DNA from: a virus
Lineage: Duplodnaviria; Heunggongvirae; Uroviricota; Caudoviricetes
Reading direction: 5' to 3' (one strand)
DNA length: 64,000 nucleotides
Virus record (IMG/VR): IMGVR_UViG_2740892427_000001
Shown here: positions 1 through 64,000 of the stretch, one piece after another
How the letters are laid out: each line of letters begins with the position of its first letter
Position numbering within the stretch: position 1 is the first letter of the stretch
Program-made: the position numbers and the translations under genes
Notes under the pieces: generated by a model
The model's input: the letters and a program-made list of their open reading frames with translations, nothing else
Database searches by the model: none
Told to the model about the DNA's origin: nothing

Positions 1-236
1 TGACTCATTTCGCCAATCATCTGCTCCGGTGTGATACCAAGTTGCTGTGCTTTCAGCATGATCGGCGTACCGTGGGCATCGTCGGCACAGATGAAATTAA
101 CCTCGTGGCCGCGCATTCGCTGGTAACGAACCCAGACATCAGCCTGGATGTGCTCCAGCATATGGCCGAGGTGGATTGAGCCGTTAGCGTACGGCAGCGC
201 GCACGTCACCAGAATTTTCTTCGCGACTTGGGTCAT
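1..236 (-). CDS. metG: methionyl-tRNA synthetase, N-terminal part (gene continues beyond window start)
   Basis: Minus-strand ATG at 236..234; translation reads [60 protein letters not shown], the HIGH-motif N-terminus of MetG; divergent from mrp as in enterobacterial chromosomes. Confidence 0.85.
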
Positions 237-393
237 AGTAGGCATTACTTCTTTGTAGTGAAAAGGGGCTTGATAGTAACAAAATGGCCTTATGTCTGCC
301 ATGTGATAACAGCATTTCTCATAAATGATTAAATGTCGCAGCTGGAGTACACTACAAGGCGACAATTGCGCAAATTAAAATAAAGGAGACGGG

Positions 394-1494
394 ATGAGCG
401 AGTCCAAATCGCCGGATGCCCTGAGAGCAATGGTAGCCGGTACGCTGGCTAATTTTCAGCACCCAACCCTGAAACACAACCTGACTACGCTTAAAGCGTT
501 ACACCATGTTGCGTTGATGGATGACACACTGCATGTCGAACTAATCATGCCTTTCGTGTGGAATAAGCCTTTTGAAGACCTGAAAGAGCAATGTAGTGGT
601 GATCTGCTCCGTATCACTGGCGCAAAGGCTATTGACTGGAAGCTGTCGTACAACATTGCCACGCTTAAGCGCGTCAAAAACCAACCAGGCATTAATGGTG
701 TTAAGAATATTATCGCCGTAAGCTCAGGCAAGGGCGGTGTAGGCAAATCGTCCACAGCAGTAAACTTGGCACTGGCTTTGGCTGCTGAAGGTGCGAAAGT
801 TGGTATTTTGGATGCCGATATCTATGGTCCATCAATTCCAACCATGCTGGGCGCGGAAAACCAACGTCCAACCTCACCGGACGGTACTCACATGGCACCT
901 ATCATGTCTCATGGCCTGGCAACCAACTCTATTGGTTATCTGGTCACCGACGACAATGCAATGGTGTGGCGTGGACCGATGGCCAGCAAGGCGCTGATGC
1001 AGATGTTGCAGGAAACACTGTGGCCTGATCTGGACTATCTCGTTCTCGATATGCCGCCGGGCACTGGTGATATTCAATTGACGCTGGCGCAGAACATTCC
1101 TGTAACTGGTGCGGTTGTGGTAACTACGCCGCAAGACATCGCGCTGATCGATGCGAAGAAAGGCATTGTGATGTTCGAAAAAGTCGAAGTGCCGGTACTA
1201 GGTATCGTCGAAAACATGAGTGTGCATATTTGCAGTAACTGCGGTCATCACGAGCCAATTTTTGGCACCGGTGGCGCACAGAAACTGGCCGAGAAATACA
1301 ACACGCAGTTGTTAGGCCAAATGCCACTTCATATCTCTCTTCGTGAAGATCTGGATAACGGAACACCAACCGTTATTAGTCGTCCAGATAGCGAATTTAC
1401 GGCTATTTATCGTGACCTCGCAGATCGCGTTGCTGCCCAAATGTATTGGCAAGGTGAAGTAATACCTGGCGAAATCGCATTCCGCGCAGTGTGA
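394..1494 (+). CDS. apbC: Fe-S cluster carrier P-loop ATPase Mrp/ApbC
   Basis: 366 aa ORF; deviant Walker A SGKGGVGKS; CxxC near C-terminus; N-terminus close to E. coli Mrp. Confidence 0.9.
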   Translation: MSESKSPDALRAMVAGTLANFQHPTLKHNLTTLKALHHVALMDDTLHVELIMPFVWNKPFEDLKEQCSGDLLRITGAKAIDWKLSYNIATLKRVKNQPGINGVKNIIAVSSGKGGVGKSSTAVNLALALAAEGAKVGILDADIYGPSIPTMLGAENQRPTSPDGTHMAPIMSHGLATNSIGYLVTDDNAMVWRGPMASKALMQMLQETLWPDLDYLVLDMPPGTGDIQLTLAQNIPVTGAVVVTTPQDIALIDAKKGIVMFEKVEVPVLGIVENMSVHICSNCGHHEPIFGTGGAQKLAEKYNTQLLGQMPLHISLREDLDNGTPTVISRPDSEFTAIYRDLADRVAAQMYWQGEVIPGEIAFRAV

Positions 1495-1498
1495 TAAA

Positions 1499-1525
1499 AA
1501 GGTGGTGCAATGCACCACCTAAACA
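1499..1525 (-). terminator. hairpin ggtggtgcaatgcaccacc followed by T-run on the minus strand; terminator for the UmuD'-like gene
   Basis: Perfect 9-bp inverted repeat at 1501..1519; minus strand reads hairpin then TTTTTATC. Confidence 0.45.
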
Positions 1526-1531
1526 GTTCTC

Positions 1532-1921
1532 CTACATCACAGGACAATCATCAAACTCGCCACTTCTTGCGTCGTTGATAATGTGAGTGATCACACCAAA
1601 CACGGCATTGCTGCCCGTGCATCCATCATCATCCTTTGGCAATGCTTCCTTCTTACCAGTTCTTAAATCCTCCAGATGCTGACGTGGATACTTCCGGTAT
1701 CTTTTTACGCGATATTCCCCATCCAGAGCACATACAAGAAGAGATCCATCAACAGGAGTCAGTGAGGAATCGACCACCAGCAATGCACCCTGCAATATTC
1801 CCTCACGATGATGACTATCAGCCGCCCTCATGAAGTAGGTCGCTGAAGGATGTCTAATTATCTGCTGATCAAGAGAAATACGGCTCTCAGCATAATCCGC
1901 CGCAGGAGAAGGGAAGCCCAT
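1532..1921 (-). CDS. UmuD'/HumD-like SOS mutagenesis protein (S24 peptidase fold), naturally lacking the UmuD N-terminal arm
   Basis: MGFPSPAADY...SATYF..DS..VKR closely parallels UmuD/MucA from the RecA-mediated cleavage site onward; in-frame stop two codons upstream of the ATG, so no longer N-terminus is possible. Confidence 0.75.
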   Translation of the reverse strand: MGFPSPAADYAESRISLDQQIIRHPSATYFMRAADSHHREGILQGALLVVDSSLTPVDGSLLVCALDGEYRVKRYRKYPRQHLEDLRTGKKEALPKDDDGCTGSNAVFGVITHIINDARSGEFDDCPVM

Positions 1922-1937
1922 AATACTCGCCTCTTAA

Positions 1938-1957
1938 TGCTGTATATGCATACAGTA
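1938..1957. promoter_or_regulatory. LexA (SOS) box tgCTGTatatgcatACAGta upstream of the UmuD'-like gene
   Basis: CTGT-N8-ACAG consensus, 17 bp upstream of the start codon at 1921. Confidence 0.65.
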
Positions 1958-2258
1958 TATGTTGAAGCTATATATTTTTGAACTCTATCTCTTAAAAAAG
2001 ATGTTAATAAGATGCTAACTATTGAAAGGCATAAATATATACAATTCCAACAAACGTTATTTTTAACAAATTTTTACTTCCCATTGACTTTCCCAGACTC
2101 CTTGTCTGAACTAATGTCCGCGGAAACCACTTTTTCCTTTACGAGTTATCCACAAAGTTATGCACTTGCACATAGTCTCTATAAATCCTATCTTAATTCG
2201 CAAGACACTGATGTTGCGGTATTGTGGGTACATTTGGTTAAAAACGGACATTAAAAAA

Positions 2259-2284
2259 GCCCAGTTGACTAGGCTGGGCTTTTT
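2259..2284. terminator. bidirectional intrinsic terminator (gcccagttgactaggctgggc flanked by A-run and T-run)
   Basis: 7-bp stem, A6 upstream, T4 downstream. Confidence 0.5.
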
Positions 2285-2321
2285 AAAAGGAAACAGAGTT
2301 TGCGCCTCTGTTCCTGAGCCA

Positions 2322-2604
2322 TAAGTATCTGGCGACTGAGCTAAGATTAACCGAATGTACTGGATTCATCAAGAAACGTTGAGCCGTCATGCTAGGTAAT
2401 AATGACCATTTACCAAACATCGTTGTTCTCAAAGAAGATTTAAGTCCAGGTTTTTGGTGACTCTAAAACCTTACCTTAACTCGAAATCGTGCCGTAAGTA
2501 TCTGGCGACTACAGATATTGCAACTGCAAAGGCAAGCTCAAAGGTATTTGCAGCTAGGTGCGATAAAACTAAGTGAGGCCTATAGTGCTTAACTTACTTT
2601 TCAA
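2322..2604. repeat. direct repeats in the noncoding junction between chromosome and element: TAAGTATCTGGCGACT (2322..2337 and 2495..2510) and AAATCGTGCCG (2484..2494 and 2594..2604)
   Basis: Exact 16-bp and 11-bp direct repeats in a ~430-bp region with no ORF; ends with hairpin ggccccatccaaatggggcc at ~2683..2702. Confidence 0.45.
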
Positions 2605-2717
2605 AATCGTGCCGCCTATGTTCGCAATCATCGAAGCGATCATTGAGTACGTCAACCAGCGCCCATAATGCTAGTTGTTACCGGCCCCATCCAAATGGGG
2701 CCATTTTATTGTATTGA

Positions 2718-3350
2718 CTACATACTTTCTGATCTAATTGAGTTGTTCACTGCTCTGGCAATTTTCTCCCGCAATTGCTGCGTTCCGTGGTACTGAACCG
2801 CAATATCCCGCAACTCATTCACCAGTTCTCTAATCTGGTGATCTTTAAGCTCATTATTTGGGTGATGGGCAACAACTCTGGTTAATTCACCCTTGTCTTT
2901 TGCTCTTACGTATGCAGCTCTTGTGCATTCGACCCATGTATTACCGCCTACATTAACTTCGTAGATTAGGCTGGACTTATCTGTCAATTCGGAACAAATA
3001 CGGGCCGTGGTCTGGCAACTAGAGCATTCGCAGTTATCGCGGAAACCGTGATCTACCGGTCGAGAAAGAGGTTTAACTTTTTCATCCAACTTCATCACAG
3101 CATCGTGATAAGCGTTCCAGCCGTCATCTTTACCAAGTTGATAAATCTCTGAAGGCTCCATGTAGTCTATATCGCAACCTTCTTCATCTGATCTATCTGG
3201 TCGTTTCCCTGGTAATCGTTCATAAAAACGATTTCTGTCTCGACGTTCGGCTCTCAGTGCTAACGCAAGAAGTTGCTCAAGCGAGGTATTTGCACCAGCA
3301 ATAATTTCATTGAGAATATCTTCTGTGAGATCTTTCGCTACCGTGCTCAT
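2718..3350 (-). CDS. hypothetical protein with Cys cluster (CECSSC)
   Basis: 210 aa ORF, start overlaps upstream gene stop (operon); no confident family assignment. Confidence 0.5.
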   Translation of the reverse strand: MSTVAKDLTEDILNEIIAGANTSLEQLLALALRAERRDRNRFYERLPGKRPDRSDEEGCDIDYMEPSEIYQLGKDDGWNAYHDAVMKLDEKVKPLSRPVDHGFRDNCECSSCQTTARICSELTDKSSLIYEVNVGGNTWVECTRAAYVRAKDKGELTRVVAHHPNNELKDHQIRELVNELRDIAVQYHGTQQLREKIARAVNNSIRSESM

Positions 3351-3730
3351 TTATCTCTCTCAGTATGTTGCGATGGCGTAAATTTGACGACATCAAATAT
3401 TTTGGATGGCATCAACTTTATCCGCGAGCTTAGTTCGGCTCTTCTCTGTAATGCGGTTAATAATGTTTTCGTTCTGACGCCTTCGTGTATCCTCATCCCT
3501 GGCACAAGGACTACATCGCAGGGGAGATGCTCAGGTGACAAATCATTTTGGGCATCACCAATAAGTTGTGTAATCTCTCTTTCAAGCCGACCGCCTAACT
3601 CCGTTTTAGTGCAATGTTCTGACCAATCGCCAGCCTCAAGCAGCGCGAGAATGCTTAAAATATCGTCCAATAGATCAGTGGTATTATCGACTTCCTTCTG
3701 AAACTCACCGGCTACTGATTTATGCATCAT
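3347..3730 (-). CDS. hypothetical protein (possibly MazG-like pyrophosphohydrolase fold)
   Basis: 127 aa ORF, overlapping stop/start with neighbours; weak EAGDW..E motif resemblance only. Confidence 0.45.
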   Translation of the reverse strand: MMHKSVAGEFQKEVDNTTDLLDDILSILALLEAGDWSEHCTKTELGGRLEREITQLIGDAQNDLSPEHLPCDVVLVPGMRIHEGVRTKTLLTALQRRAELSSRIKLMPSKIFDVVKFTPSQHTERDK

Positions 3731-4380
3731 TCGTCATCCTCATCCGAGTCATCCTCATCACAGGATGAGAGTAGTGGGTTAGTCATTCGCCCTACTTGAG
3801 TGGCGTAGCCACGCCGACAGAGATTGCGCAGCACACTGTATATTTCGAACATCTCGGTTCGTTCATCGCCAACATCAAGCTCAGATGCTATAGCGTGGCA
3901 TTCAGTCGCGAGAGCCGATATTTTCTGAAATAACTCTGCATTATTCACTGTTCGACTCCTGCGGCGTTCTGGTAGTGGCATCCAGTGTGTGACATTGCTA
4001 ATCAGACCATATTCATTAGTTTGAGGATGGTTGCCGTTATCGTCTCCGTATTTAAGACTCTCCATAAAGCCATAATGCCTATCACCATTAACGCTCACAA
4101 AGCCGTAATAAGCAGGTATAACGCCGATCTCACACGTAACCAGTAAAGGAAAACTAGTTCTCCAATTTAGCTCGCCAATTACAGGCATTCGCTCACTACA
4201 GCTTATCCAACCATCCTTAGATGCGGCTGTATTGGCATAGGCCTTACGGTGCTTCTGTAGCTCTGCTGCAATCGCTCTCACGACTTCAACTGGTGCCCTT
4301 GCAGCAAACTCAATGTTGGTGATCAGCTCATTAAGATATTTCTCGCTTGGGTAGCATTTCTTATTGGTAAAGGTTGTCAT
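3727..4380 (-). CDS. hypothetical phage protein (DUF551-like), acidic C-terminal tail
   Basis: 217 aa ORF; W..C.ERMP and WMPLPE motifs reminiscent of DUF551; ends in DEDDSDEDDE. Confidence 0.5.
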   Translation of the reverse strand: MTTFTNKKCYPSEKYLNELITNIEFAARAPVEVVRAIAAELQKHRKAYANTAASKDGWISCSERMPVIGELNWRTSFPLLVTCEIGVIPAYYGFVSVNGDRHYGFMESLKYGDDNGNHPQTNEYGLISNVTHWMPLPERRRSRTVNNAELFQKISALATECHAIASELDVGDERTEMFEIYSVLRNLCRRGYATQVGRMTNPLLSSCDEDDSDEDDE

Positions 4381-4568
4381 TAGGCAGCTCTCTCAACAAC
4401 AAGCAATTCGTCGTAGTCATAATCAGTTTCGGAACCATCCGTACCGAACAGAGTCACTTTGTCACCGTCCATCCAGAAAGATTTAACCGCACATTGTTGA
4501 CCTTTAGATGTTATGACCACATCACCAGGTATTACGTCCTCAGCGCGAACTTCTATAGTTCTCATCAT
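4380..4568 (-). CDS. small hypothetical protein (~62 aa)
   Basis: ATGATG start overlapping the stop of the upstream gene (ATGA); the longer ORF in the track (to 4697) runs antisense-frame through the upstream gene. Confidence 0.4.
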
Positions 4569-4888
4569 GCTGATCCCTCTTTCTCTCCCCGGATAATTCT
4601 GTTGCACACATCCACGCACTCGTCGCAGATGAAAACGGCGTCCCCAGCAATTAACTTTTTGACGGCGTGCTGGGATTTGTTGCAGAAGCTGCAACAAAGT
4701 GTTCGCCTGACTGATAAGGATGGAGCGCCAGATGTCAGCCGCTCCATATCGTTCTTGCGACGCAATATCACACGGCTGAACTCAACCAGTTTCTCCGGGG
4801 ATATATCCTCCTCCGTAGCGAGCGTCTCTAGTCGTTCGAGTATGTTGAAGGCTTTTTCTTGGGTAATAGCAGAGTGCGATGTGGTCAT
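4565..4888 (-). CDS. small protein with C-terminal ClpX-type zinc-binding (ZB) domain
   Basis: C-terminus [38 protein letters not shown] parallels the ClpX N-terminal C4 zinc-binding domain (CSFCGKSQ..ICDECV..CN.II). Confidence 0.55.
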
Positions 4889-5286
4889 TTTCTTTCACCT
4901 TCAATGTTCGTGGCGCTGGCAAGATTGTCCTTGCGAAGAAGAGCGGCTATGCGCTTACTTCCATCCGAGATAACGCCCTCGTAATACTCACGCTGCTCGT
5001 TGAGTTTTGATTTTGCCAACTCCAGTTGTTTTGTTAGTTCCGCAATACGGCAAACATCGTTGATACGCGTTTCCTCTAATGCGTTGATCTCATCCAGTAG
5101 TGCCAGCACGGTTTCTGGTCCGGCCAGAAATTTGAAGGCGTTGAGGGCATCAATATCAACACCGCTATCTTTAAGTTCCTGTTCGCTTATCAGATCATCA
5201 TCAACTGGCAACATTAACAGGCGTTCCATTGCCGGAATTGCACGCTCTGCCGCCTCACGCAGTGCCTGATAGTCAATCTTGCTCAC
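4885..5286 (-). CDS. Ead/Ea22-like coiled-coil protein
   Basis: [15 protein letters not shown]-terminus typical of lambdoid Ea22-like proteins (from memory). Confidence 0.5.
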
Positions 5287-5783
5287 TGGATGACTCCTTT
5301 ACGAAGCTGTTCAGCAATACTTACGCATATCTCTGCGCCTCTAATCAGCCCCGGAACGTTCTTGTTTGGCCCAACTTCACCATCAACAAAATCAATCATC
5401 GCGTTACGAGCCATATCCACGCCCTGCGCACGTACTTCAGCCAGAAAAGCATCGGTGGCTGGAGTCTCCGTTAATTCGCTAACCCAATTATCTCCGTGTT
5501 CCTCGGCACACATCGTATCGAATGCTCGCTCAGATTCTTTCAGGGCTGCATTCTCCGCCGCTAATGCGTCTCTTTGCGCCCGCAACTTCTCAATTTCGGC
5601 AGCCATGTAGTAACCAACCATAGCGAAGACGGCAAAAGAGTTGTCTGCCTCATCAGGCGACACTGAGGCCATTAGCAGGCCATCGTAAAAATCGTGACTC
5701 CCATTGGTGATCGCCACCGCATAGGAGTCGTGGTTCTCGCGCTTGTGAATGAGAACTACGGGATTTTCGATTTTGTTACTCAT
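5283..5783 (-). CDS. hypothetical protein
   Basis: 166 aa ORF with conserved GGAAAAACACATG-type start context. Confidence 0.5.
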   Translation of the reverse strand: MSNKIENPVVLIHKRENHDSYAVAITNGSHDFYDGLLMASVSPDEADNSFAVFAMVGYYMAAEIEKLRAQRDALAAENAALKESERAFDTMCAEEHGDNWVSELTETPATDAFLAEVRAQGVDMARNAMIDFVDGEVGPNKNVPGLIRGAEICVSIAEQLRKGVIQ

Positions 5784-5921
5784 GTGTTTTTCTCTTCTTT
5801 GCTGTTACATAAGCACTACCAAGTGCTGGTTTATTTTCACAAATAAGAAAAGGTAGAAAACAATTTATTTAAGGCCACAACTTATGGCCTTTATTTATTC
5901 ATGCCGAAGGATTTGTAGCGT

Positions 5922-6302
5922 CTAATTGCCGGATAAAATGGGGTGAGGTGCTTGCCAGTAGGCTCCACCGGTCCATGTGAACCCCATGCGAATAAGAGTG
6001 TTTATTGCGGCTTTGGTAGACTCCGATTCGACACTGGCTTTTCGAAACTCTTGAACCTCTTTCGCCAACTTGTATGTAATTGTGCAGGGGACGATTGCAG
6101 CCCAGCCTTTCTCATGACTGTTAATGACCATCTGGATGTGACCATCCAGAATAGGTTGATTAGGCATGTTATTGAAAATGTCTGCCTGTTTTTGAATGTG
6201 AAGAAAAAGCCTTGCCAGCTCCATTTGCTCACTACGAGACAAGGGATTATCAAGAGGGCTTTTTGCAAAAGCGGCTATACGCTGTGCGTCAATGCCAAAC
6301 AT
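5922..6302 (-). CDS. hypothetical protein
   Basis: 126 aa ORF, stop overlaps next start. Confidence 0.45.
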   Translation of the reverse strand: MFGIDAQRIAAFAKSPLDNPLSRSEQMELARLFLHIQKQADIFNNMPNQPILDGHIQMVINSHEKGWAAIVPCTITYKLAKEVQEFRKASVESESTKAAINTLIRMGFTWTGGAYWQAPHPILSGN

Positions 6303-7006
6303 CAGCGCACCTCACCATCTTTATGGCTGGAGTTAACTTCCGCCATTAAATGTCTGACGTAATCGACAAGAGAGCCACCTGGTGGAATCTGGCATTCCTC
6401 AACTAACTGGAAGTAGATATCCGCTGCATTACGTGTATTGCTACCCGCACATATTCTTTCTTCCCGAAGTGCATGAAGCTCGTTGATCAAACGGTCACAC
6501 TCTCCGTTACGCTGATCCACAACGGCCTCAAGCTCTGCGACGCGTTCACCTGGCGTCTTACCTTCTTTGCGTTGGATGGTAACGACGAAATCGCCAATTG
6601 CAGGGACGTTGTAATCCAGCTCAAGGTAGTTTTTGGCACCGCTGCGGACGAACTCACCCGCGAACATGGTGGCGAACATCGCAGAGGCCACTTCGTCGTT
6701 GAAAAGTGACTCCAGATCTAACGGAGTCCCGGCAGCAAGAGCCTCTTTTGCTGTATCCATTGCATCCATGAACCGATCAAACTCACTAGCGCGCTTTTCC
6801 AGGTCTTTCCATTGCTCGCTCCAACGTTTGGCAACGAAGTCTATGAATGTTTTCGCGGATTCATCAAAATCCCCCTCAAACTTAACGATGCCTTTATCAA
6901 TAATGATCTGGCCTACCGCATCCTCTGCATAACCTTTCAATGTAAACTTGAAAGGAAAATCAGAATGGCCTGTGACGTTAAAATGCTCTAACTGGAGGTT
7001 GTTCAT
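6302..7006 (-). CDS. hypothetical protein
   Basis: 234 aa ORF with conserved start context catgtgtttttc. Confidence 0.5.
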   Translation of the reverse strand: MNNLQLEHFNVTGHSDFPFKFTLKGYAEDAVGQIIIDKGIVKFEGDFDESAKTFIDFVAKRWSEQWKDLEKRASEFDRFMDAMDTAKEALAAGTPLDLESLFNDEVASAMFATMFAGEFVRSGAKNYLELDYNVPAIGDFVVTIQRKEGKTPGERVAELEAVVDQRNGECDRLINELHALREERICAGSNTRNAADIYFQLVEECQIPPGGSLVDYVRHLMAEVNSSHKDGEVR

Positions 7007-7067
7007 GTGTTTTTCTCTTATCGTTTAGTTATTACATTCTTACACAAATTAAGTAAGTATTTACCTA

Positions 7068-8753
7068 TCATTTAACGCGTTTGAAAACGTATACGCTGAC
7101 TGTGATCCCTGTGTCTTCAAACTCGTTGGTAAACGACTTCCCTCTGGCATAAACGTAATTATCCATCGTCATCCAGTCCAGTATTGGCGCAGTGCCCGGC
7201 AATACTGCTACAAGACGCCCGCCGACTTTCAGATGCCCCAGCGCAGCCAGCGTGTGCTCTCTATGACGACCAAGCGAGTACGGCGGGTTCATAACGATTT
7301 TGTCGAACTGATAACCTACGTTGTCCTCAGACCACTTTATGAAGTCGCAGCAAATCGTGTTCGTATACCCTTTTCCGCGCAGGATATCAGCGAAGAGAGG
7401 TGCGATTTCTATGCAGGTAACATCTTCCAGATCGGCGTTAATATAGGCCAGAAGATCCCCACGTCCGGCTTGAGGCTCCAACAACTTCTCACCAGGCTTC
7501 AATTCAGTGGCTCTGGCAACGTACTCAGCAATCAAGCGTGGGGTAGGGTAGAACTGGTGTGATTTTGTATCCGGTATTAAACCGGTAGCCACAATCGTAT
7601 TTAGCGTATGGCCGATCTCATACGGGAACTGCCAGTGCTTTTTCTCCTGCACGCCGCCAATGAAGCTCAGTGTGCGCTCAAGCTCTTCCACCTGCGACTT
7701 CTGGAGAGCTGAATCAGAGAAGTACCATACGCCTTTGTCTTTGCTAAATCGCCCGTCACGAAGCGCAGTGCGAACCGGCACGGAGATCGTCTTCTGGATT
7801 AACCCGAACTGCTTTGGTGCCCGTGTTTTTGGCGCAGTTCGGCATGGCGCGGGAATTGCAGCAGGCATACTGTAAGCCAGCACCTCATTCAACTTCCAGG
7901 CCACGTCAGGATGTATTTCAAAGTGAACGTTGCCGTTCTTGAACATCTTCACGCGCATCAGATTTCCATCGACGTTCATCCAGTCACCGGTCTGGCAGTC
8001 GTTTGCCCGATACGCAGCTGATAGCACCTCAGCAGTGCGGTTGATGGTAATAAATTCTTTGTGCGCGAAGAAATGAAGCAAGACACGCAGATCGTCGATA
8101 TAGTCCTCTTTGCGATAGTTCACACTAACGCTGTCCCGCCAGAAATCAGAAATGCAGTCAGCGATTATCAGACGTTCGCTGAAACCGTTTGTCTTATTTG
8201 TCTTGTGCGCAGGACTCAGCGCCTTAAACAAGCCATACACGCGCTCAGAGAGATATTTGTGCCTGTCATTCAGCAAATTAAGCATCGTGGGTATGACCGT
8301 TTCTGCTTTGAACTCCGGTACACCAACGAACTCTTTAACCTTCATCTGGTAGCCGGTTCTGTCAGTTTTGATGACTTCCTGTTTGCCCTCTATAAACTGC
8401 TCGCGCCACTCATCTCGACGGGAAGCTGGCATGATCAGCAAAACGTTAGTCATGTCCGTGACCTTCCTCCAGTACTCGGCCCAAATATTCTGTTTCACCC
8501 ATTCCAGATCGACTTTATCCAACCAACCTCGATTTAAACGCGAGCGATCTTCATCTGGTCGATGGTTTAGTCTCAGCAGGCGATTAATCATGTTGTGGCG
8601 TTCGTCGCCATAAACGAAGTCGTGTACCTGATACATGAAGGCGATCTCTTTCTCGCACTCGGCCACAATTTCGTGGATGACGTTCATTTCCTGCCGATAG
8701 TCGATAGCAGTGTTTGAGTTGGCATCGTCGATGATGGAAAGGGCTGTATTCAT
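7068..8753 (-). CDS. DNA N6-adenine methyltransferase fused to a large uncharacterized N-terminal domain
   Basis: C-terminal third carries FYPTP, EPQAGRGDL (AdoMet-binding) and NPPY motifs; N-terminal ~380 aa unassigned. Confidence 0.65.
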   Translation of the reverse strand: MNTALSIIDDANSNTAIDYRQEMNVIHEIVAECEKEIAFMYQVHDFVYGDERHNMINRLLRLNHRPDEDRSRLNRGWLDKVDLEWVKQNIWAEYWRKVTDMTNVLLIMPASRRDEWREQFIEGKQEVIKTDRTGYQMKVKEFVGVPEFKAETVIPTMLNLLNDRHKYLSERVYGLFKALSPAHKTNKTNGFSERLIIADCISDFWRDSVSVNYRKEDYIDDLRVLLHFFAHKEFITINRTAEVLSAAYRANDCQTGDWMNVDGNLMRVKMFKNGNVHFEIHPDVAWKLNEVLAYSMPAAIPAPCRTAPKTRAPKQFGLIQKTISVPVRTALRDGRFSKDKGVWYFSDSALQKSQVEELERTLSFIGGVQEKKHWQFPYEIGHTLNTIVATGLIPDTKSHQFYPTPRLIAEYVARATELKPGEKLLEPQAGRGDLLAYINADLEDVTCIEIAPLFADILRGKGYTNTICCDFIKWSEDNVGYQFDKIVMNPPYSLGRHREHTLAALGHLKVGGRLVAVLPGTAPILDWMTMDNYVYARGKSFTNEFEDTGITVSVYVFKRVK

Positions 8754-8856
8754 AATTGCACCATTAAGAAGTGATTTGTTTAATGGTGCAATTATTTCAA
8801 AAATGAAAAGGTACTAAATAGAAATAAACAGGCAATCCTTCAAATAAAGGCATTGG

Positions 8857-9471
8857 CTAATCATACTTGGAGGTATTTATCACCAGAATTTTGTTTGTAT
8901 AAATCTTCTTAATATCCCATGTGACATTACCGGAATACCATTGACCGTTATATACTTGGTTTCCAGTTGCACCTGTCATTGTTACATAGACAGGTCTGTC
9001 GTAATCGGTTCGTCTATAGTTATATACCCCAACCATAGCAGGCATTACCGCACATGGATACCCCATATCTATTGTAAATTGAGGGTCAGAAATAGTGATA
9101 AGTTTCGCATCAAGGGGCATCATCTCACCGTGATACACCATTGCGCCTGCGCTGTTATACATGGCAATGCCATAGCCAGAATGTGGTAACACCATATCAG
9201 AAAAAGCATAAACTATTATTGTTCCGGGGCTACCATTTACCTGATGCAATCTGAGAGCATTGTATCCGTTACTATGCTCATGAATAAACATCATGTTCGC
9301 CTTATTACTGCTTTTTATGAAGAAAAAGCATGATTTGTTTGATGGGATTGATGTTTGAAAAACAGAACCTTTAGATGCAGACATTGTCCCTTTATTAATC
9401 AGATTTTGCGGAGTAAATTCTGGACTCATCCACAAACTTCCATCTGATTGAGTAATTGACATCCCGAACAT
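8857..9471 (-). CDS. hypothetical Tyr/Gly/Asn-rich protein in AT-rich island
   Basis: ORF in track extends to 9528; ATG at 9471 lies 2 nt after the stop of the upstream gene (TAATTATG), so two tandem genes rather than a frameshift. Confidence 0.4.
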   Translation of the reverse strand: MFGMSITQSDGSLWMSPEFTPQNLINKGTMSASKGSVFQTSIPSNKSCFFFIKSSNKANMMFIHEHSNGYNALRLHQVNGSPGTIIVYAFSDMVLPHSGYGIAMYNSAGAMVYHGEMMPLDAKLITISDPQFTIDMGYPCAVMPAMVGVYNYRRTDYDRPVYVTMTGATGNQVYNGQWYSGNVTWDIKKIYTNKILVINTSKYD

Positions 9472-9473
9472 AA

Positions 9474-9755
9474 TTATCCCCAGTATGTGTATATGTAAGA
9501 ACCAAGCCCCGTATATAAATTTGACCAACTAACCGTATTTCCATTAATAGTAACATTTGGAACAGGTAAATTGATGTAGTTGTCGTTGTTAAGAGGCATT
9601 AATGACCACACGGCATGTAGTGATTTACCCGGTGGCGGATTAGAGTACGTCTTAGAGCCTGATGACGCCGTAAATCGATCAAGAAAAAAAATAGGTGTAA
9701 GGAAGCCAGTAACGTTAATTCCTTTATTGTTGTAAATCCCTGTACCGTATGCCAT
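9474..9755 (-). CDS. hypothetical protein in AT-rich island
   Basis: 93 aa ORF; locally low GC versus flanks. Confidence 0.4.
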   Translation of the reverse strand: MAYGTGIYNNKGINVTGFLTPIFFLDRFTASSGSKTYSNPPPGKSLHAVWSLMPLNNDNYINLPVPNVTINGNTVSWSNLYTGLGSYIYTYWG

Positions 9756-9809
9756 TTTTCACCCTTGTTTTTATCAACACAATATGGCCGATCATGCGGC
9801 CATATCAGA

Positions 9810-10379
9810 TCAATTAGAGCTTTGAAAGACTTTGTGTGGTTGTGTTGCGAGGTTATGTCGATGGCTTAACTCACGCATCATGTCTTCAAGGCGACTCTTT
9901 GTGTCGTCGAGTTGGTCGGCCATTGCTCCCAAAAGCTGACGAACGGCCATCGGATCATCGCTGTTTAGTGATGGCATTTTATAACCCGCCTGAGAAGACA
10001 TAAGATTGAACGCAGACATCAACATCGTTAGAGAGGATTTAAGCCCAGCAATTTCACGATCTTTGCTGGCAATAATCGCCTCACTCTTGTTAGTGTCATC
10101 AGTTCGTTGAGTCTCGCTCACCATATCCAAAGTCGCCTGCAACTTATCAGCGCGCTCTTTTTCAGCAAGATAATGAACACCGAAATGATGTGCTAAAGCT
10201 ACAACCTGAGTTGGCTCTTCAAAGGTGGACTCAAAATTAAGTGCTGTAACCACTCTCTCAAATATGGAAACGTCTTCTATTCCTCGAAGAATGGCTAACA
10301 TTTTGACCAGTTCATTAGCATCCATTTCTTCGAATAAGGCGTTTTGTTCATCAGCTATCGCTTTGCATTTCTTGCACAT
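9810..10379 (-). CDS. hypothetical protein
   Basis: 189 aa ORF; conserved leader motif ttaaacaagttgttttc 16 bp upstream. Confidence 0.5.
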   Translation of the reverse strand: MCKKCKAIADEQNALFEEMDANELVKMLAILRGIEDVSIFERVVTALNFESTFEEPTQVVALAHHFGVHYLAEKERADKLQATLDMVSETQRTDDTNKSEAIIASKDREIAGLKSSLTMLMSAFNLMSSQAGYKMPSLNSDDPMAVRQLLGAMADQLDDTKSRLEDMMRELSHRHNLATQPHKVFQSSN

Positions 10380-10676
10380 GTGTTTTTCCTAATGCTTAAA
10401 CAAGTTGTTTTCTTATTGGCTTTATTGTGATGTGGCATAAAAGGGGAGCAAGCTAAACGTAAAGGTGCAAACTCTCTATTTCGGTCAACGAAACACAAGG
10501 GCCATTTGGCCCTTGTCATTAACACGTTGCTTTACGGACTAGCGGATAAGCGAAGTAGATCGCCAAACCAATGAGGACGCCATCAGAAATGACAGACATC
10601 ATCTTTCCCGTAAAATCCACCAACACCGCCATCACCAGAAGAGCAATGACGATCACAAGCCGGAATCTCTCAAGCA

Positions 10677-11102
10677 TTAGAGATAAGCATCCAGTGACAA
10701 CTGAAGCGCCTGGGCGATCTTTTTCAGTGCCTGCTCTTCTTGTTCACCAATGCCATCCTGATCGGCAATATCAAGGCACAGACACAGAACATCGACCGCC
10801 TCTGGAGTACCCGCAATATCAGAAAGCTCACGAATAGCCTGTGCATTAGCAGAACGAGGGGACGCTTCGTAACGAGCACGGATATTGGCGCTCATTTGGG
10901 CAATTTCACCAGCAAACGGAGAAAACGCAGGCAGAGCTGCAATTGTCTTCTCAAGAATGGCAATTTCTTTTGCGTCACATGTGCCGTCGGCATAGGAGAT
11001 CATGTACGCGCCCCACACGGTGGCCTCAACCGCATCACGGTTCTCCATTTTTTTGACTTCGATAACTGCTTTACGAGTTTTCTTTTTGAAGAAACCTAAC
11101 AT
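10677..11102 (-). CDS. TerB-like domain protein
   Basis: 141 aa; resembles TerB/DjlA-N type helical domain (low-certainty motif recognition). Confidence 0.4.
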   Translation of the reverse strand: MLGFFKKKTRKAVIEVKKMENRDAVEATVWGAYMISYADGTCDAKEIAILEKTIAALPAFSPFAGEIAQMSANIRARYEASPRSANAQAIRELSDIAGTPEAVDVLCLCLDIADQDGIGEQEEQALKKIAQALQLSLDAYL

Positions 11103-11195
11103 GTGTTTTCCTTTTGTTATTTGTCAAAACAAGTTGTTTTATAGTTTCATAAATTGCTTACGCAAAGATGGTCAATGCATATGCACTAACAGCCG

Positions 11196-11384
11196 TCAGA
11201 AATAACCAAGTACCGAACCGACTGGAAAAACAAAAATCCCAACTACACGAGCCAAGGTCATGCCAGCCTGAAACTGGAGATCGCCAGAGCAAACAAGTTT
11301 TATAATGTTCGATACCCAACCGGCGGCCATGAGGGCAAGAATTGCCAGCCAAATTTTTCCAAAGTGATTTGAAAACCAGTTCAT
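11196..11384 (-). CDS. small membrane protein
   Basis: 62 aa, two hydrophobic segments; start overlaps upstream stop. Confidence 0.4.
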   Translation of the reverse strand: MNWFSNHFGKIWLAILALMAAGWVSNIIKLVCSGDLQFQAGMTLARVVGIFVFPVGSVLGYF

Positions 11385-11632
11385 ACAACCGCCTTAGTCA
11401 CAGCATGATCCTGAGTAACCGGATGAACTTGAGGTATCGCATCCACCGTCATCCCATCCAGAGTGACAGGACGCTCTACTGGAGTGGTGGTAATTGTCGT
11501 CGACGGAGGTGTGGTGATGGATGAACCCGGCATCAAAAGGCTCTGGCCGGCTGGAACGGCTACCGTCGCCAGTGAAACTATAATGAGAACGTAGGCCATT
11601 GGTTTCAGCCTCTTTCTTTGAAAATTTTCCAT
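11381..11632 (-). CDS. small secreted/membrane protein (alternative frame to 11394..11888)
   Basis: Hydrophobic N-terminal segment MAYVLIIVSLATVAVPAG; overlaps another long ORF in a different frame, so only one is likely real. Confidence 0.3.
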   Translation of the reverse strand: MENFQRKRLKPMAYVLIIVSLATVAVPAGQSLLMPGSSITTPPSTTITTTPVERPVTLDGMTVDAIPQVHPVTQDHAVTKAVV

Positions 11633-11888
11633 TCGAACTGTCCTTGTTGTTTTTCTCCTTCACTAAAGGCCGTGTACTTTTCGCTTCGCGTGAAGAACCA
11701 GAGGCAACAATCGCCCCCACGTTCGCAACAACTGACGCTTGATTATCTAAACGTTCATTCAGCAACCGAACGGTAGTCTCTAGTTCATCAAGACGTGACA
11801 TAACACGACCGCTAAACAATTCGGCCAAAATTTGACGTAAAGAACGAGGACGTTTAGTTGCAGAAGTGAAATAGGTTTGACGTGCCAT
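11394..11888 (-). CDS. hypothetical protein (N-terminal ~90 aa convincing, C-terminal low-complexity part doubtful)
   Basis: 164 aa ORF; C-terminal S/G/C/H-rich stretch looks like out-of-frame read-through. Confidence 0.3.
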   Translation of the reverse strand: MARQTYFTSATKRPRSLRQILAELFSGRVMSRLDELETTVRLLNERLDNQASVVANVGAIVASGSSREAKSTRPLVKEKNNKDSSNGKFSKKEAETNGLRSHYSFTGDGSRSSRPEPFDAGFIHHHTSVDDNYHHSSRASCHSGWDDGGCDTSSSSGYSGSCCD

Positions 11889-12033
11889 GTGGACTCCATC
11901 CAGTGTCAGAAAGAGTTGCGGCTGGCGATTGCCAGCCGCCTTTCTCGTTCCATCCTGGAACTGTGTCTTACCGACACATTGTCATCCTGACGCTGATAAG
12001 ATACATGATTTAAAATGATAGGTAAACACTTAC

Positions 12034-12678
12034 TTACTGCTTGTTATAAACAAAACCAATATCTTTCTTGTGAGGCATATCTGCTGCTGAAAAAGCTGCG
12101 ATCTTCGCGAGTCGATCACATATTTCATTTTCACGATGCCCGGCGTGACCTTTAACCCACTTCCAGCGAACATTATGTCGACTTGCGGCCTCATCCAGAC
12201 GTTTCCACAGATCAACATTCTTTACCGGTTTTTTATCAGAAGTCATCCATCCATTACGTTTCCACCATTTCATCCACTGTGTCATGCCGTTTTTCAGATA
12301 CTGGCTATCAGAGTACAAAATAACGTTGCATGGATATTTCAAACGCTCCAGCCCGATAAGTGCGCCCATCATCTCCATGCGGTTATTGGTGGTGCTATGA
12401 AAACCATCTGAGAACTCGCGTTCCTCACCACGATACTGGAGAACGATACCGTAACCGCCCGGGCCACCCGGATTTTTAAGGCAAGAGCCATCACTAAAGA
12501 TTTTCACGGTTTTGAGCTGGGGATTGAACTCTACGACAGGCGTTGTGGGATTGGTGCGGGGAGAATTTTTGTTTTTGGCTTTTTTGCGAGTTTTTGCTTG
12601 CGATCGGGCTGGTGTCTTCGTCGTCATATAAACTCCTGAATCAAGCGCCGCGCCGATTTTTTCCTCGCGCGTGCGCAC
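12034..12678 (-). CDS. rnhA: RNase H (RNase HI family); true start may be internal
   Basis: Core KIFSDGSC...NRMEMMG...[14 protein letters not shown] matches RNase HI; first ~20 codons overlap a GC palindrome and may be 5' UTR. Confidence 0.75.
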
Positions 12679-12699
12679 ACGCGTGCGTGTTAATAATTA

Positions 12700-13200
12700 T
12701 TAAAATAAACAAATTACTTCCCAGAACAGGTTTTTATAAACCTGAACTGAACGAACGAAGTGAGTGAAGTTCACCTCGAACGAAGTGAGAGGTTGTCTTT
12801 TCAGGTAATACTCTCCCAGGGAGGTGAGTATAAAATTCCTCACCAACCTGGTCGTTTCATAACCTGAAAAGCTATGGTCTAAGTCTACTGCCAGCTTAGA
12901 CTTGGGAAGTTATGGATGACAGCACCCCAGAACCGAGATCTTCCCACACTTTATGAAGGGGAGTACTGGATTCAACCTCTCGAAACACCCCAGACTCGAC
13001 AATCATAAAGTGACCCTTGTCTCTGCTCACTTTGGTTCCCCCTTCCCCGACACCTATACGGCACCGGTTCTACGCTGGTAGTGAGCTTTTTTAAACCTGA
13101 CGCCAGTGACGCTTACCCCCACCCATCAGGTCGAGCCTCCAGTCTACGACTGGAAACTATCATATCTTAGCACTTACAATTCACTTTATGAATAGTTTGT
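12700..13200. other. ~500-bp ORF-free island with internal direct repeats and palindromes; candidate structured RNA or replication/packaging site
   Basis: No ORF of 60 aa or more in any frame; GAACGAAGTGAG x2 flanking palindrome GTGAAGTTCAC; several 5- to 7-bp stem pairs. Confidence 0.3.
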
Positions 13201-13209
13201 ACTTATCTA

Positions 13210-13464
13210 TCATTGTGATTGATTATTTTCTCGACCATGTAGTTGAACATTCAAGGCAAACACCTCATTGATCAACTCACCTAAAAGCTGTTCAACAAGT
13301 TCGCGATGCTCTCCAAGATGCAAGCACTTAATTGCCCACTCGTACAAGTTGAAAGCCTGCTCACGATCTTTCATCATTTCACGAGCCTGGGCCAGAAAAT
13401 CGCTCTCTACGAGCGCAACGACATTAGTCGGGTATGACATGTTGGTTTCCTTAAAGTGGTTCAT
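13210..13464 (-). CDS. hypothetical protein
   Basis: 84 aa ORF. Confidence 0.4.
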   Translation of the reverse strand: MNHFKETNMSYPTNVVALVESDFLAQAREMMKDREQAFNLYEWAIKCLHLGEHRELVEQLLGELINEVFALNVQLHGRENNQSQ

Positions 13465-13545
13465 AAAATCGATTTTAAAGCGTCTGGGAAGGGGTTCTAG
13501 TGGATTCTGTAGTGATGTTCAGGTCTGGAGTCTCTGATACAAAAC

Positions 13546-13604
13546 AGCCTGCTTCCGTATATTAATAATTAATATGTAGTTATTTATATATACAGAAGCA
13601 GGCT
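13546..13604. terminator. long hairpin AGCCTGCTTCCGTATAT / ATATACAGAAGCAGGCT with AT-rich loop; one of two copies of this element
   Basis: 17-bp stems with one mismatch; second copy at 61112..61169. Confidence 0.5.
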
Positions 13605-13625
13605 AATTACAGACGCCAGAACAAA

Positions 13626-14219
13626 CTAAGCAGCCTTCTTTGATGGTCTTTTTTTCCTGATCACATTCGCAGGATCATACCCTCCCAGACTTTTCATGAC
13701 GTCCAAAGGGATCTTGCTTATAGAGTGCCCAGCGTCCTGACAGAATCCTCGAAAAACAACGAGCATACTGCCACCGGGGTTGATGTTTACTTCTACCTGA
13801 CCCAAATTGACGTCAGGCTCGACAAACGCTACGCGGCCACCAGACAGAATAATCGTCTCATTCGCATACTCTGTTGCACGCTCATACCACTTTGTATCGA
13901 GGGATTGAGGAATTAGCATCACTGTTGTAACTCCGCGAGCCTGCTCACGTATAGCAGCATCAATCCAGGGGGAGATTTTGGAGTAGGGTGGATTGAGGAA
14001 GGCAATTGTACCTGGCTGTCCCCATTCAGATTTCAAAGCATCACGCTCAATGCCTATGAAATTAGGCAGCTTTGCGTTGTCCTTGTTGCAGGCAACGTCA
14101 ACATCAAATGTCACTCCAAGATAACGTTGAATGGCAGAAAACAGCCAATCAGGTGTTCTCCAGAGGTCACGAAGAGAGTTGTCGCGCTTTCGCTGTTTGA
14201 TTTTTTCGGCTGCAATCAT
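13626..14219 (-). CDS. phage-type DNA N6-adenine methyltransferase
   Basis: 197 aa; NPPY motif (FLNPPYS) and phage Dam-like layout. Confidence 0.65.
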   Translation of the reverse strand: MIAAEKIKQRKRDNSLRDLWRTPDWLFSAIQRYLGVTFDVDVACNKDNAKLPNFIGIERDALKSEWGQPGTIAFLNPPYSKISPWIDAAIREQARGVTTVMLIPQSLDTKWYERATEYANETIILSGGRVAFVEPDVNLGQVEVNINPGGSMLVVFRGFCQDAGHSISKIPLDVMKSLGGYDPANVIRKKRPSKKAA

Positions 14220-14402
14220 CTTCTTTCTCGATAGGTAAGTGATTACCTATTTTTGCATTTGATTTTATGTCTGGCAATCAAATAAAACGCGCCAGAAATG
14301 CAAACGAGAAGCTCTCTGGCGCGTTTTTGTGGTGCTGGGTATGTGATTGGCTTACCCAGCACTATAAAGCTCTCTATGGGCTTTATTTTCAGTAGGGGAA
14401 CG

Positions 14403-15212
14403 TCATCCAATAGTGTACTCCGCGACAAACTTCTTAACGATCGGTGATTCTTCGTTCAATGTTAGATTTCCACCGTCTCTAACGGCAATTCCTGTCGCTG
14501 GAAATACAGCCATCATTTGCCCAGCCTGAGTTGACGCAGTGTTAAGCGGATACGGTTTTTCTGGATTGCTCATTAAAGCAATCTTAATACTATTACTTGT
14601 AGCCTTCTTTTCTGTGAGAAGGTGTCTCATGGAAATTACCGTGTAAACACTAATATCTGGACCTCCGCTAAACCAATTAAGAAGGTTTAATATCTTATCC
14701 TTTGCTTTGACAGGCGCGTTATCGTAAGCGTCTAAGAAAATATCTTTTTCTAAGCCCGCTTTATTGAAAAACGAATCATCTTTATCACTTAAAGTAAAAC
14801 GAGGACCTCTTGCAGTACGAGCTTTTTTATTTGTATTGCTATCATTTGACTGTTGAACTTTTAATTCATCATTAACCTCAACACACTCTTCAACCTCAAT
14901 AAATCCCAATTGTTCTGGCTCGTTTTCGGCAGATTCAACACTTTCAGCGTTAATTACGTTTATAGGCTCATGCGCTAACTCCAACTCATTTAAAGCAGAG
15001 CTGAAATCACCTGCTTTTTCTTCATTGAACAGTTCTTCGGCAACATCATCAGAACTCATGGCTACGCCAGCATCGAGGCCGAGCAGCAGATCGTCAATAT
15101 CATCAGTATTTTCAACCTGTGCGGCTTTCTTTACTGGTTCATCAAGTGATTGCAACATGGCTGTCAGCTCGTCCAGATCATCATTTGTCATTACATTTTC
15201 AACCGAACTCAT
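14403..15212 (-). CDS. acidic hypothetical protein
   Basis: 269 aa, D/E-rich N-terminal half. Confidence 0.5.
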   Translation of the reverse strand: MSSVENVMTNDDLDELTAMLQSLDEPVKKAAQVENTDDIDDLLLGLDAGVAMSSDDVAEELFNEEKAGDFSSALNELELAHEPINVINAESVESAENEPEQLGFIEVEECVEVNDELKVQQSNDSNTNKKARTARGPRFTLSDKDDSFFNKAGLEKDIFLDAYDNAPVKAKDKILNLLNWFSGGPDISVYTVISMRHLLTEKKATSNSIKIALMSNPEKPYPLNTASTQAGQMMAVFPATGIAVRDGGNLTLNEESPIVKKFVAEYTIG

Positions 15213-15370
15213 GTAAGTCTCCTTCTGTTTGGTTACATTTGCGTTTCGATGGCTACATTTTGACTAAACCTATCAGGCGGAAAAGTATTAAATACAGGCA
15301 GGAAATGATTGAAAGGCGACTGTTCTTTAAAAGAAAGCCTACTTTAAACTTTTTAAAGTAGGCTTTTGTT

Positions 15371-15925
15371 TTACACAATTTCAGAGGGTAATTTAAAAAA
15401 TCCGTACTTATTACGTGCCTTAAAGAAGCATTGCATCATTAAGTTTGTGTCATATAAGGCACTATGTGCTTTGGCATGATCGTATATAAAGCCAAGAGAG
15501 AAGGCCAACTCTTCAAGGCGGGGACGTTTACCGTCTTCTGTGGCCCACAGGGAAAATATAGTGTCAATCAATGGGATGTCTGGAAGCGAAAAACCGTAAC
15601 TTTTCAGCTCATGCCTAATAAACGGAATATCGAACGCTTCGCCGTTGTGGGCTATCCAAATATCGGAAGAAGAGAGATACGAAGCGACAGATGAAGCGTG
15701 ATCGGCTAGTAACGGCTCGGCGGCTAAATCTTCAAGACTGATGCCGTGTACCGCTTGCGCTTTCGGATCGATACTGCGACGCGGGTTGAACCGCATTACA
15801 AAACTATCAACCATTGTCTGTGTCTCCAGTTCATAGCGGGTAATTGCGATTTCAATAATTTTATGACCAGCAAGGAAATCCAGTCCCGTAGACTCGATAT
15901 CGATGCCTGCAACAATCGTTGTCAT
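15371..15925 (-). CDS. DnaQ-like 3'-5' proofreading exonuclease (DEDD family)
   Basis: Exo I motif GIDIESTGL near N-terminus; 184 aa. Confidence 0.7.
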   Translation of the reverse strand: MTTIVAGIDIESTGLDFLAGHKIIEIAITRYELETQTMVDSFVMRFNPRRSIDPKAQAVHGISLEDLAAEPLLADHASSVASYLSSSDIWIAHNGEAFDIPFIRHELKSYGFSLPDIPLIDTIFSLWATEDGKRPRLEELAFSLGFIYDHAKAHSALYDTNLMMQCFFKARNKYGFFKLPSEIV

Positions 15926-15934
15926 CAGAACTCC

Positions 15935-16354
15935 TTACAACTTCTTAGCGCCCTTAAGTAGTGCGCTACGTACAAATTGAGCCGCTTTTTTCAAAGTTTC
16001 TTCACTGGTTTCACAGACAATCGGATCTTTCCACTTACCTGACACAGTGTTGAGAATATTGATTTGGTTGCTATCCAGACAAACAGAGATATAAAGCACC
16101 GTGCCACCAGCCAGCATCAAATGCATAGGAAACAGAGGCTTTTTACTGCCTTCACTGAACTGAGACATGGCGATGTTAATGGCTTCACCCACTTGTGTAC
16201 CAACAAGCCCCTGCGCAGTTTCGAATATGGCACGAATAGCCAGACGAGCCTCTCGATCGCTCATAAGCGACCGGGAATGTTCGTCCGCTACACGAATCAA
16301 AGCCTCTGTTGTTTTCCGATCCAGTTCATCTTCAAGCAACATTTCACTAAACAT
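15935..16354 (-). CDS. hypothetical protein
   Basis: 139 aa ORF. Confidence 0.45.
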   Translation of the reverse strand: MFSEMLLEDELDRKTTEALIRVADEHSRSLMSDREARLAIRAIFETAQGLVGTQVGEAINIAMSQFSEGSKKPLFPMHLMLAGGTVLYISVCLDSNQINILNTVSGKWKDPIVCETSEETLKKAAQFVRSALLKGAKKL

Positions 16355-16415
16355 TTTTTATCCTTAACCCATTTTGAGAGTTTTATTGTCGCAATGTCGA
16401 AGAGGCGAACAATTT

Positions 16416-17060
16416 CTAATGAACGGTCACTCGGCCACAGAACCGGTTTTCTATCTTTTCTACAGCGTTATCTAGCATTCTCATCACTGATCTGGCTCTT
16501 GCTTCAACTGTGCGATACCGGTTGGAAACGACGAAGGTTTGCAGATCTCCCCTTTGCGGATGCAGGTGAATTTTTGTCAGTTCCCCGCACATCAACGCAT
16601 CAATACGAGCGACATACAGACGGTCTAATGATGCTCGTTGTGACCGCAAGTAATCTCGCTCTGAGAGAGCGACCCCCGGGCGTAGGCCAGCAATGGCGTT
16701 AAAGTTTGAAATAGCAGTTTTGTGGCAAAACTTTTCGATATCGAGGGCTAACTCAATACACCGATCTTCATTTGTATGGCCGACCAAATCCAACGTGTAG
16801 GCCATAACATCAGCAGGTGTGCGATCGATAACAAAGCCTTCAACACCACGCGTAAGTAGCTCTATATGCTTTGCTATTTCCATTTGAATCTGAAGCCGCT
16901 CATATAGAGGCATAGAATCACCTACTCGAACACCGAGGCGGCTCATCAAACTTCCGACACCAGCATCCACGTAAGGGATTCCGTAATGTTTGTCGATATA
17001 TTTAGCCAGGGTTGTTTTCCCACTGCCCTGAGCACCAGTGATCCCAATCCGGTAATCCAT
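16416..17060 (-). CDS. deoxynucleoside monophosphate kinase
   Basis: P-loop GITGAQGSGKTTL; position in nucleotide-metabolism operon. Confidence 0.6.
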   Translation of the reverse strand: MDYRIGITGAQGSGKTTLAKYIDKHYGIPYVDAGVGSLMSRLGVRVGDSMPLYERLQIQMEIAKHIELLTRGVEGFVIDRTPADVMAYTLDLVGHTNEDRCIELALDIEKFCHKTAISNFNAIAGLRPGVALSERDYLRSQRASLDRLYVARIDALMCGELTKIHLHPQRGDLQTFVVSNRYRTVEARARSVMRMLDNAVEKIENRFCGRVTVH

Positions 17061-17536
17061 TACGACCTTCTGTATACGATCTGCGAAAAGCCAGGCTCTT
17101 CCTCGCTGGCTCGTTGGGTATAAGCTGTTTCAACAGGCACAAAGCCTAAGTTACGCATCATGCTTGCCGGGAAGAAGGCATCGGCGTTTGGTACATCAAC
17201 GCCGATGTGGGAGAGCCAAATCTCTTCAACATGCGGCATGAATAGCGAGTAAATTTGTTCCCCGCCAATCACCCACACAGGCTCTGGTAATCGCAACACA
17301 TCATCCACACCAGCAGGGTAGAATCCATTTGGTACAAAGCCATGAGAGCGCGTCAAAACGAGGTTATGACGCTCTGGAAGAGGGCGTTTGAGACTTTCCA
17401 TCGTTTTACGCCCCATAACGACAGTGGCGTTTTTGGTGAGTCTCTTAAATAGCTTCAGATCGGTAGAACAACGCCAGGGCAGTTCGTTCGCTATGCCGAT
17501 CTCATAGTTACGGCCAACAGCAGCGATCATCTTCAT
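17060..17536 (-). CDS. folA: dihydrofolate reductase
   Basis: MKMIAAVGRNYEIG...ELPW N-terminus typical of DHFR; 158 aa. Confidence 0.75.
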   Translation of the reverse strand: MKMIAAVGRNYEIGIANELPWRCSTDLKLFKRLTKNATVVMGRKTMESLKRPLPERHNLVLTRSHGFVPNGFYPAGVDDVLRLPEPVWVIGGEQIYSLFMPHVEEIWLSHIGVDVPNADAFFPASMMRNLGFVPVETAYTQRASEEEPGFSQIVYRRS

Positions 17537-17946
17537 TTGCTCACCTCATAGATGACCGGTCGATGGTGAGAGTCGGCTAAAGCGGCACGGAGTCGAGGAT
17601 CGTGCACCAGCGCAGCGATAAGCAGATCGCCTTTATGCTCCGCTAATGTGCGCTTAATATGCTTCTCATAACTGGTGCCATTCGGTACGAGATGAAGCCA
17701 GTCATAATCAACGCCAAAATCTTTCAGCCATCGTTTAGTTGGCGCTTCAAGAGTTTCAGAGCGGCTACTGATAAGCACCACTTCAGCCCCTGAGCGAGCA
17801 AAACCACGCAACATACGGCTGGTGGGGAAAATGAGTTCATCACCGGCAATGAGCTGGCCTGCATCCGCGTCAGATACTGATTTACGATGGCTGGCATTTG
17901 CCAGCACACCTTCAATTTCGCATAAGACATACATACCTCTTGCCAT
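17533..17946 (-). CDS. 5'(3')-deoxyribonucleotidase-like HAD-fold protein
   Basis: VLCEIEGVLA resembles the DxDGV motif of 5'-nucleotidases but with Glu in place of Asp; start set to ATG 2 nt after thyA stop rather than the longer track ORF. Confidence 0.4.
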   Translation of the reverse strand: MARGMYVLCEIEGVLANASHRKSVSDADAGQLIAGDELIFPTSRMLRGFARSGAEVVLISSRSETLEAPTKRWLKDFGVDYDWLHLVPNGTSYEKHIKRTLAEHKGDLLIAALVHDPRLRAALADSHHRPVIYEVSK

Positions 17947-17947
17947 A

Positions 17948-19051
17948 TCACACCGCCACTGGAACCTTGATCCACGGTAGAGGGTCATAGCCAAGAATTA
18001 AAACCTCGTCCCATTTGAAATCATCCAACTCTGACCATTCATGAGGGAAAATAACGACCGGATCTGAATGCTCTGGAGCCTGTCGTTTCATTAGCTCACA
18101 CACACCTTCCATGTGGTTGTTGTACAAATGCACGTCAAAGCCAAAATGCACAAATGCACCGGCCATGTGACCCGTAATCTTCGCGAGAAAATGAGTGAGA
18201 ATGCCATAGCCAGCAATATTGAATGGCATACCAACAAAAGTGTCTACGCTACGCTGTACGAGGCAGGAGTTGAGGATGCGTTTGGGGATTCCAAGTTCAT
18301 CCAGTTCAGCTTCAGTAACACTGCCGTCCATCTCCAGATCGTATAGCATCTTGGTGTAGATAGACTCGTAACCGAGGCGACTGTGTTGAAGACCAATGTC
18401 AGTTGCCATCGTTAAACGGGTTTCAAAATCCAGCTCACGACTCCACAAAGAGAAGACAAAGTGGCAAGGTGGCAGTTTCATATCCTCAAGCTCGCCTACG
18501 TTCCATGCGTTAAGCATGATGCGACGATCGGTAGGGTTCGTGCGCAGTGTATCGACAATACGCTGTAGCTGATCGATTTCACGGGACAGCACTACGCGAT
18601 CTTCACTGATACCCAGGTATCCCTCGACTTTGTACCCGCGTTCACGGAAAGTAGCGATCTTGCTCAGATATTCACTATGGCTCACGATGCGGGTATCTTC
18701 CCATCGACGCCACTGCTTACCGTAAACCGGCCCCAAATCGCCATTCTCATCGGCCCATGCATCCCAAATCTTAACGCCGTTATCCTTGAGAAATTGGATG
18801 TTGCCCGTGCCTTTCAGATACCACTCAAGTTCGACAAGTAGTGGCTTAAGATTTACCGCCTTTCCAGAAATAAGCGGCACAGTCCCACCAGTAAGCATGT
18901 AGTAAGAGGGAACGTAGCAGGTGCTTAAAGTGCCAGTGCCTGTGCGATCATCAGCCTGCACGCCGCTTTTAAGCACCGTCTCAATAACTTTTGCATACGA
19001 TGCGTTTGTTACCTGACCGTTCGTATGCTCTCGATTCAAAAGGAGTGACAC
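17948..19051 (-). CDS. thyA: thymidylate synthase (long form)
   Basis: 367 aa with ThyA-like blocks (PPCH, DxGxPFN); start codon appears to be GTG at 19051. Confidence 0.7.
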   Translation of the reverse strand: MSLLLNREHTNGQVTNASYAKVIETVLKSGVQADDRTGTGTLSTCYVPSYYMLTGGTVPLISGKAVNLKPLLVELEWYLKGTGNIQFLKDNGVKIWDAWADENGDLGPVYGKQWRRWEDTRIVSHSEYLSKIATFRERGYKVEGYLGISEDRVVLSREIDQLQRIVDTLRTNPTDRRIMLNAWNVGELEDMKLPPCHFVFSLWSRELDFETRLTMATDIGLQHSRLGYESIYTKMLYDLEMDGSVTEAELDELGIPKRILNSCLVQRSVDTFVGMPFNIAGYGILTHFLAKITGHMAGAFVHFGFDVHLYNNHMEGVCELMKRQAPEHSDPVVIFPHEWSELDDFKWDEVLILGYDPLPWIKVPVAV

Positions 19052-19221
19052 AAAAACCTCACAAAGATAAGTAATTACTTATTCATCGTGTGAGTTTACA
19101 TTCATTGAGAGAACAAGACCAGACAGATAAAAAAATGGTGGCCATAGGCCACCAAAACGAATAGTCATTCCAGAGTTTTATTACGCATGTTAAATATACA
19201 CAGATAGATAACTACCTACAA

Positions 19222-20091
19222 TTATTTTTTGATCATTCCGTACATTGCTGAGGCTTTAGCTTGCTCAACAAAGGAGGATAAATCGACATCACTATAGGTT
19301 GGAGACTTCAGAATCTTTCCATCGGAAATTCGAAAACCGATCATCTTATCGGTGCCATCAGCATGGCGGAATCCCAGATCTGAAGAGTCGTATTTGCAGT
19401 TGGCCACAGCCTGGCGACGTTCCTCAACATCAGCAGGCCATAATTTTGTCATGTTAGACCGATGAATTTCGCCAACCAGCTCGACGACATTGATACCGAG
19501 GAAATCAGCCAGTCGATAAGTCATCATGCACGCCACATAGATTTTGTTCATTACACGGCGCAGTTCCTGAATCAGCTCAGAATCCTTAACAGTCTTCTTC
19601 TCAAGTTTATCTGCCAGCTCTTCGAGCATACATGACGCCTCACGAGCTTCCTGAAATGGCATTGCCATATCATCGAAAACAGTGTTACCGGGCACAAAAA
19701 TTGTCTGCATAAAGCGATCAATGCTCTGTTCCTGCGTGTAATAGGTCATGCCGGTAGAAATACCACCTTTGATGGAGACCATCGTACCAACACCAACGTA
19801 TAAAAAGTCGGCCATTGCATCCAGCAGTTGCTCAATATCCCCATTCATTGCGGCTGGAATACCTTCCACTACAGCTTCTTCATGAATCAGGCTTGCACGG
19901 AGACGAAGCAGCTCTGGTGTCGGCATAACGCGTCTCGGATGCTGGAAGAGTTCATGAAACTGATCGACCATCTTGTAAATACTTTCAGTGGCTACACCAT
20001 GGCCTTCATGCAACTCATATGGTTCTGGCTTAAATCCAATGAGTCGATCGGTGGCAAGTTTCAGGTGGTCAGTCAGTTTGGTAAAGTTCAT
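19222..20091 (-). CDS. hypothetical nucleotide-metabolism protein (possibly MazG-like NTP pyrophosphohydrolase)
   Basis: Start moved to internal ATG at 20091 with RBS AAGAAGGA; longer track ORF overlaps nrdB in another frame. Confidence 0.4.
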   Translation of the reverse strand: MNFTKLTDHLKLATDRLIGFKPEPYELHEGHGVATESIYKMVDQFHELFQHPRRVMPTPELLRLRASLIHEEAVVEGIPAAMNGDIEQLLDAMADFLYVGVGTMVSIKGGISTGMTYYTQEQSIDRFMQTIFVPGNTVFDDMAMPFQEAREASCMLEELADKLEKKTVKDSELIQELRRVMNKIYVACMMTYRLADFLGINVVELVGEIHRSNMTKLWPADVEERRQAVANCKYDSSDLGFRHADGTDKMIGFRISDGKILKSPTYSDVDLSSFVEQAKASAMYGMIKK

Positions 20092-20168
20092 GCTAGTTTT
20101 GTTCCTTCTTAATTCTTGTGATCCATTGTGGCCCAGCGTTGCCAGGCCACATAATGCTTTGTATCGGT

Positions 20169-21311
20169 TTACAGGTCTGCAAACTGGCTTAGAGAAGCCT
20201 TGTCCACGGTAGAATCGATCTGACCTACCAGATATGTGCTTTGCTCTGCCTCTTGTGGTGCAATTTGCAGTGTGTCGGTTAACAACCACTTGTTCATCCA
20301 GACCAGCGGATCAGTGGTAACTTCTGGAAATAAAGCCTTCAGGCCAAGACGATTCATAGCCAGATTGGTTCGGTATTTTACATAGGTCTTCAGAATATCC
20401 GCGTTTAAACCAATCATCGAACCGTCTTTGAAGAGATAGTCTGCCCAGTTCATTTCTTGTTCGGCGACTGATTTCATGGTGTCGTAAATGACGTTTTCTT
20501 CATCAGCAGCAATCTCTTTCCACAATAAACCTTCGCGACCGGTACGCATGAAGCGGATCATGCGTTCAGTTCCTTCGCAATGCAGAGCTTCATCACGGGC
20601 AATAAAGCGCATAATTTTGGTGTTACCCTCAAGCAACTTCCGTTCGCCAAAGGCAAACGTACATGCAAAACTTACATAGAAACGGATCGCCTCAAGCGCA
20701 TTAATGGACACTAACGTGCGGAAAAGCTGACGGTGCAAAGGGTATGGCTCCCAGCCATATTCATTTACGTACAGACGTTCAAACTCTTTCTCACCTAACG
20801 ACTGGCGCTCGCAGGTCATCCCATAAAGCCTGTCATATTCAGCAGAGATACTGATCGCTCGGTTGATGATTTCTTCATCCGTAACAATACCGTCAAAAAC
20901 AATGCTCGGATCGTCCACCATGCCACGAATAATGTGGGTGTAGCTGCGGCTATGGATAGTCTCAGAGAAAGACCATGTTTCAACCCACGTTTCCAGTTCA
21001 GGAATAGAGATAAGCGGCAGCAGCGTTGCATTTGGGCTACGTCCCTGAACTGAATCGAGCAACGTTTGATAACGGAGATTACTCAGGAAAATGTGGCGTT
21101 CGTGGTCCCGCAGCTTCGTATTGAAGTCGATGCGATCGCTCGAAATATCAACTTCTTCCGGCCGCCAGAAGAAAGACAATTGACGTTCAATCAACTTTTC
21201 AAAATCACGGTATTTTTGTTGATCGTAACGAGCCACGTTGACAGATTGTCCGAGGAACATAGGCTCTTTGGTTGCATCATTAGCACCCAAACGGAACGTT
21301 GAATATGACAT
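20169..21311 (-). CDS. nrdB: ribonucleotide reductase class I small subunit
   Basis: 380 aa; R2-type iron/radical-site layout; adjacent to nrdA. Confidence 0.85.
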
Positions 21312-21393
21312 GTGTTTTTCCTTTTTCTTTTTTGGTGCGTTTAAACAAGTTGTTATCTTATGTGTTTAAACAAGGCTTACAAATCAAAGAGAA

Positions 21394-21412
21394 GGTGGGG
21401 ATATCCCCCACC
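21394..21412 (-). terminator. near-perfect palindrome ggtggggatatcccccacc between nrdA and nrdB (attenuator/terminator-like)
   Basis: Hairpin followed by T-rich run on the minus strand. Confidence 0.35.
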
Positions 21413-21417
21413 ATATG

Positions 21418-23733
21418 TCAGATTTTGCAGGCTCCGTCGCACTCATCTTCTGGCTCGACGGCTACAGCTTGCGTCAGTGGATTCTGCGGTTCGTCGTCAT
21501 CACGCTTTCCTGCCCCATCTCTGGTGTTGTGGTAGTAAAGCGTTTTAACTCCCATCTTGTAGGCGAGAAGCAAATCTGACAGTAGCGTCATCATTGGGAC
21601 TTTATCGCCTTCAAAGCGAGAAGGGTCATAGTTGGTATTGGCTGAAATAGCCTGGTCAAAGAACTTCTGGATGATCGCCACCTTTGTCAGATAGCCGCGG
21701 TTGTCCGGCATATCCCACAGGTATTCATACTGTTCCTTCAGTTTTTCAAACTCAGGCACGACCATCTTAACGATGCCGTCCTTAGAAGATTTCACCGACA
21801 CCGGGCCACGAGGCGGTTCGATGCCGTTGGTGGAATTAGTGATCTGGCTGGAAGTCTCGCATGGCATTTGTGCCGTCAGTGTGGAGTTGCGAAGGCCGTA
21901 TTTTGCAATACGTTCACGCAGTTCTTCCCACGGCATCTTTAACTCAAAGTTGGTTTCGCCACTTTCGTCTAATGAAGAACGGTAATGGTCGATCGGCAAC
22001 TGACCAATTGCGTACTTGGTCTGCTCAAACCAGTCACACTCACCTTTTGCTTCAGCAAGTCGGCAGCTGGCGTCAAGAAGGTAATACTGGATAGCTTCGA
22101 ACGTTTCATGCACCAGTTTATTGCCAGCGGTATCAGAATAACGAACGCCATTCTTTGCCAGGTAATAAGCAAAGTTGGTTACACCAATTCCCAGGCTACG
22201 ACGAGCTTTGGCAGGCACTTCGGCTGCCTCCATCGGATAGTCTTGATAATCCAGTAACGAATCCAGTGCAGCAACGGCATAGAACGCCACCTCTTTAAGA
22301 GACTCCAGTGAACGGATGGCTCCGAGGTTAAAAGCGGATAAAGTGCATAGCGCGATCTCACCGTTCGGGTCGTCGGTAAATGCCAGTGGACGGGTGGGTA
22401 GAGTGATCTCCATGCACAGGTTTGACTGGCGAACAGGTGCAAGAGCAGGAATGAAAGCGCCATGCTCGTTAATATGATCGACGTTCGCAATATAAATTCG
22501 GCCCGTGGACGCTCGTTCCTGCATCAGAGATGAGAACAGCTCAATGGCAGGTACTGACTTCTTGCGAATTGAATCATCGGCTTCGTATTTATGGTACAGC
22601 TTTTCAAACAGATCCTGGTCTGTGAAGAAGGCTTCGTACATATCAGGCACATCATGCGGGCTGAACAGAGTGATGTTCTCGCTTCTGACGAGTCGACGGT
22701 ACATTAGACGGTTACTCATGACGCCGTAATCAAGATGGCGAACGCGGTTTTCATCAATACCACGGTTATTTTTCACCACCAGCAGACTTTCAACCTCAAG
22801 ATGCCAAATCGGGTAAAACGCTGTTGCTGCGCCACCACGAACACCACCTTGCGAACAAGATTTAACAGCCGTCTGGAAATGCTTCAGGAATGGAATAACT
22901 CCGGTATGGGTGGCTTCACCATTGCGGATCTCGCTGCCCAGCGCACGGATACGGCCAAAACCAATACCAATTCCAGCACGACGTGAAACGTAGTCGATAA
23001 TTGCGGCTGAAGCTGCACTAATCCCTTTCAGACTATCGCCAGACTCAATCAGCACACAACTGGAGAACTGACGGGTTGGAGTACGGACGCCGGCCATGAT
23101 TGGTGTGGGCAGAGACAGTTTGAACGTACTTGTAACGTCATAGAAACCTTTGACCATCTCCATACGTGTTTTGCCAGCGCAGTCGTCTTCCCAATTCTGG
23201 AACAGACACATGCCTACCAGCATATAGATATGTTGCGGCCCCTCATGAATCTCACCAGTAACACGGTTTTGAACGAGGTATTTGCTTTGCAACTGCACCG
23301 TAGCTGCATAGCCAAAAAGATCGTCACGTTTAGGCTTAATGTAATTGCCGAGTTCTTCGATCTCTTCAAATGAATAATGTGTCAGCAAATCCTTGTCATA
23401 AACGCCCTTGTTAACGTTCTTGACAATGTGTTGGTGGAAGTTCGGATAGTCGTAACGACCGAAGGCATCTTTGCGGATTTTAAAAATGTTCAGGCGGGCA
23501 GCCACCTGCGAGTAATTTGGTGCATCTGGTGAGATCAAATCAGCGGCAGATTTAACCAAAGCCTCATGCAACTGGCTGGTGGTAATCCCATCAAAAATGC
23601 TGGCCGCAGCTCCCATTGCTACAGCGGATGCGCTTACACCACGAATGCCTTCTACGCCATACATTACGACGCGGTTGTATTTTTCTTCGGATAACGGCTC
23701 TGTTTGGCCGTTACGTTTTACGATGCTTATCAT
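21418..23733 (-). CDS. nrdA: ribonucleotide reductase class I large subunit
   Basis: 771 aa with N-terminal ATP-cone and C-terminal redox cysteines. Confidence 0.9.
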   Translation of the reverse strand: MISIVKRNGQTEPLSEEKYNRVVMYGVEGIRGVSASAVAMGAAASIFDGITTSQLHEALVKSAADLISPDAPNYSQVAARLNIFKIRKDAFGRYDYPNFHQHIVKNVNKGVYDKDLLTHYSFEEIEELGNYIKPKRDDLFGYAATVQLQSKYLVQNRVTGEIHEGPQHIYMLVGMCLFQNWEDDCAGKTRMEMVKGFYDVTSTFKLSLPTPIMAGVRTPTRQFSSCVLIESGDSLKGISAASAAIIDYVSRRAGIGIGFGRIRALGSEIRNGEATHTGVIPFLKHFQTAVKSCSQGGVRGGAATAFYPIWHLEVESLLVVKNNRGIDENRVRHLDYGVMSNRLMYRRLVRSENITLFSPHDVPDMYEAFFTDQDLFEKLYHKYEADDSIRKKSVPAIELFSSLMQERASTGRIYIANVDHINEHGAFIPALAPVRQSNLCMEITLPTRPLAFTDDPNGEIALCTLSAFNLGAIRSLESLKEVAFYAVAALDSLLDYQDYPMEAAEVPAKARRSLGIGVTNFAYYLAKNGVRYSDTAGNKLVHETFEAIQYYLLDASCRLAEAKGECDWFEQTKYAIGQLPIDHYRSSLDESGETNFELKMPWEELRERIAKYGLRNSTLTAQMPCETSSQITNSTNGIEPPRGPVSVKSSKDGIVKMVVPEFEKLKEQYEYLWDMPDNRGYLTKVAIIQKFFDQAISANTNYDPSRFEGDKVPMMTLLSDLLLAYKMGVKTLYYHNTRDGAGKRDDDEPQNPLTQAVAVEPEDECDGACKI

Positions 23734-23806
23734 GTATCACCAAATAAAGAGGGCCACTATATTTAGTGGCCCATGTTAATAGATAAGCACTTACCTATCA
23801 ATGAAA

Positions 23807-24376
23807 TCAAATGAGAGACTTAAGAACATCGCGCACCTGGCGGAACTGATCCGTTTGCATACCGGTATGGATGGCAGCCACCGCATCAGCCAAATGTTCG
23901 TTTTTGTTCACGAGAACATCCTGTCCAGATTGCTTACGACGCAGCCACGGTGCTTTAGGGTGTTTTTTCGTAGCCCACTGGATAATCTCTTCTTTCGATG
24001 TAGTAAGTTTATTGCCAACAAAATGCTTGATTTCGTTTGGAGTGACCTGGATCAATGGCTTATCCACACACGCAAGTACACCGATACAAATACCGTAAGA
24101 CGTCTGCGAACGAGAGTTTTGGCTCCCAACCGGTAGTTCACAAAAAACCATATTCGCCTTATCAATGATTGGCTTCGCAACACGCCATATTTCACTGGCA
24201 CGGCGCAGATCGTCACTGTTCACACGAACAGTCTTTTTGTTACTCCCCGCTTTAGTCTCAACAAGAGTAAGGCCGTGAATCTCAAGTTCGTCCGTTTCAA
24301 GGTCTAAAGTGCCCACAGCAAGCCCAAAGTTGCTCATAGAGGGATCAACACCAACTACGCTGATTTTTTTACTCAT
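23807..24376 (-). CDS. RuvC-like Holliday junction resolvase
   Basis: VVGVDPS N-terminus and DAVAAIHTG near C-terminus parallel RuvC catalytic blocks. Confidence 0.6.
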   Translation of the reverse strand: MSKKISVVGVDPSMSNFGLAVGTLDLETDELEIHGLTLVETKAGSNKKTVRVNSDDLRRASEIWRVAKPIIDKANMVFCELPVGSQNSRSQTSYGICIGVLACVDKPLIQVTPNEIKHFVGNKLTTSKEEIIQWATKKHPKAPWLRRKQSGQDVLVNKNEHLADAVAAIHTGMQTDQFRQVRDVLKSLI

Positions 24377-24385
24377 ATAGTCTCC

Positions 24386-25128
24386 TTACCATGTTCCCCA
24401 TAGAGGGTTTTCCAATAATCTCGCCTCCAACGAATTGGTTACTATTGCCGTTTGCAACGTTGGTTGGGGATAGTTTGCAAAGTCTGAATACTCATTTTCC
24501 TGCGTGACACGTTTATCTACGGCATGTTTAACGCCACTTGCTATGAAATGACGCATGATACCCAACAGCCTCCGACTGTCTGCACTATCGTTTGCTAAAA
24601 CATGAGGGAGCTGAAGTTCGATTTCTACCATTTCTCCATACTTACCAACAAACTGTAGTTTGTCCGCACTGTACTTTTTATCCCTCCTTTGGATAAGGAA
24701 ACCAGTAAAAGCATCACCTGGCGATGCCAAACTATCCACCCGCTTATTGGCAAGTCGAATAAGGTTCGTGAAAGCCATACAGTGATGCGCATCCATTGCC
24801 CCAAAGAACCCTTCGCTATCAATGTTAAGATCTTCAGTTTCATGGGTTGCGATAAACCCAGGCCCGACGTTGGGGAGATATCCCCCTCAACAAAAGGATT
24901 AATCAGGATCGGCGCAATACATCCAGGTGGTAGTGATTTCAAACTTTGCATCAATGGTGTCTCGGATATTAGACCAAGCAACGAGGCGAATTGTACTCCG
25001 TCAATATTGTTGCTGCCCCACAGAATACGTGGAGCCGAACCATTGGAAGTATGCCCATTGATCAGTTTTATCGACTGCATCACTGCAAATACCTGCAAAA
25101 ACTGCGAGCGGCTTAATTTAAACGACAT
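24386..25128 (-). pseudogene. gene interrupted by a frameshift at a G5 tract (two overlapping ORFs in different frames)
   Basis: Upstream frame is protein-like to ~24890, then the other frame is protein-like to the stop at 24386; switch point is the ccccc run at 24882..24886 inside palindrome GGGGAGATATCCCCC. Confidence 0.5.
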
Positions 25129-27034
25129 AGCTGCGCCCCTCTTTAACTTCCAGCGTAATAGTTTCCCGGAACCATGACTTCATCTCTTTATGGGAGATAA
25201 TCAGCACAGTACCTCGCTCGCGAGCTTTGGACTCCAGAATACCCATGAGGCGTTCAAGACCGGCTGTATCGAGTGCATCGTCAATTTCGTCGCCGATAAA
25301 CAAATCGATGTTTTTACTCGCCCGGTTACTAACCAGATCCTGCAATGCCAAAGAACACGCAATGCGAACCTTCCGCTTCTCACCACCAGAGAGGGTTTGG
25401 AACGACTTACTTGAACCTTTCTTCTGCACACTAATGTTGAATTTGTCGCGATACTCACCTTTTTTAGTGGTATCCATCGTCGACCACTCAGCAGTAATAT
25501 TCCCGTCAGACAACGTATTGAGATACTCGGCAGTGCGTGTATTCAGGAAAGGCGTAACAGACGTCAAAATATGAGAACGCACCCCGGCAGGAGAGTAGAC
25601 CTGACGAGCTTTTTCCAATAGCAACGTTTGTTCCTGAATAGCCTTCAACTCATCTTTTAAGGACTTTAAGGTAGACTTACTGGATACCAGGTTATCTTCG
25701 TGTCTGGCGATAAGAGCAATAAACGGATTAATCTCTTTTGATATACGATCGACCTCAGTACGAGCACGAGTCACAAGAGACTCAATAGCAACAACCTCCT
25801 TCTCACGATGACGCAAAGATGAGAGTTGTTTCGTAAGCTCTTCAATCCGGGCAATGATAGCCGTTACATCAGGTGTCGTTTTAACAAGGGCAGACTCAAT
25901 GCTTAACGCTTTCTCAAGATTCGTTTTGTGTTTAGCCATTGCCTCTGCAAGTGTCTTCGCCTGACCAATTTCCTGACGTGCTTGTTCAATGAAACTCTCC
26001 TTCACCGTTGATAGATCTTCTTCGCAGTAGGCTTTGCCACAAGTAGGGCATGGTGATCCCACTTTAGTACCAACCTCTTCTGCTTTGGTCTTAAAATTAC
26101 GCGCGCGGTTCATTGCATCAGCCTGACTATTTTCTGTAGCTTTGATGCTTGCCCGAATATCAGTTATCGCACCACGAACTTTGAGCAACTTGGCGTCATG
26201 TTCTTCTTTTGAGGCTAACTTTTTGCGCTCACTTTCGATTGCCTTCTCGGTATCACGTATCTGTTCGGGAAGAGTGCGGATCTCAAGTTCAACTTCCGTT
26301 AACTCAACTTCGGCACTGGCCAGCCCAGCCAGGGCATCGTCATAACGTTTAGAACGCTCTTGCTCCCATGATTCAGAGGAGGCTTTCGCTGACTCAATTT
26401 CTGACTGTGTTGCCTCAATGGTCGAGATTGTCGACTCCAATTTGGTTTTAACCACGTCCATACGTGCGGCAGCTGCGTTAGCTCGTTCACGAGCAATAGC
26501 GTAGGCGCGTGTCAGTCTGTCAACGCCAGCGGCTTCTTCTACGATGGTTTTGAGGTTTTTGTCGGACATTCCAGGTAGATCTGGCATTGCTTCCTGACTG
26601 GCGTAGATGGACGCCATGAACACCTCTTTCGATGCACCAATCAGGCGTTCAACGAACTCCTGCGTCAGCGTGTCCTTGCCTTTGGTCATGTCACCGTCTT
26701 CACCGCGGACGATCAGCCGGTTCTTGAACTCTTTGTGTTTACGGTGACGAATGATCGCGTATCTCTTGCCTTCATCCTCAACAGTCACCATTACACGACA
26801 GTTTTTCTCGTAGCCTGTAGACAGCACGTCGTCACCTTTGACTCCATGCGCAGTTTCGCCATACAGACACCACATCAGGCTGTTCATCAAAGTAGATTTA
26901 CCAGCGCCATTACTTGATGCGGAACTATCATCACTATTAACACCCTGAATGAGCACTAAACCACGCTGATCTAACTCGACCTCCGCGCTGGCGATAGCCA
27001 TAAAATTCTCAACCTGGAGCTTTAAAAACTTCAT
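25118..27034 (-). CDS. sbcC: SbcC/Rad50-like recombination ATPase
   Basis: Walker A GAGKSTL, long coiled coil, CPTCGK zinc hook, Walker B LFIGDEIDDALD. Confidence 0.8.
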   Translation of the reverse strand: MKFLKLQVENFMAIASAEVELDQRGLVLIQGVNSDDSSASSNGAGKSTLMNSLMWCLYGETAHGVKGDDVLSTGYEKNCRVMVTVEDEGKRYAIIRHRKHKEFKNRLIVRGEDGDMTKGKDTLTQEFVERLIGASKEVFMASIYASQEAMPDLPGMSDKNLKTIVEEAAGVDRLTRAYAIARERANAAAARMDVVKTKLESTISTIEATQSEIESAKASSESWEQERSKRYDDALAGLASAEVELTEVELEIRTLPEQIRDTEKAIESERKKLASKEEHDAKLLKVRGAITDIRASIKATENSQADAMNRARNFKTKAEEVGTKVGSPCPTCGKAYCEEDLSTVKESFIEQARQEIGQAKTLAEAMAKHKTNLEKALSIESALVKTTPDVTAIIARIEELTKQLSSLRHREKEVVAIESLVTRARTEVDRISKEINPFIALIARHEDNLVSSKSTLKSLKDELKAIQEQTLLLEKARQVYSPAGVRSHILTSVTPFLNTRTAEYLNTLSDGNITAEWSTMDTTKKGEYRDKFNISVQKKGSSKSFQTLSGGEKRKVRIACSLALQDLVSNRASKNIDLFIGDEIDDALDTAGLERLMGILESKARERGTVLIISHKEMKSWFRETITLEVKEGRSYVV

Positions 27035-27309
27035 ATAACACCTCTGATACCGTGTGTTAGCTTTTGGCCTTCTTTCAATCTGAACTCCGTATGCGCCGGG
27101 AAGGATCTGCGCCTCAATACGCCTTTTCTTGTTAACCTTCCAAGATAAAACGCTACGGGATTTCCTTGTGGCGGGTAGGGCTTGTGAAACATCACCGTCT
27201 GGCCTCGTTCAAGTCTTTTCATCGCGATGGCAAAGTCTCGAAAGCTCCCATAACGACTTTGCTTCACATAGCCTCCGAACTCTCCGCTTCGGTGAGGATT
27301 TCCTGACAC
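27031..27309 (-). CDS. small hypothetical protein
   Basis: 92 aa ORF overlapping the 3' end of sbcD. Confidence 0.3.
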   Translation of the reverse strand: MSGNPHRSGEFGGYVKQSRYGSFRDFAIAMKRLERGQTVMFHKPYPPQGNPVAFYLGRLTRKGVLRRRSFPAHTEFRLKEGQKLTHGIRGVI

Positions 27310-28349
27310 AAAATATCCAATTTGCTCAGATCAAATCCGCCGTCAGTATCGTGGACAATCTTGCAATAAGCAGATACCGACTCTCCCAGGCTATCGATTT
27401 TGCTGGTTTCAGTTGTGCTGGCTGTCCCTTCCATCATTGATGACTTACGGATGAAGTTGCACACGACACCTTTTGCACCCATTGTTTTGAGGATGTTCTG
27501 GTACTTAATGCCTTCTTCATCGTTCTCAATTACGGCGCGGAAACGCACGTAGTTGCCGCGAATTTGGTCATCAGCAACATCATCTTCCAGGTTAATGAAT
27601 TTAGGCGCACTGGTTTCGTAGTGACTGAAACTGCCGTCCGGGTTTACGATCATGTAGCCAGCCAGAGATCCAACATCTCCCCAATTTTGATGAGTCAGTG
27701 CACCGACACTGATAACTCCAGGAATGACCTCTTTGTGGTTGTGGTAATGCCCACTAAGCACGAGACGAAAGCCGATATCCTTTAACTCCTGCGCATCGAT
27801 ACCGACGTCAGGCATTGTTGGAATGGCTTTGTTAATGGATGTATGGATAACAACGTCATGATTGTCACCTTCTACGCTCTTACGTAATGCTTTCAGATCG
27901 CTGATAAGCTCCGCATGATTGTTACGCCAGCTAATCAGGTGGACAGTCACATCACCAATTTTTATTGAGTGTGGGCGCTTGCCACATACGATTACCACGC
28001 CGATAGAACTCAGCGATGCTGCTGCGTTGGCGCTATATACTGAATCGTTGGTTTCAAGATCGTGATTACCGGCCAGCATTACTACTGTCAGATCAAGCTC
28101 GTTGATAATCCACTTGTACGTTTCAGTTACGTAATGCAAAACAGAAGGGGACACAGTTCCTCGGACGTGAAATGTATCACCGGCAACCAACATGTACTTA
28201 CAACCGGCCTTCTTCATGGCGATGGCTGCTTCTTTCGTTGCTTCCAACTGTATTTCAAGTCTGGAGTTAAGCCCCTCAGCGTTCGTCGTGGAGAACGCAT
28301 CCCATTTGTGGTAGTGGCAGTCAGAAATGACGCCGTATGGCAAAGTCAT
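27264..28349 (-). CDS. sbcD: SbcD/Mre11-like nuclease
   Basis: Metallophosphatase motifs DCHYH, GDTFH, GNHDLE; start set to ATG at 28349, which has the conserved leader, rather than 28445. Confidence 0.75.
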   Translation of the reverse strand: MTLPYGVISDCHYHKWDAFSTTNAEGLNSRLEIQLEATKEAAIAMKKAGCKYMLVAGDTFHVRGTVSPSVLHYVTETYKWIINELDLTVVMLAGNHDLETNDSVYSANAAASLSSIGVVIVCGKRPHSIKIGDVTVHLISWRNNHAELISDLKALRKSVEGDNHDVVIHTSINKAIPTMPDVGIDAQELKDIGFRLVLSGHYHNHKEVIPGVISVGALTHQNWGDVGSLAGYMIVNPDGSFSHYETSAPKFINLEDDVADDQIRGNYVRFRAVIENDEEGIKYQNILKTMGAKGVVCNFIRKSSMMEGTASTTETSKIDSLGESVSAYCKIVHDTDGGFDLSKLDILCQEILTEAESSEAM

Positions 28350-28575
28350 GTGTTTTTCCTTTGTGGTTATTTTGATACAGATATTAAGTGTGTTTGAGAG
28401 GCGAACAATCCAGATAACACGGCCATTAAGAATGTTCACAGACACATGATTATGGCAAATTCATAGGTAAGTGAATACCTATTTTTATGGACAGCAAAGA
28501 CTTCTAGATGTTACAAGCCACTCTATAATCGCAGTCACTTAATGATGACAACCAAACGAAAAAGGAGAACTGACG

Positions 28576-29079
28576 GTGAAACGCGTAATTATAGGGACGA
28601 TGGCCATTGCTCTGATCGGATGCGTACCAAAACCACCTCAAGATGAAAAGTCAGCTGGCGGGTACGTTGATATTTACTCCACTTCAAGCGTAGCAATTGC
28701 CCAAGACAGAGCCGACAAATTGTGTGGAAGCCATGCCTATTATGTCTCTAACGACAATGATTTAACCAAAGTCATGGGTAGATACGCGCCTTCATTCCCA
28801 AAAATCAGGTTCAACTGTGATCTTGAAATGGCCGCTTATCTGGGCAGCAAAGAGGCAAAGGAGATCAAAATGAAACGCATAGAGGAAGCCTACAAGGAGA
28901 TGTACAAGGCCCAATATGAGCTGAAAGAAGTGCGCCGTAAGAACGCTGATCCGAAGAAGCTGGAGTCTTACACAGAACGCGATCCGGACGGTACTATTCG
29001 CAGCTACAGCTTCTTGAATGGCAAGTCGTGCGAATCAATCGTGTACCCAGACGGCACGGGCAAAACGACTTGTGATTAA
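28576..29079 (+). CDS. lipoprotein (plus-strand cassette)
   Basis: Signal peptide with lipobox LIGC; own terminator downstream. Confidence 0.6.
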   Translation: MKRVIIGTMAIALIGCVPKPPQDEKSAGGYVDIYSTSSVAIAQDRADKLCGSHAYYVSNDNDLTKVMGRYAPSFPKIRFNCDLEMAAYLGSKEAKEIKMKRIEEAYKEMYKAQYELKEVRRKNADPKKLESYTERDPDGTIRSYSFLNGKSCESIVYPDGTGKTTCD

Positions 29080-29088
29080 TTCTTCAGG

Positions 29089-29115
29089 AGCACCTCGTAT
29101 GGGGTGCTTTTTATT
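29089..29115 (+). terminator. intrinsic terminator after lipoprotein gene
   Basis: agcacc/ggtgct stem followed by TTTTTATTTT. Confidence 0.55.
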
Positions 29116-29551
29116 TTGGGTCGCGAAACAGCATGTCGGCCATTTGCGAGGATTTGACGTAGCACTTTGCCATCATCGGCTGACTAGGGTTTGATGCGAT
29201 CATGTCGGACACCAGCATTGACCCATAGCCTTTTCCGCGAAGCTCTTTGACAATACTGACGGCACGGAGTTCAAGTCAAGGTGCGCCAGTCGGATCGAGT
29301 GCGGCACAGAACCAGATTAGTCCTACTTTTTGTCATCAGAACGATGCAGCAGGATGTAGATAAAATGCCCGGAGTATTGGCCCCGCTCGTTCGTCTTGAT
29401 TGCCAGTCTGGTCTGCTGCTCAAAGGTTTTACCCCCCCTTTGATGTGAGGATCTCTTCGTAGAAGTGACCTTTGCGTGCGCCGTCCTCGAACTCAGCCAT
29501 GATAAAAGGCATGTCTGTCACAGTTGCTGCCCTTGAATAAAATTCACTCAT
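29111..29551 (-). pseudogene. decayed GNAT acetyltransferase-like gene (frameshift at C7/G7 tract plus further disruptions)
   Basis: Minus-strand reading MSEFYSRAATVTDMPFIMAEFEDGARKGHFYEEILTSKGG stops at the G7 run (29432..29438); C-terminal fragment in another frame has LRGKGYGSML (GNAT motif A-like). Confidence 0.45.
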
Positions 29552-29626
29552 GTATTAATCCTAAAAGCCCTCAGTGTCTTTCTAATGCACCATATTTTAT
29601 GCCTCGGTTAAACCCTGAGATTACGT

Positions 29627-30271
29627 TTAAAACGTCTCAGTGGGCTTTTTACGCGCTGCGTTTATGCTTATGACGCCAGCTTTTGGACGTGGGTCAACAA
29701 GGTTAAGCTCTTCTTCACTGTGGTATTCGAGGTCGAACTCACGTTTTACATGTCTGATGTAGATTGCGGTGAGCAGGCTATCTTTGGTCAGGAAGTGTCC
29801 GTAGGATTTGCGGATCACTTCTTCTACCTTCTCGATTTTCTCACCACCCATACAGAGATGATTAAACCGGCTGTGTTTCCGCAACATTTCGTCTACTGGG
29901 CCTGAGTAAACCTTGTCTACTTTCCCAAAACGGATGATTTTCCCTGTGTCTGCGGATACAAGGCAAATCAGCTTGTCTGGTGATAAACGATCTTGCCACG
30001 TCACACCTGAACGGAGTGTGTTGAAGTAGGGTGCATCCAATCCGATGATCGGTTTACGAAATGCGAGCAATGGAACGTACCTGATGCAACTGTTTAAATG
30101 AAAATTCACACCAGCCTTATCAAGTTTAATTCTGGTTTCGTAGATCGGGCACTTCGCCGCTATACCGCAGATGTCACAAAGCAACTTCTGCTTATTCAGG
30201 TTGGAATTTGATTCGATAGTGTAGGAGCCGTCCTCAAGACGACGAACCCAGCGCGTGCGTTTTAGATCCAT
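29627..30271 (-). CDS. hypothetical protein adjacent to replication origin
   Basis: 214 aa ORF. Confidence 0.5.
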   Translation of the reverse strand: MDLKRTRWVRRLEDGSYTIESNSNLNKQKLLCDICGIAAKCPIYETRIKLDKAGVNFHLNSCIRYVPLLAFRKPIIGLDAPYFNTLRSGVTWQDRLSPDKLICLVSADTGKIIRFGKVDKVYSGPVDEMLRKHSRFNHLCMGGEKIEKVEEVIRKSYGHFLTKDSLLTAIYIRHVKREFDLEYHSEEELNLVDPRPKAGVISINAARKKPTETF

Positions 30272-30358
30272 AATCGTTTTTTCAGTAGTTATTGGCCGAT
30301 GCTACGATAACTCATTAGGCATACCTTAATCTGCATTTGCCTGTTTTACTTATCCCAG

Positions 30359-30806
30359 TTATCCACTGGATAGATCCAAATAAGAGATCCCAAGTAAGAT
30401 CAAATAGAAGATCCAAAGAGATCCCCGATCGCCTCTAGCCGTTGCGGTTACTGGTCTGAAAGGGTGTTGCCATCCACTATGGAGAGCAAAGAAACCTCTG
30501 TAGAGAGCTGAATAACCGCTATGAAGAGTAAAACAACCACTCTGGAGAGCTGTATATATCCACTGTAGAGAGTAGAGCACATTGTCTTTTATGGATAACT
30601 TAATGACTTAATTCTTCATTAACATACTGATATACATAGATATATTTTAAACTCTACTCTTAGTCATGATTCTTATGTCCTTAAATATCCACAGAAGAGT
30701 AGAGTTACCTGTTCTTGAAATCCTCTGATTTTATCCACAGGCCCGATCCAGTAATTCAGATCACAAAGAGAACCAAAGAGACCCATAAAGACCCAATAAG
30801 ATCCCC
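30359..30806. promoter_or_regulatory. origin-type region: DnaA boxes and two GATC-rich clusters
   Basis: DnaA box-like sites at 30359..30367, 30685..30693 and perfect TTATCCACA at 30731..30739; GATC clusters at ~30373..30430 and ~30752..30806. Confidence 0.5.
30472..30573 (+). repeat. iteron array A (5 copies, 21-bp period, consensus AWCCRCTNTRGAGAGY)
   Basis: Copies at 30472, 30493, 30514, 30535, 30558. Confidence 0.75.
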
Positions 30807-30851
30807 GCCCACCTCAAACCGTTGCGCCATCTGCCTTCAGACATGATCGAT

Positions 30852-30973
30852 ATCCACTATAGAGAGCGAATAATCCACTATAGGGAGCAAAGCAACCACT
30901 ATAGAGAGGAGAAAAACCACTATAGACGGTAGGATAACCGCTGTGATGAGTGCTACTATCCACTGTAATCAGC
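30852..30973 (+). repeat. iteron array B (6 copies, 21-bp period) immediately upstream of repA
   Basis: Copies at 30852, 30873, 30894, 30915, 30936, 30958. Confidence 0.8.
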
Positions 30974-31013
30974 AAAGGCCACCAAAGCCGTCGAATAACA
31001 AGAGACATTTGGA

Positions 31014-32069
31014 ATGAGCGAAAACGGCAATAAAAACATAGCGATCGTTGAAGCATTTTCAGAAACAGATAAAAAGACAGGCGAAGTTGTTACGTTGGTT
31101 CCTAACACTAATAACACTGTTCAGCCTGTTGCTTTGATGCGTCTGGGCCTCTTCGTTCCGACGCTGAAATCGACATCCAGAGGAAGAAAGGGGCAAATGG
31201 TCTCTATGGATGCCTCTGCTGAACTCAAACAGCTGTCTCTGGCAAAAGCCGAAGGGTACGAAGACATAAGGATCTCTGGCCTTCGGCTTGATATGGATAA
31301 CGACTTTAAAACGTGGGTGGGAATAATCCACGCGTTTGCCAAACACAAGGTCGTTGGCGATACTGTCACGTTGCCGTTCGTTGAGTTTGTAAGGCTGTGT
31401 GGCATTCCGACCGCCAGGTCATCAGCGAAGTTACGCAAACGCCTGGACAGTTCGCTAAGCCGTATTGCCACAAATACCATCTCGTTCCGTAGCAAAGGCT
31501 CTGATGAGTTTTACGTAACGCATCTTGTGCAAACGGCAAAATATAGTGTCAAGCACGATACGGTCGAACTGAAAGCAGATCCCAAGATTTTCGAACTCTA
31601 CCAGTTCGACAAAAAGGTTCTTCTGCAACTCCGGGCTATAAACGAACTCTCAAGAAAAGAATCCGCTCAGGCGCTTTATACTTTTATTGAAAGTTTGCCG
31701 CCTGATCCGGCACCAATATCACTAGCTCGTTTACGCGCCAGACTTAATCTGACAAGTCGCACTATTACTCAGAATGCGACGGTAAGAAAGGCTATGGAAC
31801 AGCTGCGAGAGATAGGATATCTCGATTACACGGAAGTTAAGCGCGGAAACTCGGTCTACTTCATCATCCACTATAGGCGGCCAAAGTTACGCCAGGCACA
31901 AATATCAACAAAAATCGATAATGATGAGACGGAATATAGCCTCCCAGATGAGAATCAAGATGACATTATCGACGTTGTGCCTGACGAAAAAGAAGGCAAA
32001 ATGGTCATGTTGAGTAAAGAAGAACTGGCGCTTCTCGAAGAGTTGCGCAAGGCAAAGACTCGCAAATAG
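31014..32069 (+). CDS. repA: P1/RepFIB-type replication initiator RepA
   Basis: Blocks [51 protein letters not shown] match P1 RepA from memory; flanked by iterons. Confidence 0.85.
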
Positions 32070-32071
32070 CC

Positions 32072-32555
32072 CAACCACTGTAGTTAGTAGTAAGGCTCAC
32101 TATCCACTGTAGTGAGCCTTACTTATATCTGTAATTCGCTATCCACTATAGTGAGTATCGTTATCTGTTGATAACCACTGTAGGCAGTAGAATGCAAATA
32201 CTGAATTAAATGTTAGTGATCACTAACACTGATGAAACAAGGGCTGCGAGGTTAGTGGTCACTGGGTATCTTGGAAAATTTACTGTCTATAGTGGTTGTT
32301 GTCGCCCTCATCTTTGAGCGTATCCACTGTGGCGAGTGGATATCCACTGAAAACAGCAAAGGCTTACTCACCATAGTGGATACCCGCTGGACATCTCACT
32401 CCAATACTCACCATAGTGGTTGTTTGATGCGAATGAAAGGCTGTCTACTCGCTACAGTGGTTAGCAGATATGTAGGAAGAGAGGACTGCAGACCACAGTG
32501 GATAATGAGCTGATACGAATGCGGTGAGCTGGCTACTCACCGCAGTGGTTGGTGC
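32072..32555. repeat. iteron array C downstream of repA (~11 copies, both orientations; incA-like)
   Basis: Repeated CCACTGTAG/CACTATAGTG-type units; also palindrome GTTAGTGATCACTAAC at ~32212..32227. Confidence 0.7.
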
Positions 32556-32557
32556 TA

Positions 32558-32770
32558 TTAGTGTATTTTCTTCAACAGGCCCCAAAGTGTTCCGGCTTTT
32601 GTAGTCAGTTTTCCTGTTTCTGGATCGTACATACGCCATTCACGCCGCTGGTGGACGATATACCCATCTTCACGTTCCAGACGCTCAAGAATGCCAGGCT
32701 GCTTGAAACCCTTAGCACGCCAGTAGCCGCTTGTTTTCTCGATTTCCAGACCTGCCAGTGTTAATGCCAT
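32558..32770 (-). CDS. small hypothetical protein
   Basis: 70 aa ORF. Confidence 0.4.
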   Translation of the reverse strand: MALTLAGLEIEKTSGYWRAKGFKQPGILERLEREDGYIVHQRREWRMYDPETGKLTTKAGTLWGLLKKIH

Positions 32771-33105
32771 TATCCAACCTCCTTGCAGTCATCGAAAAGG
32801 TAGCTTTGCTGAGAAGCGTGAACGCCATAGAAGCCCTTGTATTTGTTGTATACGAAGTGGTCTTCTCCGACGCCGGTTAATTTGCCATTACGATTTGTGA
32901 GATATGGGGATGACAACACTCGATCGTCACGCACAACATAGAACTGGTCGCCGCTGTCTACGACCATCGCTCCATATGGTGCTTTTATGACGTCGGTAAG
33001 AGCGCCATTCTTAACGTCGGCTACAGACATTTCACACTGATAAACAGTGGTGTCGGCCACAACGATCGAGGAAAGGAACAACAGAGCGAATGGGATGGCC
33101 TTCAT
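32770..33105 (-). CDS. secreted hypothetical protein
   Basis: N-terminal signal peptide MKAIPFALLFLSSIVVA. Confidence 0.5.
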   Translation of the reverse strand: MKAIPFALLFLSSIVVADTTVYQCEMSVADVKNGALTDVIKAPYGAMVVDSGDQFYVVRDDRVLSSPYLTNRNGKLTGVGEDHFVYNKYKGFYGVHASQQSYLFDDCKEVG

Positions 33106-33281
33106 GCTGCCACCTCTTTGATTACATCAAATGCTGAATTAAATACGAGCACGATAGCCAAAGCGTTTATGACTACGTCGTTCACCGGGGAAAAGACTTT
33201 ACGAATGACACCGGTGAAAATGCAGTCGATGACAAAAGCTATTGAAACGATGAGTAACAAGTATTCAATAAAAATCTTCAT
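33102..33281 (-). CDS. small membrane protein (59 aa; below ORF-track cutoff)
   Basis: MKIFIEYLLLIVSIAFVIDCIFTGV...; stop overlaps downstream start (ATGA). Confidence 0.35.
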   Translation of the reverse strand: MKIFIEYLLLIVSIAFVIDCIFTGVIRKVFSPVNDVVINALAIVLVFNSAFDVIKEVAA

Positions 33282-33320
33282 GATAGGTAGATACTAACTT
33301 ATATAAATTTTACTGTAAAC

Positions 33321-33596
33321 TCACTCAAAAGTGCTGATGCTTAAAATACGCTCAAGATGTGCGGCATCTTCATCACTGATTTGTTGAGTCTCTTCTACGT
33401 ACCAACAGTTGCCGTTATGCCAACAAACACCATCATCATCAACCATCACTGAATCAGCGTCATGACCTGTATATTCAACGAGAATACGCTGGATCAGCGC
33501 GTCAGTTTCTTCGTCGTTAAGGCCATCGGCTTTGACCATAAAAAGCGGAAACACGTCATAGACAGTGCTGGTAACGATTCGAACTAAAACTCTCAT
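33321..33596 (-). CDS. hypothetical protein
   Basis: 91 aa ORF with conserved start context. Confidence 0.45.
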   Translation of the reverse strand: MRVLVRIVTSTVYDVFPLFMVKADGLNDEETDALIQRILVEYTGHDADSVMVDDDGVCWHNGNCWYVEETQQISDEDAAHLERILSISTFE

Positions 33597-33651
33597 GTGT
33601 TTTTCCTTTTGTGGTTAGTGTTTACTTATTTTGTTAGTTATGAATAGGCGA

Positions 33652-34077
33652 TCAATCTTCTTGTTTAGGGAAAAACTGTTCAATAACTCTGTCAACGGCT
33701 GTGTCTATATGGAGTAGATGCCACACAACCATATCTTTGCTTCCCATGCCTTGTGTGAATATCACGTCATACTTACGCCATGCGCAGTGGAACCAATATG
33801 CTGAGTCATCAATTGGTAAATCCTCTCCCGCCTCTTTGAAGTATTTCAGCAGCATTGCCTGCTCTGCCGTTGGCGTTGGACCTATTTCCTGAGCGTACAT
33901 ACGGATGAATCGCTGCCAGTCTGTCTCGTCGGGGGTTGGATCTGGTGGGGTCATTTCTGCGATAGCGTTTCGTAGCTGATGCGCCCAATCAGGTTCAGGA
34001 AAGCCTTTTGCTACTTCATCATCAATAACATCCAGAGCCACGTTTGCGGCATCGTAGAGTTTCTTAATAGCTGTCAT
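33652..34077 (-). CDS. hypothetical protein
   Basis: 141 aa ORF; leader motif ttaaacaaattgttttc upstream. Confidence 0.5.
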   Translation of the reverse strand: MTAIKKLYDAANVALDVIDDEVAKGFPEPDWAHQLRNAIAEMTPPDPTPDETDWQRFIRMYAQEIGPTPTAEQAMLLKYFKEAGEDLPIDDSAYWFHCAWRKYDVIFTQGMGSKDMVVWHLLHIDTAVDRVIEQFFPKQED

Positions 34078-34168
34078 GTTTTCTTATCCTTTTAAACAAA
34101 TTGTTTTCTTAATAAGATAATTGCGATAAAAAAGGCGTCCAACTGGACGCCTGAACTTTTTAGGGGAG

Positions 34169-34999
34169 TTATTTCACTGTAATGAAAGGAGTGTTAGCCC
34201 CTTGAGTCATGTACTGCGGTAACTGGCCATTCCATTTATTGATGGCTTCCAGTTCCATAACGTTCGGGTTTTGACGCAGAGCTTCACCGCGCAGACGAAT
34301 GGCGTCTGCTTCTGCTTGCGCACGAGCACGGATAGCATCAGCTTCACCATTAGCCTGTTCACGTAGCATATTCGCCTCAGCTTTACGCTGTTCGACTTCC
34401 TGCTGACGTTGCAGAGTACGCTGGTTAGCCGTTACTTTGGCGTTAATAGATTCAATGACGGTTTTTGGGTAATCAGGCTTTCCAACCCATGACAGGCTCA
34501 GTACCTCAATACCAACCGGAGACATCTCTTTCTGAATATCTTTCAGTGCGTTGTCCAGCAATTGTGCCTTACCACCGTCGATAAATGAGTCAGTGGTCAT
34601 ACGGCTGGCCAAACGGTTTAGAGAGTCGGCAATTTTCTGACGCAGATCTGATTCGGTGATATCGTCTACGCCTTTGCGATAGGTCTGGAACACCGTCGTT
34701 ACCTTGTCACGATTAACCAGATACGCAACGCCAATTTTGTGACCAATAGCAGTACCGTCACTCATCTGGAATGTGAACGGTTCGTCGTAGGTCTTCATTT
34801 GTTTGAAGGTCGGGAATACGTAAAGTTCGGTGTTAAGACCTGTCCATTGGCGACCAACGCCAACCACTTCACCAATCCCTTTGTCTTCACCTAATTTGTT
34901 TACTTTGATGCCAACGTATCCAGGCTCCACGCGATCACAGCCAGTAAGACCCATTGTGCAAATAGCCGCCAGAGCAACTGCAAGTAAACCTTTCTTCAT
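34169..34999 (-). CDS. SPFH/band-7 domain lipoprotein
   Basis: Lipobox LTGC; SPFH-like core; Ala/Glu-rich coiled-coil C-terminus. Confidence 0.55.
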   Translation of the reverse strand: MKKGLLAVALAAICTMGLTGCDRVEPGYVGIKVNKLGEDKGIGEVVGVGRQWTGLNTELYVFPTFKQMKTYDEPFTFQMSDGTAIGHKIGVAYLVNRDKVTTVFQTYRKGVDDITESDLRQKIADSLNRLASRMTTDSFIDGGKAQLLDNALKDIQKEMSPVGIEVLSLSWVGKPDYPKTVIESINAKVTANQRTLQRQQEVEQRKAEANMLREQANGEADAIRARAQAEADAIRLRGEALRQNPNVMELEAINKWNGQLPQYMTQGANTPFITVK

Positions 35000-35002
35000 T
35001 AC

Positions 35003-35203
35003 TTATTTCCCCTTTGCTTTGATTAATGAGTTGATAAACTTACGACCAGCAATAAGACCGATTACAGGAGCACCAAAACCAACGATAACTCCAAACATGA
35101 CGGCTAAATCACTCTTGGTAGAAATCAGCGACGGAACCAGTAAACCGTAGATGAGAGCCACTGAAAGGCCTGTGGTTACTGCCAATAGATAGATTTTGAT
35201 CAT
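35003..35203 (-). CDS. small membrane protein (possible NfeD-like partner of SPFH protein)
   Basis: 66 aa, two TM segments, immediately upstream of SPFH gene. Confidence 0.4.
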   Translation of the reverse strand: MIKIYLLAVTTGLSVALIYGLLVPSLISTKSDLAVMFGVIVGFGAPVIGLIAGRKFINSLIKAKGK

Positions 35204-35295
35204 GTGTTTTCCTATGTGGTTGTTATGCGAAAATAATAAGTAAGTACTTATATATTTTCAAGAGATAAAAAAGGCGTCCTGTGGACGCCTTGTGT

Positions 35296-37635
35296 TTACT
35301 CTTCTACTGACTCGGTGGGGTTGTCTTTTGCTCTTCGGTCGTCGATTGCCTGCAAAGCCGCAATGATTTCAGCCAGTGGCTTCTCCCGATACATCTCGAC
35401 GATCTGCGATTTGGTGTATTTCTTGTCACCAATTTCAACTCGCCCGCTGGCGTTCTTTGGCAGGTATCCTTCTTCCAGCATGTACTCGACGAGCGATTCG
35501 ATAACGTCGAGGCCACGAGTAGGATCGAAGTAGAATTTCCAGGTGCATTTGCCATACGGTGGTGCAACTTTGTTTTTGATGCATTCTGCGCCTACGTCCT
35601 GGCCGATCTTCTCTTTACCATCCTTCATCACCGATGCACCAAGACGGATACGTACAGAAGCGTAGAACTTCGGTGAATCGCCGCCTGGTGACGTAGTAGG
35701 GTCGCCAAACATTACACCGATTTTTGTGCGAACCTGATTCAAGAAGATGATGCAGGCGTTGTATTTGCGTGCCCACAAAGCCAGAGTAGGGAAGTTCGCA
35801 CTCGTCGCACGAGCCAGTGCCGTATTGTCGTTCATGTTTAGCTGATCTTTGTCTTTGGCAGTGCCTTCAGCCATCTTTTCGAACTTCTCGGCTTTGGAGT
35901 TCGGAACCATAGACGCAAGAGAGTCAGCCACGATACAGATAGGTGCTGATTCGGGGATAAGCTCTTCATCACGAACCAATTTAAGTATTGTGCCGATCAA
36001 CTCTACAGAGTCTTCGAAGGTATCTGGCTGCTTGTATACCCACTGACCGTCATCCTCATCTGCGTTCAGGCCATTGGCTACAGCCAGGCCAACGTCAAAA
36101 CTGTTTTCATGATCGAGGAATACCGCCAGACCATCTTGTTTTTGAGCGGAGATCATCGCTGCTGTTGCAAGGAATGTGTTGTGGCTGATAATCCCGTTAG
36201 ACCAGAAAGAGTGTGTTTCCGGCATCGCTACGTCGAACGTTGGTGCTTCACCTTCCTCAATAGCCACGACTTCGTCGTAGAACAAGTTAGAGCCAATTAC
36301 CGCTGCCAGTTGTGCAAACAGATGCTCGTTAAAACGATTCTTTCTGCCAATGAAGGAGACATAGATTTCTCGCAGTTTGTCTATTCCGACACGATCGCCG
36401 CGGCCAATAACGTGGTCTACCAGAGCGTAGTCTTCACGGGTGGTCTTGGTGAGCGACTCGTAGAGTGATTTCACTAAGCCGCTGATGTGCGGAACATAGC
36501 CTGAGTAAGTGCGGTCAAAACCAATGTCCCGTTTGGTTGCCACTGATAAACGTGCCGGAGATTCGAAACCAATCGTTGACAGAAAAAGGTCGTAATTAGA
36601 GCCACTGAATGACAGCCGGTAATATGTATTTTCATAACCCGCGACGTGTTTTTCAGAGATAGTTGACGTAATCCCCAGATTCAGGAGCATGAGGCGAATT
36701 TGCTGTAGCAGCAGCCCACTCGCGCTCACAACCTCAATGCAGCGACCATCATTGACGTGGCATTCCAGCTCAAAGTAGCCGCGAAGGAATGCAATTTGAG
36801 CCTCGCTATTGGCGCGACGCACACTCAACGGAACCTGCTTGCCAGCATCTTTCTCATACTCCAGACCATATTCTTTAAAAAGCAGCGAACGCACCTCTTT
36901 GCTAAACAGCACATGGTCTTCCGAGCCGTTATGTTTTCTCGTAACTGGCATCTTGTCTGATACCAGCGAAATGAGGCGGTAGTACTCATCCTTGATGAAA
37001 GGATCTGTGTTAGAAAAATTCACTGAATTTTCAGAGGCCACGTATCCGTCAGCAATTAAATAGCCCATCAGTTTTGCGATATTGGCATCCAGGTGCTGAT
37101 CGCCGAATTGATGTGTGCCAACCATTGAAGGAATCGTGTCGCCTACACTGATTTTTTCAGCATGTCGCCAGACGACATTACCTAAGTCGTCAACCACACG
37201 GATTGGGTGACGGAACGTAGCCTCGATATAACCGCCTGATGCCAGCTTAATACGCTTGAATTTGCGACGGTTGTTCCATGTCAGGTGTGAGGTCTTCTCT
37301 ATCACGCCATTTTCATTGATGAGTCCAACGTTATGCTCTACATCGCGAGTAGTGCATGTCGCTTTGTACCCTTCAATCTCAAACAACTCTTTCACTGTTA
37401 CCATTCCACGCTCCGTCAGCAGCATGGTGTCTGCGGTAACACATTTCCCCGCGCTTGGTGGCCCGAATACTTCGACGATACGACCACATGGGAAGCCGCC
37501 ATCGTAACGACCAGAAATAGCTTTGTTTAACGGTGGAAAGCCTGTATCAATCCAATGAGTTACTTTCTGAATTTCGTCGTTGCTACCGATTTTCTTTTTC
37601 AGAGCAAGTGCCAGTGCGGATTTTCCTTTTGCCAT
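35296..37635 (-). CDS. recA: RecA recombinase containing an in-frame intein
   Basis: Exteins read ...RIVEVFGPPSAGK / TFLATAAM...LNQVRTKIGVMFGDPTTSPGGDSPKFYASVRIRLG (RecA core); 779 aa total versus ~357 aa extein. Confidence 0.85.
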   Translation of the reverse strand: MAKGKSALALALKKKIGSNDEIQKVTHWIDTGFPPLNKAISGRYDGGFPCGRIVEVFGPPSAGKCVTADTMLLTERGMVTVKELFEIEGYKATCTTRDVEHNVGLINENGVIEKTSHLTWNNRRKFKRIKLASGGYIEATFRHPIRVVDDLGNVVWRHAEKISVGDTIPSMVGTHQFGDQHLDANIAKLMGYLIADGYVASENSVNFSNTDPFIKDEYYRLISLVSDKMPVTRKHNGSEDHVLFSKEVRSLLFKEYGLEYEKDAGKQVPLSVRRANSEAQIAFLRGYFELECHVNDGRCIEVVSASGLLLQQIRLMLLNLGITSTISEKHVAGYENTYYRLSFSGSNYDLFLSTIGFESPARLSVATKRDIGFDRTYSGYVPHISGLVKSLYESLTKTTREDYALVDHVIGRGDRVGIDKLREIYVSFIGRKNRFNEHLFAQLAAVIGSNLFYDEVVAIEEGEAPTFDVAMPETHSFWSNGIISHNTFLATAAMISAQKQDGLAVFLDHENSFDVGLAVANGLNADEDDGQWVYKQPDTFEDSVELIGTILKLVRDEELIPESAPICIVADSLASMVPNSKAEKFEKMAEGTAKDKDQLNMNDNTALARATSANFPTLALWARKYNACIIFLNQVRTKIGVMFGDPTTSPGGDSPKFYASVRIRLGASVMKDGKEKIGQDVGAECIKNKVAPPYGKCTWKFYFDPTRGLDVIESLVEYMLEEGYLPKNASGRVEIGDKKYTKSQIVEMYREKPLAEIIAALQAIDDRRAKDNPTESVEE
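36178..37443 (-). mobile_element. intein (422 aa) with LAGLIDADG homing-endonuclease motifs, inserted in the RecA P-loop
   Basis: Begins with Cys directly after GK of Walker A, ends with HN followed by Thr; internal LMGYLIADGYV and LRGYFELECHV blocks. Confidence 0.8.
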
Positions 37636-37637
37636 GA

Positions 37638-37910
37638 TCAGGCTCCTTTTGTTTCGTTGATTCGTTTTAAAGCGGCGGATTCGTCGAATACAATCGCATC
37701 GTGGTTAAGGAGTCTGGATACACGAGCGAGGATTTTTACGACCTGCTCGCTGACTAATCCAAACTCGCGATCTGTCGCTTTCATTCCGGCAGCGCCCAGA
37801 ATTGACGGCAGTGCGATGACAGCGTACTCACCGTGATAAAAGACAATCTCTTTTGCCAGTTGGGTAGGGGTGGTTGTAGCGCCATTAATAATCGATTTAA
37901 GCATTAGCAA
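37638..37910 (-). CDS. small hypothetical protein
   Basis: 90 aa ORF. Confidence 0.4.
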   Translation of the reverse strand: MLMLKSIINGATTTPTQLAKEIVFYHGEYAVIALPSILGAAGMKATDREFGLVSEQVVKILARVSRLLNHDAIVFDESAALKRINETKGA

Positions 37911-38899
37911 TACCTTTCGAATGGAAGAACAAACACTTCAAGGTCTTCAAGGAACGAACGGAAATTCAGCTCGTAGCACAGTTGCTCGAATGCTTTCACG
38001 TCACGATTGCCTTTGATTGTTTCGATTTCGGTAGGCGGAAACTTCGTCTCAATCAGGTTCATTAGCGTGATGTTTCTCTTGAACGCTTCGAGCATTCGAC
38101 AGCCTGTTTTCTCGTTGAAGGCATTCTTCGCTAGTTTGTTGAAGGCGGTCTTATGGCGTCCTTTGTCAACCACGATTGAGCCGTCGTTGATGCCGCGTAC
38201 CATCGTTGCGACACTTCCCCATTCATGCAGCAGCTCTTTCGCACCGCCAGCACCAATGCCACCAACACCGCTAATGTTGTCCGATTTATCGCCTTGTAAT
38301 GCTTTTGCTTCCAAAAATGCGCGAGGCGTGGCGAATCCTGTCAGCTCCGCAAATTGCTCAAAATTAACCTGCTTGTTTTTGGCGTCTTCACGCAGGCTTA
38401 CCCAGCTTACGTTTTCACGAACTAACTGAAGCCAGTCGCTATCGCCTGTTAACAGATAGATGTGTTCAACGGTTGGCTGCGGTGCCATGCGGGATACCAG
38501 CAGCCCGGCCAGATCATCCGCTTCTGCATCTTTTGCAATGAGTTGGGTAACTCCAAGCGCGGTCATCATTTTGAGGATGTATGGCTTCTGGATAGCAAAG
38601 CCTTCCTTCATCTTTTTCATATCAGGATCGTCGTCGCGATTTGCTTTGTAGTCCGGGTAAAAGTCGCGACGCTTGTCACTAAATCCATCCCAAAGAATCA
38701 TAGGTCGGGCATGGAGGATGGAGGCATAACGACGGACGTTCTTAACAAAGCCGAAAGCAGCCTGTACTTCCATTTCGCCGTTGTGCAATTTGTCAGATTG
38801 TTGGTGGTAATAACCCAGGCTATTGCCATCTACGAAGAGATAATTCACCGGTACATTCCTTCCAAAAAGTAAGGCGTCCGTAGAGGCCTTACTGGTCAC
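37904..38899 (-). CDS. 5'-3' exonuclease / flap endonuclease
   Basis: FVDGNSLGY N-terminal block and H3TH-like GDKSDNISGVGGIG. Confidence 0.7.
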   Translation of the reverse strand: MTSKASTDALLFGRNVPVNYLFVDGNSLGYYHQQSDKLHNGEMEVQAAFGFVKNVRRYASILHARPMILWDGFSDKRRDFYPDYKANRDDDPDMKKMKEGFAIQKPYILKMMTALGVTQLIAKDAEADDLAGLLVSRMAPQPTVEHIYLLTGDSDWLQLVRENVSWVSLREDAKNKQVNFEQFAELTGFATPRAFLEAKALQGDKSDNISGVGGIGAGGAKELLHEWGSVATMVRGINDGSIVVDKGRHKTAFNKLAKNAFNEKTGCRMLEAFKRNITLMNLIETKFPPTEIETIKGNRDVKAFEQLCYELNFRSFLEDLEVFVLPFERYC

Positions 38900-38908
38900 G
38901 TAATGGGA

Positions 38909-39937
38909 TTACAGAGAGTCCAGCTCTCTCAGTAGGTCATCCAGACCTTCATCTTCCGTCGCAGATGCGGTTGCTACAGATGTCGCTGCGACTGCTTCAG
39001 ACTCTTTGACTGATACGGCAACGGCAGCGGAACTTGCCTCTGGTTTAAATTCAGTTTCAACGGCACGGAGGATTTCTTCATCAACCAGACTGGTTGGTTC
39101 AGAAGCCGGTGTGTGCGCGGTTGCTACAGCCGTCGCTCCTTCTGTATGACCAGTGACAGAGCCAAATCCAGGTAGTGCCGCAGCCGATGTTTTCGCGGTT
39201 GAGGAAATTGCTGGTGCAGATGCTGCGGCAGTTGGTGCAGCGATGCCAATCAGACGACCCATAGTGCGAACTGTCGACAGAAGACGAGTTTCATCAGCCT
39301 GATTTGCGTATGCGATCAGATCATGCTGGGTGTTCCAGAATTTATCTTCGATATCGCCTTTGTAGACTTTACGCTTAGGCGAGACGTCATATTTGGTATC
39401 GCGACCAGAGCCAGTACGTTTAATCAGGAATGCGTAGCCTTCCTCTTTGCTCAGTGGATTGCCGATATCATCAGCGATGTCTTCGGTGATTGCTTTGCAG
39501 ATATCATCGAATACAGTAGACGGCAGCTCGATTAACTGGCATTTCTCAGCATCTGCGAAATCCTCACGAGCAGAAAGAATGCCGTTGACCAGGTAGCGAG
39601 GAGTGGCACGCATTTGACCGATGCGTTCTTCCATTGCTTTGTTACCCTTGTGACGAGCGCGACCTTCCATCACCATTTCGCATAGCTGACAAGCGCGACC
39701 GTGAGTATGTTGCTCACAAATATAAGCGTTGGTTGCTTCTTTACCTTCCTCGTTCTGATACTTAACGTAGTGCATACCGAAAGTCTGGAAGAACTTACCG
39801 TTTGGGTCGTCTTTATTCGGGAAGATGCGGATATAGTTGACGCCGTCTTTTAAGCGAGTCAGATCAACGTTGTTGCCACGTTTGGCGGCAATGTCTTCAC
39901 GAGTTTTGTTAAGCAAATCAAGTAATGTCTTAGACAT
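38909..39937 (-). CDS. T4 gp32-like single-stranded DNA-binding protein
   Basis: Zn-binding pattern CEQHTHGRACQLCE; Ala/Ser-rich linker; acidic C-terminus DEGLDDLLRELDSL. Confidence 0.6.
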   Translation of the reverse strand: MSKTLLDLLNKTREDIAAKRGNNVDLTRLKDGVNYIRIFPNKDDPNGKFFQTFGMHYVKYQNEEGKEATNAYICEQHTHGRACQLCEMVMEGRARHKGNKAMEERIGQMRATPRYLVNGILSAREDFADAEKCQLIELPSTVFDDICKAITEDIADDIGNPLSKEEGYAFLIKRTGSGRDTKYDVSPKRKVYKGDIEDKFWNTQHDLIAYANQADETRLLSTVRTMGRLIGIAAPTAAASAPAISSTAKTSAAALPGFGSVTGHTEGATAVATAHTPASEPTSLVDEEILRAVETEFKPEASSAAVAVSVKESEAVAATSVATASATEDEGLDDLLRELDSL

Positions 39938-40054
39938 GTGTTTCTCCTTGTTGTGATTTGGCCGATGGCGCTATGCGCGTTGGGCTTTCGTTCATTCGTG
40001 GCTCTTTCGAGCTGTTAAATGATAGATCAGTACTTACTTATTATCTATCAAAAA

Positions 40055-40486
40055 TCAACGGGGAGTAATAAAGCGTTCAGAGCCTAATCGCTCTAATTCA
40101 ACGATGGCCATCTTTGACGCCTGAACGATCATGTCTCGGCGATGCGAAAAGGCGGCGACAGCATGTTTGTATATGTCTGCGATGTGCCGTGCTTCATCCA
40201 ACTTCTGCCGTTTAGACAGATACTGTGGGTTTGTTTTAACCTTAGCGTCCAGTACAGACTCGTTGAACTTAATGCCGTTCATACTCAAGTTCTTACGCTC
40301 TGTGTCGTATAGCTTTGCTTCAACAGCTTCAAGGTTAAGTTTTGCCTCTGCGACATCTCGATCTGCCTGCGCTAGTTTTGACCCATACTCCATTAAAAGC
40401 CGTGGCTGTTTACGCCATACTTCCTCAAGGTTGTCGCGGTCGAACTCCAGATCGGCCATGATTTTAGAAAAAATATCAGTGTTCAC
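40055..40486 (-). CDS. hypothetical protein (possible recombination mediator, by position only)
   Basis: 143 aa helical protein next to SSB and RecA genes. Confidence 0.35.
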   Translation of the reverse strand: MNTDIFSKIMADLEFDRDNLEEVWRKQPRLLMEYGSKLAQADRDVAEAKLNLEAVEAKLYDTERKNLSMNGIKFNESVLDAKVKTNPQYLSKRQKLDEARHIADIYKHAVAAFSHRRDMIVQASKMAIVELERLGSERFITPR

Positions 40487-40693
40487 TCTAATAGGTTCCT
40501 ACTTATAAAATCTGTATCAATTATATCAAACAGAGAACGGGTTTATGGCGTCATGTCAACTTTGTTCAGGGGAAAATATTGAGATCACCGAAGATAATTA
40601 GTTGTCTTATTTTGGTAAGCTGTGCTGACCATCTTTAGGTCACATACATGAGATGGATGGGGGTGTGGCATGAACGGATGAAATTCAGTCGCC

Positions 40694-40723
40694 GTTGACA
40701 GATGTCAACACTGTGAATAGAAT
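40694..40723 (+). promoter_or_regulatory. sigma70-type promoter TTGACA-17-TAGAAT with palindromic operator GTTGACAGATGTCAAC over the -35
   Basis: Perfect inverted repeat overlapping -35; 18 bp upstream of a GGAGG RBS and ATG at 40741. Confidence 0.5.
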
Positions 40724-40740
40724 ACTATTATCGGAGGCGA

Positions 40741-40965
40741 ATGAAGCAACATCCGAATAAGCATATTCAAGCAGCCATTGACTATGCATTAAGTAAAGGC
40801 TGGATCTGGGTAGCAGCTGGTGGTGCTGCACATTGTTTTTGCAGACTGCGATGCGGTAATCCAGAAGGTGAACACAAAACTCACCAAATGAGCGTATGGT
40901 CGACTCCGGGTAATCCCGAAAACCATGCCAAACAGATCAAACGAATGGTTGATCGTTGTAAATGA
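40741..40965 (+). CDS. small Cys/His-rich protein, possibly HicA-like toxin
   Basis: 74 aa; strong RBS; weak HicA-like pattern (GW...GG.AH...P.NH..KQIKR). Confidence 0.4.
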   Translation: MKQHPNKHIQAAIDYALSKGWIWVAAGGAAHCFCRLRCGNPEGEHKTHQMSVWSTPGNPENHAKQIKRMVDRCK

Positions 40966-41025
40966 TTTCAAGGCGGCATTAGCCGCCTTTTGCAGAAACT
41001 GTCCAACTATCTTCAAAGGAAAACT

Positions 41026-41589
41026 ATGGCGCTTTATAACTTCACTCTGACGCTCTCAGGCGTATCGTATGAGACGGAAGGACTGGAAGACGCGCTGTAC
41101 CAAAACGGCTGTGACGATGCGCTAATTTGCGCATATGGAAACTCCGTCTATGTAGAATTTGACCGCGAAGCACAATCACTTGATGCAGCTATCGCATCTG
41201 CGGTCGACAATATTGAATCAGCCGGTATCGGTGCAATTGTTGAATCCGTCGACTCGGCTCTTGTGGGCTTAAGCGATATCGCGGAACTGACAGACCTGTC
41301 TCGCCAGGCAGTGGCGTTGCTCAAAGACGGTAAGCGCGGAAGCGGCGACTTCCCTTGCCCTGTACAACGCATAAAAGGCCAGTCTCCTCTCTGGGATTGG
41401 GCTGATGTGGCTGAATGGCTCATGAATAACGGACGACTTAAAGAGGGCGATCAAATTGTCCAAAATGCCCGAACTTTGAGTAAATGGAATCTGGCGCTTC
41501 GAAACAGCGTCTCGAAAGATTTCAACGAAATAGAGCAAATTGCGGAGAAACTGATTAAACGCCGCAAAGATATTGCGAAATGCGCATAA
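41026..41589 (+). CDS. possible HicB-like antitoxin with C-terminal HTH
   Basis: Start at ATG 41026 with AAGGA RBS; N-terminus YNFTLTL...YETEG and C-terminal HTH-like LSRQAVALL. Confidence 0.35.
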   Translation: MALYNFTLTLSGVSYETEGLEDALYQNGCDDALICAYGNSVYVEFDREAQSLDAAIASAVDNIESAGIGAIVESVDSALVGLSDIAELTDLSRQAVALLKDGKRGSGDFPCPVQRIKGQSPLWDWADVAEWLMNNGRLKEGDQIVQNARTLSKWNLALRNSVSKDFNEIEQIAEKLIKRRKDIAKCA

Positions 41590-41918
41590 TGATGCCCGCC
41601 AATTGGCGGGCATCTGTTCTCTGTAAAGGTGTCTGGCATCGTCTGGTTCGTTAACGTTTACTAAACCAATGGTGACAAAAATTAGTTATCTTTGAAAAAT
41701 AAAGGTTGCATGAAAAGAAGGGGTATGCGTTAATAGCATCGTTGGTTTGCAAGACAGACCTTATGTAAGCAGTTTTAGTAAAGCAGTCTCAGTTCAGTGT
41801 TATCTTCTGATTTCCCTTCTTCGTGAGTCTCCTCCTTAAGTGCCTAAGTAAGTCCCAATCTATACAGATCAAATTCTCGCCGCACTATGTGGCTCACAAA
41901 ATTAAGAAGGTAATATCT

Positions 41919-42134
41919 ATGTCTAATAAAATGACTGGTTTAGTAAAATGGTTTAACTCTGATAAAGGCTTTGGCTTTATTTCTCCTGCTGATGGCAGTA
42001 AAGATGTTTTTGTACATTTTTCGGCAATTCAGAGTAATAATTTCCGCACTTTGGAAGAAGGCCAGCAGGTCGAATTCTCTATCGAGAATGGTGCTAAAGG
42101 CCCAGCAGCAGCAAATGTCGTTGCTCTAAGCTGA
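41919..42134 (+). CDS. cold-shock protein (CspA family)
   Basis: [38 protein letters not shown] is near-identical in pattern to E. coli CspA/CspE; long 5' UTR. Confidence 0.85.
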
Positions 42135-42412
42135 TTCAACGCTGATGATCCTCATTTCTACAATAACGAAGACGGTGTAAGCCTGAGTGGATAGATTTGT
42201 AGGATTGTACAAGTTGAATAAATTAGCATGGTAAGGCCATGCTAATTAAATCGACACAACGGCCAGTTTATTCCATAAAAGTGAATTGCCCATTGTGGCG
42301 AAATGCGGGGTTGCCGCATGAATAGTCAAAGGCAGAAGCTAACTGCCGGCATGGCAAAACAAAGTGCGTAAGAGGAGTGACTTCCTCAACAAGCGCCATA
42401 ATTCTTTATAAA

Positions 42413-42435
42413 CCCGCCAACAGGCGGGTTTTCTT
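42413..42435. terminator. bidirectional intrinsic terminator (cccgccaacaggcggg + T-run) between csp and dnaE
   Basis: 6-bp GC stem, T-run downstream, A-run upstream. Confidence 0.6.
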
Positions 42436-42437
42436 TA

Positions 42438-45400
42438 TTACTTATTTATTGTCTCCGCGATATCAGCCAGAATGGCCTCCAGTCGCTCTCCTTCTTCCGG
42501 TCGGAAGTACAGGATATTCGGGTTAAATCCGTAGAAGACGGTTGCATCAAGCTCTGGGAAGTACTCCTTACGACCAATCAGATCTGATGGTTTACTCTTA
42601 TTGTTAAATAGTGCGGTTGAACGACTACCACACGTCAAAATGTAGGTTGGTCGTACAAGATTAATTTCTTCCCGCATAAAGTCTGTGAACTGGCCTATCT
42701 CGTCTTTGGTATAGTCTTTCTCTTTGTCCTTAACCTTCTTACAAACACCCGTGACATAAAGATCGCCCATGCGCAGATCTCCAACTGTCAGTAGTTTTGC
42801 CTTAAAGTCGTCGTATCCGTTCTCCATGAAGTAGCCGGTACGAGCGTCATTGCCGTTCGCATTGTCCAGAATGATCATGATTTTGGGTTTAATACCAATA
42901 GTCGGGCGTATCAACTCCTCACCCAAGCCCATTTCAGCCGCCATACGTGTCATGAGTACGTTGATTTCGGCAGAACGCTTAGGATTCATTTCGAACGGAC
43001 GTGATGCTTTAACAGCGTCAATGATGAGATTGCCCATCAGCTCAGCCTGGTCGCGCAGTCGTTCAGGATCAGTTGCTGGCAGACTGCCTGGCTCAATTGA
43101 CGCAAAAGCCCCTACTTTATGAAGCGACTCGCGTACACGACTGTTACATGCACGCTTCTCGACCGCTTCATCGAATTGTGCCACTGACTCGAATTTGCCA
43201 CCAACTTTCTCACGCGCACGCATAATTGCCTGACAACCATTTTCAGAACAGCCTTTCACAGCAGAGAATGGCGCATACAGTGCCTGACTGCCGTCTTCGA
43301 GTGTGCGGATCTCAATTCGGTTAGATGACACATTAACGTCTGGTGGCAATACGCGAATGCCATAGGTCAGCGCATCCTTCACCAGCCCCTGATGCTTATC
43401 CTCGCCCAGAATGGTGAGCGCAGCTGCGAAGAACTCAGCAGGGTAGTGCGTCTTTAGCCACATAGACTGATAACTGATTAAAGAATAAGCAACACTGTGT
43501 GATTTGTTGAAGGCATATCCACCGAACTTCTCAAAGGCGTCCCATATTTCTTGGGCTTTTTCCTTACTGAGACCTTCTTGTTCAGAGACGATCTCCACGT
43601 AGTCTATGCCGTCACTAATAGCCTCGCTGTAGCTTCTACGCTTACCGTCTGAGCAATCCAGTTTTGCGTGTTTGTGAACCTCTACAGTACCTCCATTTTT
43701 GAGTGACAGTGTCACCCAGCCTGCTTGTGCTCGTTCTACAAAATCGCTGCCGATCGCTTTCATCTTATCCATGTTCTTTTTACCGATAGCGGAACGCAGA
43801 GCGTCTGCTTCGGCCATAGAGAACCCGGCAAGTACTCGGGAACTTTGCATGATTTGTTCCTGATAGAGCAAAACACCATTAGTCTCCCGGGTGACTTCCT
43901 CAAGACGCGGATGAATTGAATGTGGAGCCATGAAGCCTTTGGCCACGGAGACATAGTCGTCCAACATGCCGGATTGGATCGGGCCTGGTCGGAAGAGTGC
44001 GGTCGTGGCGACAACGGTCTTGAAGCTCATTGGCTCGATGCCACCGCCCAGATCTTTAAGCAACTTACGCATGGGGCCGGACTCCAGCTGGAATACGCCC
44101 TGCGTGTACCCTGCAGCGAACCCATCCAGAACCTTGCGATCGTCCAGTGGGATAGCGTCGAGATTGATGTCTTCCCCGGTACTCTCTTTGATGTAGCGTT
44201 TCGCGCTATCCAGAAGATCGAGCGTTGCCAGGCCAAGCACGTCCAGCTTAATTAGGCCCATAGCCTCGCAGTAACGCTTGTCAAATGCGATACAACGCGC
44301 GTCACCACGGCGCTCAACCGGTGTACGTTCTGTCAGAGGAACACCTGCTACGATCATCCCTGCCGCATGTCTACCAAAGCCACGCATAAGGCTTTGTAAC
44401 TTGCAGGCTGCATTGAATGCATCAGGATATTTTGTTGCGTATTTGTCGAGACTTGCCAGTTGTTCGCGCAGCTCTTCCAATGGAAGGCTATCATCCTCGA
44501 CGTTCTTCAGTTCTTTTGATACCGCCATATCTGCGGACTCCACACCATAAATACGAGCGGTGTCACGTAGTGCAGATGCCGCGCCCAGATAGGTGAAGTT
44601 CGGAATGCCTGCAACGTAATCTTCGCCGTAGCGTTCATTCAGATACTCGATCACCTCATGGCGACGTGCCTGGCTGAAGTCCAAGTCCGCATCCGGCAAG
44701 TCGAGACGCTCAGGGTTGATGAAACGCTCAAACAGAAGACCGTGACGGATTGGGTCGACGTTGGTTATGCCTATGCACCACGCCACCAGAGAACCGGCAG
44801 AGGAACCACGACCAGGCCCGACAGGAATGCCAGTTTCACGGCTGTGATTCATCAGATCGCGTACCATCAGGAAGTAACCACAGAATCCCAGGCGAGTCAG
44901 CGTGTCCATTTCGTACTTTAGCCGCTCAACATAAACCCTGTTCTCAGAAGCAGGTGGTGTGTATCCAAACTCTTTTGTGGTAAGACGTTTACGCAGCCCT
45001 GCAACAGCCAGTTTCATCAGCGTTGCAGGTTCGTCGTCTGCCATCTTGGGCAGTGCTGGTGGCAATTCATGCCAGCGCCATGTGCAGGCATCGATAATGG
45101 AGTCCTGCGTTGTTGAGGCCATTGCAGCTGTTACCGGCACATCCATGCGAACGGAGAAGGCTTTAAGCGCCTCAAGGAGATGGCGACGACCATTGATGGC
45201 GTTATCTCGCTGGTGGGGGATACGCAGACGATGCGGCTGGTCGATTTTTATGTTGTTCGTAACCATGTGCGCAATGTCTTTAATGTCTGCATCGTCGATC
45301 GATTCGTAATAAGCGGGATAGAACGCCACTGGCTCTATTTTCAATGCGCTGGCTACTTTCATCGCTCGGACGTTAATCTGGTCGTAGAATGGGGTAGGGT

Positions 45401-45944
45401 GCGGATAAACCACGCTATAGAAGTTGTCTTTCCCGCCCGCTGTAATCAGTGAGCTTATGATTTTTGCAAAATCGTTGCGTTGGAACACGCTACCGATGTC
45501 GGAAGTGAGCAGGATGATGTTGCCTTTGGCATATGTAGAAACCAACTGTTCGAGCGAGAGACGCGGTACAAAGTAGAACTGTTCTCGTGTGTTGGCCACC
45601 GTCATTAGTTCGCAGATGTCGCGATATCCTTTCTCATTTTTAATTAGAGCGGTAAACGAGTAGTTACGTCCTCGCTCCAATGATTCCATACATCCCTTAG
45701 ACTCTTTAGCAAGTTTAGCCCGGTGCTCGTATGTGGGATCATCAACGATGTTTAGTTTCACACCACAAATAACCGCCATGTCGTCACCAGCGGCACGTTG
45801 TAGTGGAATAACGCTCGCAATATTCATGCTATCTGCTGAAATTACAGCGGTGTAGCCAGCTTCTCTGGCAATCTTCACCGCGTTTTCTGCTTTTAGAGCC
45901 GACTCCCCAAGTGAGAAGTCAGTTCGAACCATCAGTGCTTTCAT
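42438..45944 (-). CDS. dnaE: DNA polymerase III alpha subunit-like replicative polymerase
   Basis: 1168 aa; N-terminal PHP-like domain; PDADLDF catalytic aspartate block parallels DnaE PDIDIDF. Confidence 0.8.
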   Translation of the reverse strand: MKALMVRTDFSLGESALKAENAVKIAREAGYTAVISADSMNIASVIPLQRAAGDDMAVICGVKLNIVDDPTYEHRAKLAKESKGCMESLERGRNYSFTALIKNEKGYRDICELMTVANTREQFYFVPRLSLEQLVSTYAKGNIILLTSDIGSVFQRNDFAKIISSLITAGGKDNFYSVVYPHPTPFYDQINVRAMKVASALKIEPVAFYPAYYESIDDADIKDIAHMVTNNIKIDQPHRLRIPHQRDNAINGRRHLLEALKAFSVRMDVPVTAAMASTTQDSIIDACTWRWHELPPALPKMADDEPATLMKLAVAGLRKRLTTKEFGYTPPASENRVYVERLKYEMDTLTRLGFCGYFLMVRDLMNHSRETGIPVGPGRGSSAGSLVAWCIGITNVDPIRHGLLFERFINPERLDLPDADLDFSQARRHEVIEYLNERYGEDYVAGIPNFTYLGAASALRDTARIYGVESADMAVSKELKNVEDDSLPLEELREQLASLDKYATKYPDAFNAACKLQSLMRGFGRHAAGMIVAGVPLTERTPVERRGDARCIAFDKRYCEAMGLIKLDVLGLATLDLLDSAKRYIKESTGEDINLDAIPLDDRKVLDGFAAGYTQGVFQLESGPMRKLLKDLGGGIEPMSFKTVVATTALFRPGPIQSGMLDDYVSVAKGFMAPHSIHPRLEEVTRETNGVLLYQEQIMQSSRVLAGFSMAEADALRSAIGKKNMDKMKAIGSDFVERAQAGWVTLSLKNGGTVEVHKHAKLDCSDGKRRSYSEAISDGIDYVEIVSEQEGLSKEKAQEIWDAFEKFGGYAFNKSHSVAYSLISYQSMWLKTHYPAEFFAAALTILGEDKHQGLVKDALTYGIRVLPPDVNVSSNRIEIRTLEDGSQALYAPFSAVKGCSENGCQAIMRAREKVGGKFESVAQFDEAVEKRACNSRVRESLHKVGAFASIEPGSLPATDPERLRDQAELMGNLIIDAVKASRPFEMNPKRSAEINVLMTRMAAEMGLGEELIRPTIGIKPKIMIILDNANGNDARTGYFMENGYDDFKAKLLTVGDLRMGDLYVTGVCKKVKDKEKDYTKDEIGQFTDFMREEINLVRPTYILTCGSRSTALFNNKSKPSDLIGRKEYFPELDATVFYGFNPNILYFRPEEGERLEAILADIAETINK

Positions 45945-46128
45945 GTGTTTTTACCTTTATGGTTTTTTTGATTTTGTCATTGGGGAAGCCTACGAACTTC
46001 CCATACATCGAAATCGCAACTTCTTTTGCTGATTGGTGACAATCGGTCTTGTCTGGACATACCAGACAAGCCTTACCAGTTTCAGAAGCAGCGATAAGAG
46101 AGCCGAAACATCCTTTACGCACGATCAA
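45919..46128 (-). CDS. small Cys-rich protein
   Basis: 69 aa, CLVCPDKTDCH. Confidence 0.35.
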   Translation of the reverse strand: MIVRKGCFGSLIAASETGKACLVCPDKTDCHQSAKEVAISMYGKFVGFPNDKIKKTIKVKTHESTDGSN

Positions 46129-47360
46129 CCAAATATTTTTTGAACAACTTCACGAGCCGCTTGTGCAGAAGCTGAAGGGAGTTTGTTAATGAAAGAACGC
46201 TCAATACCTGTCACAAAGTCGCCTCGCATCATTCCAATCTTGGCCGACAACAAAAGTTCACGAGGGCCAATTGGCTGACTGATAAGGTGTTCTTCGTATC
46301 CATCGCGAACGATACCGGCAAACTTAACCATCTTTTCTGCGTATTCATCCACGATACCGGCATTTATCAACATGTTGATCTCTGCCTCTTTGCTCATGTA
46401 TTTCACATTCGAAACGATGCCAAAACGCGAAAAGTTCGCGGCGTTCTGGATGTTTGTACCCTGGTACAAGCCGGTTTCATCACCAGATCCGTTCGTGTTG
46501 CCAGTGCCAATGAAAGCAAACCGTTCATGCGGAGTAATGCGACGCCATTCTGGAGTCGCCTCTTTGATGACCAACGCTTCACCTTCCAGCACTGGCTGAT
46601 ACACGCCAAGAATCTGTGGAAACGCAAAGTCGTATTCATCCGCGAGGTAAACCCAGCCATGCTTCATTGCGAGCGCAAGCAAGCCAGGCTCGAAATACGT
46701 AGAGCCATCACGCGCCAGAATTTGCCCCGTAACATGTGCCTCTTCCATTGATGCTGTATGTTGGGCACGGATCAACGGACGATTGAGCAAAGCACATAGT
46801 TGTGTAGGCAATGACGATTTGCCTGTTCCTGCATGACCCCACAAATAGCCAGGTATGCCAAGTTCAAGCATCATGAAAATGTCTTTGATCAGTTCGAAGT
46901 CGCCATATACGTAGCCCTTCTTCACTTCTGGAACGAACTCTGGAAACGGCGTATTGACGTTGACGCTAACCATGAGCGGCGTCCCACGTTTTGTTCCGAG
47001 TTCTTTCACCGTTACATTTAGCAGTTCGTGAGCTGCGACCAGATCTGTCTTGTACTCAACTGTGCCTGTGTAGCCTGGGCTACTGGTCACGCCAGATGAT
47101 TTGGCCATTTCGCTTTTTTGCTCGGCACGTTTAGCTTGAATTGCATCAAGTGCCTTTTTCGATAGCGTTGGCTCATCTGGAAACTGTGTTGTGTACATTT
47201 TCAGTACGGTGTCAGGATCGGCATCTTTTACTGACTCAGGAATGCCCTCGCAATTACCATTGGCTACATGGGACTTAAAATAGTGAAATGATTTTCCGCA
47301 CCACTTGCAAACAAGGTAATCAGAAGGATTTTTTTCATTTTGCAGTGCAGTAGTAGTCAT
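46125..47360 (-). CDS. CobS-like AAA+ (MoxR-family) ATPase
   Basis: Walker A GHAGTGKS; pairs with downstream vWA protein. Confidence 0.6.
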   Translation of the reverse strand: MTTTALQNEKNPSDYLVCKWCGKSFHYFKSHVANGNCEGIPESVKDADPDTVLKMYTTQFPDEPTLSKKALDAIQAKRAEQKSEMAKSSGVTSSPGYTGTVEYKTDLVAAHELLNVTVKELGTKRGTPLMVSVNVNTPFPEFVPEVKKGYVYGDFELIKDIFMMLELGIPGYLWGHAGTGKSSLPTQLCALLNRPLIRAQHTASMEEAHVTGQILARDGSTYFEPGLLALAMKHGWVYLADEYDFAFPQILGVYQPVLEGEALVIKEATPEWRRITPHERFAFIGTGNTNGSGDETGLYQGTNIQNAANFSRFGIVSNVKYMSKEAEINMLINAGIVDEYAEKMVKFAGIVRDGYEEHLISQPIGPRELLLSAKIGMMRGDFVTGIERSFINKLPSASAQAAREVVQKIFG

Positions 47361-47455
47361 GCGTTTTTCCTTTGTTTTCTAATGAGCGTTCAACTTCTTA
47401 TATAAATATATCATTATCTATCGTAAGTGGTTACTTATCGTTAAGGCTGTTTTGT

Positions 47456-49564
47456 TCACTTTAAAATGATACGAGATAGTTCAGTAACTACAGATGAACC
47501 AAGACTATCAACGCTCGTTACCAGGGCATGATTTGAGTAAAATCTCTCCGGTGCGTCAGTCATGATGCCAATTGCCATCAAATCAATGTCAGTCTGCGTT
47601 TCAATTTGCTTCGCAACCGAACGCAAATGAGCGTCAAAACCTCTCCCAACAGCCCACGGCTCGCCATCGCTCAGAACAAGCATGATCTTCCTGTCCTCCA
47701 TGCGACCGGAAAATAACGATGCAAGGCTGGCTATGCTTTCACCATCCACGTTATTAAGAAGTGGGAATGTGTAGCCTACGCACCCCATACGTGAGCGAAC
47801 TTCGCGAGAATTTACCTTTTCATTCCAATTTTTGATGATAGGTAGCATTAAAGATTCAAAGCGAGAGAACTCATACTTGACAGCCTTAAGTTCTCCTGCC
47901 GCCATATGACTACCAAATGTAGTGAAGCCGGTGATAATGTTGGGAACATTTATTCGATCAAGGGCATCGGCGATGGTATATGCACTTGCAAGAGCCAATT
48001 GTATCGTTATACCCCTCATTGAACCTGATAAATCAATCACTTGTTGAACACAGGCGTTAACGGCTTTAGATTCTTCTTTTTTACGAAACACGCGATCATC
48101 ATTCATTGCTAATCTGTAGATACTAGAACCATGAATGCGCCCCCGACGCTGGCCCGGTATAAACTGAACTCTGTTTCTGCTTGCTATTGCTCGCTCCAGG
48201 TCTTTTGCCAGCGTCGACGAAACACCTGACGAAAGATGCTTTTCAATATATTTGTCGAAGAGCTGGTTGCCTTCAGGAACGATGCGATAGCGGCTGATTG
48301 GACATCCTCCTAAATCAATATCGGAGAATGTTTTAATAAGCCGTTTGATATGGGCTTCTGCCTGATCAATCGAGCCGATGAAGTCGTATGAGCGATTGTA
48401 TGGCCTGTATTCGCTTTTCGAGCTTTCTGTTAACTCGCTTTTAATCGTTTCGGATAGAGCATCTTCTGTCATGCCTCCGACTTCATCTTCTATGCTATCC
48501 AGCTCCTCTAAAGCCTCTTCCAGACTCATTTTTGACGGAGTTGGGATATCTGAAGAGCCGTCTTCTGTCGTTTTTCTTTTTTCGTGGTCAGCGGTTAATG
48601 ATTCTGACGCCGCGTTATCAGAAGCATCAGAATCTGATACCTCTTTATCATTTTCTGTATCATCGAATATTGTTTCTGATGATTCAGAATTATCTGAATC
48701 ATCACTGTTGTTATTATCATGTTTGTGCTTACTATGTGATTCTGATTTGATAGATTTGTGATTATCTAACAATGAAGGTGTCTCATGATCTTCGTTGTCT
48801 TCATTGTTTTCTCCAGAGGCATCCGTCTGGTCAGCGTCAGAAGGATCGGAAGTTTTTCCCGGAGCTGACTCCTTACCTTTGCTTTCACTTTCAGTGTCTT
48901 TGAGGATCTTAGCTATGGTCGCAGCCACCTTTACACAATCCTCGGTGCAAGACATGTTACGCACGGCCACATCGATACCATGTTCTTTTAATAATGAAAT
49001 TGGTTTCTCAATGACAGGCCAGTATTCATCCATGAAATCTACGAACGGTGCTTGGCCATCCCAGGCTCTTACAACCGGACAGAGAAAGAAGTTTAGAAAA
49101 AGCGCGCGCTGATCTTTGCCACAATAAGCAATAGCCTCTGAAGCCTTTGGTTTAAAGACTTTTTCGATTATAAGGCGCTGAGTTGCCATCAGATTACGTC
49201 TTGTTCCGTTAAAGACCTGACCCATTTTTCGCTCGATGAACACGTCTTCTAAGGCATTCCATAGCGACCAGGAAGGAACGCGTCCTTTTTCTCTCATTTT
49301 GTTGGACACACGAATATCGGTAAACAAAATGTGAGCAACCTCATGATCGAGAAATCCGCGCACAGCATTCATCAATGCCGGTGTTGCGTTATCCGGGATT
49401 GATGGGATGTTTACGAGAATTGGCTCTCCATCATCGTTATAGCGTACATAAGCGTCGTCCCCTCGTTCTGCAACAGGGATGTTTTTACCTGAAAGGAGAG
49501 CGACTACTCGTTTTACACTGTCACGGAAGTCCTGAACCTCTTTGATGGAACGTTTTTTAGACAT
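47456..49564 (-). CDS. CobT-like protein with C-terminal von Willebrand A domain and long acidic low-complexity linker
   Basis: vWA-like blocks DLSGSM ... MLVLSDGEP; ~150-aa D/S/E/N-rich region. Confidence 0.55.
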   Translation of the reverse strand: MSKKRSIKEVQDFRDSVKRVVALLSGKNIPVAERGDDAYVRYNDDGEPILVNIPSIPDNATPALMNAVRGFLDHEVAHILFTDIRVSNKMREKGRVPSWSLWNALEDVFIERKMGQVFNGTRRNLMATQRLIIEKVFKPKASEAIAYCGKDQRALFLNFFLCPVVRAWDGQAPFVDFMDEYWPVIEKPISLLKEHGIDVAVRNMSCTEDCVKVAATIAKILKDTESESKGKESAPGKTSDPSDADQTDASGENNEDNEDHETPSLLDNHKSIKSESHSKHKHDNNNSDDSDNSESSETIFDDTENDKEVSDSDASDNAASESLTADHEKRKTTEDGSSDIPTPSKMSLEEALEELDSIEDEVGGMTEDALSETIKSELTESSKSEYRPYNRSYDFIGSIDQAEAHIKRLIKTFSDIDLGGCPISRYRIVPEGNQLFDKYIEKHLSSGVSSTLAKDLERAIASRNRVQFIPGQRRGRIHGSSIYRLAMNDDRVFRKKEESKAVNACVQQVIDLSGSMRGITIQLALASAYTIADALDRINVPNIITGFTTFGSHMAAGELKAVKYEFSRFESLMLPIIKNWNEKVNSREVRSRMGCVGYTFPLLNNVDGESIASLASLFSGRMEDRKIMLVLSDGEPWAVGRGFDAHLRSVAKQIETQTDIDLMAIGIMTDAPERFYSNHALVTSVDSLGSSVVTELSRIILK

Positions 49565-49662
49565 GGCTAATCCTTTGTTATGAAAACAAATTATTTACTA
49601 GTGTGTTTAATGTAGCACTGCGCGAACAGGGAACTAAGCCATTCGCGCAGGGAGAAGAGGGG

Positions 49663-49875
49663 TTAACAGATTCTGACGGCTAAAGACCCGGAGCCGGTAT
49701 TGAGAAGCGTGAAGCGTTTGTTGTTAAGTTCGAATATAAATCCAGTTGTGTCATTCACACCAACCTGAATCTGCTCATTCGGTAGATCGGTGAGGATGTC
49801 AGCTACACACTCATCAACTAATTTCTGTACGTGTCCGATCTCAAGAGCGATTAGGCTGGAAATAGTGGTGTTCAT
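49663..49875 (-). CDS. small hypothetical protein
   Basis: 70 aa ORF. Confidence 0.4.
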   Translation of the reverse strand: MNTTISSLIALEIGHVQKLVDECVADILTDLPNEQIQVGVNDTTGFIFELNNKRFTLLNTGSGSLAVRIC

Positions 49876-50053
49876 TCAATCAGTCCATTCTAACTTATAC
49901 TATGGTAAGGAATACTACTAAAATTTGTATCAATACTGAATACATTCATATCATATGCAAGTTGATTTTCTTACCTATTTTTGGCTAATTTTTCTCCGTG
50001 CAATGGCCTTTAACCGGTCTTTTAAGTGCCTATCGAAAAAAATGATAATAGCT

Positions 50054-50097
50054 TTACAACCCTAACCTTTGATGTAATATCGGTAAGCACTTACCAG
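50054..50097 (+). promoter_or_regulatory. promoter TTTACA-16-TAATAT with palindromic operator GGTAAGcaCTTACC just downstream of the -10
   Basis: Located 30-70 bp upstream of the HTH regulator ATG; the palindrome belongs to the dispersed motif family. Confidence 0.5.
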
Positions 50098-50126
50098 AGA
50101 GAATTGAACGCGCAAAGGTTGTAACC

Positions 50127-50513
50127 ATGTCTGATAACAAGATTGAATTTATAGAAAGTCGCTACGCTGCTTTTATCGCAGGGTTGATTGAATCCTCACC
50201 TATGAGCCAGGCCCAGATAGCCAAAACAATTGGGTATAAAAACGCCAACAACCTTTCTTTAATTAAAAGCGGCAAAATTCCTTTGCCTATCGATAAGGTT
50301 CGTCCGCTGGCGCTGGCACTGGGTATTGAGCCAAGTCGTCTTATGATGATGGTGCTGGAAGAACGCCAACCCGAACTCGCAGCATTTTTATACAAAGAAG
50401 GCACTGCTCCTCTTAACGAGGACGAAAAACAGGTTCTTGCTGCATATAACGAGCGATTCGGTAAAGAGAAAGGCGCATCACAAAAGGTTGTTGAGGCCAT
50501 AAAGTCTCTATGA
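50127..50513 (+). CDS. HTH (XRE/Cro-C1 type) transcriptional regulator
   Basis: 128 aa; HTH-like MSQAQIAKTIGYKNANNLSLIKSGK. Confidence 0.6.
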   Translation: MSDNKIEFIESRYAAFIAGLIESSPMSQAQIAKTIGYKNANNLSLIKSGKIPLPIDKVRPLALALGIEPSRLMMMVLEERQPELAAFLYKEGTAPLNEDEKQVLAAYNERFGKEKGASQKVVEAIKSL

Positions 50514-51611
50514 AAAATTTACACGAATAAGCTCTGTTGATAGACGATCTCCCTTAAATTTGTGGTCAATTTCGTCTAAATCCGGTTGCTCTACGATTGA
50601 TGCGATGTACGTCGAGAAACTTTCTAAGGCGTCTCGCATCTCGTCCATATAATCGTGCCGGTCGTAGACCCGATCTATCCCCTCAAGACTGTGGTTCATG
50701 ATTTTACGTGATACCTCCTGGCTTATGCCTAATGCTGGGAAGTAACTACGCGCAGTACGGCGCAAATCTCGGGGTGTAAATGGCTCAAGCTCCATCAGTT
50801 CTGGTCGTTCCAGAATACGACGTAATGCCTGGGCTATTGCCACTTTAGACATAGGAAGGTCTTTCCCGATTTTTTTATTCGAAGGCACGAGCCACTGGCT
50901 GTCTTTACCATATTCGAACAACTCTTCAATACAAGTGCGCATTAATGAGCTTAAAGGCAGAGAATGCTCACGGGCAGATTTGTTCCTCTTGCCTTGATTC
51001 CAAACCCCACGCTTAAGATTGAACTCACTTTTTTTAGCCCGCAGTACTTCGTCAGGTCGTCTTGCGGATACAAGACATAGCCTGGCCGCCCATTTTGTAC
51101 CAGCACACACATTGAAGTAGTCCCATATATTCCAGAACACCCATACCTCTGCGTCGGTCAGCTTCCGCTCGCGAGGTGTGGGCTTTGCGCCACCGGCAAC
51201 TTTGTTAAGTGACATATCGTTTAACGGTGACACGTCTATCATCCCCTGGAAGGCGCACCAGCTAAGGAACTGCTTCATCAGAGAGAAAACGCGGCGACCC
51301 ATAACAATTTTGCCATCCAGTATTAGTGGGTTGACCAGTTGGTTCACCATGAACCTATTAATGTCACTTACTTTTACATCGGCAATGTGCGGCAAAACAT
51401 GTATCAAAATACAATGAACAGCGATCTCTGGCCGACGTCTGGTTATCAGCAGAGATAAGCGAGTGAATAACATGAATGCGTCCGAGAATCTCATGTCATT
51501 GCTGACCTGGGAGATCGTAACGGCCTGCATTTGAGATGCTCTTTCGAGATACTCTATCGCCTCTTTTGAGGTGTTCTCCGCAGCGCGTGCTCTGTCAAAG
51601 CTATTTTTCAT
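50508..51611 (-). CDS. tyrosine recombinase / integrase family protein
   Basis: C-terminal region DLRRTARSY ... HSLEG ... VYDRHDY matches the catalytic R..H..R..Y pattern. Confidence 0.6.
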   Translation of the reverse strand: MKNSFDRARAAENTSKEAIEYLERASQMQAVTISQVSNDMRFSDAFMLFTRLSLLITRRRPEIAVHCILIHVLPHIADVKVSDINRFMVNQLVNPLILDGKIVMGRRVFSLMKQFLSWCAFQGMIDVSPLNDMSLNKVAGGAKPTPRERKLTDAEVWVFWNIWDYFNVCAGTKWAARLCLVSARRPDEVLRAKKSEFNLKRGVWNQGKRNKSAREHSLPLSSLMRTCIEELFEYGKDSQWLVPSNKKIGKDLPMSKVAIAQALRRILERPELMELEPFTPRDLRRTARSYFPALGISQEVSRKIMNHSLEGIDRVYDRHDYMDEMRDALESFSTYIASIVEQPDLDEIDHKFKGDRLSTELIRVNFS

Positions 51612-51637
51612 ATGACAATCACCGAGTTACGCCGATG

Positions 51638-51657
51638 TACTGTATAAGTAAACAGTA
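51638..51657. promoter_or_regulatory. LexA (SOS) box TACTGTataagtaaACAGTA upstream of the recombinase gene
   Basis: CTGT-N8-ACAG with flanking TA, 27 bp upstream of the recombinase ATG (51611). Confidence 0.6.
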
Positions 51658-51709
51658 TATTAGGCATAGATTCTTATAGGATCAAGAGTAAAAGTAACTC
51701 ATTTTTACT

Positions 51710-51742
51710 AATGATTCCATACATAGTAGGTATGGAATCATT
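51710..51742. repeat. perfect inverted repeat AATGATTCCATAC-N7-GTATGGAATCATT
   Basis: 13-bp arms; same ATGTATGGAATCAT core recurs at ~53479 and ~54506. Confidence 0.5.
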
Positions 51743-51798
51743 TTGACGTTGTTTTTTGAATTTTAAGGGAAACGGGAGTGAGTTTGGTGGGAATAAAA

Positions 51799-51816
51799 AC
51801 GGCTCCTGTGAGCCGT
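51799..51816 (-). terminator. intrinsic terminator after glutaredoxin gene
   Basis: acggctcctgtgagccgt stem followed on minus strand by TTTTTA. Confidence 0.5.
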
Positions 51817-51821
51817 TAAAA

Positions 51822-52067
51822 TCAGAGGGTGCTGACGTATGCAGCCAGTTCTGTGTATCCGCCAATCGGTTGGCCATCGATCAGCACTTGGGGGATAGTC
51901 TCTACCGGTTTACCAACAATTTCACTTAGTTTTTCCTTGTCGATACCGGCAGTGGTGATGTCGATGTACTCATAATCACCGTAGCCATGTCCCTTTAGTT
52001 GCTTCGCCAGCTCGACCGCACGTTTGCAGTATGAGCAGTTATCTCGTCCGTAGATAGTGATCGTCAT
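51822..52067 (-). CDS. glutaredoxin-like protein (RNR reductant)
   Basis: 81 aa; CSYC active site near N-terminus. Confidence 0.7.
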   Translation of the reverse strand: MTITIYGRDNCSYCKRAVELAKQLKGHGYGDYEYIDITTAGIDKEKLSEIVGKPVETIPQVLIDGQPIGGYTELAAYVSTL

Positions 52068-52414
52068 TGCTTTGCCTCATGCCACTTTTGCTTCAGGAGA
52101 TAGCCTTCCAGGGGCCAGATTTGATCGATAGCATCTTTTCGAGCGTACTCGCGACCAACATCAAAGTTGAAGATTTCTGGTCTTACGCACGCAGATTTTC
52201 CCGTTACGGTATATCCATTTTTGAGAACCATAACGCAGAACGTTAAGAGTTTTAACGACTCATGACCTTTGTCGATATCTGTTTTTGAATTGTAAACAGA
52301 GATGAAGTTATCCCCGTGGCTGGCATCATATGCAGTGAAATAATGTTCACTTTGAATGAGTTGTTCAATGTGTTCAGGGGTGACTTTTAGTGGTGTGTTA
52401 TCTTTGCTGGTCAT
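52064..52414 (-). CDS. hypothetical protein
   Basis: 116 aa ORF overlapping glutaredoxin start. Confidence 0.45.
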   Translation of the reverse strand: MTSKDNTPLKVTPEHIEQLIQSEHYFTAYDASHGDNFISVYNSKTDIDKGHESLKLLTFCVMVLKNGYTVTGKSACVRPEIFNFDVGREYARKDAIDQIWPLEGYLLKQKWHEAKQ

Positions 52415-52555
52415 TATTTCTTCCTACAAAGTTCGTAGACTTGACTCTTTCAGTTGCAAAAAAGGGGCCGAAGCCCCTTTGAATTTTGCGCTGAAAAAAA
52501 GTGTTGCTAGGATGTTAGCAAGCTATGGTTAAGAACGTCTGCCGTAATTGTCTAT

Positions 52556-52633
52556 CACAGCGTTGAGCGGTCTGGTTTATGTTAGCGGAGTCTTAATCTG
52601 GGTGATTAAAAGGCCAAACCGCTCAACGCTGTG
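52556..52633 (-). repeat. hairpin-bounded module H1 (15-bp perfect terminal inverted repeat CACAGCGTTGAGCGG), abuts tRNA-Ser
   Basis: 78 nt; one of four related modules in the tRNA region. Confidence 0.45.
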
Positions 52634-52635
52634 TT

Positions 52636-52722
52636 TGGCGGAGAGTAATGGAATCGAACCATCATCGCTTGCGCAATGGGACGGTTTTCAAGACCGCTTG
52701 AGCACCATGCTCCCTACTCTCC
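52636..52722 (-). tRNA. tRNA-Ser (anticodon TGA), long variable arm
   Basis: Cloverleaf folded by hand: acceptor GGAGAGT/ACTCTCC, anticodon loop CTTGAAA, T-loop GGTTCGATTCC, 87 nt. Confidence 0.7.
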
Positions 52723-52822
52723 AGCTATTGTGATGGTCGGTGCTGAACTCCGACACAGGGTTGTAGCAAGCCCCGCAAAGCGCGCACTACTGTAGTTGCG
52801 GCACATCAGCCTGTGCATTCAT

Positions 52823-52901
52823 CACAACGGTAAGATCACTACCTTTCGACCAGTCATTGTGCACATGAACGACGATTAACCGTAATGATCTTATCGTTGT
52901 G
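52823..52901 (-). repeat. hairpin-bounded module H2 (terminal inverted repeat CACAACGGTAAGATCA)
   Basis: 79 nt, 16-bp stems with one G-U position. Confidence 0.4.
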
Positions 52902-52952
52902 TTGTGAAGCCAGATGCTTATCTTCTGGTTGCTTCAAAGAGCTGCACTTCCT

Positions 52953-53041
52953 CACAACGGTAAGAGCACTGGTCTGACTCTATCGATTTACGGGCTTGTG
53001 GGTCAGTATCGCCGATTCGCCCAATGCTCTTACCTGTTGTG
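52953..53041 (-). repeat. hairpin-bounded module H3 (terminal inverted repeat CACAACGGTAAGAGCA), abuts tRNA-Thr
   Basis: 89 nt, 16-bp stems with one bulge. Confidence 0.4.
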
Positions 53042-53042
53042 T

Positions 53043-53118
53043 TGGTGCCGGTTAACGGGATCGAACCGCTGACATCCTGCTTACAAGGCAGACGCTCTAC
53101 CAACTGAGCTAAACCGGC
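53043..53118 (-). tRNA. tRNA-Thr (anticodon TGT)
   Basis: Acceptor GCCGGTT/AACCGGC, anticodon loop CTTGTAA, T-loop GGTTCGATCC, 76 nt. Confidence 0.8.
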
Positions 53119-53122
53119 AATT

Positions 53123-53209
53123 TGGTGGGGAGTGATGGAGTCGAACCACCCGAGTCGCAATGACAGTAGATTTACAGTCTACCCCGCTGCCCCTACGGAC
53201 TAACTCCCC
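53123..53209 (-). tRNA. tRNA-Tyr (anticodon GTA), long variable arm
   Basis: Acceptor GGGGAGT/ACTCCCC, anticodon loop CTGTAAA, T-loop GGTTCGACTCC, 87 nt. Confidence 0.75.
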
Positions 53210-53214
53210 TAAAT

Positions 53215-53289
53215 TGGCGATGGTGGGTGGATTCGAACCACCGACCAGTTGGTTAACAGCCAACTGCTCTACCGCTGAGCTACACCATC
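53215..53289 (-). tRNA. tRNA-Asn (anticodon GTT)
   Basis: Acceptor GATGGTG/CACCATC, anticodon loop CTGTTAA, T-loop GGTTCGAATCC, 75 nt. Confidence 0.8.
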
Positions 53290-53555
53290 AATTCAGCACT
53301 GCCAGTATTTATTACTCAACAGTGCCAATCGCGACGGTTTAGTTTCTGCCAGGAAACGCACCGCTACTTGCACTTTTCGTTAGTGCCAGACGCTTTCGAC
53401 TTCGCTCAATAGTAGAAGGCAAAATCTTTAAGTAGATGATGTTTCTGAGGACAGCACCTACTTTGTAATTTATACAATGTGATGTATGGAATCATTTGTT
53501 GTGAAAACAGGCACCAATGGCAACAGTGGTTAAACCTACACAACAATCCTGTCTT

Positions 53556-53677
53556 CACAACGTTGAGGCCACTACTCCGATTGAATGTTTGCCCAACATG
53601 TTACATATCAACGCTCGCCGGTATCTCTGTGAATAGAACCTTAGAATTGATAAAAATGTAATGGCCTCAACGTTGTG
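53556..53677 (-). repeat. hairpin-bounded module H4 (16-bp perfect terminal inverted repeat CACAACGTTGAGGCCA)
   Basis: 122 nt; upstream of the tRNA cluster. Confidence 0.4.
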
Positions 53678-54081
53678 TGCTGGCTAACCATACCAGCCGG
53701 GCTACGTCGCCGCTTTTTAACCCAGTATAAACGACATAATTGAACAAAATGACGTAACAGGATGGGCGGTCAGTGGCTAAGAATCCGGGAGTCATATGGA
53801 GTTGAAAATATACCAACCGCCCATTCTGTTACTTCATCGGATAGGGCATAGTGGTTTGGCTGTCTATGCCCTATCCTGCGTTCTGCAATCACACTCGCTC
53901 AGTGTGTCCCATTTCGGTAACGAGGCTGGAAACTGACCTCGCTGGTGTTTGGCTTATTAGGCTACTGCCAGATAGACTTCTTCGTTTGCACTTGTATTTA
54001 AGTTCAAACAGTCGCGTCTCAACGAAAACAAAGTCATCTTATACATAAAAGATAAGTAAGTAAATACTTATCATGATGTTT

Positions 54082-54372
54082 CTATTCGGTTGTGACTTTT
54101 TTGATCAAGGCCACTCTACGACTAGGTGTTCTTGTGATGGTGGCAGTGAATCGTTTCGCCTGGATAGTAATGGTTTCGTTCTCCTTAAGTTGCCCGTAGC
54201 GAGTTTCCACCAGGGTGCCAAGACGCCACAGACCATCATCGATACGTTTATGACTAGCAAATTTAATCAGCAACAGTTTTACGACTAACTGACCTACGTA
54301 AAAGGCGAATGCGACTCCGGTCGCTAAGAAATAGGTGGCCAACCACCATTCCCAAGAAGTTAAATTGCTCAT
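54082..54372 (-). CDS. membrane protein
   Basis: 96 aa; N-terminal TM segment WEWWLATYFLATGVAFAFYVGQLVV. Confidence 0.45.
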   Translation of the reverse strand: MSNLTSWEWWLATYFLATGVAFAFYVGQLVVKLLLIKFASHKRIDDGLWRLGTLVETRYGQLKENETITIQAKRFTATITRTPSRRVALIKKVTTE

Positions 54373-54521
54373 TTTTTCACCTTTGTTTCATGAACTACCC
54401 GATACACACGCTTTCCGATGCACAGTGTTTTGGTTTTAAGTTCCTGCTTAATTAAATCACGACAGATGCCGAAGCCGATAAGGAAGCCACCCATAAAAGC
54501 TAATGAGATGTATGGAATCAT
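54369..54521 (-). CDS. small membrane peptide (50 aa)
   Basis: MIPYISLAFMGGFLIGFGICRDL...; stop overlaps next start (ATGA); start lies in the ATGATTCCATAC motif. Confidence 0.3.
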   Translation of the reverse strand: MIPYISLAFMGGFLIGFGICRDLIKQELKTKTLCIGKRVYRVVHETKVKK

Positions 54522-54733
54522 TTTAACACTCCTGATTCTACTAATTGCTGTAGCAATACTTTCCCTTTATCAGTTAACTGGTAGTTGGCCGAACACCACG
54601 TTTCAGAAACGTTTGCAACCAACCCTAAACGCTCTAACTTAGCTCGCGTTTTAGGCTTCCAGTACTCAGGGAACTCCGGCCACTTACTGATTTCATGAAG
54701 CGTTTCCTTCTCCCGTTTACTTAATACGATCAT
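54518..54733 (-). CDS. small hypothetical protein
   Basis: 71 aa ORF. Confidence 0.4.
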   Translation of the reverse strand: MIVLSKREKETLHEISKWPEFPEYWKPKTRAKLERLGLVANVSETWCSANYQLTDKGKVLLQQLVESGVLK

Positions 54734-54896
54734 CCTTAATCTCCTTCAGGGTGTTGGTTATTTCTACAATGCGATAAATACGACCGCGTCTTTCTATAAC
54801 ACCGCTTTTAATGTAGTCATTGATGCAACTGGACATCACCACAATACCTATGAAAAAACCAACTGCTAAAAATGCAATCATCCAGCCGAGCATCAT
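54717..54896 (-). CDS. small membrane peptide (59 aa)
   Basis: MMLGWMIAFLAVGFFIGIVVM...; starts right after ligase stop. Confidence 0.3.
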   Translation of the reverse strand: MMLGWMIAFLAVGFFIGIVVMSSCINDYIKSGVIERRGRIYRIVEITNTLKEIKDDRIK

Positions 54897-56215
54897 TCTT
54901 TATCTCCGATTCGATCTTCTGTATCGCGTAAGCAACGCGGCCATTTCAGTCGGGGGTGGCGTAAGCTGCCATCCGGTGTTTTCTCGTGACAATGAACCTC
55001 AACAATACGACCACGGTACTTCTCTTTGTTGTTCCAGATCTCGTCCAGATATTTATGCTTAATACCGCTCGCACGAACGATGACGCCGTTTTCAAGACGA
55101 ATAACAATTTTTCCAAGCGTGTTGGCAAAACCAGAGTCCGGATCGCCCGGCTCAAAATCGATAATTTCACCATCTTCTGAATCTTCGTCTTTTAACTTCC
55201 ACCAGCTGCGGGTACGTTTAAACTCGTAAACAGAGTTCGGATCTTTGCCCATCTCCCCTTCTTCGTTATCGTCCAGGCGTTTCATGAAGCGTTCGATGAA
55301 GTCTTCGTGGCTATGGATGATATAGAACGGATGTAGGTGAATGTCTTGCGCGTAGTCTTCACTGCGATCGTTTTTGAACAACGCCACGAGAATAGCCAGG
55401 CGCTCTTTCAGCTTCATACCTGTCTTTGCATACTCTTTGGATTTAGCCTGTGCCCGCCATTCCGGTAGGAAAAAGTCGAAAACATGATAAATAGCGCCAA
55501 TTGCCTGCACGTTCTTTTTGCGCAATGCAGATACGGACTGGTTAAATGAACCGGCTGTTCCTTCACCATCGAAGAAGATGTGTTTGTGGCCTGAAAGTTT
55601 GCCTAATTCGAGCATTGCTGGCTTTAGGTGATCGAGAGACGTGATTGGATTACCAGTACGAGAAAGGAAGTTAACCTCTTCCTCGTCAACAATAACCTCG
55701 CAAATTACTCGCAAACCATCGAGCTTAAGACTGCCAATCATCGGCCATTTTGCTTTAGGATTTGGCTTGAAGGGGTATTTGTCGCCTTTTTCTTTATACG
55801 GTGACGCCAGCTGCACCTCGAATTTCGGAATGGGATTTTCAAAAACCTTGTTGCATAGGCTAATCCCAACACCTGCTTTCGGGTCTTTTAAGAGGAAACG
55901 ACGGAACACGTCCTGCCCATCGGCGCACATTGACGCCACGATAGACTCAACAGCTGCTATTGCTGCGTTCCCCGTCAGCTCGCGAGAGGCCAGCTTATTC
56001 AGTACATCAATGGCTTTTTCGTCACTTGGGACGGACTCACTAAGCGGCTCTGCCACTTTGTATTTCTTTACCCCAAAACGGATGAAAGGGTTGAGCATCA
56101 ATGAAACCATGCTTTGTTCAAAGTCATCCATGTTGGCCAATGCCTCTTTTTTTGCATTGGTTCCCATAGCTTTCATTTCGTCCAGCTTATGCTTAAGTGC
56201 GATCAACTTTTTCAT
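54893..56215 (-). CDS. ATP-dependent DNA ligase
   Basis: Adenylation motif I KLDGLR; 440 aa. Confidence 0.7.
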   Translation of the reverse strand: MKKLIALKHKLDEMKAMGTNAKKEALANMDDFEQSMVSLMLNPFIRFGVKKYKVAEPLSESVPSDEKAIDVLNKLASRELTGNAAIAAVESIVASMCADGQDVFRRFLLKDPKAGVGISLCNKVFENPIPKFEVQLASPYKEKGDKYPFKPNPKAKWPMIGSLKLDGLRVICEVIVDEEEVNFLSRTGNPITSLDHLKPAMLELGKLSGHKHIFFDGEGTAGSFNQSVSALRKKNVQAIGAIYHVFDFFLPEWRAQAKSKEYAKTGMKLKERLAILVALFKNDRSEDYAQDIHLHPFYIIHSHEDFIERFMKRLDDNEEGEMGKDPNSVYEFKRTRSWWKLKDEDSEDGEIIDFEPGDPDSGFANTLGKIVIRLENGVIVRASGIKHKYLDEIWNNKEKYRGRIVEVHCHEKTPDGSLRHPRLKWPRCLRDTEDRIGDKE

Positions 56216-56694
56216 TGTTGTTTTGCCTCCATATGTTGATCGATTTGCTCATGTGTTTCTTTTGTTGTTTCTTCAAGCAACGCCGCATACACGTCAGTGA
56301 TCGCTGTTTGTGATGTGGCGCTCTTCTTAACCATGCTATTAATCGTTACACTGTCACGTTTTCGTTTTATAGTTCTGGCTTGTTTATTCCGTTCTTCAAC
56401 CTCCTTAATGAGTGCGGTCATATCTTCGAAATACAGAGATTCTCCTTTACGAATCTCTTCAACCATCATTTTTAACGCCTTGCATTTGCCTGCTTTGATA
56501 GCGGTTGCGCACGACTGGAATGAAGTTCGAGGAAGACGGTTTTCTTTGAAGGCAAGAATGGTGTGCTGGCAAACGGAGTAGCTGCAATATGCCGACTCAC
56601 CGTTTATCTTTACTTCCTCACAACGAAGTGAATAACCATTATTTCCTGAAATAGAGGGGATTTTTGACAAATCAGCTTTCACAACCACCGCCAC
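56212..56694 (-). CDS. Cys-rich hypothetical protein
   Basis: 160 aa ORF, stop overlaps ligase start. Confidence 0.45.
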   Translation of the reverse strand: MAVVVKADLSKIPSISGNNGYSLRCEEVKINGESAYCSYSVCQHTILAFKENRLPRTSFQSCATAIKAGKCKALKMMVEEIRKGESLYFEDMTALIKEVEERNKQARTIKRKRDSVTINSMVKKSATSQTAITDVYAALLEETTKETHEQIDQHMEAKQQ

Positions 56695-56749
56695 AAATAA
56701 TCTTGTACTTACCTATCATTCTTTGCGTAAAAAACGACACACTGAGAGA

Positions 56750-57532
56750 TTACCAACTTCCCCAGCTAATCATCTTGCGCTGATTGCTTTCTAAGCGATA
56801 GGGGGCAAGAAGCTCTGTGACATGATTGGTGGCGTATGATTTAGCCTCTTGCTCTATCATCGGTAATTCGTTAGCAATCCTGACCACCTTCCCAGCAAAT
56901 TCCGCCATTACGCCATCACATGCCTTCCCAGCATCAATAACGATATGCACCAGATCCAACTGGCTTTTGCACATGTCCCAAAGAGTCGAATATTCGCTCT
57001 CCCTGATTACATTTACGGCATCATTAGCCCCTTTATTAAGCAAGACTTCCAACAGGTTTGTCGGGGTAACGAAATCGGCTTTAAGTGACAATGTTCTCTC
57101 ACCTTTTATCGACCGTAAGTACTCTTCGTAGTTTTGCTTGTCTTCCAGCAAAACTAAGCTATGCATAGTTAGAAGTGATTCCTGAATAGCCTCTTCAATA
57201 ATACTGTCGTTTGGCGCACAAAAAACGGTATTTGTGTAGATCACTTTGCCATCCATCCATGCCCCAACCTGCACTTTAAGACTGATCGGGTTTTCTTTGC
57301 TAATAAAAACAACTAATGCAGAACGCCGTGCACAAGAAGGTTCACCCCATACGTGTAACTTAACCTTCAGATAAGGTAGCCCCGGTAGCGGGATCTCGAC
57401 CAAACGAGTGGCGATATGATCCATTGCTGTTTTTACGGCTTTTTCAATGATGTCTAGCCGATTGCTCTCGCTGATTTCTAAACCAGTTTTATCAATGATG
57501 TCGCAGGCTAATTTCTGAATTTCGTCTTTCAT
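56750..57532 (-). CDS. hypothetical protein
   Basis: 260 aa ORF. Confidence 0.5.
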   Translation of the reverse strand: MKDEIQKLACDIIDKTGLEISESNRLDIIEKAVKTAMDHIATRLVEIPLPGLPYLKVKLHVWGEPSCARRSALVVFISKENPISLKVQVGAWMDGKVIYTNTVFCAPNDSIIEEAIQESLLTMHSLVLLEDKQNYEEYLRSIKGERTLSLKADFVTPTNLLEVLLNKGANDAVNVIRESEYSTLWDMCKSQLDLVHIVIDAGKACDGVMAEFAGKVVRIANELPMIEQEAKSYATNHVTELLAPYRLESNQRKMISWGSW

Positions 57533-57607
57533 ACAAACTCCTAGCTAACAGATGAAAGTATTCTTACAGAAAGATAAGTAATCATCTACTTATTTTATCG
57601 GCACTTG

Positions 57608-58789
57608 TTACGATAGCGCCTTAATGCCTAAAACCTTGCTTTGCAACTCCAACTGTCTGGTATACGGTTTTGCCCGATAATAGGCTTTGATAATTTGTTC
57701 TGGCGTTGCATCGCCTGGGTCGAGTCCTTCCTCGCCCAAACACGCTACTTTGACATTAAGACCAATACTGGTCAGTCGCCTGGCTGCGGCCATAGTGTTG
57801 CGTATAGCTTGCTTTTCACTATCCCACATCATGATCACATTACGTAATCCACGCGCCTTGAGCGTCAGGAACGCGCCCAACTGATCTTCTGCATCCTGAG
57901 TGGTGTTGCCAGATAGATGCATCCCGAACGTTCCTATTGGTTCCACGTAATCACGTAATGTTTCTTCATCAAAAATAGCTCGTTTAACTCCCATAACATC
58001 GAACGCCCCCTCACAGACAACTACAGTCTGTTTGCCAACTGCATTATGGCCGTTGTAGAGAAACTTACCTGAAGCTGGAAGCTGCATAGGAAAGAGGTAG
58101 CGGCGTTCTGCTGTACCGGTAATGTCTCGTCCCTGAAATGTCTTCATTACCCCATCCAGATCGTAAACCGGTATCAGTATTCGCATATCGAATATCTGTC
58201 CTTTAACCTGATCTGTATACGGATCTACATAGGCGTGCTTGCCTTCGACGCAGTATCGTAGGTCAAAATATTTTGCCATTTCAGGTGATATGTTTCGTTC
58301 AACCAGATAGTCTGGAAGACGGCCATCTATAGGAAGCTCGTAATGACGAGGGAGTGCAACTGGCCCCTCTAACTCGACTGTGCTTGCAAGCACTAGCTCT
58401 TCTTTCTTTGGTGCCCACCCCTGGGAAAGAAGAGCGTTCTGCACATATTCCTCGAACTGTCGTCGTGATTTACCGCTGTAGTGCTTGAGGAAGACCAGCT
58501 TATTGAACTGAATCTCTTCGGGATGATCACCAGCGAAGCATTTGCCGACGCCACTGGTCAGATTGAAATATACCTTCCAGTTGGAGCTGCCGCATACCGG
58601 ACACTCCTTGATATTCACTTCACGACCGCGAGTACTCACGCCTCCACGTCGATAAACGATACCTTCAGTATCCAACCATTGTTCAAAATCTAATTCGGTA
58701 ATTAGCTCTTTCAGCTCGCTCACGATAATTCCACTTTTAACAGGCAATATTGTGACCAACCTAAATGTTGATATAACATAAAGGCTCAT
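57608..58789 (-). CDS. DNA primase (zinc ribbon + TOPRIM)
   Basis: CPVCGSSNWKVYF zinc-binding element; start set to ATG 58789, which has the conserved leader, rather than 58861. Confidence 0.7.
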   Translation of the reverse strand: MSLYVISTFRLVTILPVKSGIIVSELKELITELDFEQWLDTEGIVYRRGGVSTRGREVNIKECPVCGSSNWKVYFNLTSGVGKCFAGDHPEEIQFNKLVFLKHYSGKSRRQFEEYVQNALLSQGWAPKKEELVLASTVELEGPVALPRHYELPIDGRLPDYLVERNISPEMAKYFDLRYCVEGKHAYVDPYTDQVKGQIFDMRILIPVYDLDGVMKTFQGRDITGTAERRYLFPMQLPASGKFLYNGHNAVGKQTVVVCEGAFDVMGVKRAIFDEETLRDYVEPIGTFGMHLSGNTTQDAEDQLGAFLTLKARGLRNVIMMWDSEKQAIRNTMAAARRLTSIGLNVKVACLGEEGLDPGDATPEQIIKAYYRAKPYTRQLELQSKVLGIKALS

Positions 58790-58870
58790 GTGTTTTTCTT
58801 TTGTGGTTTGGCAAAAGAAAAGTTGTTTCACCAATGAATCAAGCGTGGAGGTGTTCTCCACGCTTATTTT

Positions 58871-60211
58871 TTAGGTAACGTCTAAGATTCGCTCAATGAA
58901 GCGCATTTGTTCGAGGTTTTGTTTAACGCGAATGCTGATCCCTCCCTGCTGGTTACGTGAACCAGCAAAGTAGAGACGAGCCTCTCCTTTCGCTTCTTCT
59001 TCTTCGGTTTTGTTGATCGTTATTACCAGGTCAGCAATACGTACTTTTTCGATGTTGTCGGCAGCGTGCATCATTGTGGCAACTTCTGACGCGCCACCTT
59101 CACGGTTTGTCTGCGATGCCGTGATCCCAGCAACGTTATGCTTGTCATAAAGAGCACGTAAATCGGTGTAGATACTACGAATGTTGGCGCGATCATCACG
59201 AAGGTCATAACTGGCACGCATCAAATCTGCGTAGTCGACAACAACCATGTCAGGTACCATGCCGTTGGCTTTCATGCTGTTAAGCATACGGTCCAGATCT
59301 GCCGGTGACATACTTCCTGACGGACGCTCAACCACCCACAAACTACCAATCCCCTTCGTGGCTCCCAACTCTGCCAACTTACGATGAACCTCATCGCGCC
59401 GTTCCACCAGCTTGGACATTTCTGTCTCCGACAATCTTGCATCAAAACGGTCGGATAAAATGGTGGTGTGAACCTCCAGCGAGAGATACAGAACATTGTA
59501 GCCAGCAAGCGTTGCGTTTATGGAAAACTCACCCATTGCGGTCGATTTACCGGATTTAGCGAACCCCATGAAGAGCACCATTTCGCGCTTTGCCCAGCCT
59601 TTTTGGTACAGCAACCTATCGAGCAGAGGGAGTCCAGTTGTAATGCTGTTTGGCACATACTCCTCTGAAGCCTCATATTCACGCGCTTTCAATCGCTCAC
59701 TTGCGGAGGTGTAGTAGTCATAGATTCCGGTCGCTTCGTTCGATCCAATCTGCTGAACCTTGGCCATGATTGCCATCGCCCCCTGAAAGTCGCCTTTCTC
59801 TTTCAGTTCAGCAGCCTTAATCAGAGCATCATCAAACGCTACACTTTTTGCGAAGGTTGATACCTGGTCAACCATGTACGAGGTATCGGACAATTTTTCT
59901 GCAAGAATGCGCTTAAACGCAGCAACAACATCGGCGAATAGTTCCTCACGGATAGTCTTATCGCGTTTCGCACGCTTAAGCATATCCAGAATTGCAGATG
60001 AAGAGGGCGCGCTCTTGTACATACGGTAATAGCCCGAAACCATATTAACCAATATGGCATTGGCCGCATTGGCAAATTGGCTAGGCACAACCAGATCTCC
60101 CGCACGAGTAAGAAACTCGTGATCACGACAAAAATATGCCGTCAGTCTGTTCTGGAAATCTTCATCAAACTCTTCGGACAGCCCGCGTCCTGTATGGCAA
60201 AGTTCGGTCAT
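58871..60211 (-). CDS. DnaB-family replicative helicase
   Basis: Walker A GFAKSGKST and RecA-like C-terminal domain; 446 aa. Confidence 0.75.
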   Translation of the reverse strand: MTELCHTGRGLSEEFDEDFQNRLTAYFCRDHEFLTRAGDLVVPSQFANAANAILVNMVSGYYRMYKSAPSSSAILDMLKRAKRDKTIREELFADVVAAFKRILAEKLSDTSYMVDQVSTFAKSVAFDDALIKAAELKEKGDFQGAMAIMAKVQQIGSNEATGIYDYYTSASERLKAREYEASEEYVPNSITTGLPLLDRLLYQKGWAKREMVLFMGFAKSGKSTAMGEFSINATLAGYNVLYLSLEVHTTILSDRFDARLSETEMSKLVERRDEVHRKLAELGATKGIGSLWVVERPSGSMSPADLDRMLNSMKANGMVPDMVVVDYADLMRASYDLRDDRANIRSIYTDLRALYDKHNVAGITASQTNREGGASEVATMMHAADNIEKVRIADLVITINKTEEEEAKGEARLYFAGSRNQQGGISIRVKQNLEQMRFIERILDVT

Positions 60212-60254
60212 GTGCTTTCCTTTGTTTTTTAAACAAATTGTTTTCTAGTATTAG

Positions 60255-61004
60255 TTAATTAGATAGGGGATCAATAAACCGCCGTGCTTCTTCCAGTTCT
60301 TCTGGAAAGTGGGCGGAAATAAGGCGCTCTGGAACGATTTCCATTAGCCAGATAGCGGAGAAAATTGCGCGTATGCGCTTGCTGCGAGGGATGGTGCGCA
60401 AACGCTCCAGAATCCACTCAAAATAGCTTTCCTGAATCGGGTTGAACTGCATGTCTCCCATATGCTTAAAGCTAACCAGAGAGTCATCCAGACGGGTTGT
60501 TGCGCGTATGGCTAATTTCTCTTCAAATATCTCAATCAGTTCTGGCTGCCACAAATGCTGTGGGCGAGGCAGCTTGTCCCACAGACGTCGTGCAGCTGCG
60601 GAAAGAACAGTGGAGATAAAGTAGTCGTATGAGCAGCAATAGCGATCCGCAAACTGGCGTGCTTTCCATAGCGACGTTTTATTGGCAGTCGACAACTCCT
60701 GATAAGGCAGGCGTTTTAACCCGGTGGTGAACGGAGCTGTTTCAAAGTGTTCGCGACCGTGCGTCAGCATGATATTTGAGTACTGACGTTTGTATGCCTC
60801 CGTAAAAAGACAGGTGGCCATGAGAGGATGCATGTCGCGGTAATCAAACCACTTCGTCTCGAAGAGTTCAGCCTCGTCTTTACAGCGCGACAAACCAATG
60901 TTTTCAGCGACCCACTTGTCCATAACAGCGGTATTCCACTCTGTCATGAAGTCGTACTGGTCGTTGTCGATGGTATCGAAAAAGATTTGGCTCATGTGGC
61001 TCAC
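60255..61004 (-). CDS. hypothetical protein
   Basis: 249 aa ORF. Confidence 0.5.
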   Translation of the reverse strand: MSHMSQIFFDTIDNDQYDFMTEWNTAVMDKWVAENIGLSRCKDEAELFETKWFDYRDMHPLMATCLFTEAYKRQYSNIMLTHGREHFETAPFTTGLKRLPYQELSTANKTSLWKARQFADRYCCSYDYFISTVLSAAARRLWDKLPRPQHLWQPELIEIFEEKLAIRATTRLDDSLVSFKHMGDMQFNPIQESYFEWILERLRTIPRSKRIRAIFSAIWLMEIVPERLISAHFPEELEEARRFIDPLSN

Positions 61005-61111
61005 CTGGTAGGTAGTTACTTACTTATCACAATGAGCGGATGATAGCGACTGGTGGCAGTTTTTGGAAGTGGAAACGGAAGGGAATGTATCTGGGAAGTC
61101 AGCAGAGAAAA

Positions 61112-61169
61112 GACCTGCTTCCGTATAAATAATAATAAGTAACTTAGTATTTATATACAGAAGCAGGTC
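61112..61169. terminator. second copy of the long conserved hairpin GACCTGCTTCCGTATA / TATACAGAAGCAGGTC
   Basis: 16-bp stems with AT-rich loop; paralog of hairpin at 13546..13604. Confidence 0.5.
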
Positions 61170-61367
61170 AAAAACCAACCCAACCTAGTTTTTAGTCTCA
61201 TGGTATGCAACCTTAAGATCTACTTCAAAACAGCTGCACGCCAGACGGTTGTAACATTGTTAAGTGTAACAAATTATTGTAGATTACTCAGGCACAGAAT
61301 AGCATCTACAACTTAAGAAACGTCCAGAAATAAACAATGTACCAATCACGTAGAAAGGGAATTAAGA

Positions 61368-62045
61368 ATGAAGGCGAATAAGTCAGCGGCACTTTTAGTT
61401 TTATTATTAGCCGGTTGCGCGCAACAAAGTAACCCACAACAAAATGCCACTGTAAAACCAATCCTAACCCAAGAAATATTGCCTTCCTCTAACGTAGAGT
61501 CAAAGGCGAAAATGGGTGACCTTGTCGTTTATAACACGTTTGTGTCCACGTTAAAAACCGACATGGTCACTCTTGGTAACGCTTCTGGTTCGATGTCTGA
61601 GATTAAAGCGGGCAACTACTGCCACGTTGGTGGTGGGGTCTACCGGAACTTTGAAGACTCAAAAGCTGTGGGCCTGAAGGCCATTACAGGGCAGGTAGTG
61701 AGCCACACTGATAACGTCAAGTATGACAAGGTCAAAAACACTATATCTCCTCCAAACACCACGACGTTCGACGCCTCCGAAATATCCATAAAATTCGCAC
61801 AAAATGTCCCCTGCCATGTAGAGAAAAAGATTGTTCAGTCTATTTCTTATAATGGTAAAAGCGGCGAAGAACTTAAATTTATTTATTCCGAAAGCTACCC
61901 ATATTTAGATGAAACTAAGACTGAGTTTTCAGTGCCTCTTTCCGATGCAAAAACCAAAGTCGAATATAAAAACCTGGCATTCAAGGTTATTGAAATGGAG
62001 GGTACTACAATCCGCTACTATGTATTACCATCTGGCAATAAATAA
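61368..62045 (+). CDS. lipoprotein (plus-strand cassette)
   Basis: Signal peptide with lipobox LAGC; convergent with flanking operons. Confidence 0.6.
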   Translation: MKANKSAALLVLLLAGCAQQSNPQQNATVKPILTQEILPSSNVESKAKMGDLVVYNTFVSTLKTDMVTLGNASGSMSEIKAGNYCHVGGGVYRNFEDSKAVGLKAITGQVVSHTDNVKYDKVKNTISPPNTTTFDASEISIKFAQNVPCHVEKKIVQSISYNGKSGEELKFIYSESYPYLDETKTEFSVPLSDAKTKVEYKNLAFKVIEMEGTTIRYYVLPSGNK

Positions 62046-62083
62046 ACTGCTTTAAAATATAGGCGCCATCTGGCGCCTTATTC

Positions 62084-62443
62084 TTAACTCTTCTTCATTA
62101 ACTCGCGTTTAATTTCATCGGTACGCATCGTGACATCGGCAGCTGTGATCGCCTCGTTAAGTTTCACGATATCCTCGATTTCCTGCGGTGATTTCTCTGC
62201 CAAATGGAAAATAGCAGCACGAATCACATCAGAGCGGGTGAACTTCTCGAAACGAGGGATGAACTTCATCATCTCCAGCAGTTCGAAGTATTCGTCTTCC
62301 AGTGACATTGTGCGGCTTTTAATTTTCTCTTTGCCACGAGTCGGGCGTCCCTGTGGTCTGACTGGTTGGCGCAAAGGAGTTGTGTTCTTAGCCGGTGCAT
62401 CAGGCTCTTTGCGCTTTGCTAGGTCACCCATTTTCATGGACAT
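62084..62443 (-). CDS. ParG/ParB-like centromere-binding partition protein
   Basis: 119 aa, basic disordered N-terminus, immediately downstream of parA. Confidence 0.4.
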   Translation of the reverse strand: MSMKMGDLAKRKEPDAPAKNTTPLRQPVRPQGRPTRGKEKIKSRTMSLEDEYFELLEMMKFIPRFEKFTRSDVIRAAIFHLAEKSPQEIEDIVKLNEAITAADVTMRTDEIKRELMKKS

Positions 62444-63111
62444 TATTCTTCTTCCTCCAGACTCAACAGATAATCTACAAATTCTTCAAACTCGGCTTCC
62501 GCCTTTTTGTCGCGCTCGCTACCGGTCATTTCAAAGATAGAACGACCAGACTCTTCCGCATCATCATAGACGTTGCGGTTATATAGATTGACTGGCGCAG
62601 ACTCGATTCCAAACGTCTCAACAATCTCTTTAGCCGCCAGAATGCGAGACACTTGTGATGGCAAAGCCGGGCACTGGTTCATGACCGCGCGGACCTTCAC
62701 TTTATCGTTTACATTACGAACATTGTCGATAATAGGATCAATGTCACGCAGAGATTTCAAATCACGACGCTTAGGACGAAGCGGGATAATGATAACGTCG
62801 GCCATCAGCATCGCTTGTCGCTGAATTTCGGAGTCAAAGCCACCAGCATCTACCACTACATACTCAGCTCTACCCTGAAGCGATTTTAGGTGCTTAATGA
62901 TGTCATCCTGAACGTATGCAAAAGGAATCAGCTCAAGGTCTTCGTTCTGTCGACGGTCTTCACACCAGCTTGTTGTCGTGCGCTGAATATCTATATCGGT
63001 AATATAAACCTTCTTCTTCTTTTTGACTTTCAGGCAAACGGCAATTTGCTGGGCAACGGTGGATTTGCCAGGCCCGCCCTTTGTGCCGCCAACCACAAAG
63101 ATCTTGGTCAT
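62443..63111 (-). CDS. parA: ParA partition ATPase (small type Ib)
   Basis: Deviant Walker A VGGTKGGPGKST; 222 aa. Confidence 0.8.
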   Translation of the reverse strand: MTKIFVVGGTKGGPGKSTVAQQIAVCLKVKKKKKVYITDIDIQRTTTSWCEDRRQNEDLELIPFAYVQDDIIKHLKSLQGRAEYVVVDAGGFDSEIQRQAMLMADVIIIPLRPKRRDLKSLRDIDPIIDNVRNVNDKVKVRAVMNQCPALPSQVSRILAAKEIVETFGIESAPVNLYNRNVYDDAEESGRSIFEMTGSERDKKAEAEFEEFVDYLLSLEEEE

Positions 63112-63429
63112 TGGAGAGTTCCCTTTGCGTATATAATTATCGTCTGAAACAACTTGTTTTCTTATATGTGATATAGCCTAAATGCCTACGGCTGCGGTGT
63201 AAAGGTTAAATGGTAGGTTGTGATTAACAATTGGCAATCATAGCTTGTATTTGTCTGTTGAAAAAAGTAACAATGACCTCTATATTACAAGTACGGTGAT
63301 ATGCCGTACACAATTTGATAATGCACACGTAATGGGCTATAGCCTTTTAAAGTAATTTTTGAGTCGAAAACTCAGTTTGAACAGAGGAGATTGATGGCCT
63401 TCCTACATCACGGCCATCAGGAGGAATAC

Positions 63430-63699
63430 ATGTCAGCACTAAAAAAGCAGCGCATCGATTTGAGATTAACCGATGACGATAAAAGCATCATCGAGGAAGC
63501 TGCCGCAATGTCTAACCAGAGCATTACTCAGTTTATGGTTAGCAGTGCATCTGAACGTGCCGTGAAAGTTATAGAGCAACACCGTAGACTAGTTCTGAAT
63601 GAAGAATCCTGGAATCTGGTTATGGACGCTATAAGCAATCCTCCGGCACCGAACGACAAGCTGAAACGAGCTGCTGATCGTCTGAAAAGCATGGAGTAG
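63430..63699 (+). CDS. TacA-like (DUF1778) antitoxin
   Basis: AGGAGG RBS 5 nt before ATG at 63430; ~89 aa; precedes GNAT toxin gene. Confidence 0.55.
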   Translation: MSALKKQRIDLRLTDDDKSIIEEAAAMSNQSITQFMVSSASERAVKVIEQHRRLVLNEESWNLVMDAISNPPAPNDKLKRAADRLKSME

Positions 63700-63706
63700 T
63701 TTACTC

Positions 63707-64000
63707 GTGAGCAATACAACGATAGAGATTTTCTCTGGAGAGAAAGATTATGATCTAAACGGTTTTGATTGCGGCGAAGAGTCACTAAACGCCTTTTTAG
63801 CCAACCACTTAAAAAGGCAGCATGAGGGAAAAATTCTTCGTGCTTATGTGCTTTGCACTCAAGAAGAAAGGCCAAAAGTGTTAGGATATTACACTTTGTC
63901 AGGTAGTTGTTTTGAAAAGGAGTCCTTACCTTCAAGAAGCAAACAAAAGAAGGTTCCTTATCGGAATGTTCCAAGTGTTACTTTGGGTAGGCTGGCTTTG
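63707..64000 (+). CDS. GNAT acetyltransferase toxin (TacT-like), truncated by window end
   Basis: GTG start; reads VSNTTIEIFSGEKDYDLNGFDCGEESLNAFLANHLK...VTLGRLA; no stop before 64000. Confidence 0.5.
   Translation, partial: MSNTTIEIFSGEKDYDLNGFDCGEESLNAFLANHLKRQHEGKILRAYVLCTQEERPKVLGYYTLSGSCFEKESLPSRSKQKKVPYRNVPSVTLGRLAL

What the first reader, a model, noticed from the sequence alone, without database searches (positions are those of the whole stretch)
42438..45944. Composite replisome: bacterial-type DnaE polymerase and DnaQ exonuclease combined with T4-like SSB, RecA and SbcCD
The element encodes a Pol III alpha-like polymerase (1168 aa) and a separate DEDD exonuclease, but no clamp or clamp-loader gene is visible in the window. 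It also encodes DnaB-like helicase, primase, ligase, a gp32-like SSB, flap endonuclease and RNase H. Use of a DnaE-type polymerase presumably with host beta clamp is an unusual arrangement.
Basis: partly seen in the sequence, partly recalled or inferred. Interest (0 to 1): 0.4.

Follow-up and report, generated by a model that had tools for sequence, protein, structure and literature searches.

The report
Phage-plasmid DnaE polymerase with UDG-like tail
The gene is the intact but atypical bacterial-type DNA polymerase of a common, already described E. coli phage-plasmid (SSU5/pHCM2/pMT1 family); it lacks every known handle for the host sliding clamp, and its biochemistry has not been studied.

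Summary
The window is part of an SSU5/pHCM2/pMT1-type phage-plasmid of E. coli. It is 99.9% identical to plasmid NZ_CP085184.1 and 99.3% to phage Cyrano.

The polymerase is an intact C-family enzyme: the catalytic aspartates D418/D420/D568 are present and dN/dS is 0.05-0.2. It is not an E. coli-type DnaE:
- The PHP metal site is lost.
- The ~46-aa segment that carries the internal beta-clamp motif in bacterial DnaE1 is deleted.
- The OB and tau-binding domains are replaced by a family-4 uracil-DNA-glycosylase (UDG) fold. In that fold the catalytic His and the uracil-contacting Asn are changed and the Fe-S cysteines are lost.

This architecture was published in 2014 for the pMT1/pHCM2 polymerases. 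No clamp or clamp loader was detectable among 40 proteins scanned from the window and the Cyrano genome. The "host beta clamp" idea therefore has no sequence support.

The best reading is the lytic-cycle replicase of a conserved phage module (MoxR/vWA-DnaE-UvsY-like-gp32-FEN-RecA-SbcCD), with RepA and iterons serving plasmid maintenance. The gene is common (244 of 5426 complete E. coli genomes) and known, but biochemically untested.

The parts
42438..45944 (-). DnaE-type (C-family) DNA polymerase, 1168 aa. Architecture: variant PHP, palm/thumb/fingers, (HhH)2, UDG-like domain.
   Evidence: ORF; Pfam domains; phrog_405 'DNA polymerase' E=0; PDB Pol III alpha chains E=1e-127 to 1e-116; annotated dnaE in Cyrano and RefSeq plasmids.
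45420..45929 (-). PHP domain (aa 6-175 by Pfam) with its metal site lost. The nine metal-ligand positions read M5, R7, E14, S39, K63, K77/S, -/D, P210, Y212.
   Evidence: Alignments to E. coli DnaE and 40 full-length family members (positions 6 and 7 differ between the two). Ligand positions from Barros et al. 2013, PMC3666897.
44241..44693 (-). Polymerase active site: codons for D418 (44691-44693), D420 (44685-44687) and D568 (44241-44243).
   Evidence: Aligned to E. coli D401/D403/D555 and Taq D463/D465/D618; codons checked.
43581..43724 (-). 48-aa insertion (aa 741-788) in the loop after the fingers. In relatives this is the point where an HNH homing-endonuclease gene splits DnaE into two ORFs.
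   Evidence: Absent from Taq, Mtb and E. coli. Among 41 full-length family members it occurs only in the window and P0008. Split genes with HNH at this point.
43092..43361 (-). (HhH)2 domain (aa 862-951).
   Evidence: PF14579 E=3e-16; profile A1 vs Pol III alpha structures E=5e-50.
43026..43061 (-). Family-conserved segment RLRDQAELMGNL (aa 962-973). It was considered as a clamp-binding motif and rejected. It is homologous to the bacterial 'E(K/R)E.LG.Y' segment that leads into the OB domain.
   Evidence: Conservation; predicted helix with pLDDT above 90; alignment with 19 bacterial DnaE1.
42441..42983 (-). Family-4 UDG-like domain (aa ~988-1168) replacing the OB and tau-binding domains. Motif A reads LDNAN (family 4: GEAPG), motif B reads NPN (HPS), the uracil-contacting Asn is Gly, and there are no Fe-S cysteines.
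   Evidence: Profile vs PDB: 4zbx E=3e-21, 1vk2 4e-18, 1ui0 4e-16. AF2 model pLDDT 94. Foldseek: 4zbx E=2e-11, TM 0.80. Motif analysis. Literature: PMC3919608.
45919..46128 (-). 69-aa ORF between the MoxR gene and DnaE. Its TTG start overlaps the MoxR stop (TTGA) and its end overlaps the DnaE start by 26 nt.
   Evidence: phrog_6337 E=2e-44. No CDS is annotated there in Cyrano.
46125..47360 (-). MoxR-type AAA+ ATPase (annotated 'CobS'), directly upstream of DnaE.
   Evidence: PF07728 AAA_5 E=2e-15; phrog_249; same position in 4 distant loci.
47456..49564 (-). vWA protein (annotated 'CobT') with an N-terminal HExxH motif; partner of the MoxR ATPase.
   Evidence: CobT_C/VWA E=4e-82; HEVAH conserved in distant homologues; synteny.
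40055..40486 (-). UvsY-like recombination mediator (weak match).
   Evidence: phrog_2058; phrog_231 'UvsY-like' E=2e-4; Cyrano annotation.
38909..39937 (-). T4 gp32-type single-strand DNA-binding protein.
   Evidence: PF08804 E=2e-66.
37904..38899 (-). 5'-3' exonuclease / flap endonuclease.
   Evidence: PF02739 and PF01367.
35296..37635 (-). RecA (bacterial family) interrupted by a LAGLIDADG intein, 779 aa.
   Evidence: PF00154, PF14890 and PF14528.
31014..32069 (+). RepA, a Rep_3-family plasmid initiator.
   Evidence: PF01051 and PF21205; phrog_775; Cyrano annotation.
30372..30926 (.). Putative plasmid origin: 21-bp iterons (30472-30574 and 30854-30926) and GATC-containing 12-bp repeats (30372-30424) upstream of repA.
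   Evidence: Tandem Repeats Finder.
27264..28445 (-). SbcD-like nuclease subunit.
   Evidence: PF00149; phrog_100.
25118..27034 (-). SbcC-like ATPase subunit.
   Evidence: AAA_23, SMC_N and SbcC_Walker_B.
23807..24376 (-). RuvC-like Holliday junction resolvase.
   Evidence: phrog_159 E=3e-57.
15371..15925 (-). DnaQ-like DEDDh 3'-5' exonuclease, 184 aa. The exonuclease motifs are intact, but it lacks the C-terminal ~60 aa of E. coli epsilon (clamp motif and alpha-binding peptide).
   Evidence: PF00929 E=4e-22; phrog_192 'DNA polymerase exonuclease subunit'; alignment to epsilon.
12034..12678 (-). RNase H.
   Evidence: PF00075 E=1e-45.
54893..56215 (-). ATP-dependent DNA ligase.
   Evidence: PF01068; phrog_114.
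57608..58861 (-). DnaG/Toprim-type primase (longest ORF; Cyrano annotates a shorter start).
   Evidence: Toprim_2 and DNAG_N, both weak; phrog_47 E=4e-65.
58871..60211 (-). DnaB-like replicative helicase.
   Evidence: PF03796; phrog_19 E=6e-88.

Best explanation
The window is a 64-kb piece of an SSU5/pHCM2/pMT1-type phage-plasmid of E. coli, close to Cyrano/pLF82. The 1168-aa ORF is that family's own replicative C-family DNA polymerase.

Shown:
- The polymerase centre is intact.
- The PHP metal site is lost.
- The bacterial internal clamp-binding segment is deleted.
- The OB and tau-binding domains are replaced by a family-4 UDG fold with altered catalytic residues.
- The gene is under purifying selection.
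- It lies in a gene block (MoxR/vWA, small ORF, DnaE, UvsY-like, gp32, FEN, RecA, ..., SbcCD) that is conserved in very distant phages.

Inferred:
- The enzyme cannot dock into the host Pol III holoenzyme through tau or the canonical beta motifs.
- It acts as the lytic-cycle replicase together with the phage helicase, primase, gp32, ligase, FEN and RNase H, in a T4-style recombination-dependent mode (gp32/UvsY-like/RecA/SbcCD, plus UvsW elsewhere in the genome).
- Proofreading is supplied in trans by the DnaQ-like exonuclease.
- The (HhH)2 and UDG-like domains hold the DNA, taking over the template-side position of the OB domain.
- Low-copy plasmid maintenance runs separately from RepA and iterons, using the host replisome.
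For: Identity: 99.3% to Cyrano over the gene and 95-99% over most of the window; 99.9% to plasmid NZ_CP085184.1.

Polymerase centre: catalytic Asp and core motifs are conserved. dN/dS is 0.05-0.2 for the whole gene and 0.01-0.02 for the UDG-like domain.

PHP: 0-1 of 9 metal ligands remain, in the window protein and in 40 family members (positions from PMC3666897). That paper also reports that loss of PHP ligands co-occurs with a separate epsilon-type proofreader.

Proofreader: the DnaQ-like protein has an intact DEDDh set.

UDG fold: profile E=3e-21, and TM 0.80 to 4zbx on a pLDDT-94 model.

Clamp-motif segment: deleted in all phage members aligned.

Clamp genes: no clamp or loader family found, and no canonical clamp motif in any replication protein.

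Synteny: the gene block is conserved in four distant loci whose C-halves are about 35-40% identical to the window's, including Chitinibacter tainanensis.

Plasmid origin: RepA with 21-bp iterons. Cyrano is a roughly 5.5-copy phage-plasmid that produces virions (PMC9928086).
Against: No experiment exists on this polymerase, so processivity, partners and the role of the UDG-like domain are all inferred.
- A non-canonical contact with host beta, or with host epsilon/tau, cannot be excluded from sequence.
- Several ORFs of 160-270 aa remain without any family assignment (e.g. 60255-61004, 56750-57532, 14403-15212). One of them could be a very divergent processivity factor.
- The DnaQ-like gene lies 27 kb from DnaE and lacks the epsilon peptide that binds alpha, so their partnership is unproven.
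- The division of labour between RepA/host replisome and the phage replisome is by analogy with other iteron plasmids and with T4.
Confidence: 0.6

Rival explanations
1. One reading: the phage DnaE borrows the host beta clamp, loaded by the host clamp loader, through a non-canonical or cryptic motif such as Q966-A-E-L-M.
For: No phage clamp gene was found. The (HhH)2 'beta-binding' domain is retained. A Q-x-E-L-[LM] motif is conserved in 93% of family members just after that domain and superficially resembles E. coli QADMF.
Against: With 19 bacterial DnaE1 sequences in the alignment, that motif pairs with the bacterial E(K/R)E.LG.Y segment. The true clamp-motif segment is a ~46-aa gap in every phage protein. 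The motif is predicted to be a well-packed helix (pLDDT above 90), whereas clamp motifs bind as extended peptides (general knowledge). The tau/beta-binding C-terminal domain is absent. Phages of about 100 kb commonly lack clamps (PMC4889955).
Confidence: 0.2
2. The UDG-like domain is an active glycosylase that removes uracil from the template ahead of the polymerase, as in SP15-like phage PolA-UDG fusions.
For: It has a genuine family-4 UDG fold. An acidic residue is conserved at the motif-A position (D1027, 80/81) and N-P at motif B resembles MUG/TDG-type enzymes. Purifying selection on the domain is very strong. There is precedent in A-family phage polymerases (bioRxiv 10.1101/2025.03.26.645540). 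The element carries ligase, FEN and nucleotide-pool enzymes.
Against: The motif-B His, the uracil-contacting Asn and, in the SSU5 group, all Fe-S cysteines are replaced. The Asn position is not conserved anywhere in the family. No AP endonuclease or Pol X was seen among the annotated genes.
Confidence: 0.2
3. The polymerase is an accessory repair or translesion enzyme (DnaE2-like), and the element is replicated by the host Pol III in both plasmid and lytic modes.
For: Like DnaE2, it lacks the tau-binding domain (PMC3919608). The element has a RepA/iteron origin of the kind that normally recruits the host replisome. RecA, SbcCD and a LexA-like gene are present.
Against: There are no ImuA/ImuB partners. 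The gene is embedded with a replicative helicase, primase, SSB, ligase, FEN and RNase H, and this block is conserved in distant phages. It is a persistent, strongly constrained gene. Timinskas et al. left it unassigned to DnaE1-3, not in DnaE2.
Confidence: 0.08
4. The polymerase is a degenerate, inactive DnaE relic.
For: The PHP metal site is lost and the C-terminal domains are replaced.
Against: All three catalytic Asp and the GRGS, FERF, FQLES, YQEQ and NKSHS core motifs are intact. The reading frame is open for 1168 codons. dN/dS is 0.05-0.2. The protein type is conserved in 140 clusters at 50% identity.
Confidence: 0.02

Closest known systems
PHP-Pol3-(HhH)2-UDG DnaE variant of Yersinia pestis pMT1 and Salmonella pHCM2 ('DnaEX' in Timinskas et al. 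2014, PMC3919608)
   Same: Same protein family and same domain architecture. pMT1 dnaE is 85% identical at the DNA level, and SSU5 is 85.5% identical.
   Different: Nothing essential. This copy is the unsplit form with the 48-aa junction insertion, whereas Klebsiella relatives have an HNH gene at that point.
E. coli Pol III alpha (DnaE1)
   Same: PHP, palm, thumb, fingers and (HhH)2 are present. The catalytic Asp triad is the same. The PHP domain is a variant without a full metal site, and a separate DEDDh exonuclease is encoded.
   Different: The internal beta motif segment, the OB domain and the tau-binding domain are absent, and a UDG-like domain takes their place. The exonuclease lacks the alpha-binding tail of epsilon. 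No clamp, clamp loader or tau is encoded.
SP15-like/SPO1-like phage A-family polymerases fused to a UDG domain (Missoury et al. 2025 preprint)
   Same: A replicative phage polymerase covalently joined to a UDG-superfamily domain. The phage also encodes a ligase.
   Different: The polymerase family differs (C vs A). The UDG is C-terminal and its canonical catalytic residues are altered. Activity is untested here, whereas the SP15-like domain is shown to be active.
Poxvirus polymerase holoenzyme (B-family polymerase + A20/A22 + UDG D4/E4)
   Same: A UDG-fold protein is part of the replicase in a virus without a ring clamp (PMC4889955; preprint discussion).
   Different: It is a non-covalent three-protein complex, in a eukaryotic virus, with a family-1 UDG that is catalytically active. 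No A20-like bridge is identified here.
T4 recombination-dependent replication set (gp32, UvsX, UvsY, UvsW, gp46/47, rnh, ligase)
   Same: gp32 homologue, UvsY-like protein, RecA-family recombinase, UvsW (in Cyrano outside the window), SbcCD (the gp46/47 analogue), FEN and ATP ligase.
   Different: The polymerase is C-family rather than B-family gp43. There is no gp45 clamp or gp44/62 loader. The recombinase is bacterial-type RecA with an intein.

Membership tests
C-family DNA polymerase (Pol III alpha/DnaE) | N-terminal PHP domain | tested here: met
   PF02811 E=7e-13, aa 6-175. It is a variant form without metal ligands.
C-family DNA polymerase (Pol III alpha/DnaE) | Pol-beta-like palm with three catalytic aspartates | tested here: met
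   PF07733 E=1e-73. D418/D420/D568 align to E. coli D401/D403/D555.
C-family DNA polymerase (Pol III alpha/DnaE) | Fingers domain and (HhH)2 domain | tested here: met
   PF17657 E=3e-46 and PF14579 E=3e-16.
DnaE1 (E. coli-type replicative alpha subunit) | Internal beta-clamp-binding motif after (HhH)2 (E. coli QADMF 920-924) | tested here: not met
   The ~46-aa segment is a gap in all phage members aligned with 19 bacterial DnaE1. There is no canonical motif elsewhere.
DnaE1 (E. coli-type replicative alpha subunit) | OB-fold domain and tau-binding C-terminal domain | tested here: not met
   No Pfam OB or CTD hit. Residues 988-1168 are a UDG fold. Stated in PMC3919608.
DnaE-UDG variant (pMT1/pHCM2 type, Timinskas 2014) | PHP-Pol3-(HhH)2 core followed by a family-4 UDG-like domain in place of OB and CTD | tested here: met
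   85% nucleotide identity to pMT1 dnaE.
Family-4 uracil-DNA glycosylase | UDG alpha/beta fold | tested here: met
   Foldseek: 4zbx E=2e-11, TM 0.80; also 1ui0 and 1vk2. Profile E=3e-21.
Family-4 uracil-DNA glycosylase | Motif A GE(A/G)PG, uracil-contacting Asn in 'TN..KC', and motif B HPS | tested here: not met
   The window has LDNAN, TG and NPN. The family consensus is xDxPx, T-x and NP.
Family-4 uracil-DNA glycosylase | Four Cys ligands of the [4Fe-4S] cluster | tested here: not met
   The CxxC segment is deleted and the third Cys position is F1086 in the window protein; Cys is present at these positions in about 57% of the wider family.
Family-4 uracil-DNA glycosylase | Uracil excision activity | not testable with these tools
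   Needs an enzyme assay.
Pol III epsilon (DnaQ) proofreading subunit | DEDDh exonuclease motifs I-III | tested here: met
   DIESTG, HNGEAFD and HSALYD align to the epsilon motifs. PF00929 E=4e-22.
Pol III epsilon (DnaQ) proofreading subunit | C-terminal segment with clamp motif (QTSMAF) and alpha-PHP-binding peptide | tested here: not met
   The protein ends at aa 184; the epsilon residues from about 186 to 243 have no counterpart.
Sliding clamp / clamp loader (beta, gp45, PCNA; DnaX/HolAB, gp44/62, RFC) | A gene with a detectable clamp or clamp-loader domain in the element | tested here: not met
   None in 40 proteins scanned with Pfam or in 20 scanned with PHROGs. The only AAA+ protein next to DnaE is MoxR-type AAA_5. 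Very divergent clamps cannot be excluded.
SSU5-supergroup phage-plasmid | Nucleotide similarity and synteny with SSU5/Cyrano, plasmid Rep/Par genes and a phage replication-recombination array | tested here: met
   The virion genes lie outside the window but are present in Cyrano. Group definition in PMC7969092.

The most novel reading that the evidence does not exclude
This may be a clamp-independent C-family replicase. In it, a remodelled family-4 UDG domain has taken the place of the OB and tau-binding domains on the template side. It would work as a template-strand reader or DNA-holding (processivity) module, possibly assisted by the MoxR/vWA pair that is always encoded just upstream. That would be a third, independent coupling of a UDG fold to a replicative polymerase, after A-family SP15-like phage polymerases and the B-family poxvirus holoenzyme. 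It would also be the first C-family polymerase shown to replicate a ~100-kb genome without beta and tau.
Probability: 0.3. Interest if true: 0.6.

Novelty: already known. Interest (0 to 1): 0.27.

Why it matters
As a discovery it adds little. The element type, the gene and its odd domain architecture are all in the literature and in RefSeq annotation.

It matters as an unexploited experimental system. SSU5-type phage-plasmids are common in clinical Enterobacteriaceae, including Y. pestis pMT1 and S. Typhi pHCM2. Their polymerase is a natural C-family enzyme stripped of every known connection to the bacterial holoenzyme: no tau domain, no internal clamp motif, no OB domain and no epsilon-binding tail on its exonuclease.

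Working out how it achieves processive and accurate synthesis would show which parts of the Pol III design are dispensable. It would also test whether UDG-polymerase coupling is a general solution across polymerase families.

Tried and rejected
- Single-sequence AlphaFold of the C-terminal 219 aa gave pLDDT 34 and was unusable. It was replaced by an 81-sequence alignment model.
- A word-indexed homologue search with the C-terminal domain alone gave only 6 close hits. The exhaustive representative search and a profile search were needed.
- Q966-A-E-L-M was considered as a clamp-binding motif. It looked promising on conservation. It was rejected after the helix prediction and the alignment with 19 bacterial DnaE1 sequences.
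- A pairwise MAFFT alignment with E. coli alone placed this region differently, so pairwise placement there is unreliable.
- 'QRALF' in the vWA protein (aa 152) was considered as a clamp motif, but it is not conserved in distant homologues. Other regex hits are in unrelated small ORFs.
With A3 it returned only chromosomal dnaE genes matching the (HhH)2 part. That was useless for the host range of the UDG type but useful as a bacterial comparison set.
- The viral-contig scan kept only close SSU5-like relatives, so distant synteny came from the look-up of encoding contigs.
- Two papers could not be read: the SSU5 genome note PMC3457314 and a 2026 preprint on phage-plasmid heteroresistance.

Full report
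**Observation.** The ORF listing returns an ATG-initiated ORF at 42438..45944 on the minus strand, 1168 aa, exactly as reported. Pfam finds four Pol III alpha domains:
- PHP, aa 6-175
- palm, aa 309-571, E=1e-73
- fingers, aa 574-740
- HHH_6, aa 862-951

PHROGs assigns the protein to phrog_405 'DNA polymerase' over its full length. The best solved relatives are Pol III alpha of Thermus, Mycobacterium and E. coli, with E=1e-127 to 1e-116.

There is also a weak UvsY-like protein and a RuvC-like resolvase.

**What the window is.** The polymerase gene is 99.3% identical to Escherichia phage Cyrano (OV696614) and 85.5% identical to Salmonella phage SSU5. Most of the 64 kb aligns to Cyrano at 95-99%, in reverse orientation, with a few mosaic gaps.

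Cyrano is pLF82, the SSU5-like phage-plasmid of E. coli LF82. It is kept at about 5.5 copies per cell and produces siphovirus particles (PMC9928086).

The gene occurs in 244 of 5426 complete E. coli genomes, always on plasmids, with the best match at 99.9% to NZ_CP085184.1. It also occurs on 781 PLSDB plasmids of Klebsiella, Escherichia, Enterobacter, Yersinia (pMT1), Salmonella and others, where it is routinely annotated dnaE. The SSU5 supergroup is the largest described set of related phage-plasmids (PMC7969092).

**Is the polymerase functional?**
- D418, D420 and D568 align with E. coli D401, D403 and D555 and with Taq D463, D465 and D618.
- The GPGRGS, LLFERF.NPER, FQLES, LYQEQ.MQ and FNKSHS core motifs are conserved.
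- Against IMG/VR relatives, dN/dS is 0.05-0.2 for the whole gene and 0.01-0.02 for the last 169 codons, although dS is saturated there.

**How it differs from a bacterial DnaE.**

(i) The PHP metal site is lost. The nine metal-ligand positions are E. coli R10, H12, D19, F44, D69, H83, G134, D201 and R203, with consensus H H D H E H C D H (PMC3666897). In the window protein they read M, R, E, S, K, K/S, -/D, P, Y, and they are equally lost in 40 full-length family members. That paper reports that loss of PHP ligands goes with a separate epsilon-type proofreader, and the element encodes one. It is a 184-aa DEDDh exonuclease with intact motifs, but it lacks the C-terminal ~60 residues of epsilon that carry the clamp motif and the alpha-binding peptide.

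(ii) A 48-aa insertion (aa 741-788) follows the fingers. It is absent from bacterial DnaE. Among 41 full-length family proteins it occurs only in the SSU5-like pair.

(iii) After (HhH)2 there is no OB fold and no tau-binding domain. Residues ~988-1168 have no Pfam hit, and a single-sequence PDB search gives only weak family-4 UDG hits (E=0.011). Stronger evidence came from three searches:
- An exhaustive search of 1.84 billion representatives found 140 clusters with this C-terminus. About 45 are full-length polymerases of 1077-1172 aa, about 45 are ~390-aa C-terminal halves, and a few are bona fide stand-alone family-4 UDGs.
- A profile of 33 C-halves hits Sulfolobus, Thermotoga and Thermus family-4 UDG structures at E=3e-21 to 4e-16.
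- An AlphaFold model built on 81 homologues has pLDDT 94 and pTM 0.83. It superposes on 4zbx with TM 0.80, E=2e-11.

Most distant relatives carry precomputed PF03167 (UDG) plus PF14579.

This architecture is already published. Timinskas et al. [quoted passage not shown]

**State of the UDG-like domain.** It was aligned with two genuine family-4 UDGs recovered in the same search:
- Motif A, GEAPG, becomes x-D-x-P-x in the family. D1027 is kept in 80 of 81 sequences; the window reads LDNAN.
- The uracil-contacting Asn of 'TN..KC' is not conserved; the window has Gly.
- Motif B, HPS, becomes N-P; the window reads NPN.
- The CxxC and third Cys of the Fe-S cluster are present in about 57% of the family but absent from the SSU5 group.

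The domain is strongly constrained but is not a canonical uracil glycosylase. A DNA-binding or DNA-reading role, or an altered specificity, are both possible.

**The clamp question.**

A conserved R..DQ.EL[LM]PG segment (aa 962-973 in the window, RLRDQAELMGNL) sits just after (HhH)2 and resembles E. coli QADMF. I tested it as a candidate clamp-binding motif and reject it for two reasons:
- It is predicted to be a confidently packed helix.
- When 19 bacterial DnaE1 sequences are aligned with 19 phage proteins, it pairs with the bacterial 'E(K/R)E.LG.Y.SGHP' segment that leads into the OB domain. The bacterial helix plus GQ..LFG clamp motif fall into a ~46-residue gap in every phage protein.

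No canonical clamp motif is present in the polymerase, exonuclease, ligase, FEN, helicase or primase. A QRALF in the vWA protein is not conserved.

No clamp or clamp-loader family is detected in 40 proteins from the window and from the rest of the Cyrano genome (PHROGs). The remaining 28 kb of Cyrano is structural and lysis genes.

So the observation 'no clamp gene' holds as far as profile methods reach. The inference 'host beta clamp' has no positive sequence support. Several unassigned 160-270-aa ORFs leave room for an unrecognised factor.

**Context and conservation.** Four distant loci were examined, whose C-halves are about 35-40% identical to the window's. One is a 103-kb contig of the betaproteobacterium Chitinibacter tainanensis. 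All four show the same gene order:

vWA ('CobT') - MoxR AAA+ ('CobS') - small ORF(s) - DnaE - ~180-aa ORF - gp32 - FEN - RecA - ... - SbcD - SbcC

- In these loci DnaE is split at the position of the window's 48-aa insertion by an HNH/NUMOD4 homing-endonuclease gene, and one copy also carries an intein. Klebsiella SSU5-likes have the same HNH insertion.
- In the window, the MoxR stop overlaps the TTG start of a 69-aa ORF (phrog_6337), which in turn overlaps the DnaE start by 26 nt. This suggests co-expression.
- The 'CobT' protein has a conserved HExxH motif plus a VWA domain. That is the MoxR-vWA chaperone type that Iyer et al. describe in jumbo phages (PMC7824862).

The 'composite' set is thus an old, conserved phage module and not a recent patchwork. 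Mixing of bacterial-type and archaeo-eukaryotic/T4-type replication proteins is the rule in phages, while C-family polymerases are rare among them (PMC4889955).

**Most likely mechanism (inferred).** The element has two replication modes.
- As a plasmid, it uses RepA (Rep_3 family) with 21-bp iterons at 30472-30574 and 30854-30926 and GATC-rich repeats at 30372-30424. By analogy with other iteron plasmids, this recruits the host replisome.
- After induction, its own helicase, primase, gp32, DnaE-UDG polymerase, DnaQ-like exonuclease, FEN/RNase H and ligase replicate the genome. RecA, the UvsY-like protein, SbcCD, RuvC and UvsW support T4-style recombination-dependent initiation.

Because the tau domain and clamp motifs are missing, the polymerase is unlikely to plug into the host holoenzyme. 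The (HhH)2 and UDG-like domains, which occupy the place of the OB domain next to the template strand, are the best candidates for holding the DNA. The precedents are A-family SP15-like polymerases with an active UDG domain that reads the template ahead of the fork, and the poxvirus polymerase-UDG holoenzyme (preprint 10.1101/2025.03.26.645540). None of this has been tested for any member of the family that I could find.

**Verdict.** The thing itself is already known: the sequence is near-identical to deposited records, and the architecture was described in 2014. The residual interest lies in the unexplored biochemistry of a C-family polymerase that has shed all canonical holoenzyme contacts.

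Noticed in passing
window 35296-37635 (-): RecA is 779 aa because a LAGLIDADG-type intein (Intein_splicing aa 73-486, LAGLIDADG_3 aa 279-356) interrupts it. Distant relatives have 330-350-aa RecA without an intein.
   Followed up: partly
window 43581-43724 (-); L085, L088, L090; Klebsiella plasmid NZ_CP107315.1: The 48-aa insertion in DnaE marks a recurrent insertion point for homing endonucleases. In distant phages and in Klebsiella SSU5-likes an HNH/NUMOD4 gene splits DnaE into ORFs of ~780 aa and ~390 aa. One relative also has an intein in the N-terminal part.
   Followed up: partly
window 45919-46128 (-): A 69-aa Cys-containing ORF (phrog_6337, E=2e-44) is not annotated in Cyrano. It overlaps the MoxR stop (TTGA) and the DnaE start (26 nt), which suggests translational coupling of MoxR, the small ORF and DnaE.
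   Followed up: partly
window 46125-47360 and 47456-49564 (-): The genes annotated 'cobalamin synthetase / CobT' are a MoxR-type AAA+ ATPase and a vWA protein with a conserved HExxH motif. They sit immediately upstream of DnaE in all four distant loci examined, so a link to the polymerase is more likely than one to cobalamin.
   Followed up: partly
window 30372-30926: An iteron-type origin lies upstream of repA: 21-bp repeats (consensus CCACTATAGAGAGCGAAAAAA) in two clusters, plus 12-bp AGATCCAAA repeats containing GATC.
   Followed up: partly
window 40741-42134 (+): A HicA/HicB toxin-antitoxin pair (Cyrano annotation) and an ORF at 41823-42134 that looks like a CspA-type cold-shock protein (by eye from its translation, [17 protein letters not shown]; no family search run; not annotated in Cyrano) lie on the opposite strand. 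They sit between DnaE and the UvsY-like gene and interrupt the otherwise conserved module.
   Followed up: no
window 52500-53350; window 1-240: By homology to the Cyrano annotation, which lists a tRNA cluster (Asn, Thr, Ser) and a methionyl-tRNA synthetase gene; the latter would run off the window start. Neither was re-checked in the window itself.
   Followed up: no
window 60255-61004, 56750-57532, 14403-15212 (-): Three conserved phage ORFs of 249-269 aa lie next to the helicase, primase/ligase and DnaQ-like genes. They have no Pfam hit and only 'unknown function' PHROGs. They are the best places to look for an unrecognised replisome accessory factor.
   Followed up: partly

What the first reader, a model, noticed from the sequence alone, without database searches (positions are those of the whole stretch)
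46125..49564. CobS-like AAA+ ATPase paired with a CobT-like vWA protein carrying a long acidic low-complexity linker
This MoxR-type ATPase plus vWA pair is known from phages but without an established function. Here the vWA protein has a ~150-residue Asp/Ser/Glu/Asn-rich segment, which is encoded by the GAT/TCT-rich stretch at ~48480..48900. A small Cys-rich ORF lies immediately upstream.
Basis: partly seen in the sequence, partly recalled or inferred. Interest (0 to 1): 0.4.

Follow-up and report, generated by a model that had tools for sequence, protein, structure and literature searches.

The report
Phage-type CobS/CobT motor–adaptor pair
This is the well-known but functionally unsolved CobS/CobT-like ATPase–adaptor gene pair of an SSU5-like E. 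coli phage-plasmid; it is not a vitamin B12 enzyme here, its acidic linker is a normal family trait, and its adaptor keeps a protease-like zinc motif that the true B12 enzyme has lost.

Summary
On the minus strand, 46125..47360 encodes a 411-aa CobS-like AAA+ ATPase and 47456..49564 a 702-aa CobT-like vWA/MIDAS protein with a disordered acidic linker of about 120 aa. The window is an SSU5-like E. coli phage-plasmid, 100% identical to plasmid CP057560 and 99.6% to pLF82/phage Cyrano.

The pair is already annotated and discussed in the literature. It is homologous to cobaltochelatase CobS/CobT but is not an ortholog: it scores far below the NCBIfam equivalog cut-offs. The element has no CobN and no cobalamin genes, and E. 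coli lacks the pathway.

The acidic linker is not special. True CobT and all 71 diverse phage relatives have one.

Two features do separate the phage type from true CobS/CobT:
- An invariant HExxH motif in the M48-peptidase-like N-domain of CobT, which true CobT lacks.
- A CxxC..H..H extension on CobS.

The genes form a conserved cassette: HTH regulator, cobT, cobS, a 4-Cys protein, dnaE. Its order persists down to about 30% protein identity.

My best reading is an ATP-driven protein remodeller, possibly a protease, of the lytic replication programme, with an unknown client. Interest is modest.

The parts
50127..50513 (+). HTH regulator (putative repressor, CYRAN_45 homolog), divergent from the cobT operon. 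It is context and the probable controller of the operon.
   Evidence: Pfam HTH_19. Annotated as putative repressor and expressed in lysogeny in Cyrano. A homologous HTH gene lies next to cobT in 13 viral loci, including distant ones. A promoter-like site at 50053-50080 and the palindrome GGTAAGCACTTACC at 50082-50095 lie upstream.
49663..49875 (-). 70-aa ORF of unknown function, the first gene of the leftward unit, 98 bp upstream of cobT.
   Evidence: phrog_2627, E 2.2e-40. Present in 76 of 80 SSU5-like loci but only 46-66% identical between lineages.
47456..49564 (-). CobT-like adaptor protein, 702 aa: M48-like N-domain, acidic disordered linker, shaft/helical region, vWA-MIDAS domain.
   Evidence: AlphaFold mean pLDDT 83.7.
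48899..49564 (-). CobT N-domain (aa 1-222): one helix, a three-stranded sheet, then about eight helices. This is the same layout as the crystal structure of true CobT_N, described as 'M48C peptidase-like'.
49331..49345 (-). HEVAH (aa 74-78), an HExxH zinc-peptidase-type motif on helix 2. D73, E106, D107 and E111 are also invariant.
   Evidence: H74 70/71, E75 71/71 and H78 70/71 in relatives of 27-61% identity found by HMMER. True CobT has DSMAL or DAFAL at this position.
48530..48898 (-). Acidic Asp/Ser/Glu/Asn-rich disordered linker (aa 223-345).
   Evidence: Composition. pLDDT below 50. No tandem repeat. Between lineages it is 21-31% identical with length 108-214 aa, while folded domains stay 70-78% identical. 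It is present in all 71 relatives (length 36-268, median 142, median D+E 38%) and in true CobT.
48053..48181 (-). Region aligned to the 'shaft' of true CobT (aa 462-504, SRNRVQFIPGQRRGRIHGSS...VFRKKEESKAVNA). In the chelatase this element inserts into the CobS ring pore.
   Evidence: Alignments to 9uka_G and to S. meliloti and Cereibacter CobT. G475 and F493 are invariant. Shaft defined as Q373-R413. The equivalence is inferred from alignment.
47459..48079 (-). vWA domain with intact MIDAS (D511, S513, S515, T548/T549, D633). The DLSGS motif lies at 48020..48034.
   Evidence: Pfam CobT_C, E 3.7e-82. MIDAS residues 69-71 of 71 conserved. Foldseek matches to the NorD vWA domain in NorQD (E 2e-8) and to the MIDAS domains of MDN1/Rea1.
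46125..47360 (-). CobS-like AAA+ ATPase, 411 aa. Walker A at 46815..46838, Walker B at 46635..46652.
   Evidence: G175, G178, G180, K181, D241, E242, N288, R312, R352 and R367 are conserved in at least 90% of 40 sequences, including two true CobS.
46941..47360 (-). N-terminal extension of CobS (aa 1-140), absent from true CobS. It carries C18-x2-C21-x4-H26-x4-H31-x5-C37 (47250..47309), a zinc-finger-like motif.
   Evidence: The alignment to solved CobS starts at aa 141. The motif is shared by most DnaE-linked phage CobS and some T4-like ones, and is absent from S. meliloti and Cereibacter CobS. Metal binding is inferred only.
45919..46128 (-). Small 4-Cys ORF (67-69 aa; GCFG...CxxC...C) between cobS and dnaE, overlapping both.
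   Evidence: phrog_6337, E 1.9e-44, and phrog_3616. Present in 77 of 80 SSU5-like loci. The same Cys motif heads roughly 200-aa proteins at the same position in 15 distant viral loci.
42438..45944 (-). Phage-plasmid DNA polymerase III alpha (DnaE), the last gene of the same apparent transcription unit. It is context.
   Evidence: Pfam PHP, DNA_pol3_alpha, finger and HHH_6 domains. No terminator-like site on the minus strand between cobT and dnaE. A GC-rich hairpin at 42410-42431 follows the dnaE stop. cobT-cobS-dnaE order is kept in loci with DnaE only 35-40% identical.

Best explanation
The two genes encode the phage-type version of the CobS/CobT motor-adaptor module.

Proposed architecture:
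- CobS is an active MoxR/CobS-class AAA+ ring ATPase.
- CobT is its adaptor. By homology with the solved cobaltochelatase CobST complex, I infer three contacts:
  - its N-domain docks on the small subdomain of CobS;
  - its conserved 'shaft' enters the ring pore;
  - its vWA/MIDAS domain, tethered by the disordered acidic linker, holds a client protein.

In the chelatase the client is CobN. Here CobN is absent from the element and from E. coli, so the module cannot insert cobalt.

I propose it is an ATP-driven remodeller of another protein, produced with the lytic replication genes. It lies in one unit with the element's own Pol III alpha, beside the repressor gene. The N-domain of phage CobT keeps an intact HExxH motif in an M48-peptidase-like fold, which true CobT has lost. 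The adaptor may therefore also cut its client, as an AAA+-coupled zinc protease.

Shown: homology, intact motifs, disorder of the linker, absence of CobN, conserved synteny.
Inferred: mode of assembly, timing of expression, proteolysis, and the replication-related nature of the client. The client's identity is unknown.
For: Homology and intact catalytic motifs.

Not the chelatase:
- NCBIfam equivalog scores are 84.8 against 558 and 67 against 759.
- No ORF of CobN size other than DnaE is in the window.
- None of the 126 annotated Cyrano features is a cobalamin gene, and the RNR is class Ia NrdAB.
- E. coli needs about 30 foreign genes, including cobN, cobS and cobT, to make B12 (10.1101/394338).

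Phage-specific HExxH:
- Present in 70 of 71 HMMER-found relatives.
- Absent from S. meliloti and Cereibacter CobT in the same alignment column.

N-domain fold:
- Same layout as true CobT_N, which its authors call M48C-like.

Conserved shaft.

vWA domain: closest to MIDAS domains that work with AAA+ rings, NorD and Rea1.

Operon and synteny:
- Genes are overlapping or closely spaced, there is no internal terminator, and the HTH gene is divergent.
- The HTH-cobT-cobS-Cys protein-dnaE order persists in contigs with CobT 26-40% and DnaE 35-40% identical.
- In T4-like contigs cobS and cobT lie among rnh, gp45, gp46/47, uvsW and gp55, not among structural genes.

Expression and distribution:
- CYRAN_47 and CYRAN_48 are not among the genes expressed in lysogeny (PMC9928086).
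- cobS behaves as a single-copy core gene of myocyanophages rather than a niche-dependent metabolic gene (PMC9983427).
Against: - No experiment on any phage CobS/CobT was found.
- E106 and E111 are also conserved in true CobT, so they do not by themselves mark a zinc site.
- The helix that carries HExxH also carries the residues that bind CobS in the true enzyme, so the motif could be structural.
- Synteny with dnaE may reflect common descent of one large phage lineage. T4-like phages and ICP2 carry cobST with other polymerases, so the client is not DnaE-specific by necessity.
- The viral loci were retrieved with patterns that include DHEV, so their HExxH counts are not independent.
- No clear sigma-70 promoter was found for the leftward unit.
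Confidence: 0.5

Rival explanations
1. Virion-assembly chaperone with a processing protease. The MoxR-vWA pair helps fold or assemble structural proteins, and the N-terminal metallopeptidase trims them. Iyer et al. 2021 proposed this for the same architecture in T4-like jumbo phages, by analogy with the MoxR-vWA pair needed for tail growth of Acidianus two-tailed virus.
For: - The published proposal for a MoxR AAA+ and vWA pair with an N-terminal metallopeptidase (PMC7824862).
- The Cyrano head module has a scaffold protein (phrog_206) but no recognisable prohead protease.
- The HExxH motif is invariant.
Against: - In both phage groups the genes sit in replication and recombination modules, far from head and tail genes.
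- Here they share a unit with dnaE next to the repressor gene.
- T4-like carriers have their own gp21-type protease (established knowledge), so the pair is not a general substitute for it.
Confidence: 0.2
2. Host-takeover or counter-defence device. The motor-adaptor captures a host protein, such as a defence factor, a replisome component or a repressor-like protein, through MIDAS, then unfolds or cleaves it early in lytic growth.
For: - Early position next to the immunity region.
- cobT and the upstream 70-aa gene diverge faster (57-69% and 46-66%) than dnaE (87-92%), int (83-90%) and cobS (78-86%) among SSU5-like elements.
- Even the folded cobT domains are only 70-78% identical.
- A weak match (E 0.0044) of the N-domain helix to the anti-CRISPR AcrIIA26.
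Against: - No hit to defence or anti-defence models beyond a chance-level DrmE match.
- The family is very broad across hosts, from cyanobacteria to archaea. This argues for a conserved client rather than a lineage-specific host target.
- The AcrIIA26 match covers 52 residues and may be chance.
Confidence: 0.15
3. Auxiliary metabolic gene. Viral CobST replaces or boosts the host motor of cobaltochelatase by using host CobN, raising B12 supply for phage replication (Liu et al. 2021; Seed et al. 2011).
For: - Clear homology to CobS and CobT, including the shaft and MIDAS.
- The proposal in PMC8651126 and PMC3037004.
Against: - No CobN in the element.
- E. coli has no de novo B12 pathway. The Enterobacterales hosts of 770 related plasmids, when they make B12, use the anaerobic CbiK route without CobNST (established knowledge).
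- The element's RNR is B12-independent class Ia.
- Scores are far below the equivalog cut-offs.
- The HExxH motif and the CobS extension are foreign to the chelatase.
Confidence: 0.03

Closest known systems
Aerobic cobaltochelatase motor CobS/CobT (CobNST; structures 9UJV-9UKL, 21VT, 21VU; Zhou et al., bioRxiv 2026)
   Same: - AAA+ CobS with the same catalytic residues.
- CobT with an M48C-like N-domain, a disordered acidic linker, a pore-inserting shaft and a vWA-MIDAS domain.
   Different: - No CobN partner or corrin pathway.
- Scores far below the ortholog cut-offs.
- HExxH is present in CobT_N here and absent in the enzyme.
- CobS has a roughly 100-aa N-terminal extension with a CxxC..H..H motif.
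- Gene order is cobT then cobS, against cobS then cobT in S. meliloti and Cereibacter.
Viral 'cobST' of tailed phages and archaeal viruses (myocyanophage core gene cobS, Vibrio phage ICP2 ORF41/42, haloviruses, SSU5 'porphyrin biosynthesis' proteins)
   Same: The same protein families: phrog_249 and phrog_1576. 515 clusters at E of 1e-30 or better. Described in PMC8651126, PMC3037004 and PMC9983427.
   Different: None in kind. This window is a member, 99.6% identical to Cyrano and about 75% in DNA to SSU5. The published B12 interpretation does not fit this host.
MoxR AAA+ and vWA pair with an N-terminal metallopeptidase, in group 2.2 (T4-like) jumbo phages (Iyer et al. 2021)
   Same: The same three-part architecture. 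T4-like contigs recovered here carry HExxH, an acidic stretch and DxSxS in one protein next to a CobS-like ATPase.
   Different: That pair was described in jumbo myoviruses and assigned to virion assembly. Here it is in a 110-kb siphovirus phage-plasmid, inside the replication operon. Identity of the two families was not tested directly, because the cited accessions were not retrievable.
NorQ/NorD, CbbQ/CbbO, RavA/ViaA and Rea1-midasin (MoxR-class AAA+ rings working through a MIDAS domain)
   Same: AAA_5 ring plus a vWA-MIDAS partner that grips a client protein and remodels it.
   Different: Those partners have no M48-like HExxH domain, and their clients are known (NO reductase, Rubisco, respiratory complexes, pre-60S factors). 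The client here is unknown.
M48 and other gluzincin metallopeptidases (Ste24/ZMPSTE24, HtpX, BlaR1, ArdC); FtsH as an AAA+-coupled zinc protease
   Same: HExxH on the helix after a three-stranded sheet, with conserved Glu on the next helix. Weak fold matches.

Membership tests
Cobaltochelatase subunit CobS (TIGR01650, EC 6.6.1.2) | AAA+ fold with Walker A, Walker B, sensor 1, arginine finger and sensor 2, alignable to solved CobS. | tested here: met
   9ujv_A, E 1.8e-25 over aa 141-411. GHAGTGKS and VYLADE motifs. N288, R312, R352 and R367 conserved together with true CobS.
Cobaltochelatase subunit CobS (TIGR01650, EC 6.6.1.2) | Score at or above the curated equivalog cut-off. | tested here: not met
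   84.8 bits against a cut-off of 558.55.
Cobaltochelatase subunit CobT (TIGR01651) | Architecture: M48C-like N-domain, disordered acidic linker, shaft, vWA domain with MIDAS. | tested here: met
   Pfam CobT and CobT_C. Alignment with two true CobT. AlphaFold models. Description of the true enzyme.
Cobaltochelatase subunit CobT (TIGR01651) | Score at or above the curated equivalog cut-off. | tested here: not met
   67 bits against a cut-off of 759.05.
Cobaltochelatase CobNST holoenzyme | A CobN catalytic subunit and the corrin pathway are available in the element or the host. | tested here: not met
   Element: no CobN-size ORF except DnaE, and no cobalamin gene among the 126 Cyrano features. 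Host: not searchable at protein level with these tools. E. coli needs foreign cobN, cobS and cobT.
MoxR-class AAA+ / vWA chaperone pairs | AAA_5-type ATPase encoded next to a vWA protein with an intact MIDAS. | tested here: met
   AAA_5, E 2.1e-15. D511, S513, S515, T548 and D633 conserved in 69-71 of 71 sequences. Fold matches to NorD and to the Rea1 MIDAS domain.
Phage-type CobST (phrog_249 / phrog_1576; 'MoxR-vWA-metallopeptidase' pair) | HExxH in the N-domain of the vWA protein, fused through an acidic linker. | tested here: met
   HEVAH at aa 74-78. 70 of 71 relatives carry the motif. phrog_1576, E 5.6e-301.
Gluzincin / M48-like metallopeptidase | Zincin fold: mixed sheet, an HExxH helix, and a helix with the third ligand. 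| tested here: inconclusive
Gluzincin / M48-like metallopeptidase | Zinc binding and peptide-bond hydrolysis. | not testable with these tools
   Needs purified protein. No coordinates of the model were available to measure ligand geometry.
SSU5-like phage-plasmids (pLF82/Cyrano, pHCM2, pMT1 group) | Near-identical DNA and conserved gene order around the locus. | tested here: met
   100% to CP057560, 99.6% to NC_011917 and OV696614, 74.5% to SSU5. Same order in 74-80 of 80 viral loci.

The most novel reading that the evidence does not exclude
The phage-type CobST is the catalytically intact form of an AAA+-driven, M48-like zinc protease/remodeller needed for lytic replication. The bacterial cobaltochelatase motor would then be a derived form in which the peptidase domain became a pseudo-enzyme that only docks CobS and CobN. 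In that case the 'B12 auxiliary metabolic gene' found in a very large number of marine and gut phages is mis-named, and the usual assumption of a host-to-phage transfer of cobS/cobT would need revisiting.
Probability: 0.25. Interest if true: 0.65.

Novelty: already known. Interest (0 to 1): 0.35.

Why it matters
cobS and cobT are counted as vitamin B12 'auxiliary metabolic genes' in a great many virome studies, and cobS is a core gene of marine myocyanophages. The same pair sits in hundreds of clinical Enterobacterales phage-plasmids: 770 plasmid records matched here.

The module may have nothing to do with cobalt. If it is instead an ATP-driven remodeller or protease of the lytic replication programme, two things follow:
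- Those metabolic inferences are wrong.
- A widespread, genetically tractable phage function becomes open to study, because Cyrano/pLF82 and SSU5 grow in E. coli and Salmonella.

The contrast between an intact HExxH in phages and its loss in true CobT also gives a simple sequence rule to tell the two apart in annotation.

Tried and rejected
- PADLOC models gave only a chance-level DrmE match (E 0.0026), so there is no support for a known defence system.
- Tandem Repeats Finder on the linker DNA found only a 9-bp, 2.6-copy array, so the linker is not a repeat array or slippage tract.
- phmmer of the N-domain alone against PDB returned spurious HLA class II hits.
- The N-domain profile returned only a marginal AcrIIA26 match.
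- Foldseek of the N-domain against PDB had a best E of 2.4.
- The afdb50 fold library was unavailable.
- Pfam at E up to 1 shows no match of the N-domain to any peptidase family; only PF06213 CobT matches.
- The search for related loci with the single CobS protein reached only SSU5-like relatives. The alignment-based scan reached distant ones, but through motif patterns that bias HExxH counts.
- The solved CobT entries did not appear in the fold searches. This is probably because the fold library stops in April 2026, or because it uses the vWA-only chain as representative.
- A DnaE-specific chaperone role was considered and down-weighted. T4-like phages and ICP2 carry the pair with other polymerases.
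- Literature searches found no genetic or biochemical test of any phage CobS/CobT.


Full report
WHAT IS THERE

The window is an SSU5-like phage-plasmid of E. coli.
- The 4-kb region around the finding is 100% identical to plasmid CP057560 and 99.6% to pLF82 (NC_011917), which is Escherichia phage Cyrano (OV696614).
- It is about 75% identical in DNA to Salmonella phage SSU5.
- 770 plasmid records of Klebsiella, Escherichia, Enterobacter, Yersinia and Salmonella match it.

All genes of interest are on the minus strand. In transcription order they are:
- a 70-aa ORF (49663..49875);
- the CobT-like gene (47456..49564, 702 aa);
- the CobS-like gene (46125..47360, 411 aa);
- a small 4-Cys ORF (45919..46128);
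- a Pol III alpha gene (42438..45944).

A helix-turn-helix gene (50127..50513, plus strand) faces away from this unit. It is annotated as the putative repressor in Cyrano. An integrase gene follows it.

THE OBSERVATION

- CobS matches Pfam AAA_5, phrog_249 and the solved cobaltochelatase CobS (E 1.8e-25), followed by midasin and CbbQ/NorQ. Its Walker A, Walker B, sensor and arginine residues are conserved.
- CobT matches Pfam CobT (N-domain) and CobT_C (vWA, E 3.7e-82) and has an intact MIDAS.
- The Asp/Ser/Glu/Asn-rich segment is real. D+E+S+N make 57% of it against 25% elsewhere, and hydrophobic residues 10% against 36%.
- The segment is predicted disordered, with pLDDT below 50 for aa 252-328 and no secondary structure between about aa 233 and 342.
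- It is not a DNA tandem repeat.
- Its core is about 110-120 residues rather than 150.

The Cys-rich ORF exists, but it is downstream of cobS in the direction of transcription, overlapping both cobS and dnaE. Its likely start is the GTG at 46122.

THE ACIDIC LINKER IS A FAMILY TRAIT

- True CobT has a comparable acidic stretch. This is visible in the alignments to chain 9uka_G and to the S. meliloti and Cereibacter proteins.
- An exhaustive HMMER search found 515 clusters at E of 1e-30 or better.
- In 71 diverse full-length relatives (27-61% identity), every protein has such a linker. Length is 36-268 residues (median 142) and median D+E content is 38%.
- Among SSU5-like elements the linker behaves like a typical disordered tether. 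Between lineages it is 21-31% identical and 108-214 residues long, while folded domains stay 70-78% identical.
- Within the closest lineage it keeps its length (123 residues) but is the most variable part, at 77-98% identity.

NOT A COBALTOCHELATASE

- The proteins score 84.8 and 67 bits against the NCBIfam equivalog models, whose cut-offs are 558 and 759.
- The window has no ORF of CobN size other than DnaE.
- The complete annotated Cyrano genome has no cobalamin gene. Its ribonucleotide reductase is the B12-independent class Ia.
- E. coli needs about 30 heterologous genes, including cobN, cobS and cobT, to make B12 (10.1101/394338).
- The Cyrano record labels the two genes 'cobalamin synthetase' and 'dimethylbenzimidazole phosphoribosyltransferase'. 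This is the Salmonella meaning of the names CobS and CobT, and it is a naming error. The same slip occurs in a cyanophage paper.

WHAT SEPARATES THE PHAGE TYPE FROM THE ENZYME

The first difference is the motif D73-H74-E75-x-x-H78.
- It is present in 70-71 of 71 relatives found without any motif filter.
- S. meliloti and Cereibacter CobT have D-S-M-A-L and D-A-F-A-L in the same columns.
- E106, D107 and E111 on the next helix are invariant in the phage type. However, E106 and E111 are also kept in true CobT, so they are weaker evidence for a metal site.

The fold of the N-domain fits a peptidase-like origin, but only weakly by structure search.
- An AlphaFold model of aa 1-225 (pLDDT 90.5) shows a helix, a three-stranded sheet and about eight helices, with HExxH on the helix after the sheet.
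- This is the layout reported for the crystal structure of true CobT_N, which its authors say resembles the peptidase M48C domain.
- Foldseek found nothing significant.
- True CobT_N therefore looks like a pseudo-peptidase, and the phage protein like a form with the catalytic motif intact. Activity is untested.

This reading has partial precedent. Iyer et al. 2021 described a MoxR AAA+ and vWA pair with an N-terminal metallopeptidase in T4-like jumbo phages (PMC7824862). Liu et al. 2021 called the peptidase annotation of cyanophage cobT a mistake (PMC8651126).

The second difference is in CobS.
- Phage CobS has an N-terminal extension of about 100-140 residues that the enzyme lacks.
- The extension carries a C-x2-C-x4-H-x4-H motif shared by most relatives.

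The third difference is gene order. It is cobT then cobS here, and cobS then cobT in the two bacteria examined.

WHAT IS SHARED WITH THE ENZYME AND BEARS ON MECHANISM

In the solved complex:
- CobT_N binds the small subdomain of CobS through R76 and D80. These align with R69 and the invariant D73 here.
- A 'shaft' (Q373-R413) in front of the vWA domain enters the CobS pore when nucleotide binds.

The shaft aligns with aa 462-504 of the phage protein. This is one of its best-conserved stretches, and G475 and F493 are invariant even against true CobT. The vWA domain is structurally closest to MIDAS domains that work with AAA+ rings, namely NorD in NorQD and Rea1/MDN1. I infer that the phage pair assembles in the same way and grips a different client.

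CONTEXT

- cobS, the Cys ORF and dnaE overlap, and the other gaps are under 100 bp.
- No terminator-like site lies on the minus strand inside the unit. A GC-rich hairpin follows dnaE.
- The order int, HTH, 70-aa ORF, cobT, cobS, Cys ORF, dnaE holds in 74-80 of 80 SSU5-like viral contigs.
- In 14 much more distant contigs (CobT 26-40%, DnaE 35-40% identical) cobT, cobS and dnaE keep the same order.
- In those contigs a roughly 200-aa protein lies between cobS and dnaE and begins with the same GCFG..CxxC..C motif as the small ORF here (15 loci).
- A homologous HTH gene lies beside cobT in them.
- Other frequent neighbours are primase, ligase and a UvsY-like protein.
- In a second, T4-like group the pair lies among rnh, gp45, gp46/47, uvsW and gp55.
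- In neither group is the pair near head or tail genes.
- In LF82 lysogens the repressor and several toxin-antitoxin genes of Cyrano are expressed above background. CYRAN_47 and CYRAN_48 are not listed among them (PMC9928086).
- In the oceans cobS is found at about one copy per myocyanophage genome regardless of depth, like a core gene (PMC9983427).

EXPLANATION AND RIVALS

The best-supported reading (confidence about 0.5) is an ATP-driven motor-adaptor that remodels, and perhaps cleaves, a protein client during the lytic replication programme. The acidic linker would act as a flexible tether between the ring-docking N-domain and the client-binding vWA domain. The client is unknown. DnaE linkage is strong in this lineage but not universal, since T4-like phages and ICP2 use other polymerases.

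The rivals are:
- A virion-assembly or maturation role (0.2). Cyrano has a scaffold protein but no recognisable prohead protease, yet the gene position argues against it.
- A host-takeover or counter-defence role (0.15). cobT and the 70-aa gene evolve faster than their neighbours.
- The B12 hypothesis (0.03), which fails for lack of CobN.

LIMITS

- No experiment exists for any phage CobST.
- The peptidase assignment rests on a motif, a predicted topology and weak fold scores.
- The assembly mode is by homology only.
- The viral loci were fished with patterns that include the DHEV motif, so the HExxH counts are biased. The unbiased figure is 70 of 71.

VERDICT

The finding is real, correctly read and already known: an annotated gene pair of a well-sampled phage-plasmid family, whose architecture is published. 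The added value here is fourfold:
- the linker is ordinary for the family;
- the chelatase function is excluded in this host;
- the HExxH contrast with true CobT is demonstrated;
- a deeply conserved HTH-cobT-cobS-Cys protein-dnaE cassette is defined.

Noticed in passing
window 50082-50095; also 7052, 12021, 14234, 23782, 28466, 39786: The palindrome GGTAAG-N2-CTTACC occurs 7 times with up to 2 mismatches, against 1.3 expected; 0 of 100 shuffles reach 7. The exact copy lies 32 bp upstream of the HTH/repressor start. Four others lie 15-50 bp upstream of minus-strand gene starts, including nrdA and the sbcD-like gene, and one lies 133 bp upstream of a start. Half-sites flank the region upstream of the cobT unit (49904, 49970). 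It may be an operator or regulon motif.
   Followed up: partly
window 41741-42159 (+): A full-length Rfam match to the cspA thermoregulator (187.6 bits against a gathering score of 78). This indicates a cold-shock protein gene with its 5' UTR, convergent with dnaE. The hairpin at 42410-42431 probably terminates both. The corresponding stretch has no CDS in the Cyrano annotation.
   Followed up: no
window 52636-53289 (-): Four tRNA genes are present: Ser-tga, Thr-tgt, Tyr-gta and Asn-gtt. The Cyrano record annotates only three and has no Tyr.
   Followed up: no
L001 (OV696614) 20226-23665: The public Cyrano record names CobS 'cobalamin synthetase' and CobT 'dimethylbenzimidazole phosphoribosyltransferase'. 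This confuses the Pseudomonas-type cobaltochelatase names with the unrelated Salmonella CobS and CobT enzymes. The same label for cyanophage cobS appears in PMC9983427.
   Followed up: yes
window 49231-49276 (CobT aa 97-111 region): The N-domain profile's best PDB sequence match is the anti-CRISPR AcrIIA26 (9zq6_B, E 0.0044, 52 residues). It is centred on the N-x-V-E-D-x-F-I-E helix. It may be chance or a shared helix motif.
   Followed up: no
plasmid collection: A tblastn search with a true CobT vWA fragment found phage-type relatives (below 60% identity) in 1011 plasmid records. These include 147 Acinetobacter and 11 Aeromonas plasmids, so the module extends beyond Enterobacterales phage-plasmids.
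   Followed up: no
L003 (OV696614) 135-6428: The Cyrano head module has terminase, portal, a scaffold protein (phrog_206), the major capsid protein and an Ig-domain protein, but no recognisable prohead protease.
   Followed up: partly
window 40990-41589 and Cyrano CYRAN_50/51; 35296-37635: A HicA/HicB toxin-antitoxin pair lies just beyond dnaE, and the replication region holds an unusually long (779 aa) RecA-annotated protein.
   Followed up: no

What the first reader, a model, noticed from the sequence alone, without database searches (positions are those of the whole stretch)
50054..50097. Dispersed palindromic operator-like motif at many promoters, including the promoter of the only HTH regulator
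Inverted repeats with arms ATAGGTAA/TTACCTAT or ATAAGTAA/TTACTTAT (core GGTAAG...CTTACC, spacer 0-6 bp) sit 10-120 bp upstream of start codons at many operon starts. Instances include ~7050, 12017, 14231, 19066, 23781, 28464, 35235, 40021, 47415, 54051, 57574 and 61008. The same palindrome lies immediately after the -10 of the promoter for the HTH regulator at 50127..50513. This looks like a single regulon with scattered operators, reminiscent of how the P1 C1 repressor is distributed, with the HTH protein as an autoregulated candidate.
Basis: partly seen in the sequence, partly recalled or inferred. Interest (0 to 1): 0.6.

Follow-up and report, generated by a model that had tools for sequence, protein, structure and literature searches.

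The report
Genome-wide palindromic operators, SSU5-like phage-plasmid
A 20-26 bp palindrome sits in front of most silent phage operons of this E. coli SSU5-like phage-plasmid and of its relatives (pHCM2, pMT1, Klebsiella and Acinetobacter plasmids); it is most likely the operator set of the element's lysogeny repressor, a control network I found described nowhere in the literature I could search.

Summary
The window is about 98-99% identical to the E. coli phage-plasmid Cyrano, an SSU5-like element.

- **Motif:** a 20-bp palindrome, ATARGTAAGT|ACTTACYTAT, extending symmetrically to 26 bp.
- **Enrichment:** 12 matches with 3 or fewer mismatches against 0 expected. All strong sites are intergenic. 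18 of 49 intergenic gaps carry one.
- **Spread within a genome:** Cyrano, SSU5 and Klebsiella pJN2-26 each hold 21-22 sites, including sites between late structural genes.
- **Lineage variants:** two Acinetobacter lineages carry ATTAGTAAGCGCTTACTAAT and ATCAGTCAGTACTGACTGAT.
- **Nature of the site:** the two half-sites vary independently, so this is a double-stranded DNA site for a symmetric protein, not a hairpin.
- **Position:** it varies relative to promoter elements, which fits repression rather than activation.

The 128-aa HTH protein is the best candidate binder but is unproven:
- It is core to plasmid-state relatives (995 records against 931 for the primase).
- It is absent from SSU5, the phage-cocktail isolate.
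- It is expressed about 10x over background in the lysogen, while the other conserved DNA-binding candidates are silent.
- Its own TTTACA-16-TAATAT promoter carries a conserved core site over the -10 and predicted start.

The resemblance to P1 C1 is functional only; there is no homology. Verdict: a new member of a known kind, apparently undescribed. Confidence in the HTH-repressor model is about 0.55.

The parts
50127..50513 (+). HTH45: a 128-aa XRE-type HTH protein, identical to CYRAN_45 'putative repressor'. Candidate binder and lysogeny repressor.
   Evidence: Structural model and fold matches to C-proteins, HigA, lambda/434 repressors and SinR. Lysogen expression 96 against a background of 9.8.
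50053..50080 (+). Promoter-like element of the HTH gene: TTTACA, 16 nt, TAATAT.
   Evidence: Conserved in pHCM2, pMT1 and pJN2-26.
50079..50098 (.). Weak 'core-only' palindrome ATCGGTAAGCACTTACCAGA, overlapping the -10 and the predicted start of the HTH promoter.
49663..49875 (-). hyp46: a conserved 70-aa gene divergent from HTH45 and first gene of the CobT-CobS-PolIII array. A possible Cro- or Coi-like partner (inference only).
7049..7068 (.). Palindrome upstream of Ead91. A conserved TGTAAGAAT lies 5 nt downstream on the minus strand.
12018..12037 (.). Palindrome after RNaseH82 and upstream of hyp83.
13191..13210 (.). Weaker palindrome (5 mismatches) downstream of hyp80.
14231..14250 (.). 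Palindrome 11 nt upstream of the Dam start codon, abutting the ribosome-binding site. A -10-like TAAAAT lies upstream of it.
19067..19082 (.). 16-bp register variant ATAAGTAATTACTTAT, 15 nt upstream of the ThyX GTG start (19051) counted from this 16-bp element.
   Evidence: One search reports d=13 for a 20-bp frame starting at 19065.
23779..23798 (.). Palindrome upstream of nrdA, followed by the hairpin at 23750-23771.
28463..28482 (.). Palindrome in the divergent SbcD/orf28576 region. A conserved CATAAT (TG-extended in SSU5 and pJN2-26) lies 8 nt downstream toward SbcD.
33283..33302 (.). Palindrome between hyp59 and hyp60.
35236..35255 (.). Palindrome upstream of memb56. It fills the spacer of TTGAAA-17-TATTAT on the minus strand.
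40022..40041 (.). Palindrome upstream of the gp32-like SSB gene.
47419..47438 (.). Weak site (one good half plus the core) upstream of CobS.
54052..54071 (.). Palindrome with a conserved TATAAGAT downstream. It heads the region containing four tRNA genes (52636-53289, minus strand).
56697..56716 (.). Palindrome (4 mismatches) at the hyp34/hyp35 junction.
57574..57593 (.). Palindrome upstream of hyp34, with a conserved extended -10 (TGTAAGAAT) 5 nt downstream.
61008..61027 (.). Palindrome 12 nt upstream of hyp31, at the boundary between the expressed ParA-hyp30 operon and the silent replication genes.

Best explanation
The palindromes are double-stranded DNA operators for a symmetric dimer of the element's lysogeny repressor, most probably the 128-aa XRE-type HTH protein at 50127-50513. 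In the plasmid (lysogenic) state the repressor would occupy about 20-30 operators spread over the whole 108-kb genome. These lie over the -35 region of extended -10 promoters, inside promoter spacers, or just downstream of start sites next to ribosome-binding sites. Occupancy would keep the replication, recombination, nucleotide-metabolism, tRNA, structural and lysis operons silent. Plasmid-maintenance genes carry no operator and stay on. A weaker core-only operator over the repressor's own -10 and start would give negative autoregulation. The protein has no S24 cleavage domain, so SOS induction would have to go through another factor.

Shown: the motif, its enrichment, placement, conservation and lineage variants, and the independence of its half-sites. 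Also shown are the gene's distribution and its published expression.

Inferred: that the protein binds, that binding represses, and the induction route.
For: **The motif is real, intergenic and genome-wide.**
- Enrichment and intergenic bias.
- 18 of 49 intergenic gaps carry a site. None lies at the promoters of RepA, HicAB, ParA, the antitoxin or MinD.
- In Cyrano, SSU5 and pJN2-26 it also lies between late genes.

**It is a protein site on double-stranded DNA.**
- Paired positions 4/17 give G-C 16, A-T 15, G-T 12 and A-C 16, which is independent variation.
- The flanks are symmetric.

**Its position suits a repressor**.
- A conserved -10 element (TGTAAGAAT, or CATAAT TG-extended in SSU5 and pJN2-26) lies 5-8 nt downstream at the hyp34, Ead91 and SbcD sites, with a related TATAAGAT (hexamer about 10 nt downstream) at the tRNA site.
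- TTGAAA-17-TATTAT embraces the memb56 site.
- At Dam and ThyX the palindrome abuts the ribosome-binding site.
- At the HTH gene's own promoter it covers the -10 and predicted start, and this is conserved in four lineages.

**The HTH gene fits the role.**
- Homologues occur in 995 PLSDB plasmids against 931 for the primase, with the same breakdown by genus.
- It is absent from SSU5, the isolate proposed for phage cocktails (PMC7969092).
- Of the Cyrano DNA-binding candidates, only HTH45, two ParB-like proteins, CYRAN_123 and TerS have homologues in Acinetobacter pABTJ2.
- In the LF82 lysogen, CYRAN_45 reads 96 against a background of 9.8. ParB-like reads 5.0 and 9.5, and CYRAN_123 reads 7.8. 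Genes preceded by the palindrome sit at background (PMC9928086 S1 table).
- The fold matches XRE dimers that bind palindromes.

**Specificity tracks the HTH gene.**
- Three operator types go with three recognition-helix types.
- HTH45 is only 30% identical between the two Acinetobacter lineages, where the median shared protein is 59% and the adjacent integrase is 98.5%.
- Four operators cluster within 850 bp around the HTH gene's control region in NZ_CP131951.1.
Against: - There are no binding data.
- The site at the HTH promoter is the weakest by position weight matrix (7.8).
- Most sites lack a recognisable -35, so many may be weak promoters or not promoters at all.
- SSU5 keeps all its sites without the protein. 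That fits recent loss of a repressor but fits equally well a binder that SSU5 still encodes.
- The ParB-like proteins and CYRAN_123 co-occur with the motif just as well, including in pMT1, and a palindrome also precedes the parB-like operon.
- Covariation across only about 5 lineages cannot be separated from general divergence.
- The Pfam HTH hit of the window protein is below the gathering score (19.7 against 30.2).
Confidence: 0.55

Rival explanations
1. Activator-dependent phage promoter element, analogous to P1 late promoters. A phage protein still encoded by SSU5 would bind the palindrome and recruit host RNA polymerase to promoters lacking a -35. The copy at the HTH promoter would shut off the repressor during lytic growth.
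For: - Most sites lack a -35.
- The sites persist in SSU5, which has no HTH45.
- The genes downstream are silent in the lysogen, when such an activator would be off.
- The centre AAGTACTT resembles the P1 -22 box AAGT(G/T)ACTT.
- The downstream arm drifts toward TATAAT or TATACT in the Acinetobacter lineages.
Against: - The position relative to the -10, the ribosome-binding site and the start varies from about -40 to about +25, which activators do not tolerate.
- The extended -10 elements conserved at several sites need no activator.
- The site covers the -10 and start of a near-consensus promoter.
- There is no Lpa homologue and no hidden HTH or sigma protein among 20 unknowns.
- One element serves both early and late genes.
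Confidence: 0.15
2. Sites for a ParB/KorB-like global regulator (CYRAN_119/120), or for the small CYRAN_123 protein. This would work like KorB on RK2, or serve partition, condensation or DNA modification.
For: - These proteins are conserved in every lineage that has the motif, including SSU5, pMT1 and Acinetobacter.
- A palindrome lies 17-40 bp upstream of the parB-like operon in Cyrano, pABTJ2 and NZ_CP131951.1.
Against: - They are not expressed in the plasmid state (5.0, 9.5 and 7.8 against a background of 9.8), so they cannot be what silences the genome there.
- The sites are strictly intergenic and placed at gene fronts, with no clustering near the par genes.
- ParB-like proteins are 80-90% conserved where HTH45 is 56-66%, and they diverge only averagely between lineages with different motifs.
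Confidence: 0.12
3. An RNA-level element. The transcribed palindrome would form a hairpin that serves as a processing, stability or translation-control signal next to ribosome-binding sites.
For: Several sites lie 1-15 nt from start codons inside co-directional gene arrays.
Against: - There is no compensatory variation. A-C mismatches (16) are as common as G-C (16) or A-T (15) at the variable pair.
- What is conserved is the sequence, not the pairing.
- The flanks are symmetric.
- The stems would be weak and AU-rich.
- The distance to start codons varies from 1 to 160 nt.
Confidence: 0.04

Closest known systems
Phage-plasmid P1: C1 repressor with dispersed operators
   Same: A plasmid prophage of about 100 kb is kept silent by one repressor. 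Its many operators are scattered over the genome at sigma-70 promoters, in variable positions (spacer, over the -10, after the -10), including at the repressor's own gene (P1 record annotation; PMC8198154).
   Different: - There is no C1, Coi or Lpa homologue.
- C1 operators are 17-bp asymmetric sites, ATTGCTCTAATAAATTT. Here the site is a 20-26 bp palindrome.
- In P1 the late operons use Lpa-dependent promoters. Here the same site also precedes late genes.
- The candidate protein is a 128-aa XRE-type HTH, not a 283-aa C1.
Mycobacteriophage L5 gp71 'stoperators' (from my own knowledge: Brown et al. 1997)
   Same: About 20-30 repressor sites lie in short intergenic gaps of both early and late operons, many of them not at obvious promoters.
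   Different: Stoperators are 13-bp asymmetric sites that act in one orientation. Here the sites are symmetric. Roadblock activity was not tested.
Cro/CI-XRE family dimers on dyad operators (434 and lambda repressors, C.AhdI/C.Esp1396I, HigA, SinR)
   Same: The predicted fold matches. The operator is a dyad with half-site centres about 10 bp apart. An operator lies over the protein's own promoter.
   Different: - The operator is much longer (20-26 bp).
- There are tens of sites rather than 2-6.
- There is no S24 domain.
- The extra C-terminal helices (residues 82-127) have no assigned role.
RK2/IncP KorA-KorB global regulons (from my own knowledge)
   Same: Palindromic operators recur at many promoters of a large plasmid.
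   Different: There is no sequence relation, and the ParB-like genes here are silent in the plasmid state.
P1 late promoters (9-bp -22 box, 4 nt, then the -10 hexamer)
   Same: The box AAGT(G/T)ACTT resembles the palindrome centre AAGTACTT.
   Different: There is no fixed spacing to a -10, no Lpa homologue, and the element here is 20 bp and fully dyadic.

Membership tests
P1 C1 repressor/operator system | C1-family repressor protein (283 aa) | tested here: not met
   phmmer of P1 C1 against all ORFs of five SSU5-like genomes gave no hit at E<=10.
P1 C1 repressor/operator system | 17-bp asymmetric operator ATTGCTCTAATAAATTT | tested here: not met
   The P1 operators were extracted. The motif here is a 20-bp palindrome of unrelated sequence.
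P1 C1 repressor/operator system | Many operators dispersed over a phage-plasmid genome, variably placed at promoters, with the repressor gene itself controlled | tested here: met
   This concerns layout only; binding was not tested.
XRE / Cro-CI type HTH repressors | HTH_3/HTH_19-type five-helix DNA-binding domain | tested here: met
   - Window protein: HTH_19 at 19.7 bits, below the 30.2 cut-off.
- pABTJ2 orthologue: HTH_3 at 36 bits, above the 23 cut-off.
- PHROG 8, transcriptional regulator, E=1e-11.
- AlphaFold2 model with Foldseek matches to C.BclI, C.AhdI, HigA, lambda and 434 repressors, target-normalised TM-score 0.6-0.78.
XRE / Cro-CI type HTH repressors | Dyad-symmetric operator made of two independent half-sites | tested here: met
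XRE / Cro-CI type HTH repressors | The protein binds these operators and represses | not testable with these tools
   Needs EMSA, ChIP or genetics.
LexA/CI-type self-cleaving repressors | C-terminal S24 peptidase domain | tested here: not met
   HTH45 has no S24 hit. The separate 129-aa S24-only protein at 1532-1921 is UmuD-like.
L5-type stoperators | Many repressor sites in short intergenic gaps of early and late operons | tested here: met
L5-type stoperators | Asymmetric site acting in one orientation relative to transcription | tested here: not met
   The site and its flanks are symmetric.
P1 Lpa-dependent late promoters | Lpa homologue, plus a box at fixed spacing (4 nt) from the -10 | tested here: not met
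   There is no Lpa homologue, and the spacing to -10-like elements varies.
ParB/KorB global regulators | The regulator is present in the plasmid state to act on its sites | tested here: not met
   CYRAN_119 reads 5.0 and CYRAN_120 reads 9.5 against a background of 9.8 in the LF82 lysogen.
Structured RNA / hairpin element | Base pairing maintained by compensatory changes | tested here: not met
   Pair 4/17 gives G-C 16, A-T 15, G-T 12, A-C 16.

The most novel reading that the evidence does not exclude
The SSU5 supergroup and the Acinetobacter AB group (about 1000 sequenced plasmids, including S. Typhi pHCM2 and Y. pestis pMT1) share one silencing architecture. A small XRE repressor would sit on about 20-35 copies of a 20-26 bp palindrome built from 4-bp units: AAGT-AAGT|ACTT-ACTT in the enteric lineages, CAGT-CAGT|ACTG-ACTG in one Acinetobacter lineage, and TAGT-AAGC|GCTT-ACTA in the other. 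It would cover early, late and tRNA operons alike. Repressor and operator set would co-evolve as lineage-specific 'immunity codes' that decide which of these plasmids can coexist or superinfect. Loss of the repressor-integrase module would then be what turned SSU5 into an effectively lytic phage.
Probability: 0.4. Interest if true: 0.7.

Novelty: new member of a known kind. Interest (0 to 1): 0.55.

Why it matters
SSU5-like phage-plasmids are widespread in clinical Enterobacteriaceae and Acinetobacter, carry resistance genes, and include pHCM2 and pMT1. Reviews nonetheless list no mechanism for how they stay lysogenic (PMC11652158).

A defined operator consensus and a candidate repressor make this directly testable:
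- Induction control and hetero-immunity or incompatibility between lineages can be examined.
- It can be asked whether SSU5, proposed for phage cocktails, behaves lytically because it lacks this module.
- Plasmid curing by derepression becomes a concrete experiment.
- The operator also gives a simple sequence signature for annotating promoters and operons in about 1000 plasmids.

Tried and rejected
- **De novo motif search.** A palindromic EM run on intergenic DNA drifted to a generic AT-rich motif. I replaced it with k-mer enrichment and consensus or weight-matrix scans.
- **Sigma-70 scoring around the sites.** It gave ambiguous -10 calls at both ends, because the AT-rich flanks are themselves symmetric. 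A fixed-offset downstream -10 is not enriched overall (15 against 19 in the mirror orientation). Only orthologue footprinting was informative.
- **Wider search for relatives.** The word-indexed protein search returned only SSU5-like contexts, so I could not test HTH homologues outside this family.
- **Co-occurrence.** ParB-like proteins and CYRAN_123 are also present in pMT1, so co-occurrence did not separate the candidates.
- **A possible SSU5 homologue.** The weak profile hit to SSU5_031 (E=0.0012) was rejected. BLASTP gives E=0.62 and there is no Pfam HTH.
- **Hidden regulators.** Pfam scans of 20 proteins of unknown function found no sigma or HTH domain.
- **Literature.** Searches for the motif strings and for SSU5/pHCM2 regulation found no description. 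The Lobocka 2004 P1 genome paper and the SSU5 genome announcement are not held.

Full report
**What the window is.** The window matches Escherichia phage Cyrano (OV696614) along its whole length, at 98-99% nucleotide identity over most blocks. Cyrano is the SSU5-like phage-plasmid of E. coli LF82. The window corresponds to Cyrano 28.4-91.2 kb in reverse orientation. It holds the replication, recombination and nucleotide-metabolism genes, mostly on the minus strand. It also holds plasmid functions: RepA with iterons, ParA, HicAB and KacT. The HTH gene at 50127-50513 is identical to CYRAN_45, annotated 'putative repressor'.

**Checking the observation.**
- The consensus is a fixed-register 20-bp palindrome, ATARGTAAGT|ACTTACYTAT.
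- It has 12 matches with 3 or fewer mismatches, against 0.00 in 100 dinucleotide shuffles.
- It has 20 matches with 5 or fewer mismatches, against 0.53 expected, and all of them are intergenic.
Against a 2nd-order Markov model trained on the intergenic DNA itself, I find 10 against 0.0 (3 or fewer mismatches) and 17 against 0.18 (5 or fewer).
- Without any prior, ATAAGTA is the most intergenic-enriched 7-mer: 19 intergenic against 3 coding occurrences, with intergenic DNA at 17% of the window.
- A symmetrised position weight matrix finds 17 sites scoring 10 or more, against about 0 expected.
- 18 of 49 intergenic gaps carry a site.

- The spacer is not variable. The one exception is 19067-19082, which lacks the central 4 bp.
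- The anchor site at 50079-50098 is a 'core-only' copy. GGTAAGCACTTACC is perfect but the outer ATA/TAT positions are lost. It is the weakest of the list, scoring 7.8 against 22-30 for the good sites.
- Sites at 33283, 56697 and 13191 were missed.

**Anatomy.**
- A logo from 65 sites in three enteric genomes shows the symmetry extending to 26 bp (AWR-20 bp-YWT). The immediate flanks show no gene-direction asymmetry.
- The only strongly variable paired position (4/17) gives G-C 16, A-T 15, G-T 12 and A-C 16. That is independent variation of the two halves, with no selection for pairing.
- This excludes a hairpin under structural selection. It is what a symmetric protein dimer reading two half-sites on double-stranded DNA would produce.
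- Each half-site is built from two 4-bp units (AAGT-AAGT).

**Placement.** The distance to the next start codon ranges from 1 to 160 nt. Comparing orthologous sites across E. coli, SSU5, Klebsiella pJN2-26, Klebsiella strain 148 and Moellerella shows several architectures:
- A conserved -10 element (TGTAAGAAT, TGTAATAAT, or CATAAT that is TG-extended in SSU5 and pJN2-26) lies 5-8 nt downstream of the palindrome at the hyp34, Ead91 and SbcD sites. The tRNA-leader site carries a related TATAAGAT with its hexamer about 10 nt downstream. This puts the palindrome at about -40 to -21.
- At memb56, TTGAAA-17-TATTAT embraces the palindrome.
- At Dam, ThyX and hyp31 the palindrome abuts the ribosome-binding site. 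For Dam and ThyX this holds in every lineage compared, and -10-like hexamers lie upstream, so the site would sit at about +1 to +25.
- At the HTH gene's own promoter it covers the -10 and the predicted start.
- No single offset is enriched overall.

A span from about -40 to about +25 is normal for repressor operators. In P1, C1 operators occupy equally varied positions. Such variation is not tolerated by activators. Extended -10 promoters also need no -35 element and no activator.

**Beyond the window.**
- Whole-genome scans find 21 sites (4 or fewer mismatches, overlaps removed) in Cyrano, 22 in SSU5 and 22 in pJN2-26 (raw hits).
- These include the short gaps between terminase and portal, after the capsid gene, before the tail genes and before the holin. 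The regulon is therefore not limited to early genes.
- In Acinetobacter pABTJ2, whose primase is only 40% identical, the top over-represented 8-mer is TAAGCGCT (39 against 3.0 expected). It belongs to the palindrome ATTAGTAAGCGCTTACTAAT, with 32 sites.
- A second Acinetobacter lineage, NZ_CP131951.1, uses ATCAGTCAGTACTGACTGAT, with 31 sites. GTCAGTACTG occurs 20 times against 0.2 expected.
- Klebsiella strain 148 and Moellerella carry enteric-type variants. Aeromonas has an ATCAGTAAA…TTTACTGAT-like form.
- The architecture is therefore ancient, and its base specificity is lineage-specific.

**Who binds?** Of Cyrano's candidate DNA-binding proteins, only five have homologues in pABTJ2: HTH45, two ParB-like proteins (CYRAN_119/120), CYRAN_123 and TerS. 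CYRAN_37, the Cra-like protein, the FljA-like CYRAN_114 and the S24-only protein do not. Pfam scans of 20 unknowns revealed no hidden HTH or sigma domain.

Evidence pointing to HTH45:
- **Distribution.** Homologues occur in 995 PLSDB plasmids, against 931 with the primase. The breakdown by genus is near-identical: Klebsiella 348/345, Escherichia 230/222, Acinetobacter 154/154, Enterobacter 92/91, Salmonella 49/49. The synteny CobT-hyp46 / HTH / integrase is conserved. A profile search also finds a homologue in Aeromonas.
- **The exception.** SSU5 lacks the hyp46-HTH-integrase block. SSU5 is the phage proposed for biocontrol cocktails (PMC7969092).
- **Expression.** In the LF82 lysogen, CYRAN_45 reads 96 normalised reads against a prophage background of 9.8. 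CYRAN_119, 120, 123 and 37 read 5.0, 9.5, 7.8 and 6.4. The genes behind the palindromes sit at background (PMC9928086 S1 table; main-text table).
- **Its own promoter.** TTTACA-16-TAATAT carries the core site from inside the -10 onward. That core is preserved in pHCM2, pMT1 and pJN2-26 while the leader sequence diverges.
- **Operator clusters.** In the Acinetobacter lineages the HTH/hyp46 control region holds the densest operator cluster: four sites within 850 bp in NZ_CP131951.1 and two in pABTJ2.
- **Recognition helix.** NANNLSLIKSGK is identical in E. coli, Salmonella and Yersinia, which share one operator type. It differs in the two Acinetobacter lineages, which have different operators.
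- **Divergence rate.** Between those two Acinetobacter lineages HTH45 is 30% identical. The median shared protein is 59% and the adjacent integrase is 98.5%. That pattern is typical of immunity determinants.
- **Fold.** The AlphaFold2 model (mean pLDDT 75.6) is an XRE five-helix domain followed by three further helices. Its nearest solved folds are dimeric binders of palindromes: C.BclI, C.AhdI, C.Esp1396I, HigA, lambda and 434 repressors, SinR and Stl. A sequence search of the PDB found nothing.

**What remains open.**
- None of this shows binding.
- SSU5's retention of the sites without HTH45 fits two readings: recent loss of a repressor, or a binder that SSU5 still encodes.
- The ParB-like proteins and CYRAN_123 co-occur with the motif everywhere, including in pMT1. 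A palindrome also precedes the parB-like operon.
- Most sites have no recognisable -35. Many may be weak promoters, or plain roadblocks like the stoperators of phage L5.
- In one lineage both 4-bp units of a half-site changed in the same way (AAGT-AAGT to CAGT-CAGT). I cannot explain this with a simple helix-in-groove picture.

**Comparison with what is known.** The closest functional analogue is P1: a plasmid prophage silenced by one repressor with many scattered operators (PMC8198154). It is not a member of that system.
- There is no C1, Coi or Lpa homologue in five SSU5-like genomes.
- C1 operators are 17-bp asymmetric sites.
- P1 late promoters are a 9-bp -22 box followed by 4 nt and the -10 hexamer. 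That box, AAGT(G/T)ACTT, resembles the palindrome centre AAGTACTT. The fixed spacing and Lpa are both missing here.
- L5 gp71 stoperators share the spread across early and late intergenic gaps, but they are asymmetric.
- At the protein level this is an ordinary XRE-family HTH without an S24 domain. The ciprofloxacin induction of Cyrano (PMC9928086) must therefore use another route, which is unknown.

**Novelty.** I found no description of this motif or of SSU5-group lysogeny control in the searchable literature. A 2024 review of phage-plasmid regulation gives mechanisms for P1-unrelated systems but none for SSU5. I rate it a new member of a known kind: a master repressor with dispersed operators in a phage-plasmid. 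It is well supported as a motif and regulon, moderately supported as to the binder, and of practical interest because the family is large and clinically relevant.

Noticed in passing
window 30360-30957 and 32101-32497 (plus 42186): Eleven copies of TATCCACTRTAG (AGTGGATA, the second most intergenic-enriched motif) flank repA on both sides. They are probably RepA iterons and incompatibility repeats.
   Followed up: partly
window 23750-23771: A perfect 22-bp hairpin, GGGCCACTATATTTAGTGGCCC, with a T-run on the minus strand. It lies between the 23779 palindrome and the nrdA start and is conserved in SSU5, pJN2-26 and Klebsiella strain 148. It could be a terminator or attenuator, or an NrdR-box-like site.
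   Followed up: partly
window 13549-13601 and 61115-61166: Two copies of a large hairpin, CTGCTTCCGTATA…TATACAGAAGCAG. Their AT-rich loops produce the weak palindrome matches at 13568 and 61135. They may be terminators at operon boundaries. In Cyrano, expression falls from 55 to 6 between hyp30 and hyp31 across the region that corresponds to the 61115 copy.
   Followed up: partly
window 24386-25128: The CYRAN_67 homologue is split into two overlapping ORFs here (a frameshift relative to Cyrano).
   Followed up: no
window about 51760-51850: The window lacks about 0.9 kb that is present in Cyrano. That stretch holds CYRAN_43, by far the most highly expressed Cyrano gene in the LF82 lysogen (7084 against a background of 9.8).
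   Followed up: no
window 52636-53289: Four tRNA genes on the minus strand (Ser-TGA, Thr-TGT, Tyr-GTA, Asn-GTT). They lie downstream of the strong 54052 palindrome and its conserved -10-like TATAAGAT, so the tRNAs appear to be under the same control.
   Followed up: partly
L025 (P1) late promoters, e.g. 38318-38336: The P1 Lpa-dependent -22 box AAGT(G/T)ACTT resembles the centre AAGTACTT of the SSU5-type palindrome. This could be coincidence or a shared constraint.
   Followed up: partly
L010:18154-18819 (pABTJ2) and L020 about 29382-30080: Both Acinetobacter lineages encode a sigma-70-like protein (Sigma70_r2, weak hit) between the MoxR/CobS-like gene and dnaE. The enteric members have none there. 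The two copies are only 28% identical to each other.
   Followed up: no
L010:12618-13238 against L020:35246-35869: The integrase next to the HTH gene is 98.5% identical between two Acinetobacter lineages whose HTH proteins are 30% identical. A recent exchange seems to have stopped exactly at the repressor gene.
   Followed up: no
window, e.g. 35204-35216 and 7007-7020; L022: A translation-initiation region, GGAAAACACATG or GAGAAAAACACATG, recurs in front of many genes. GAAAACACAT occurs 9 times and AAAACACATG 10 times in 50 kb of Klebsiella strain 148.
   Followed up: no
window 1532-1921: A 129-aa protein with only an S24 peptidase domain (UmuD-like, no DNA-binding domain). It may link to the SOS induction reported for Cyrano.
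   Followed up: no
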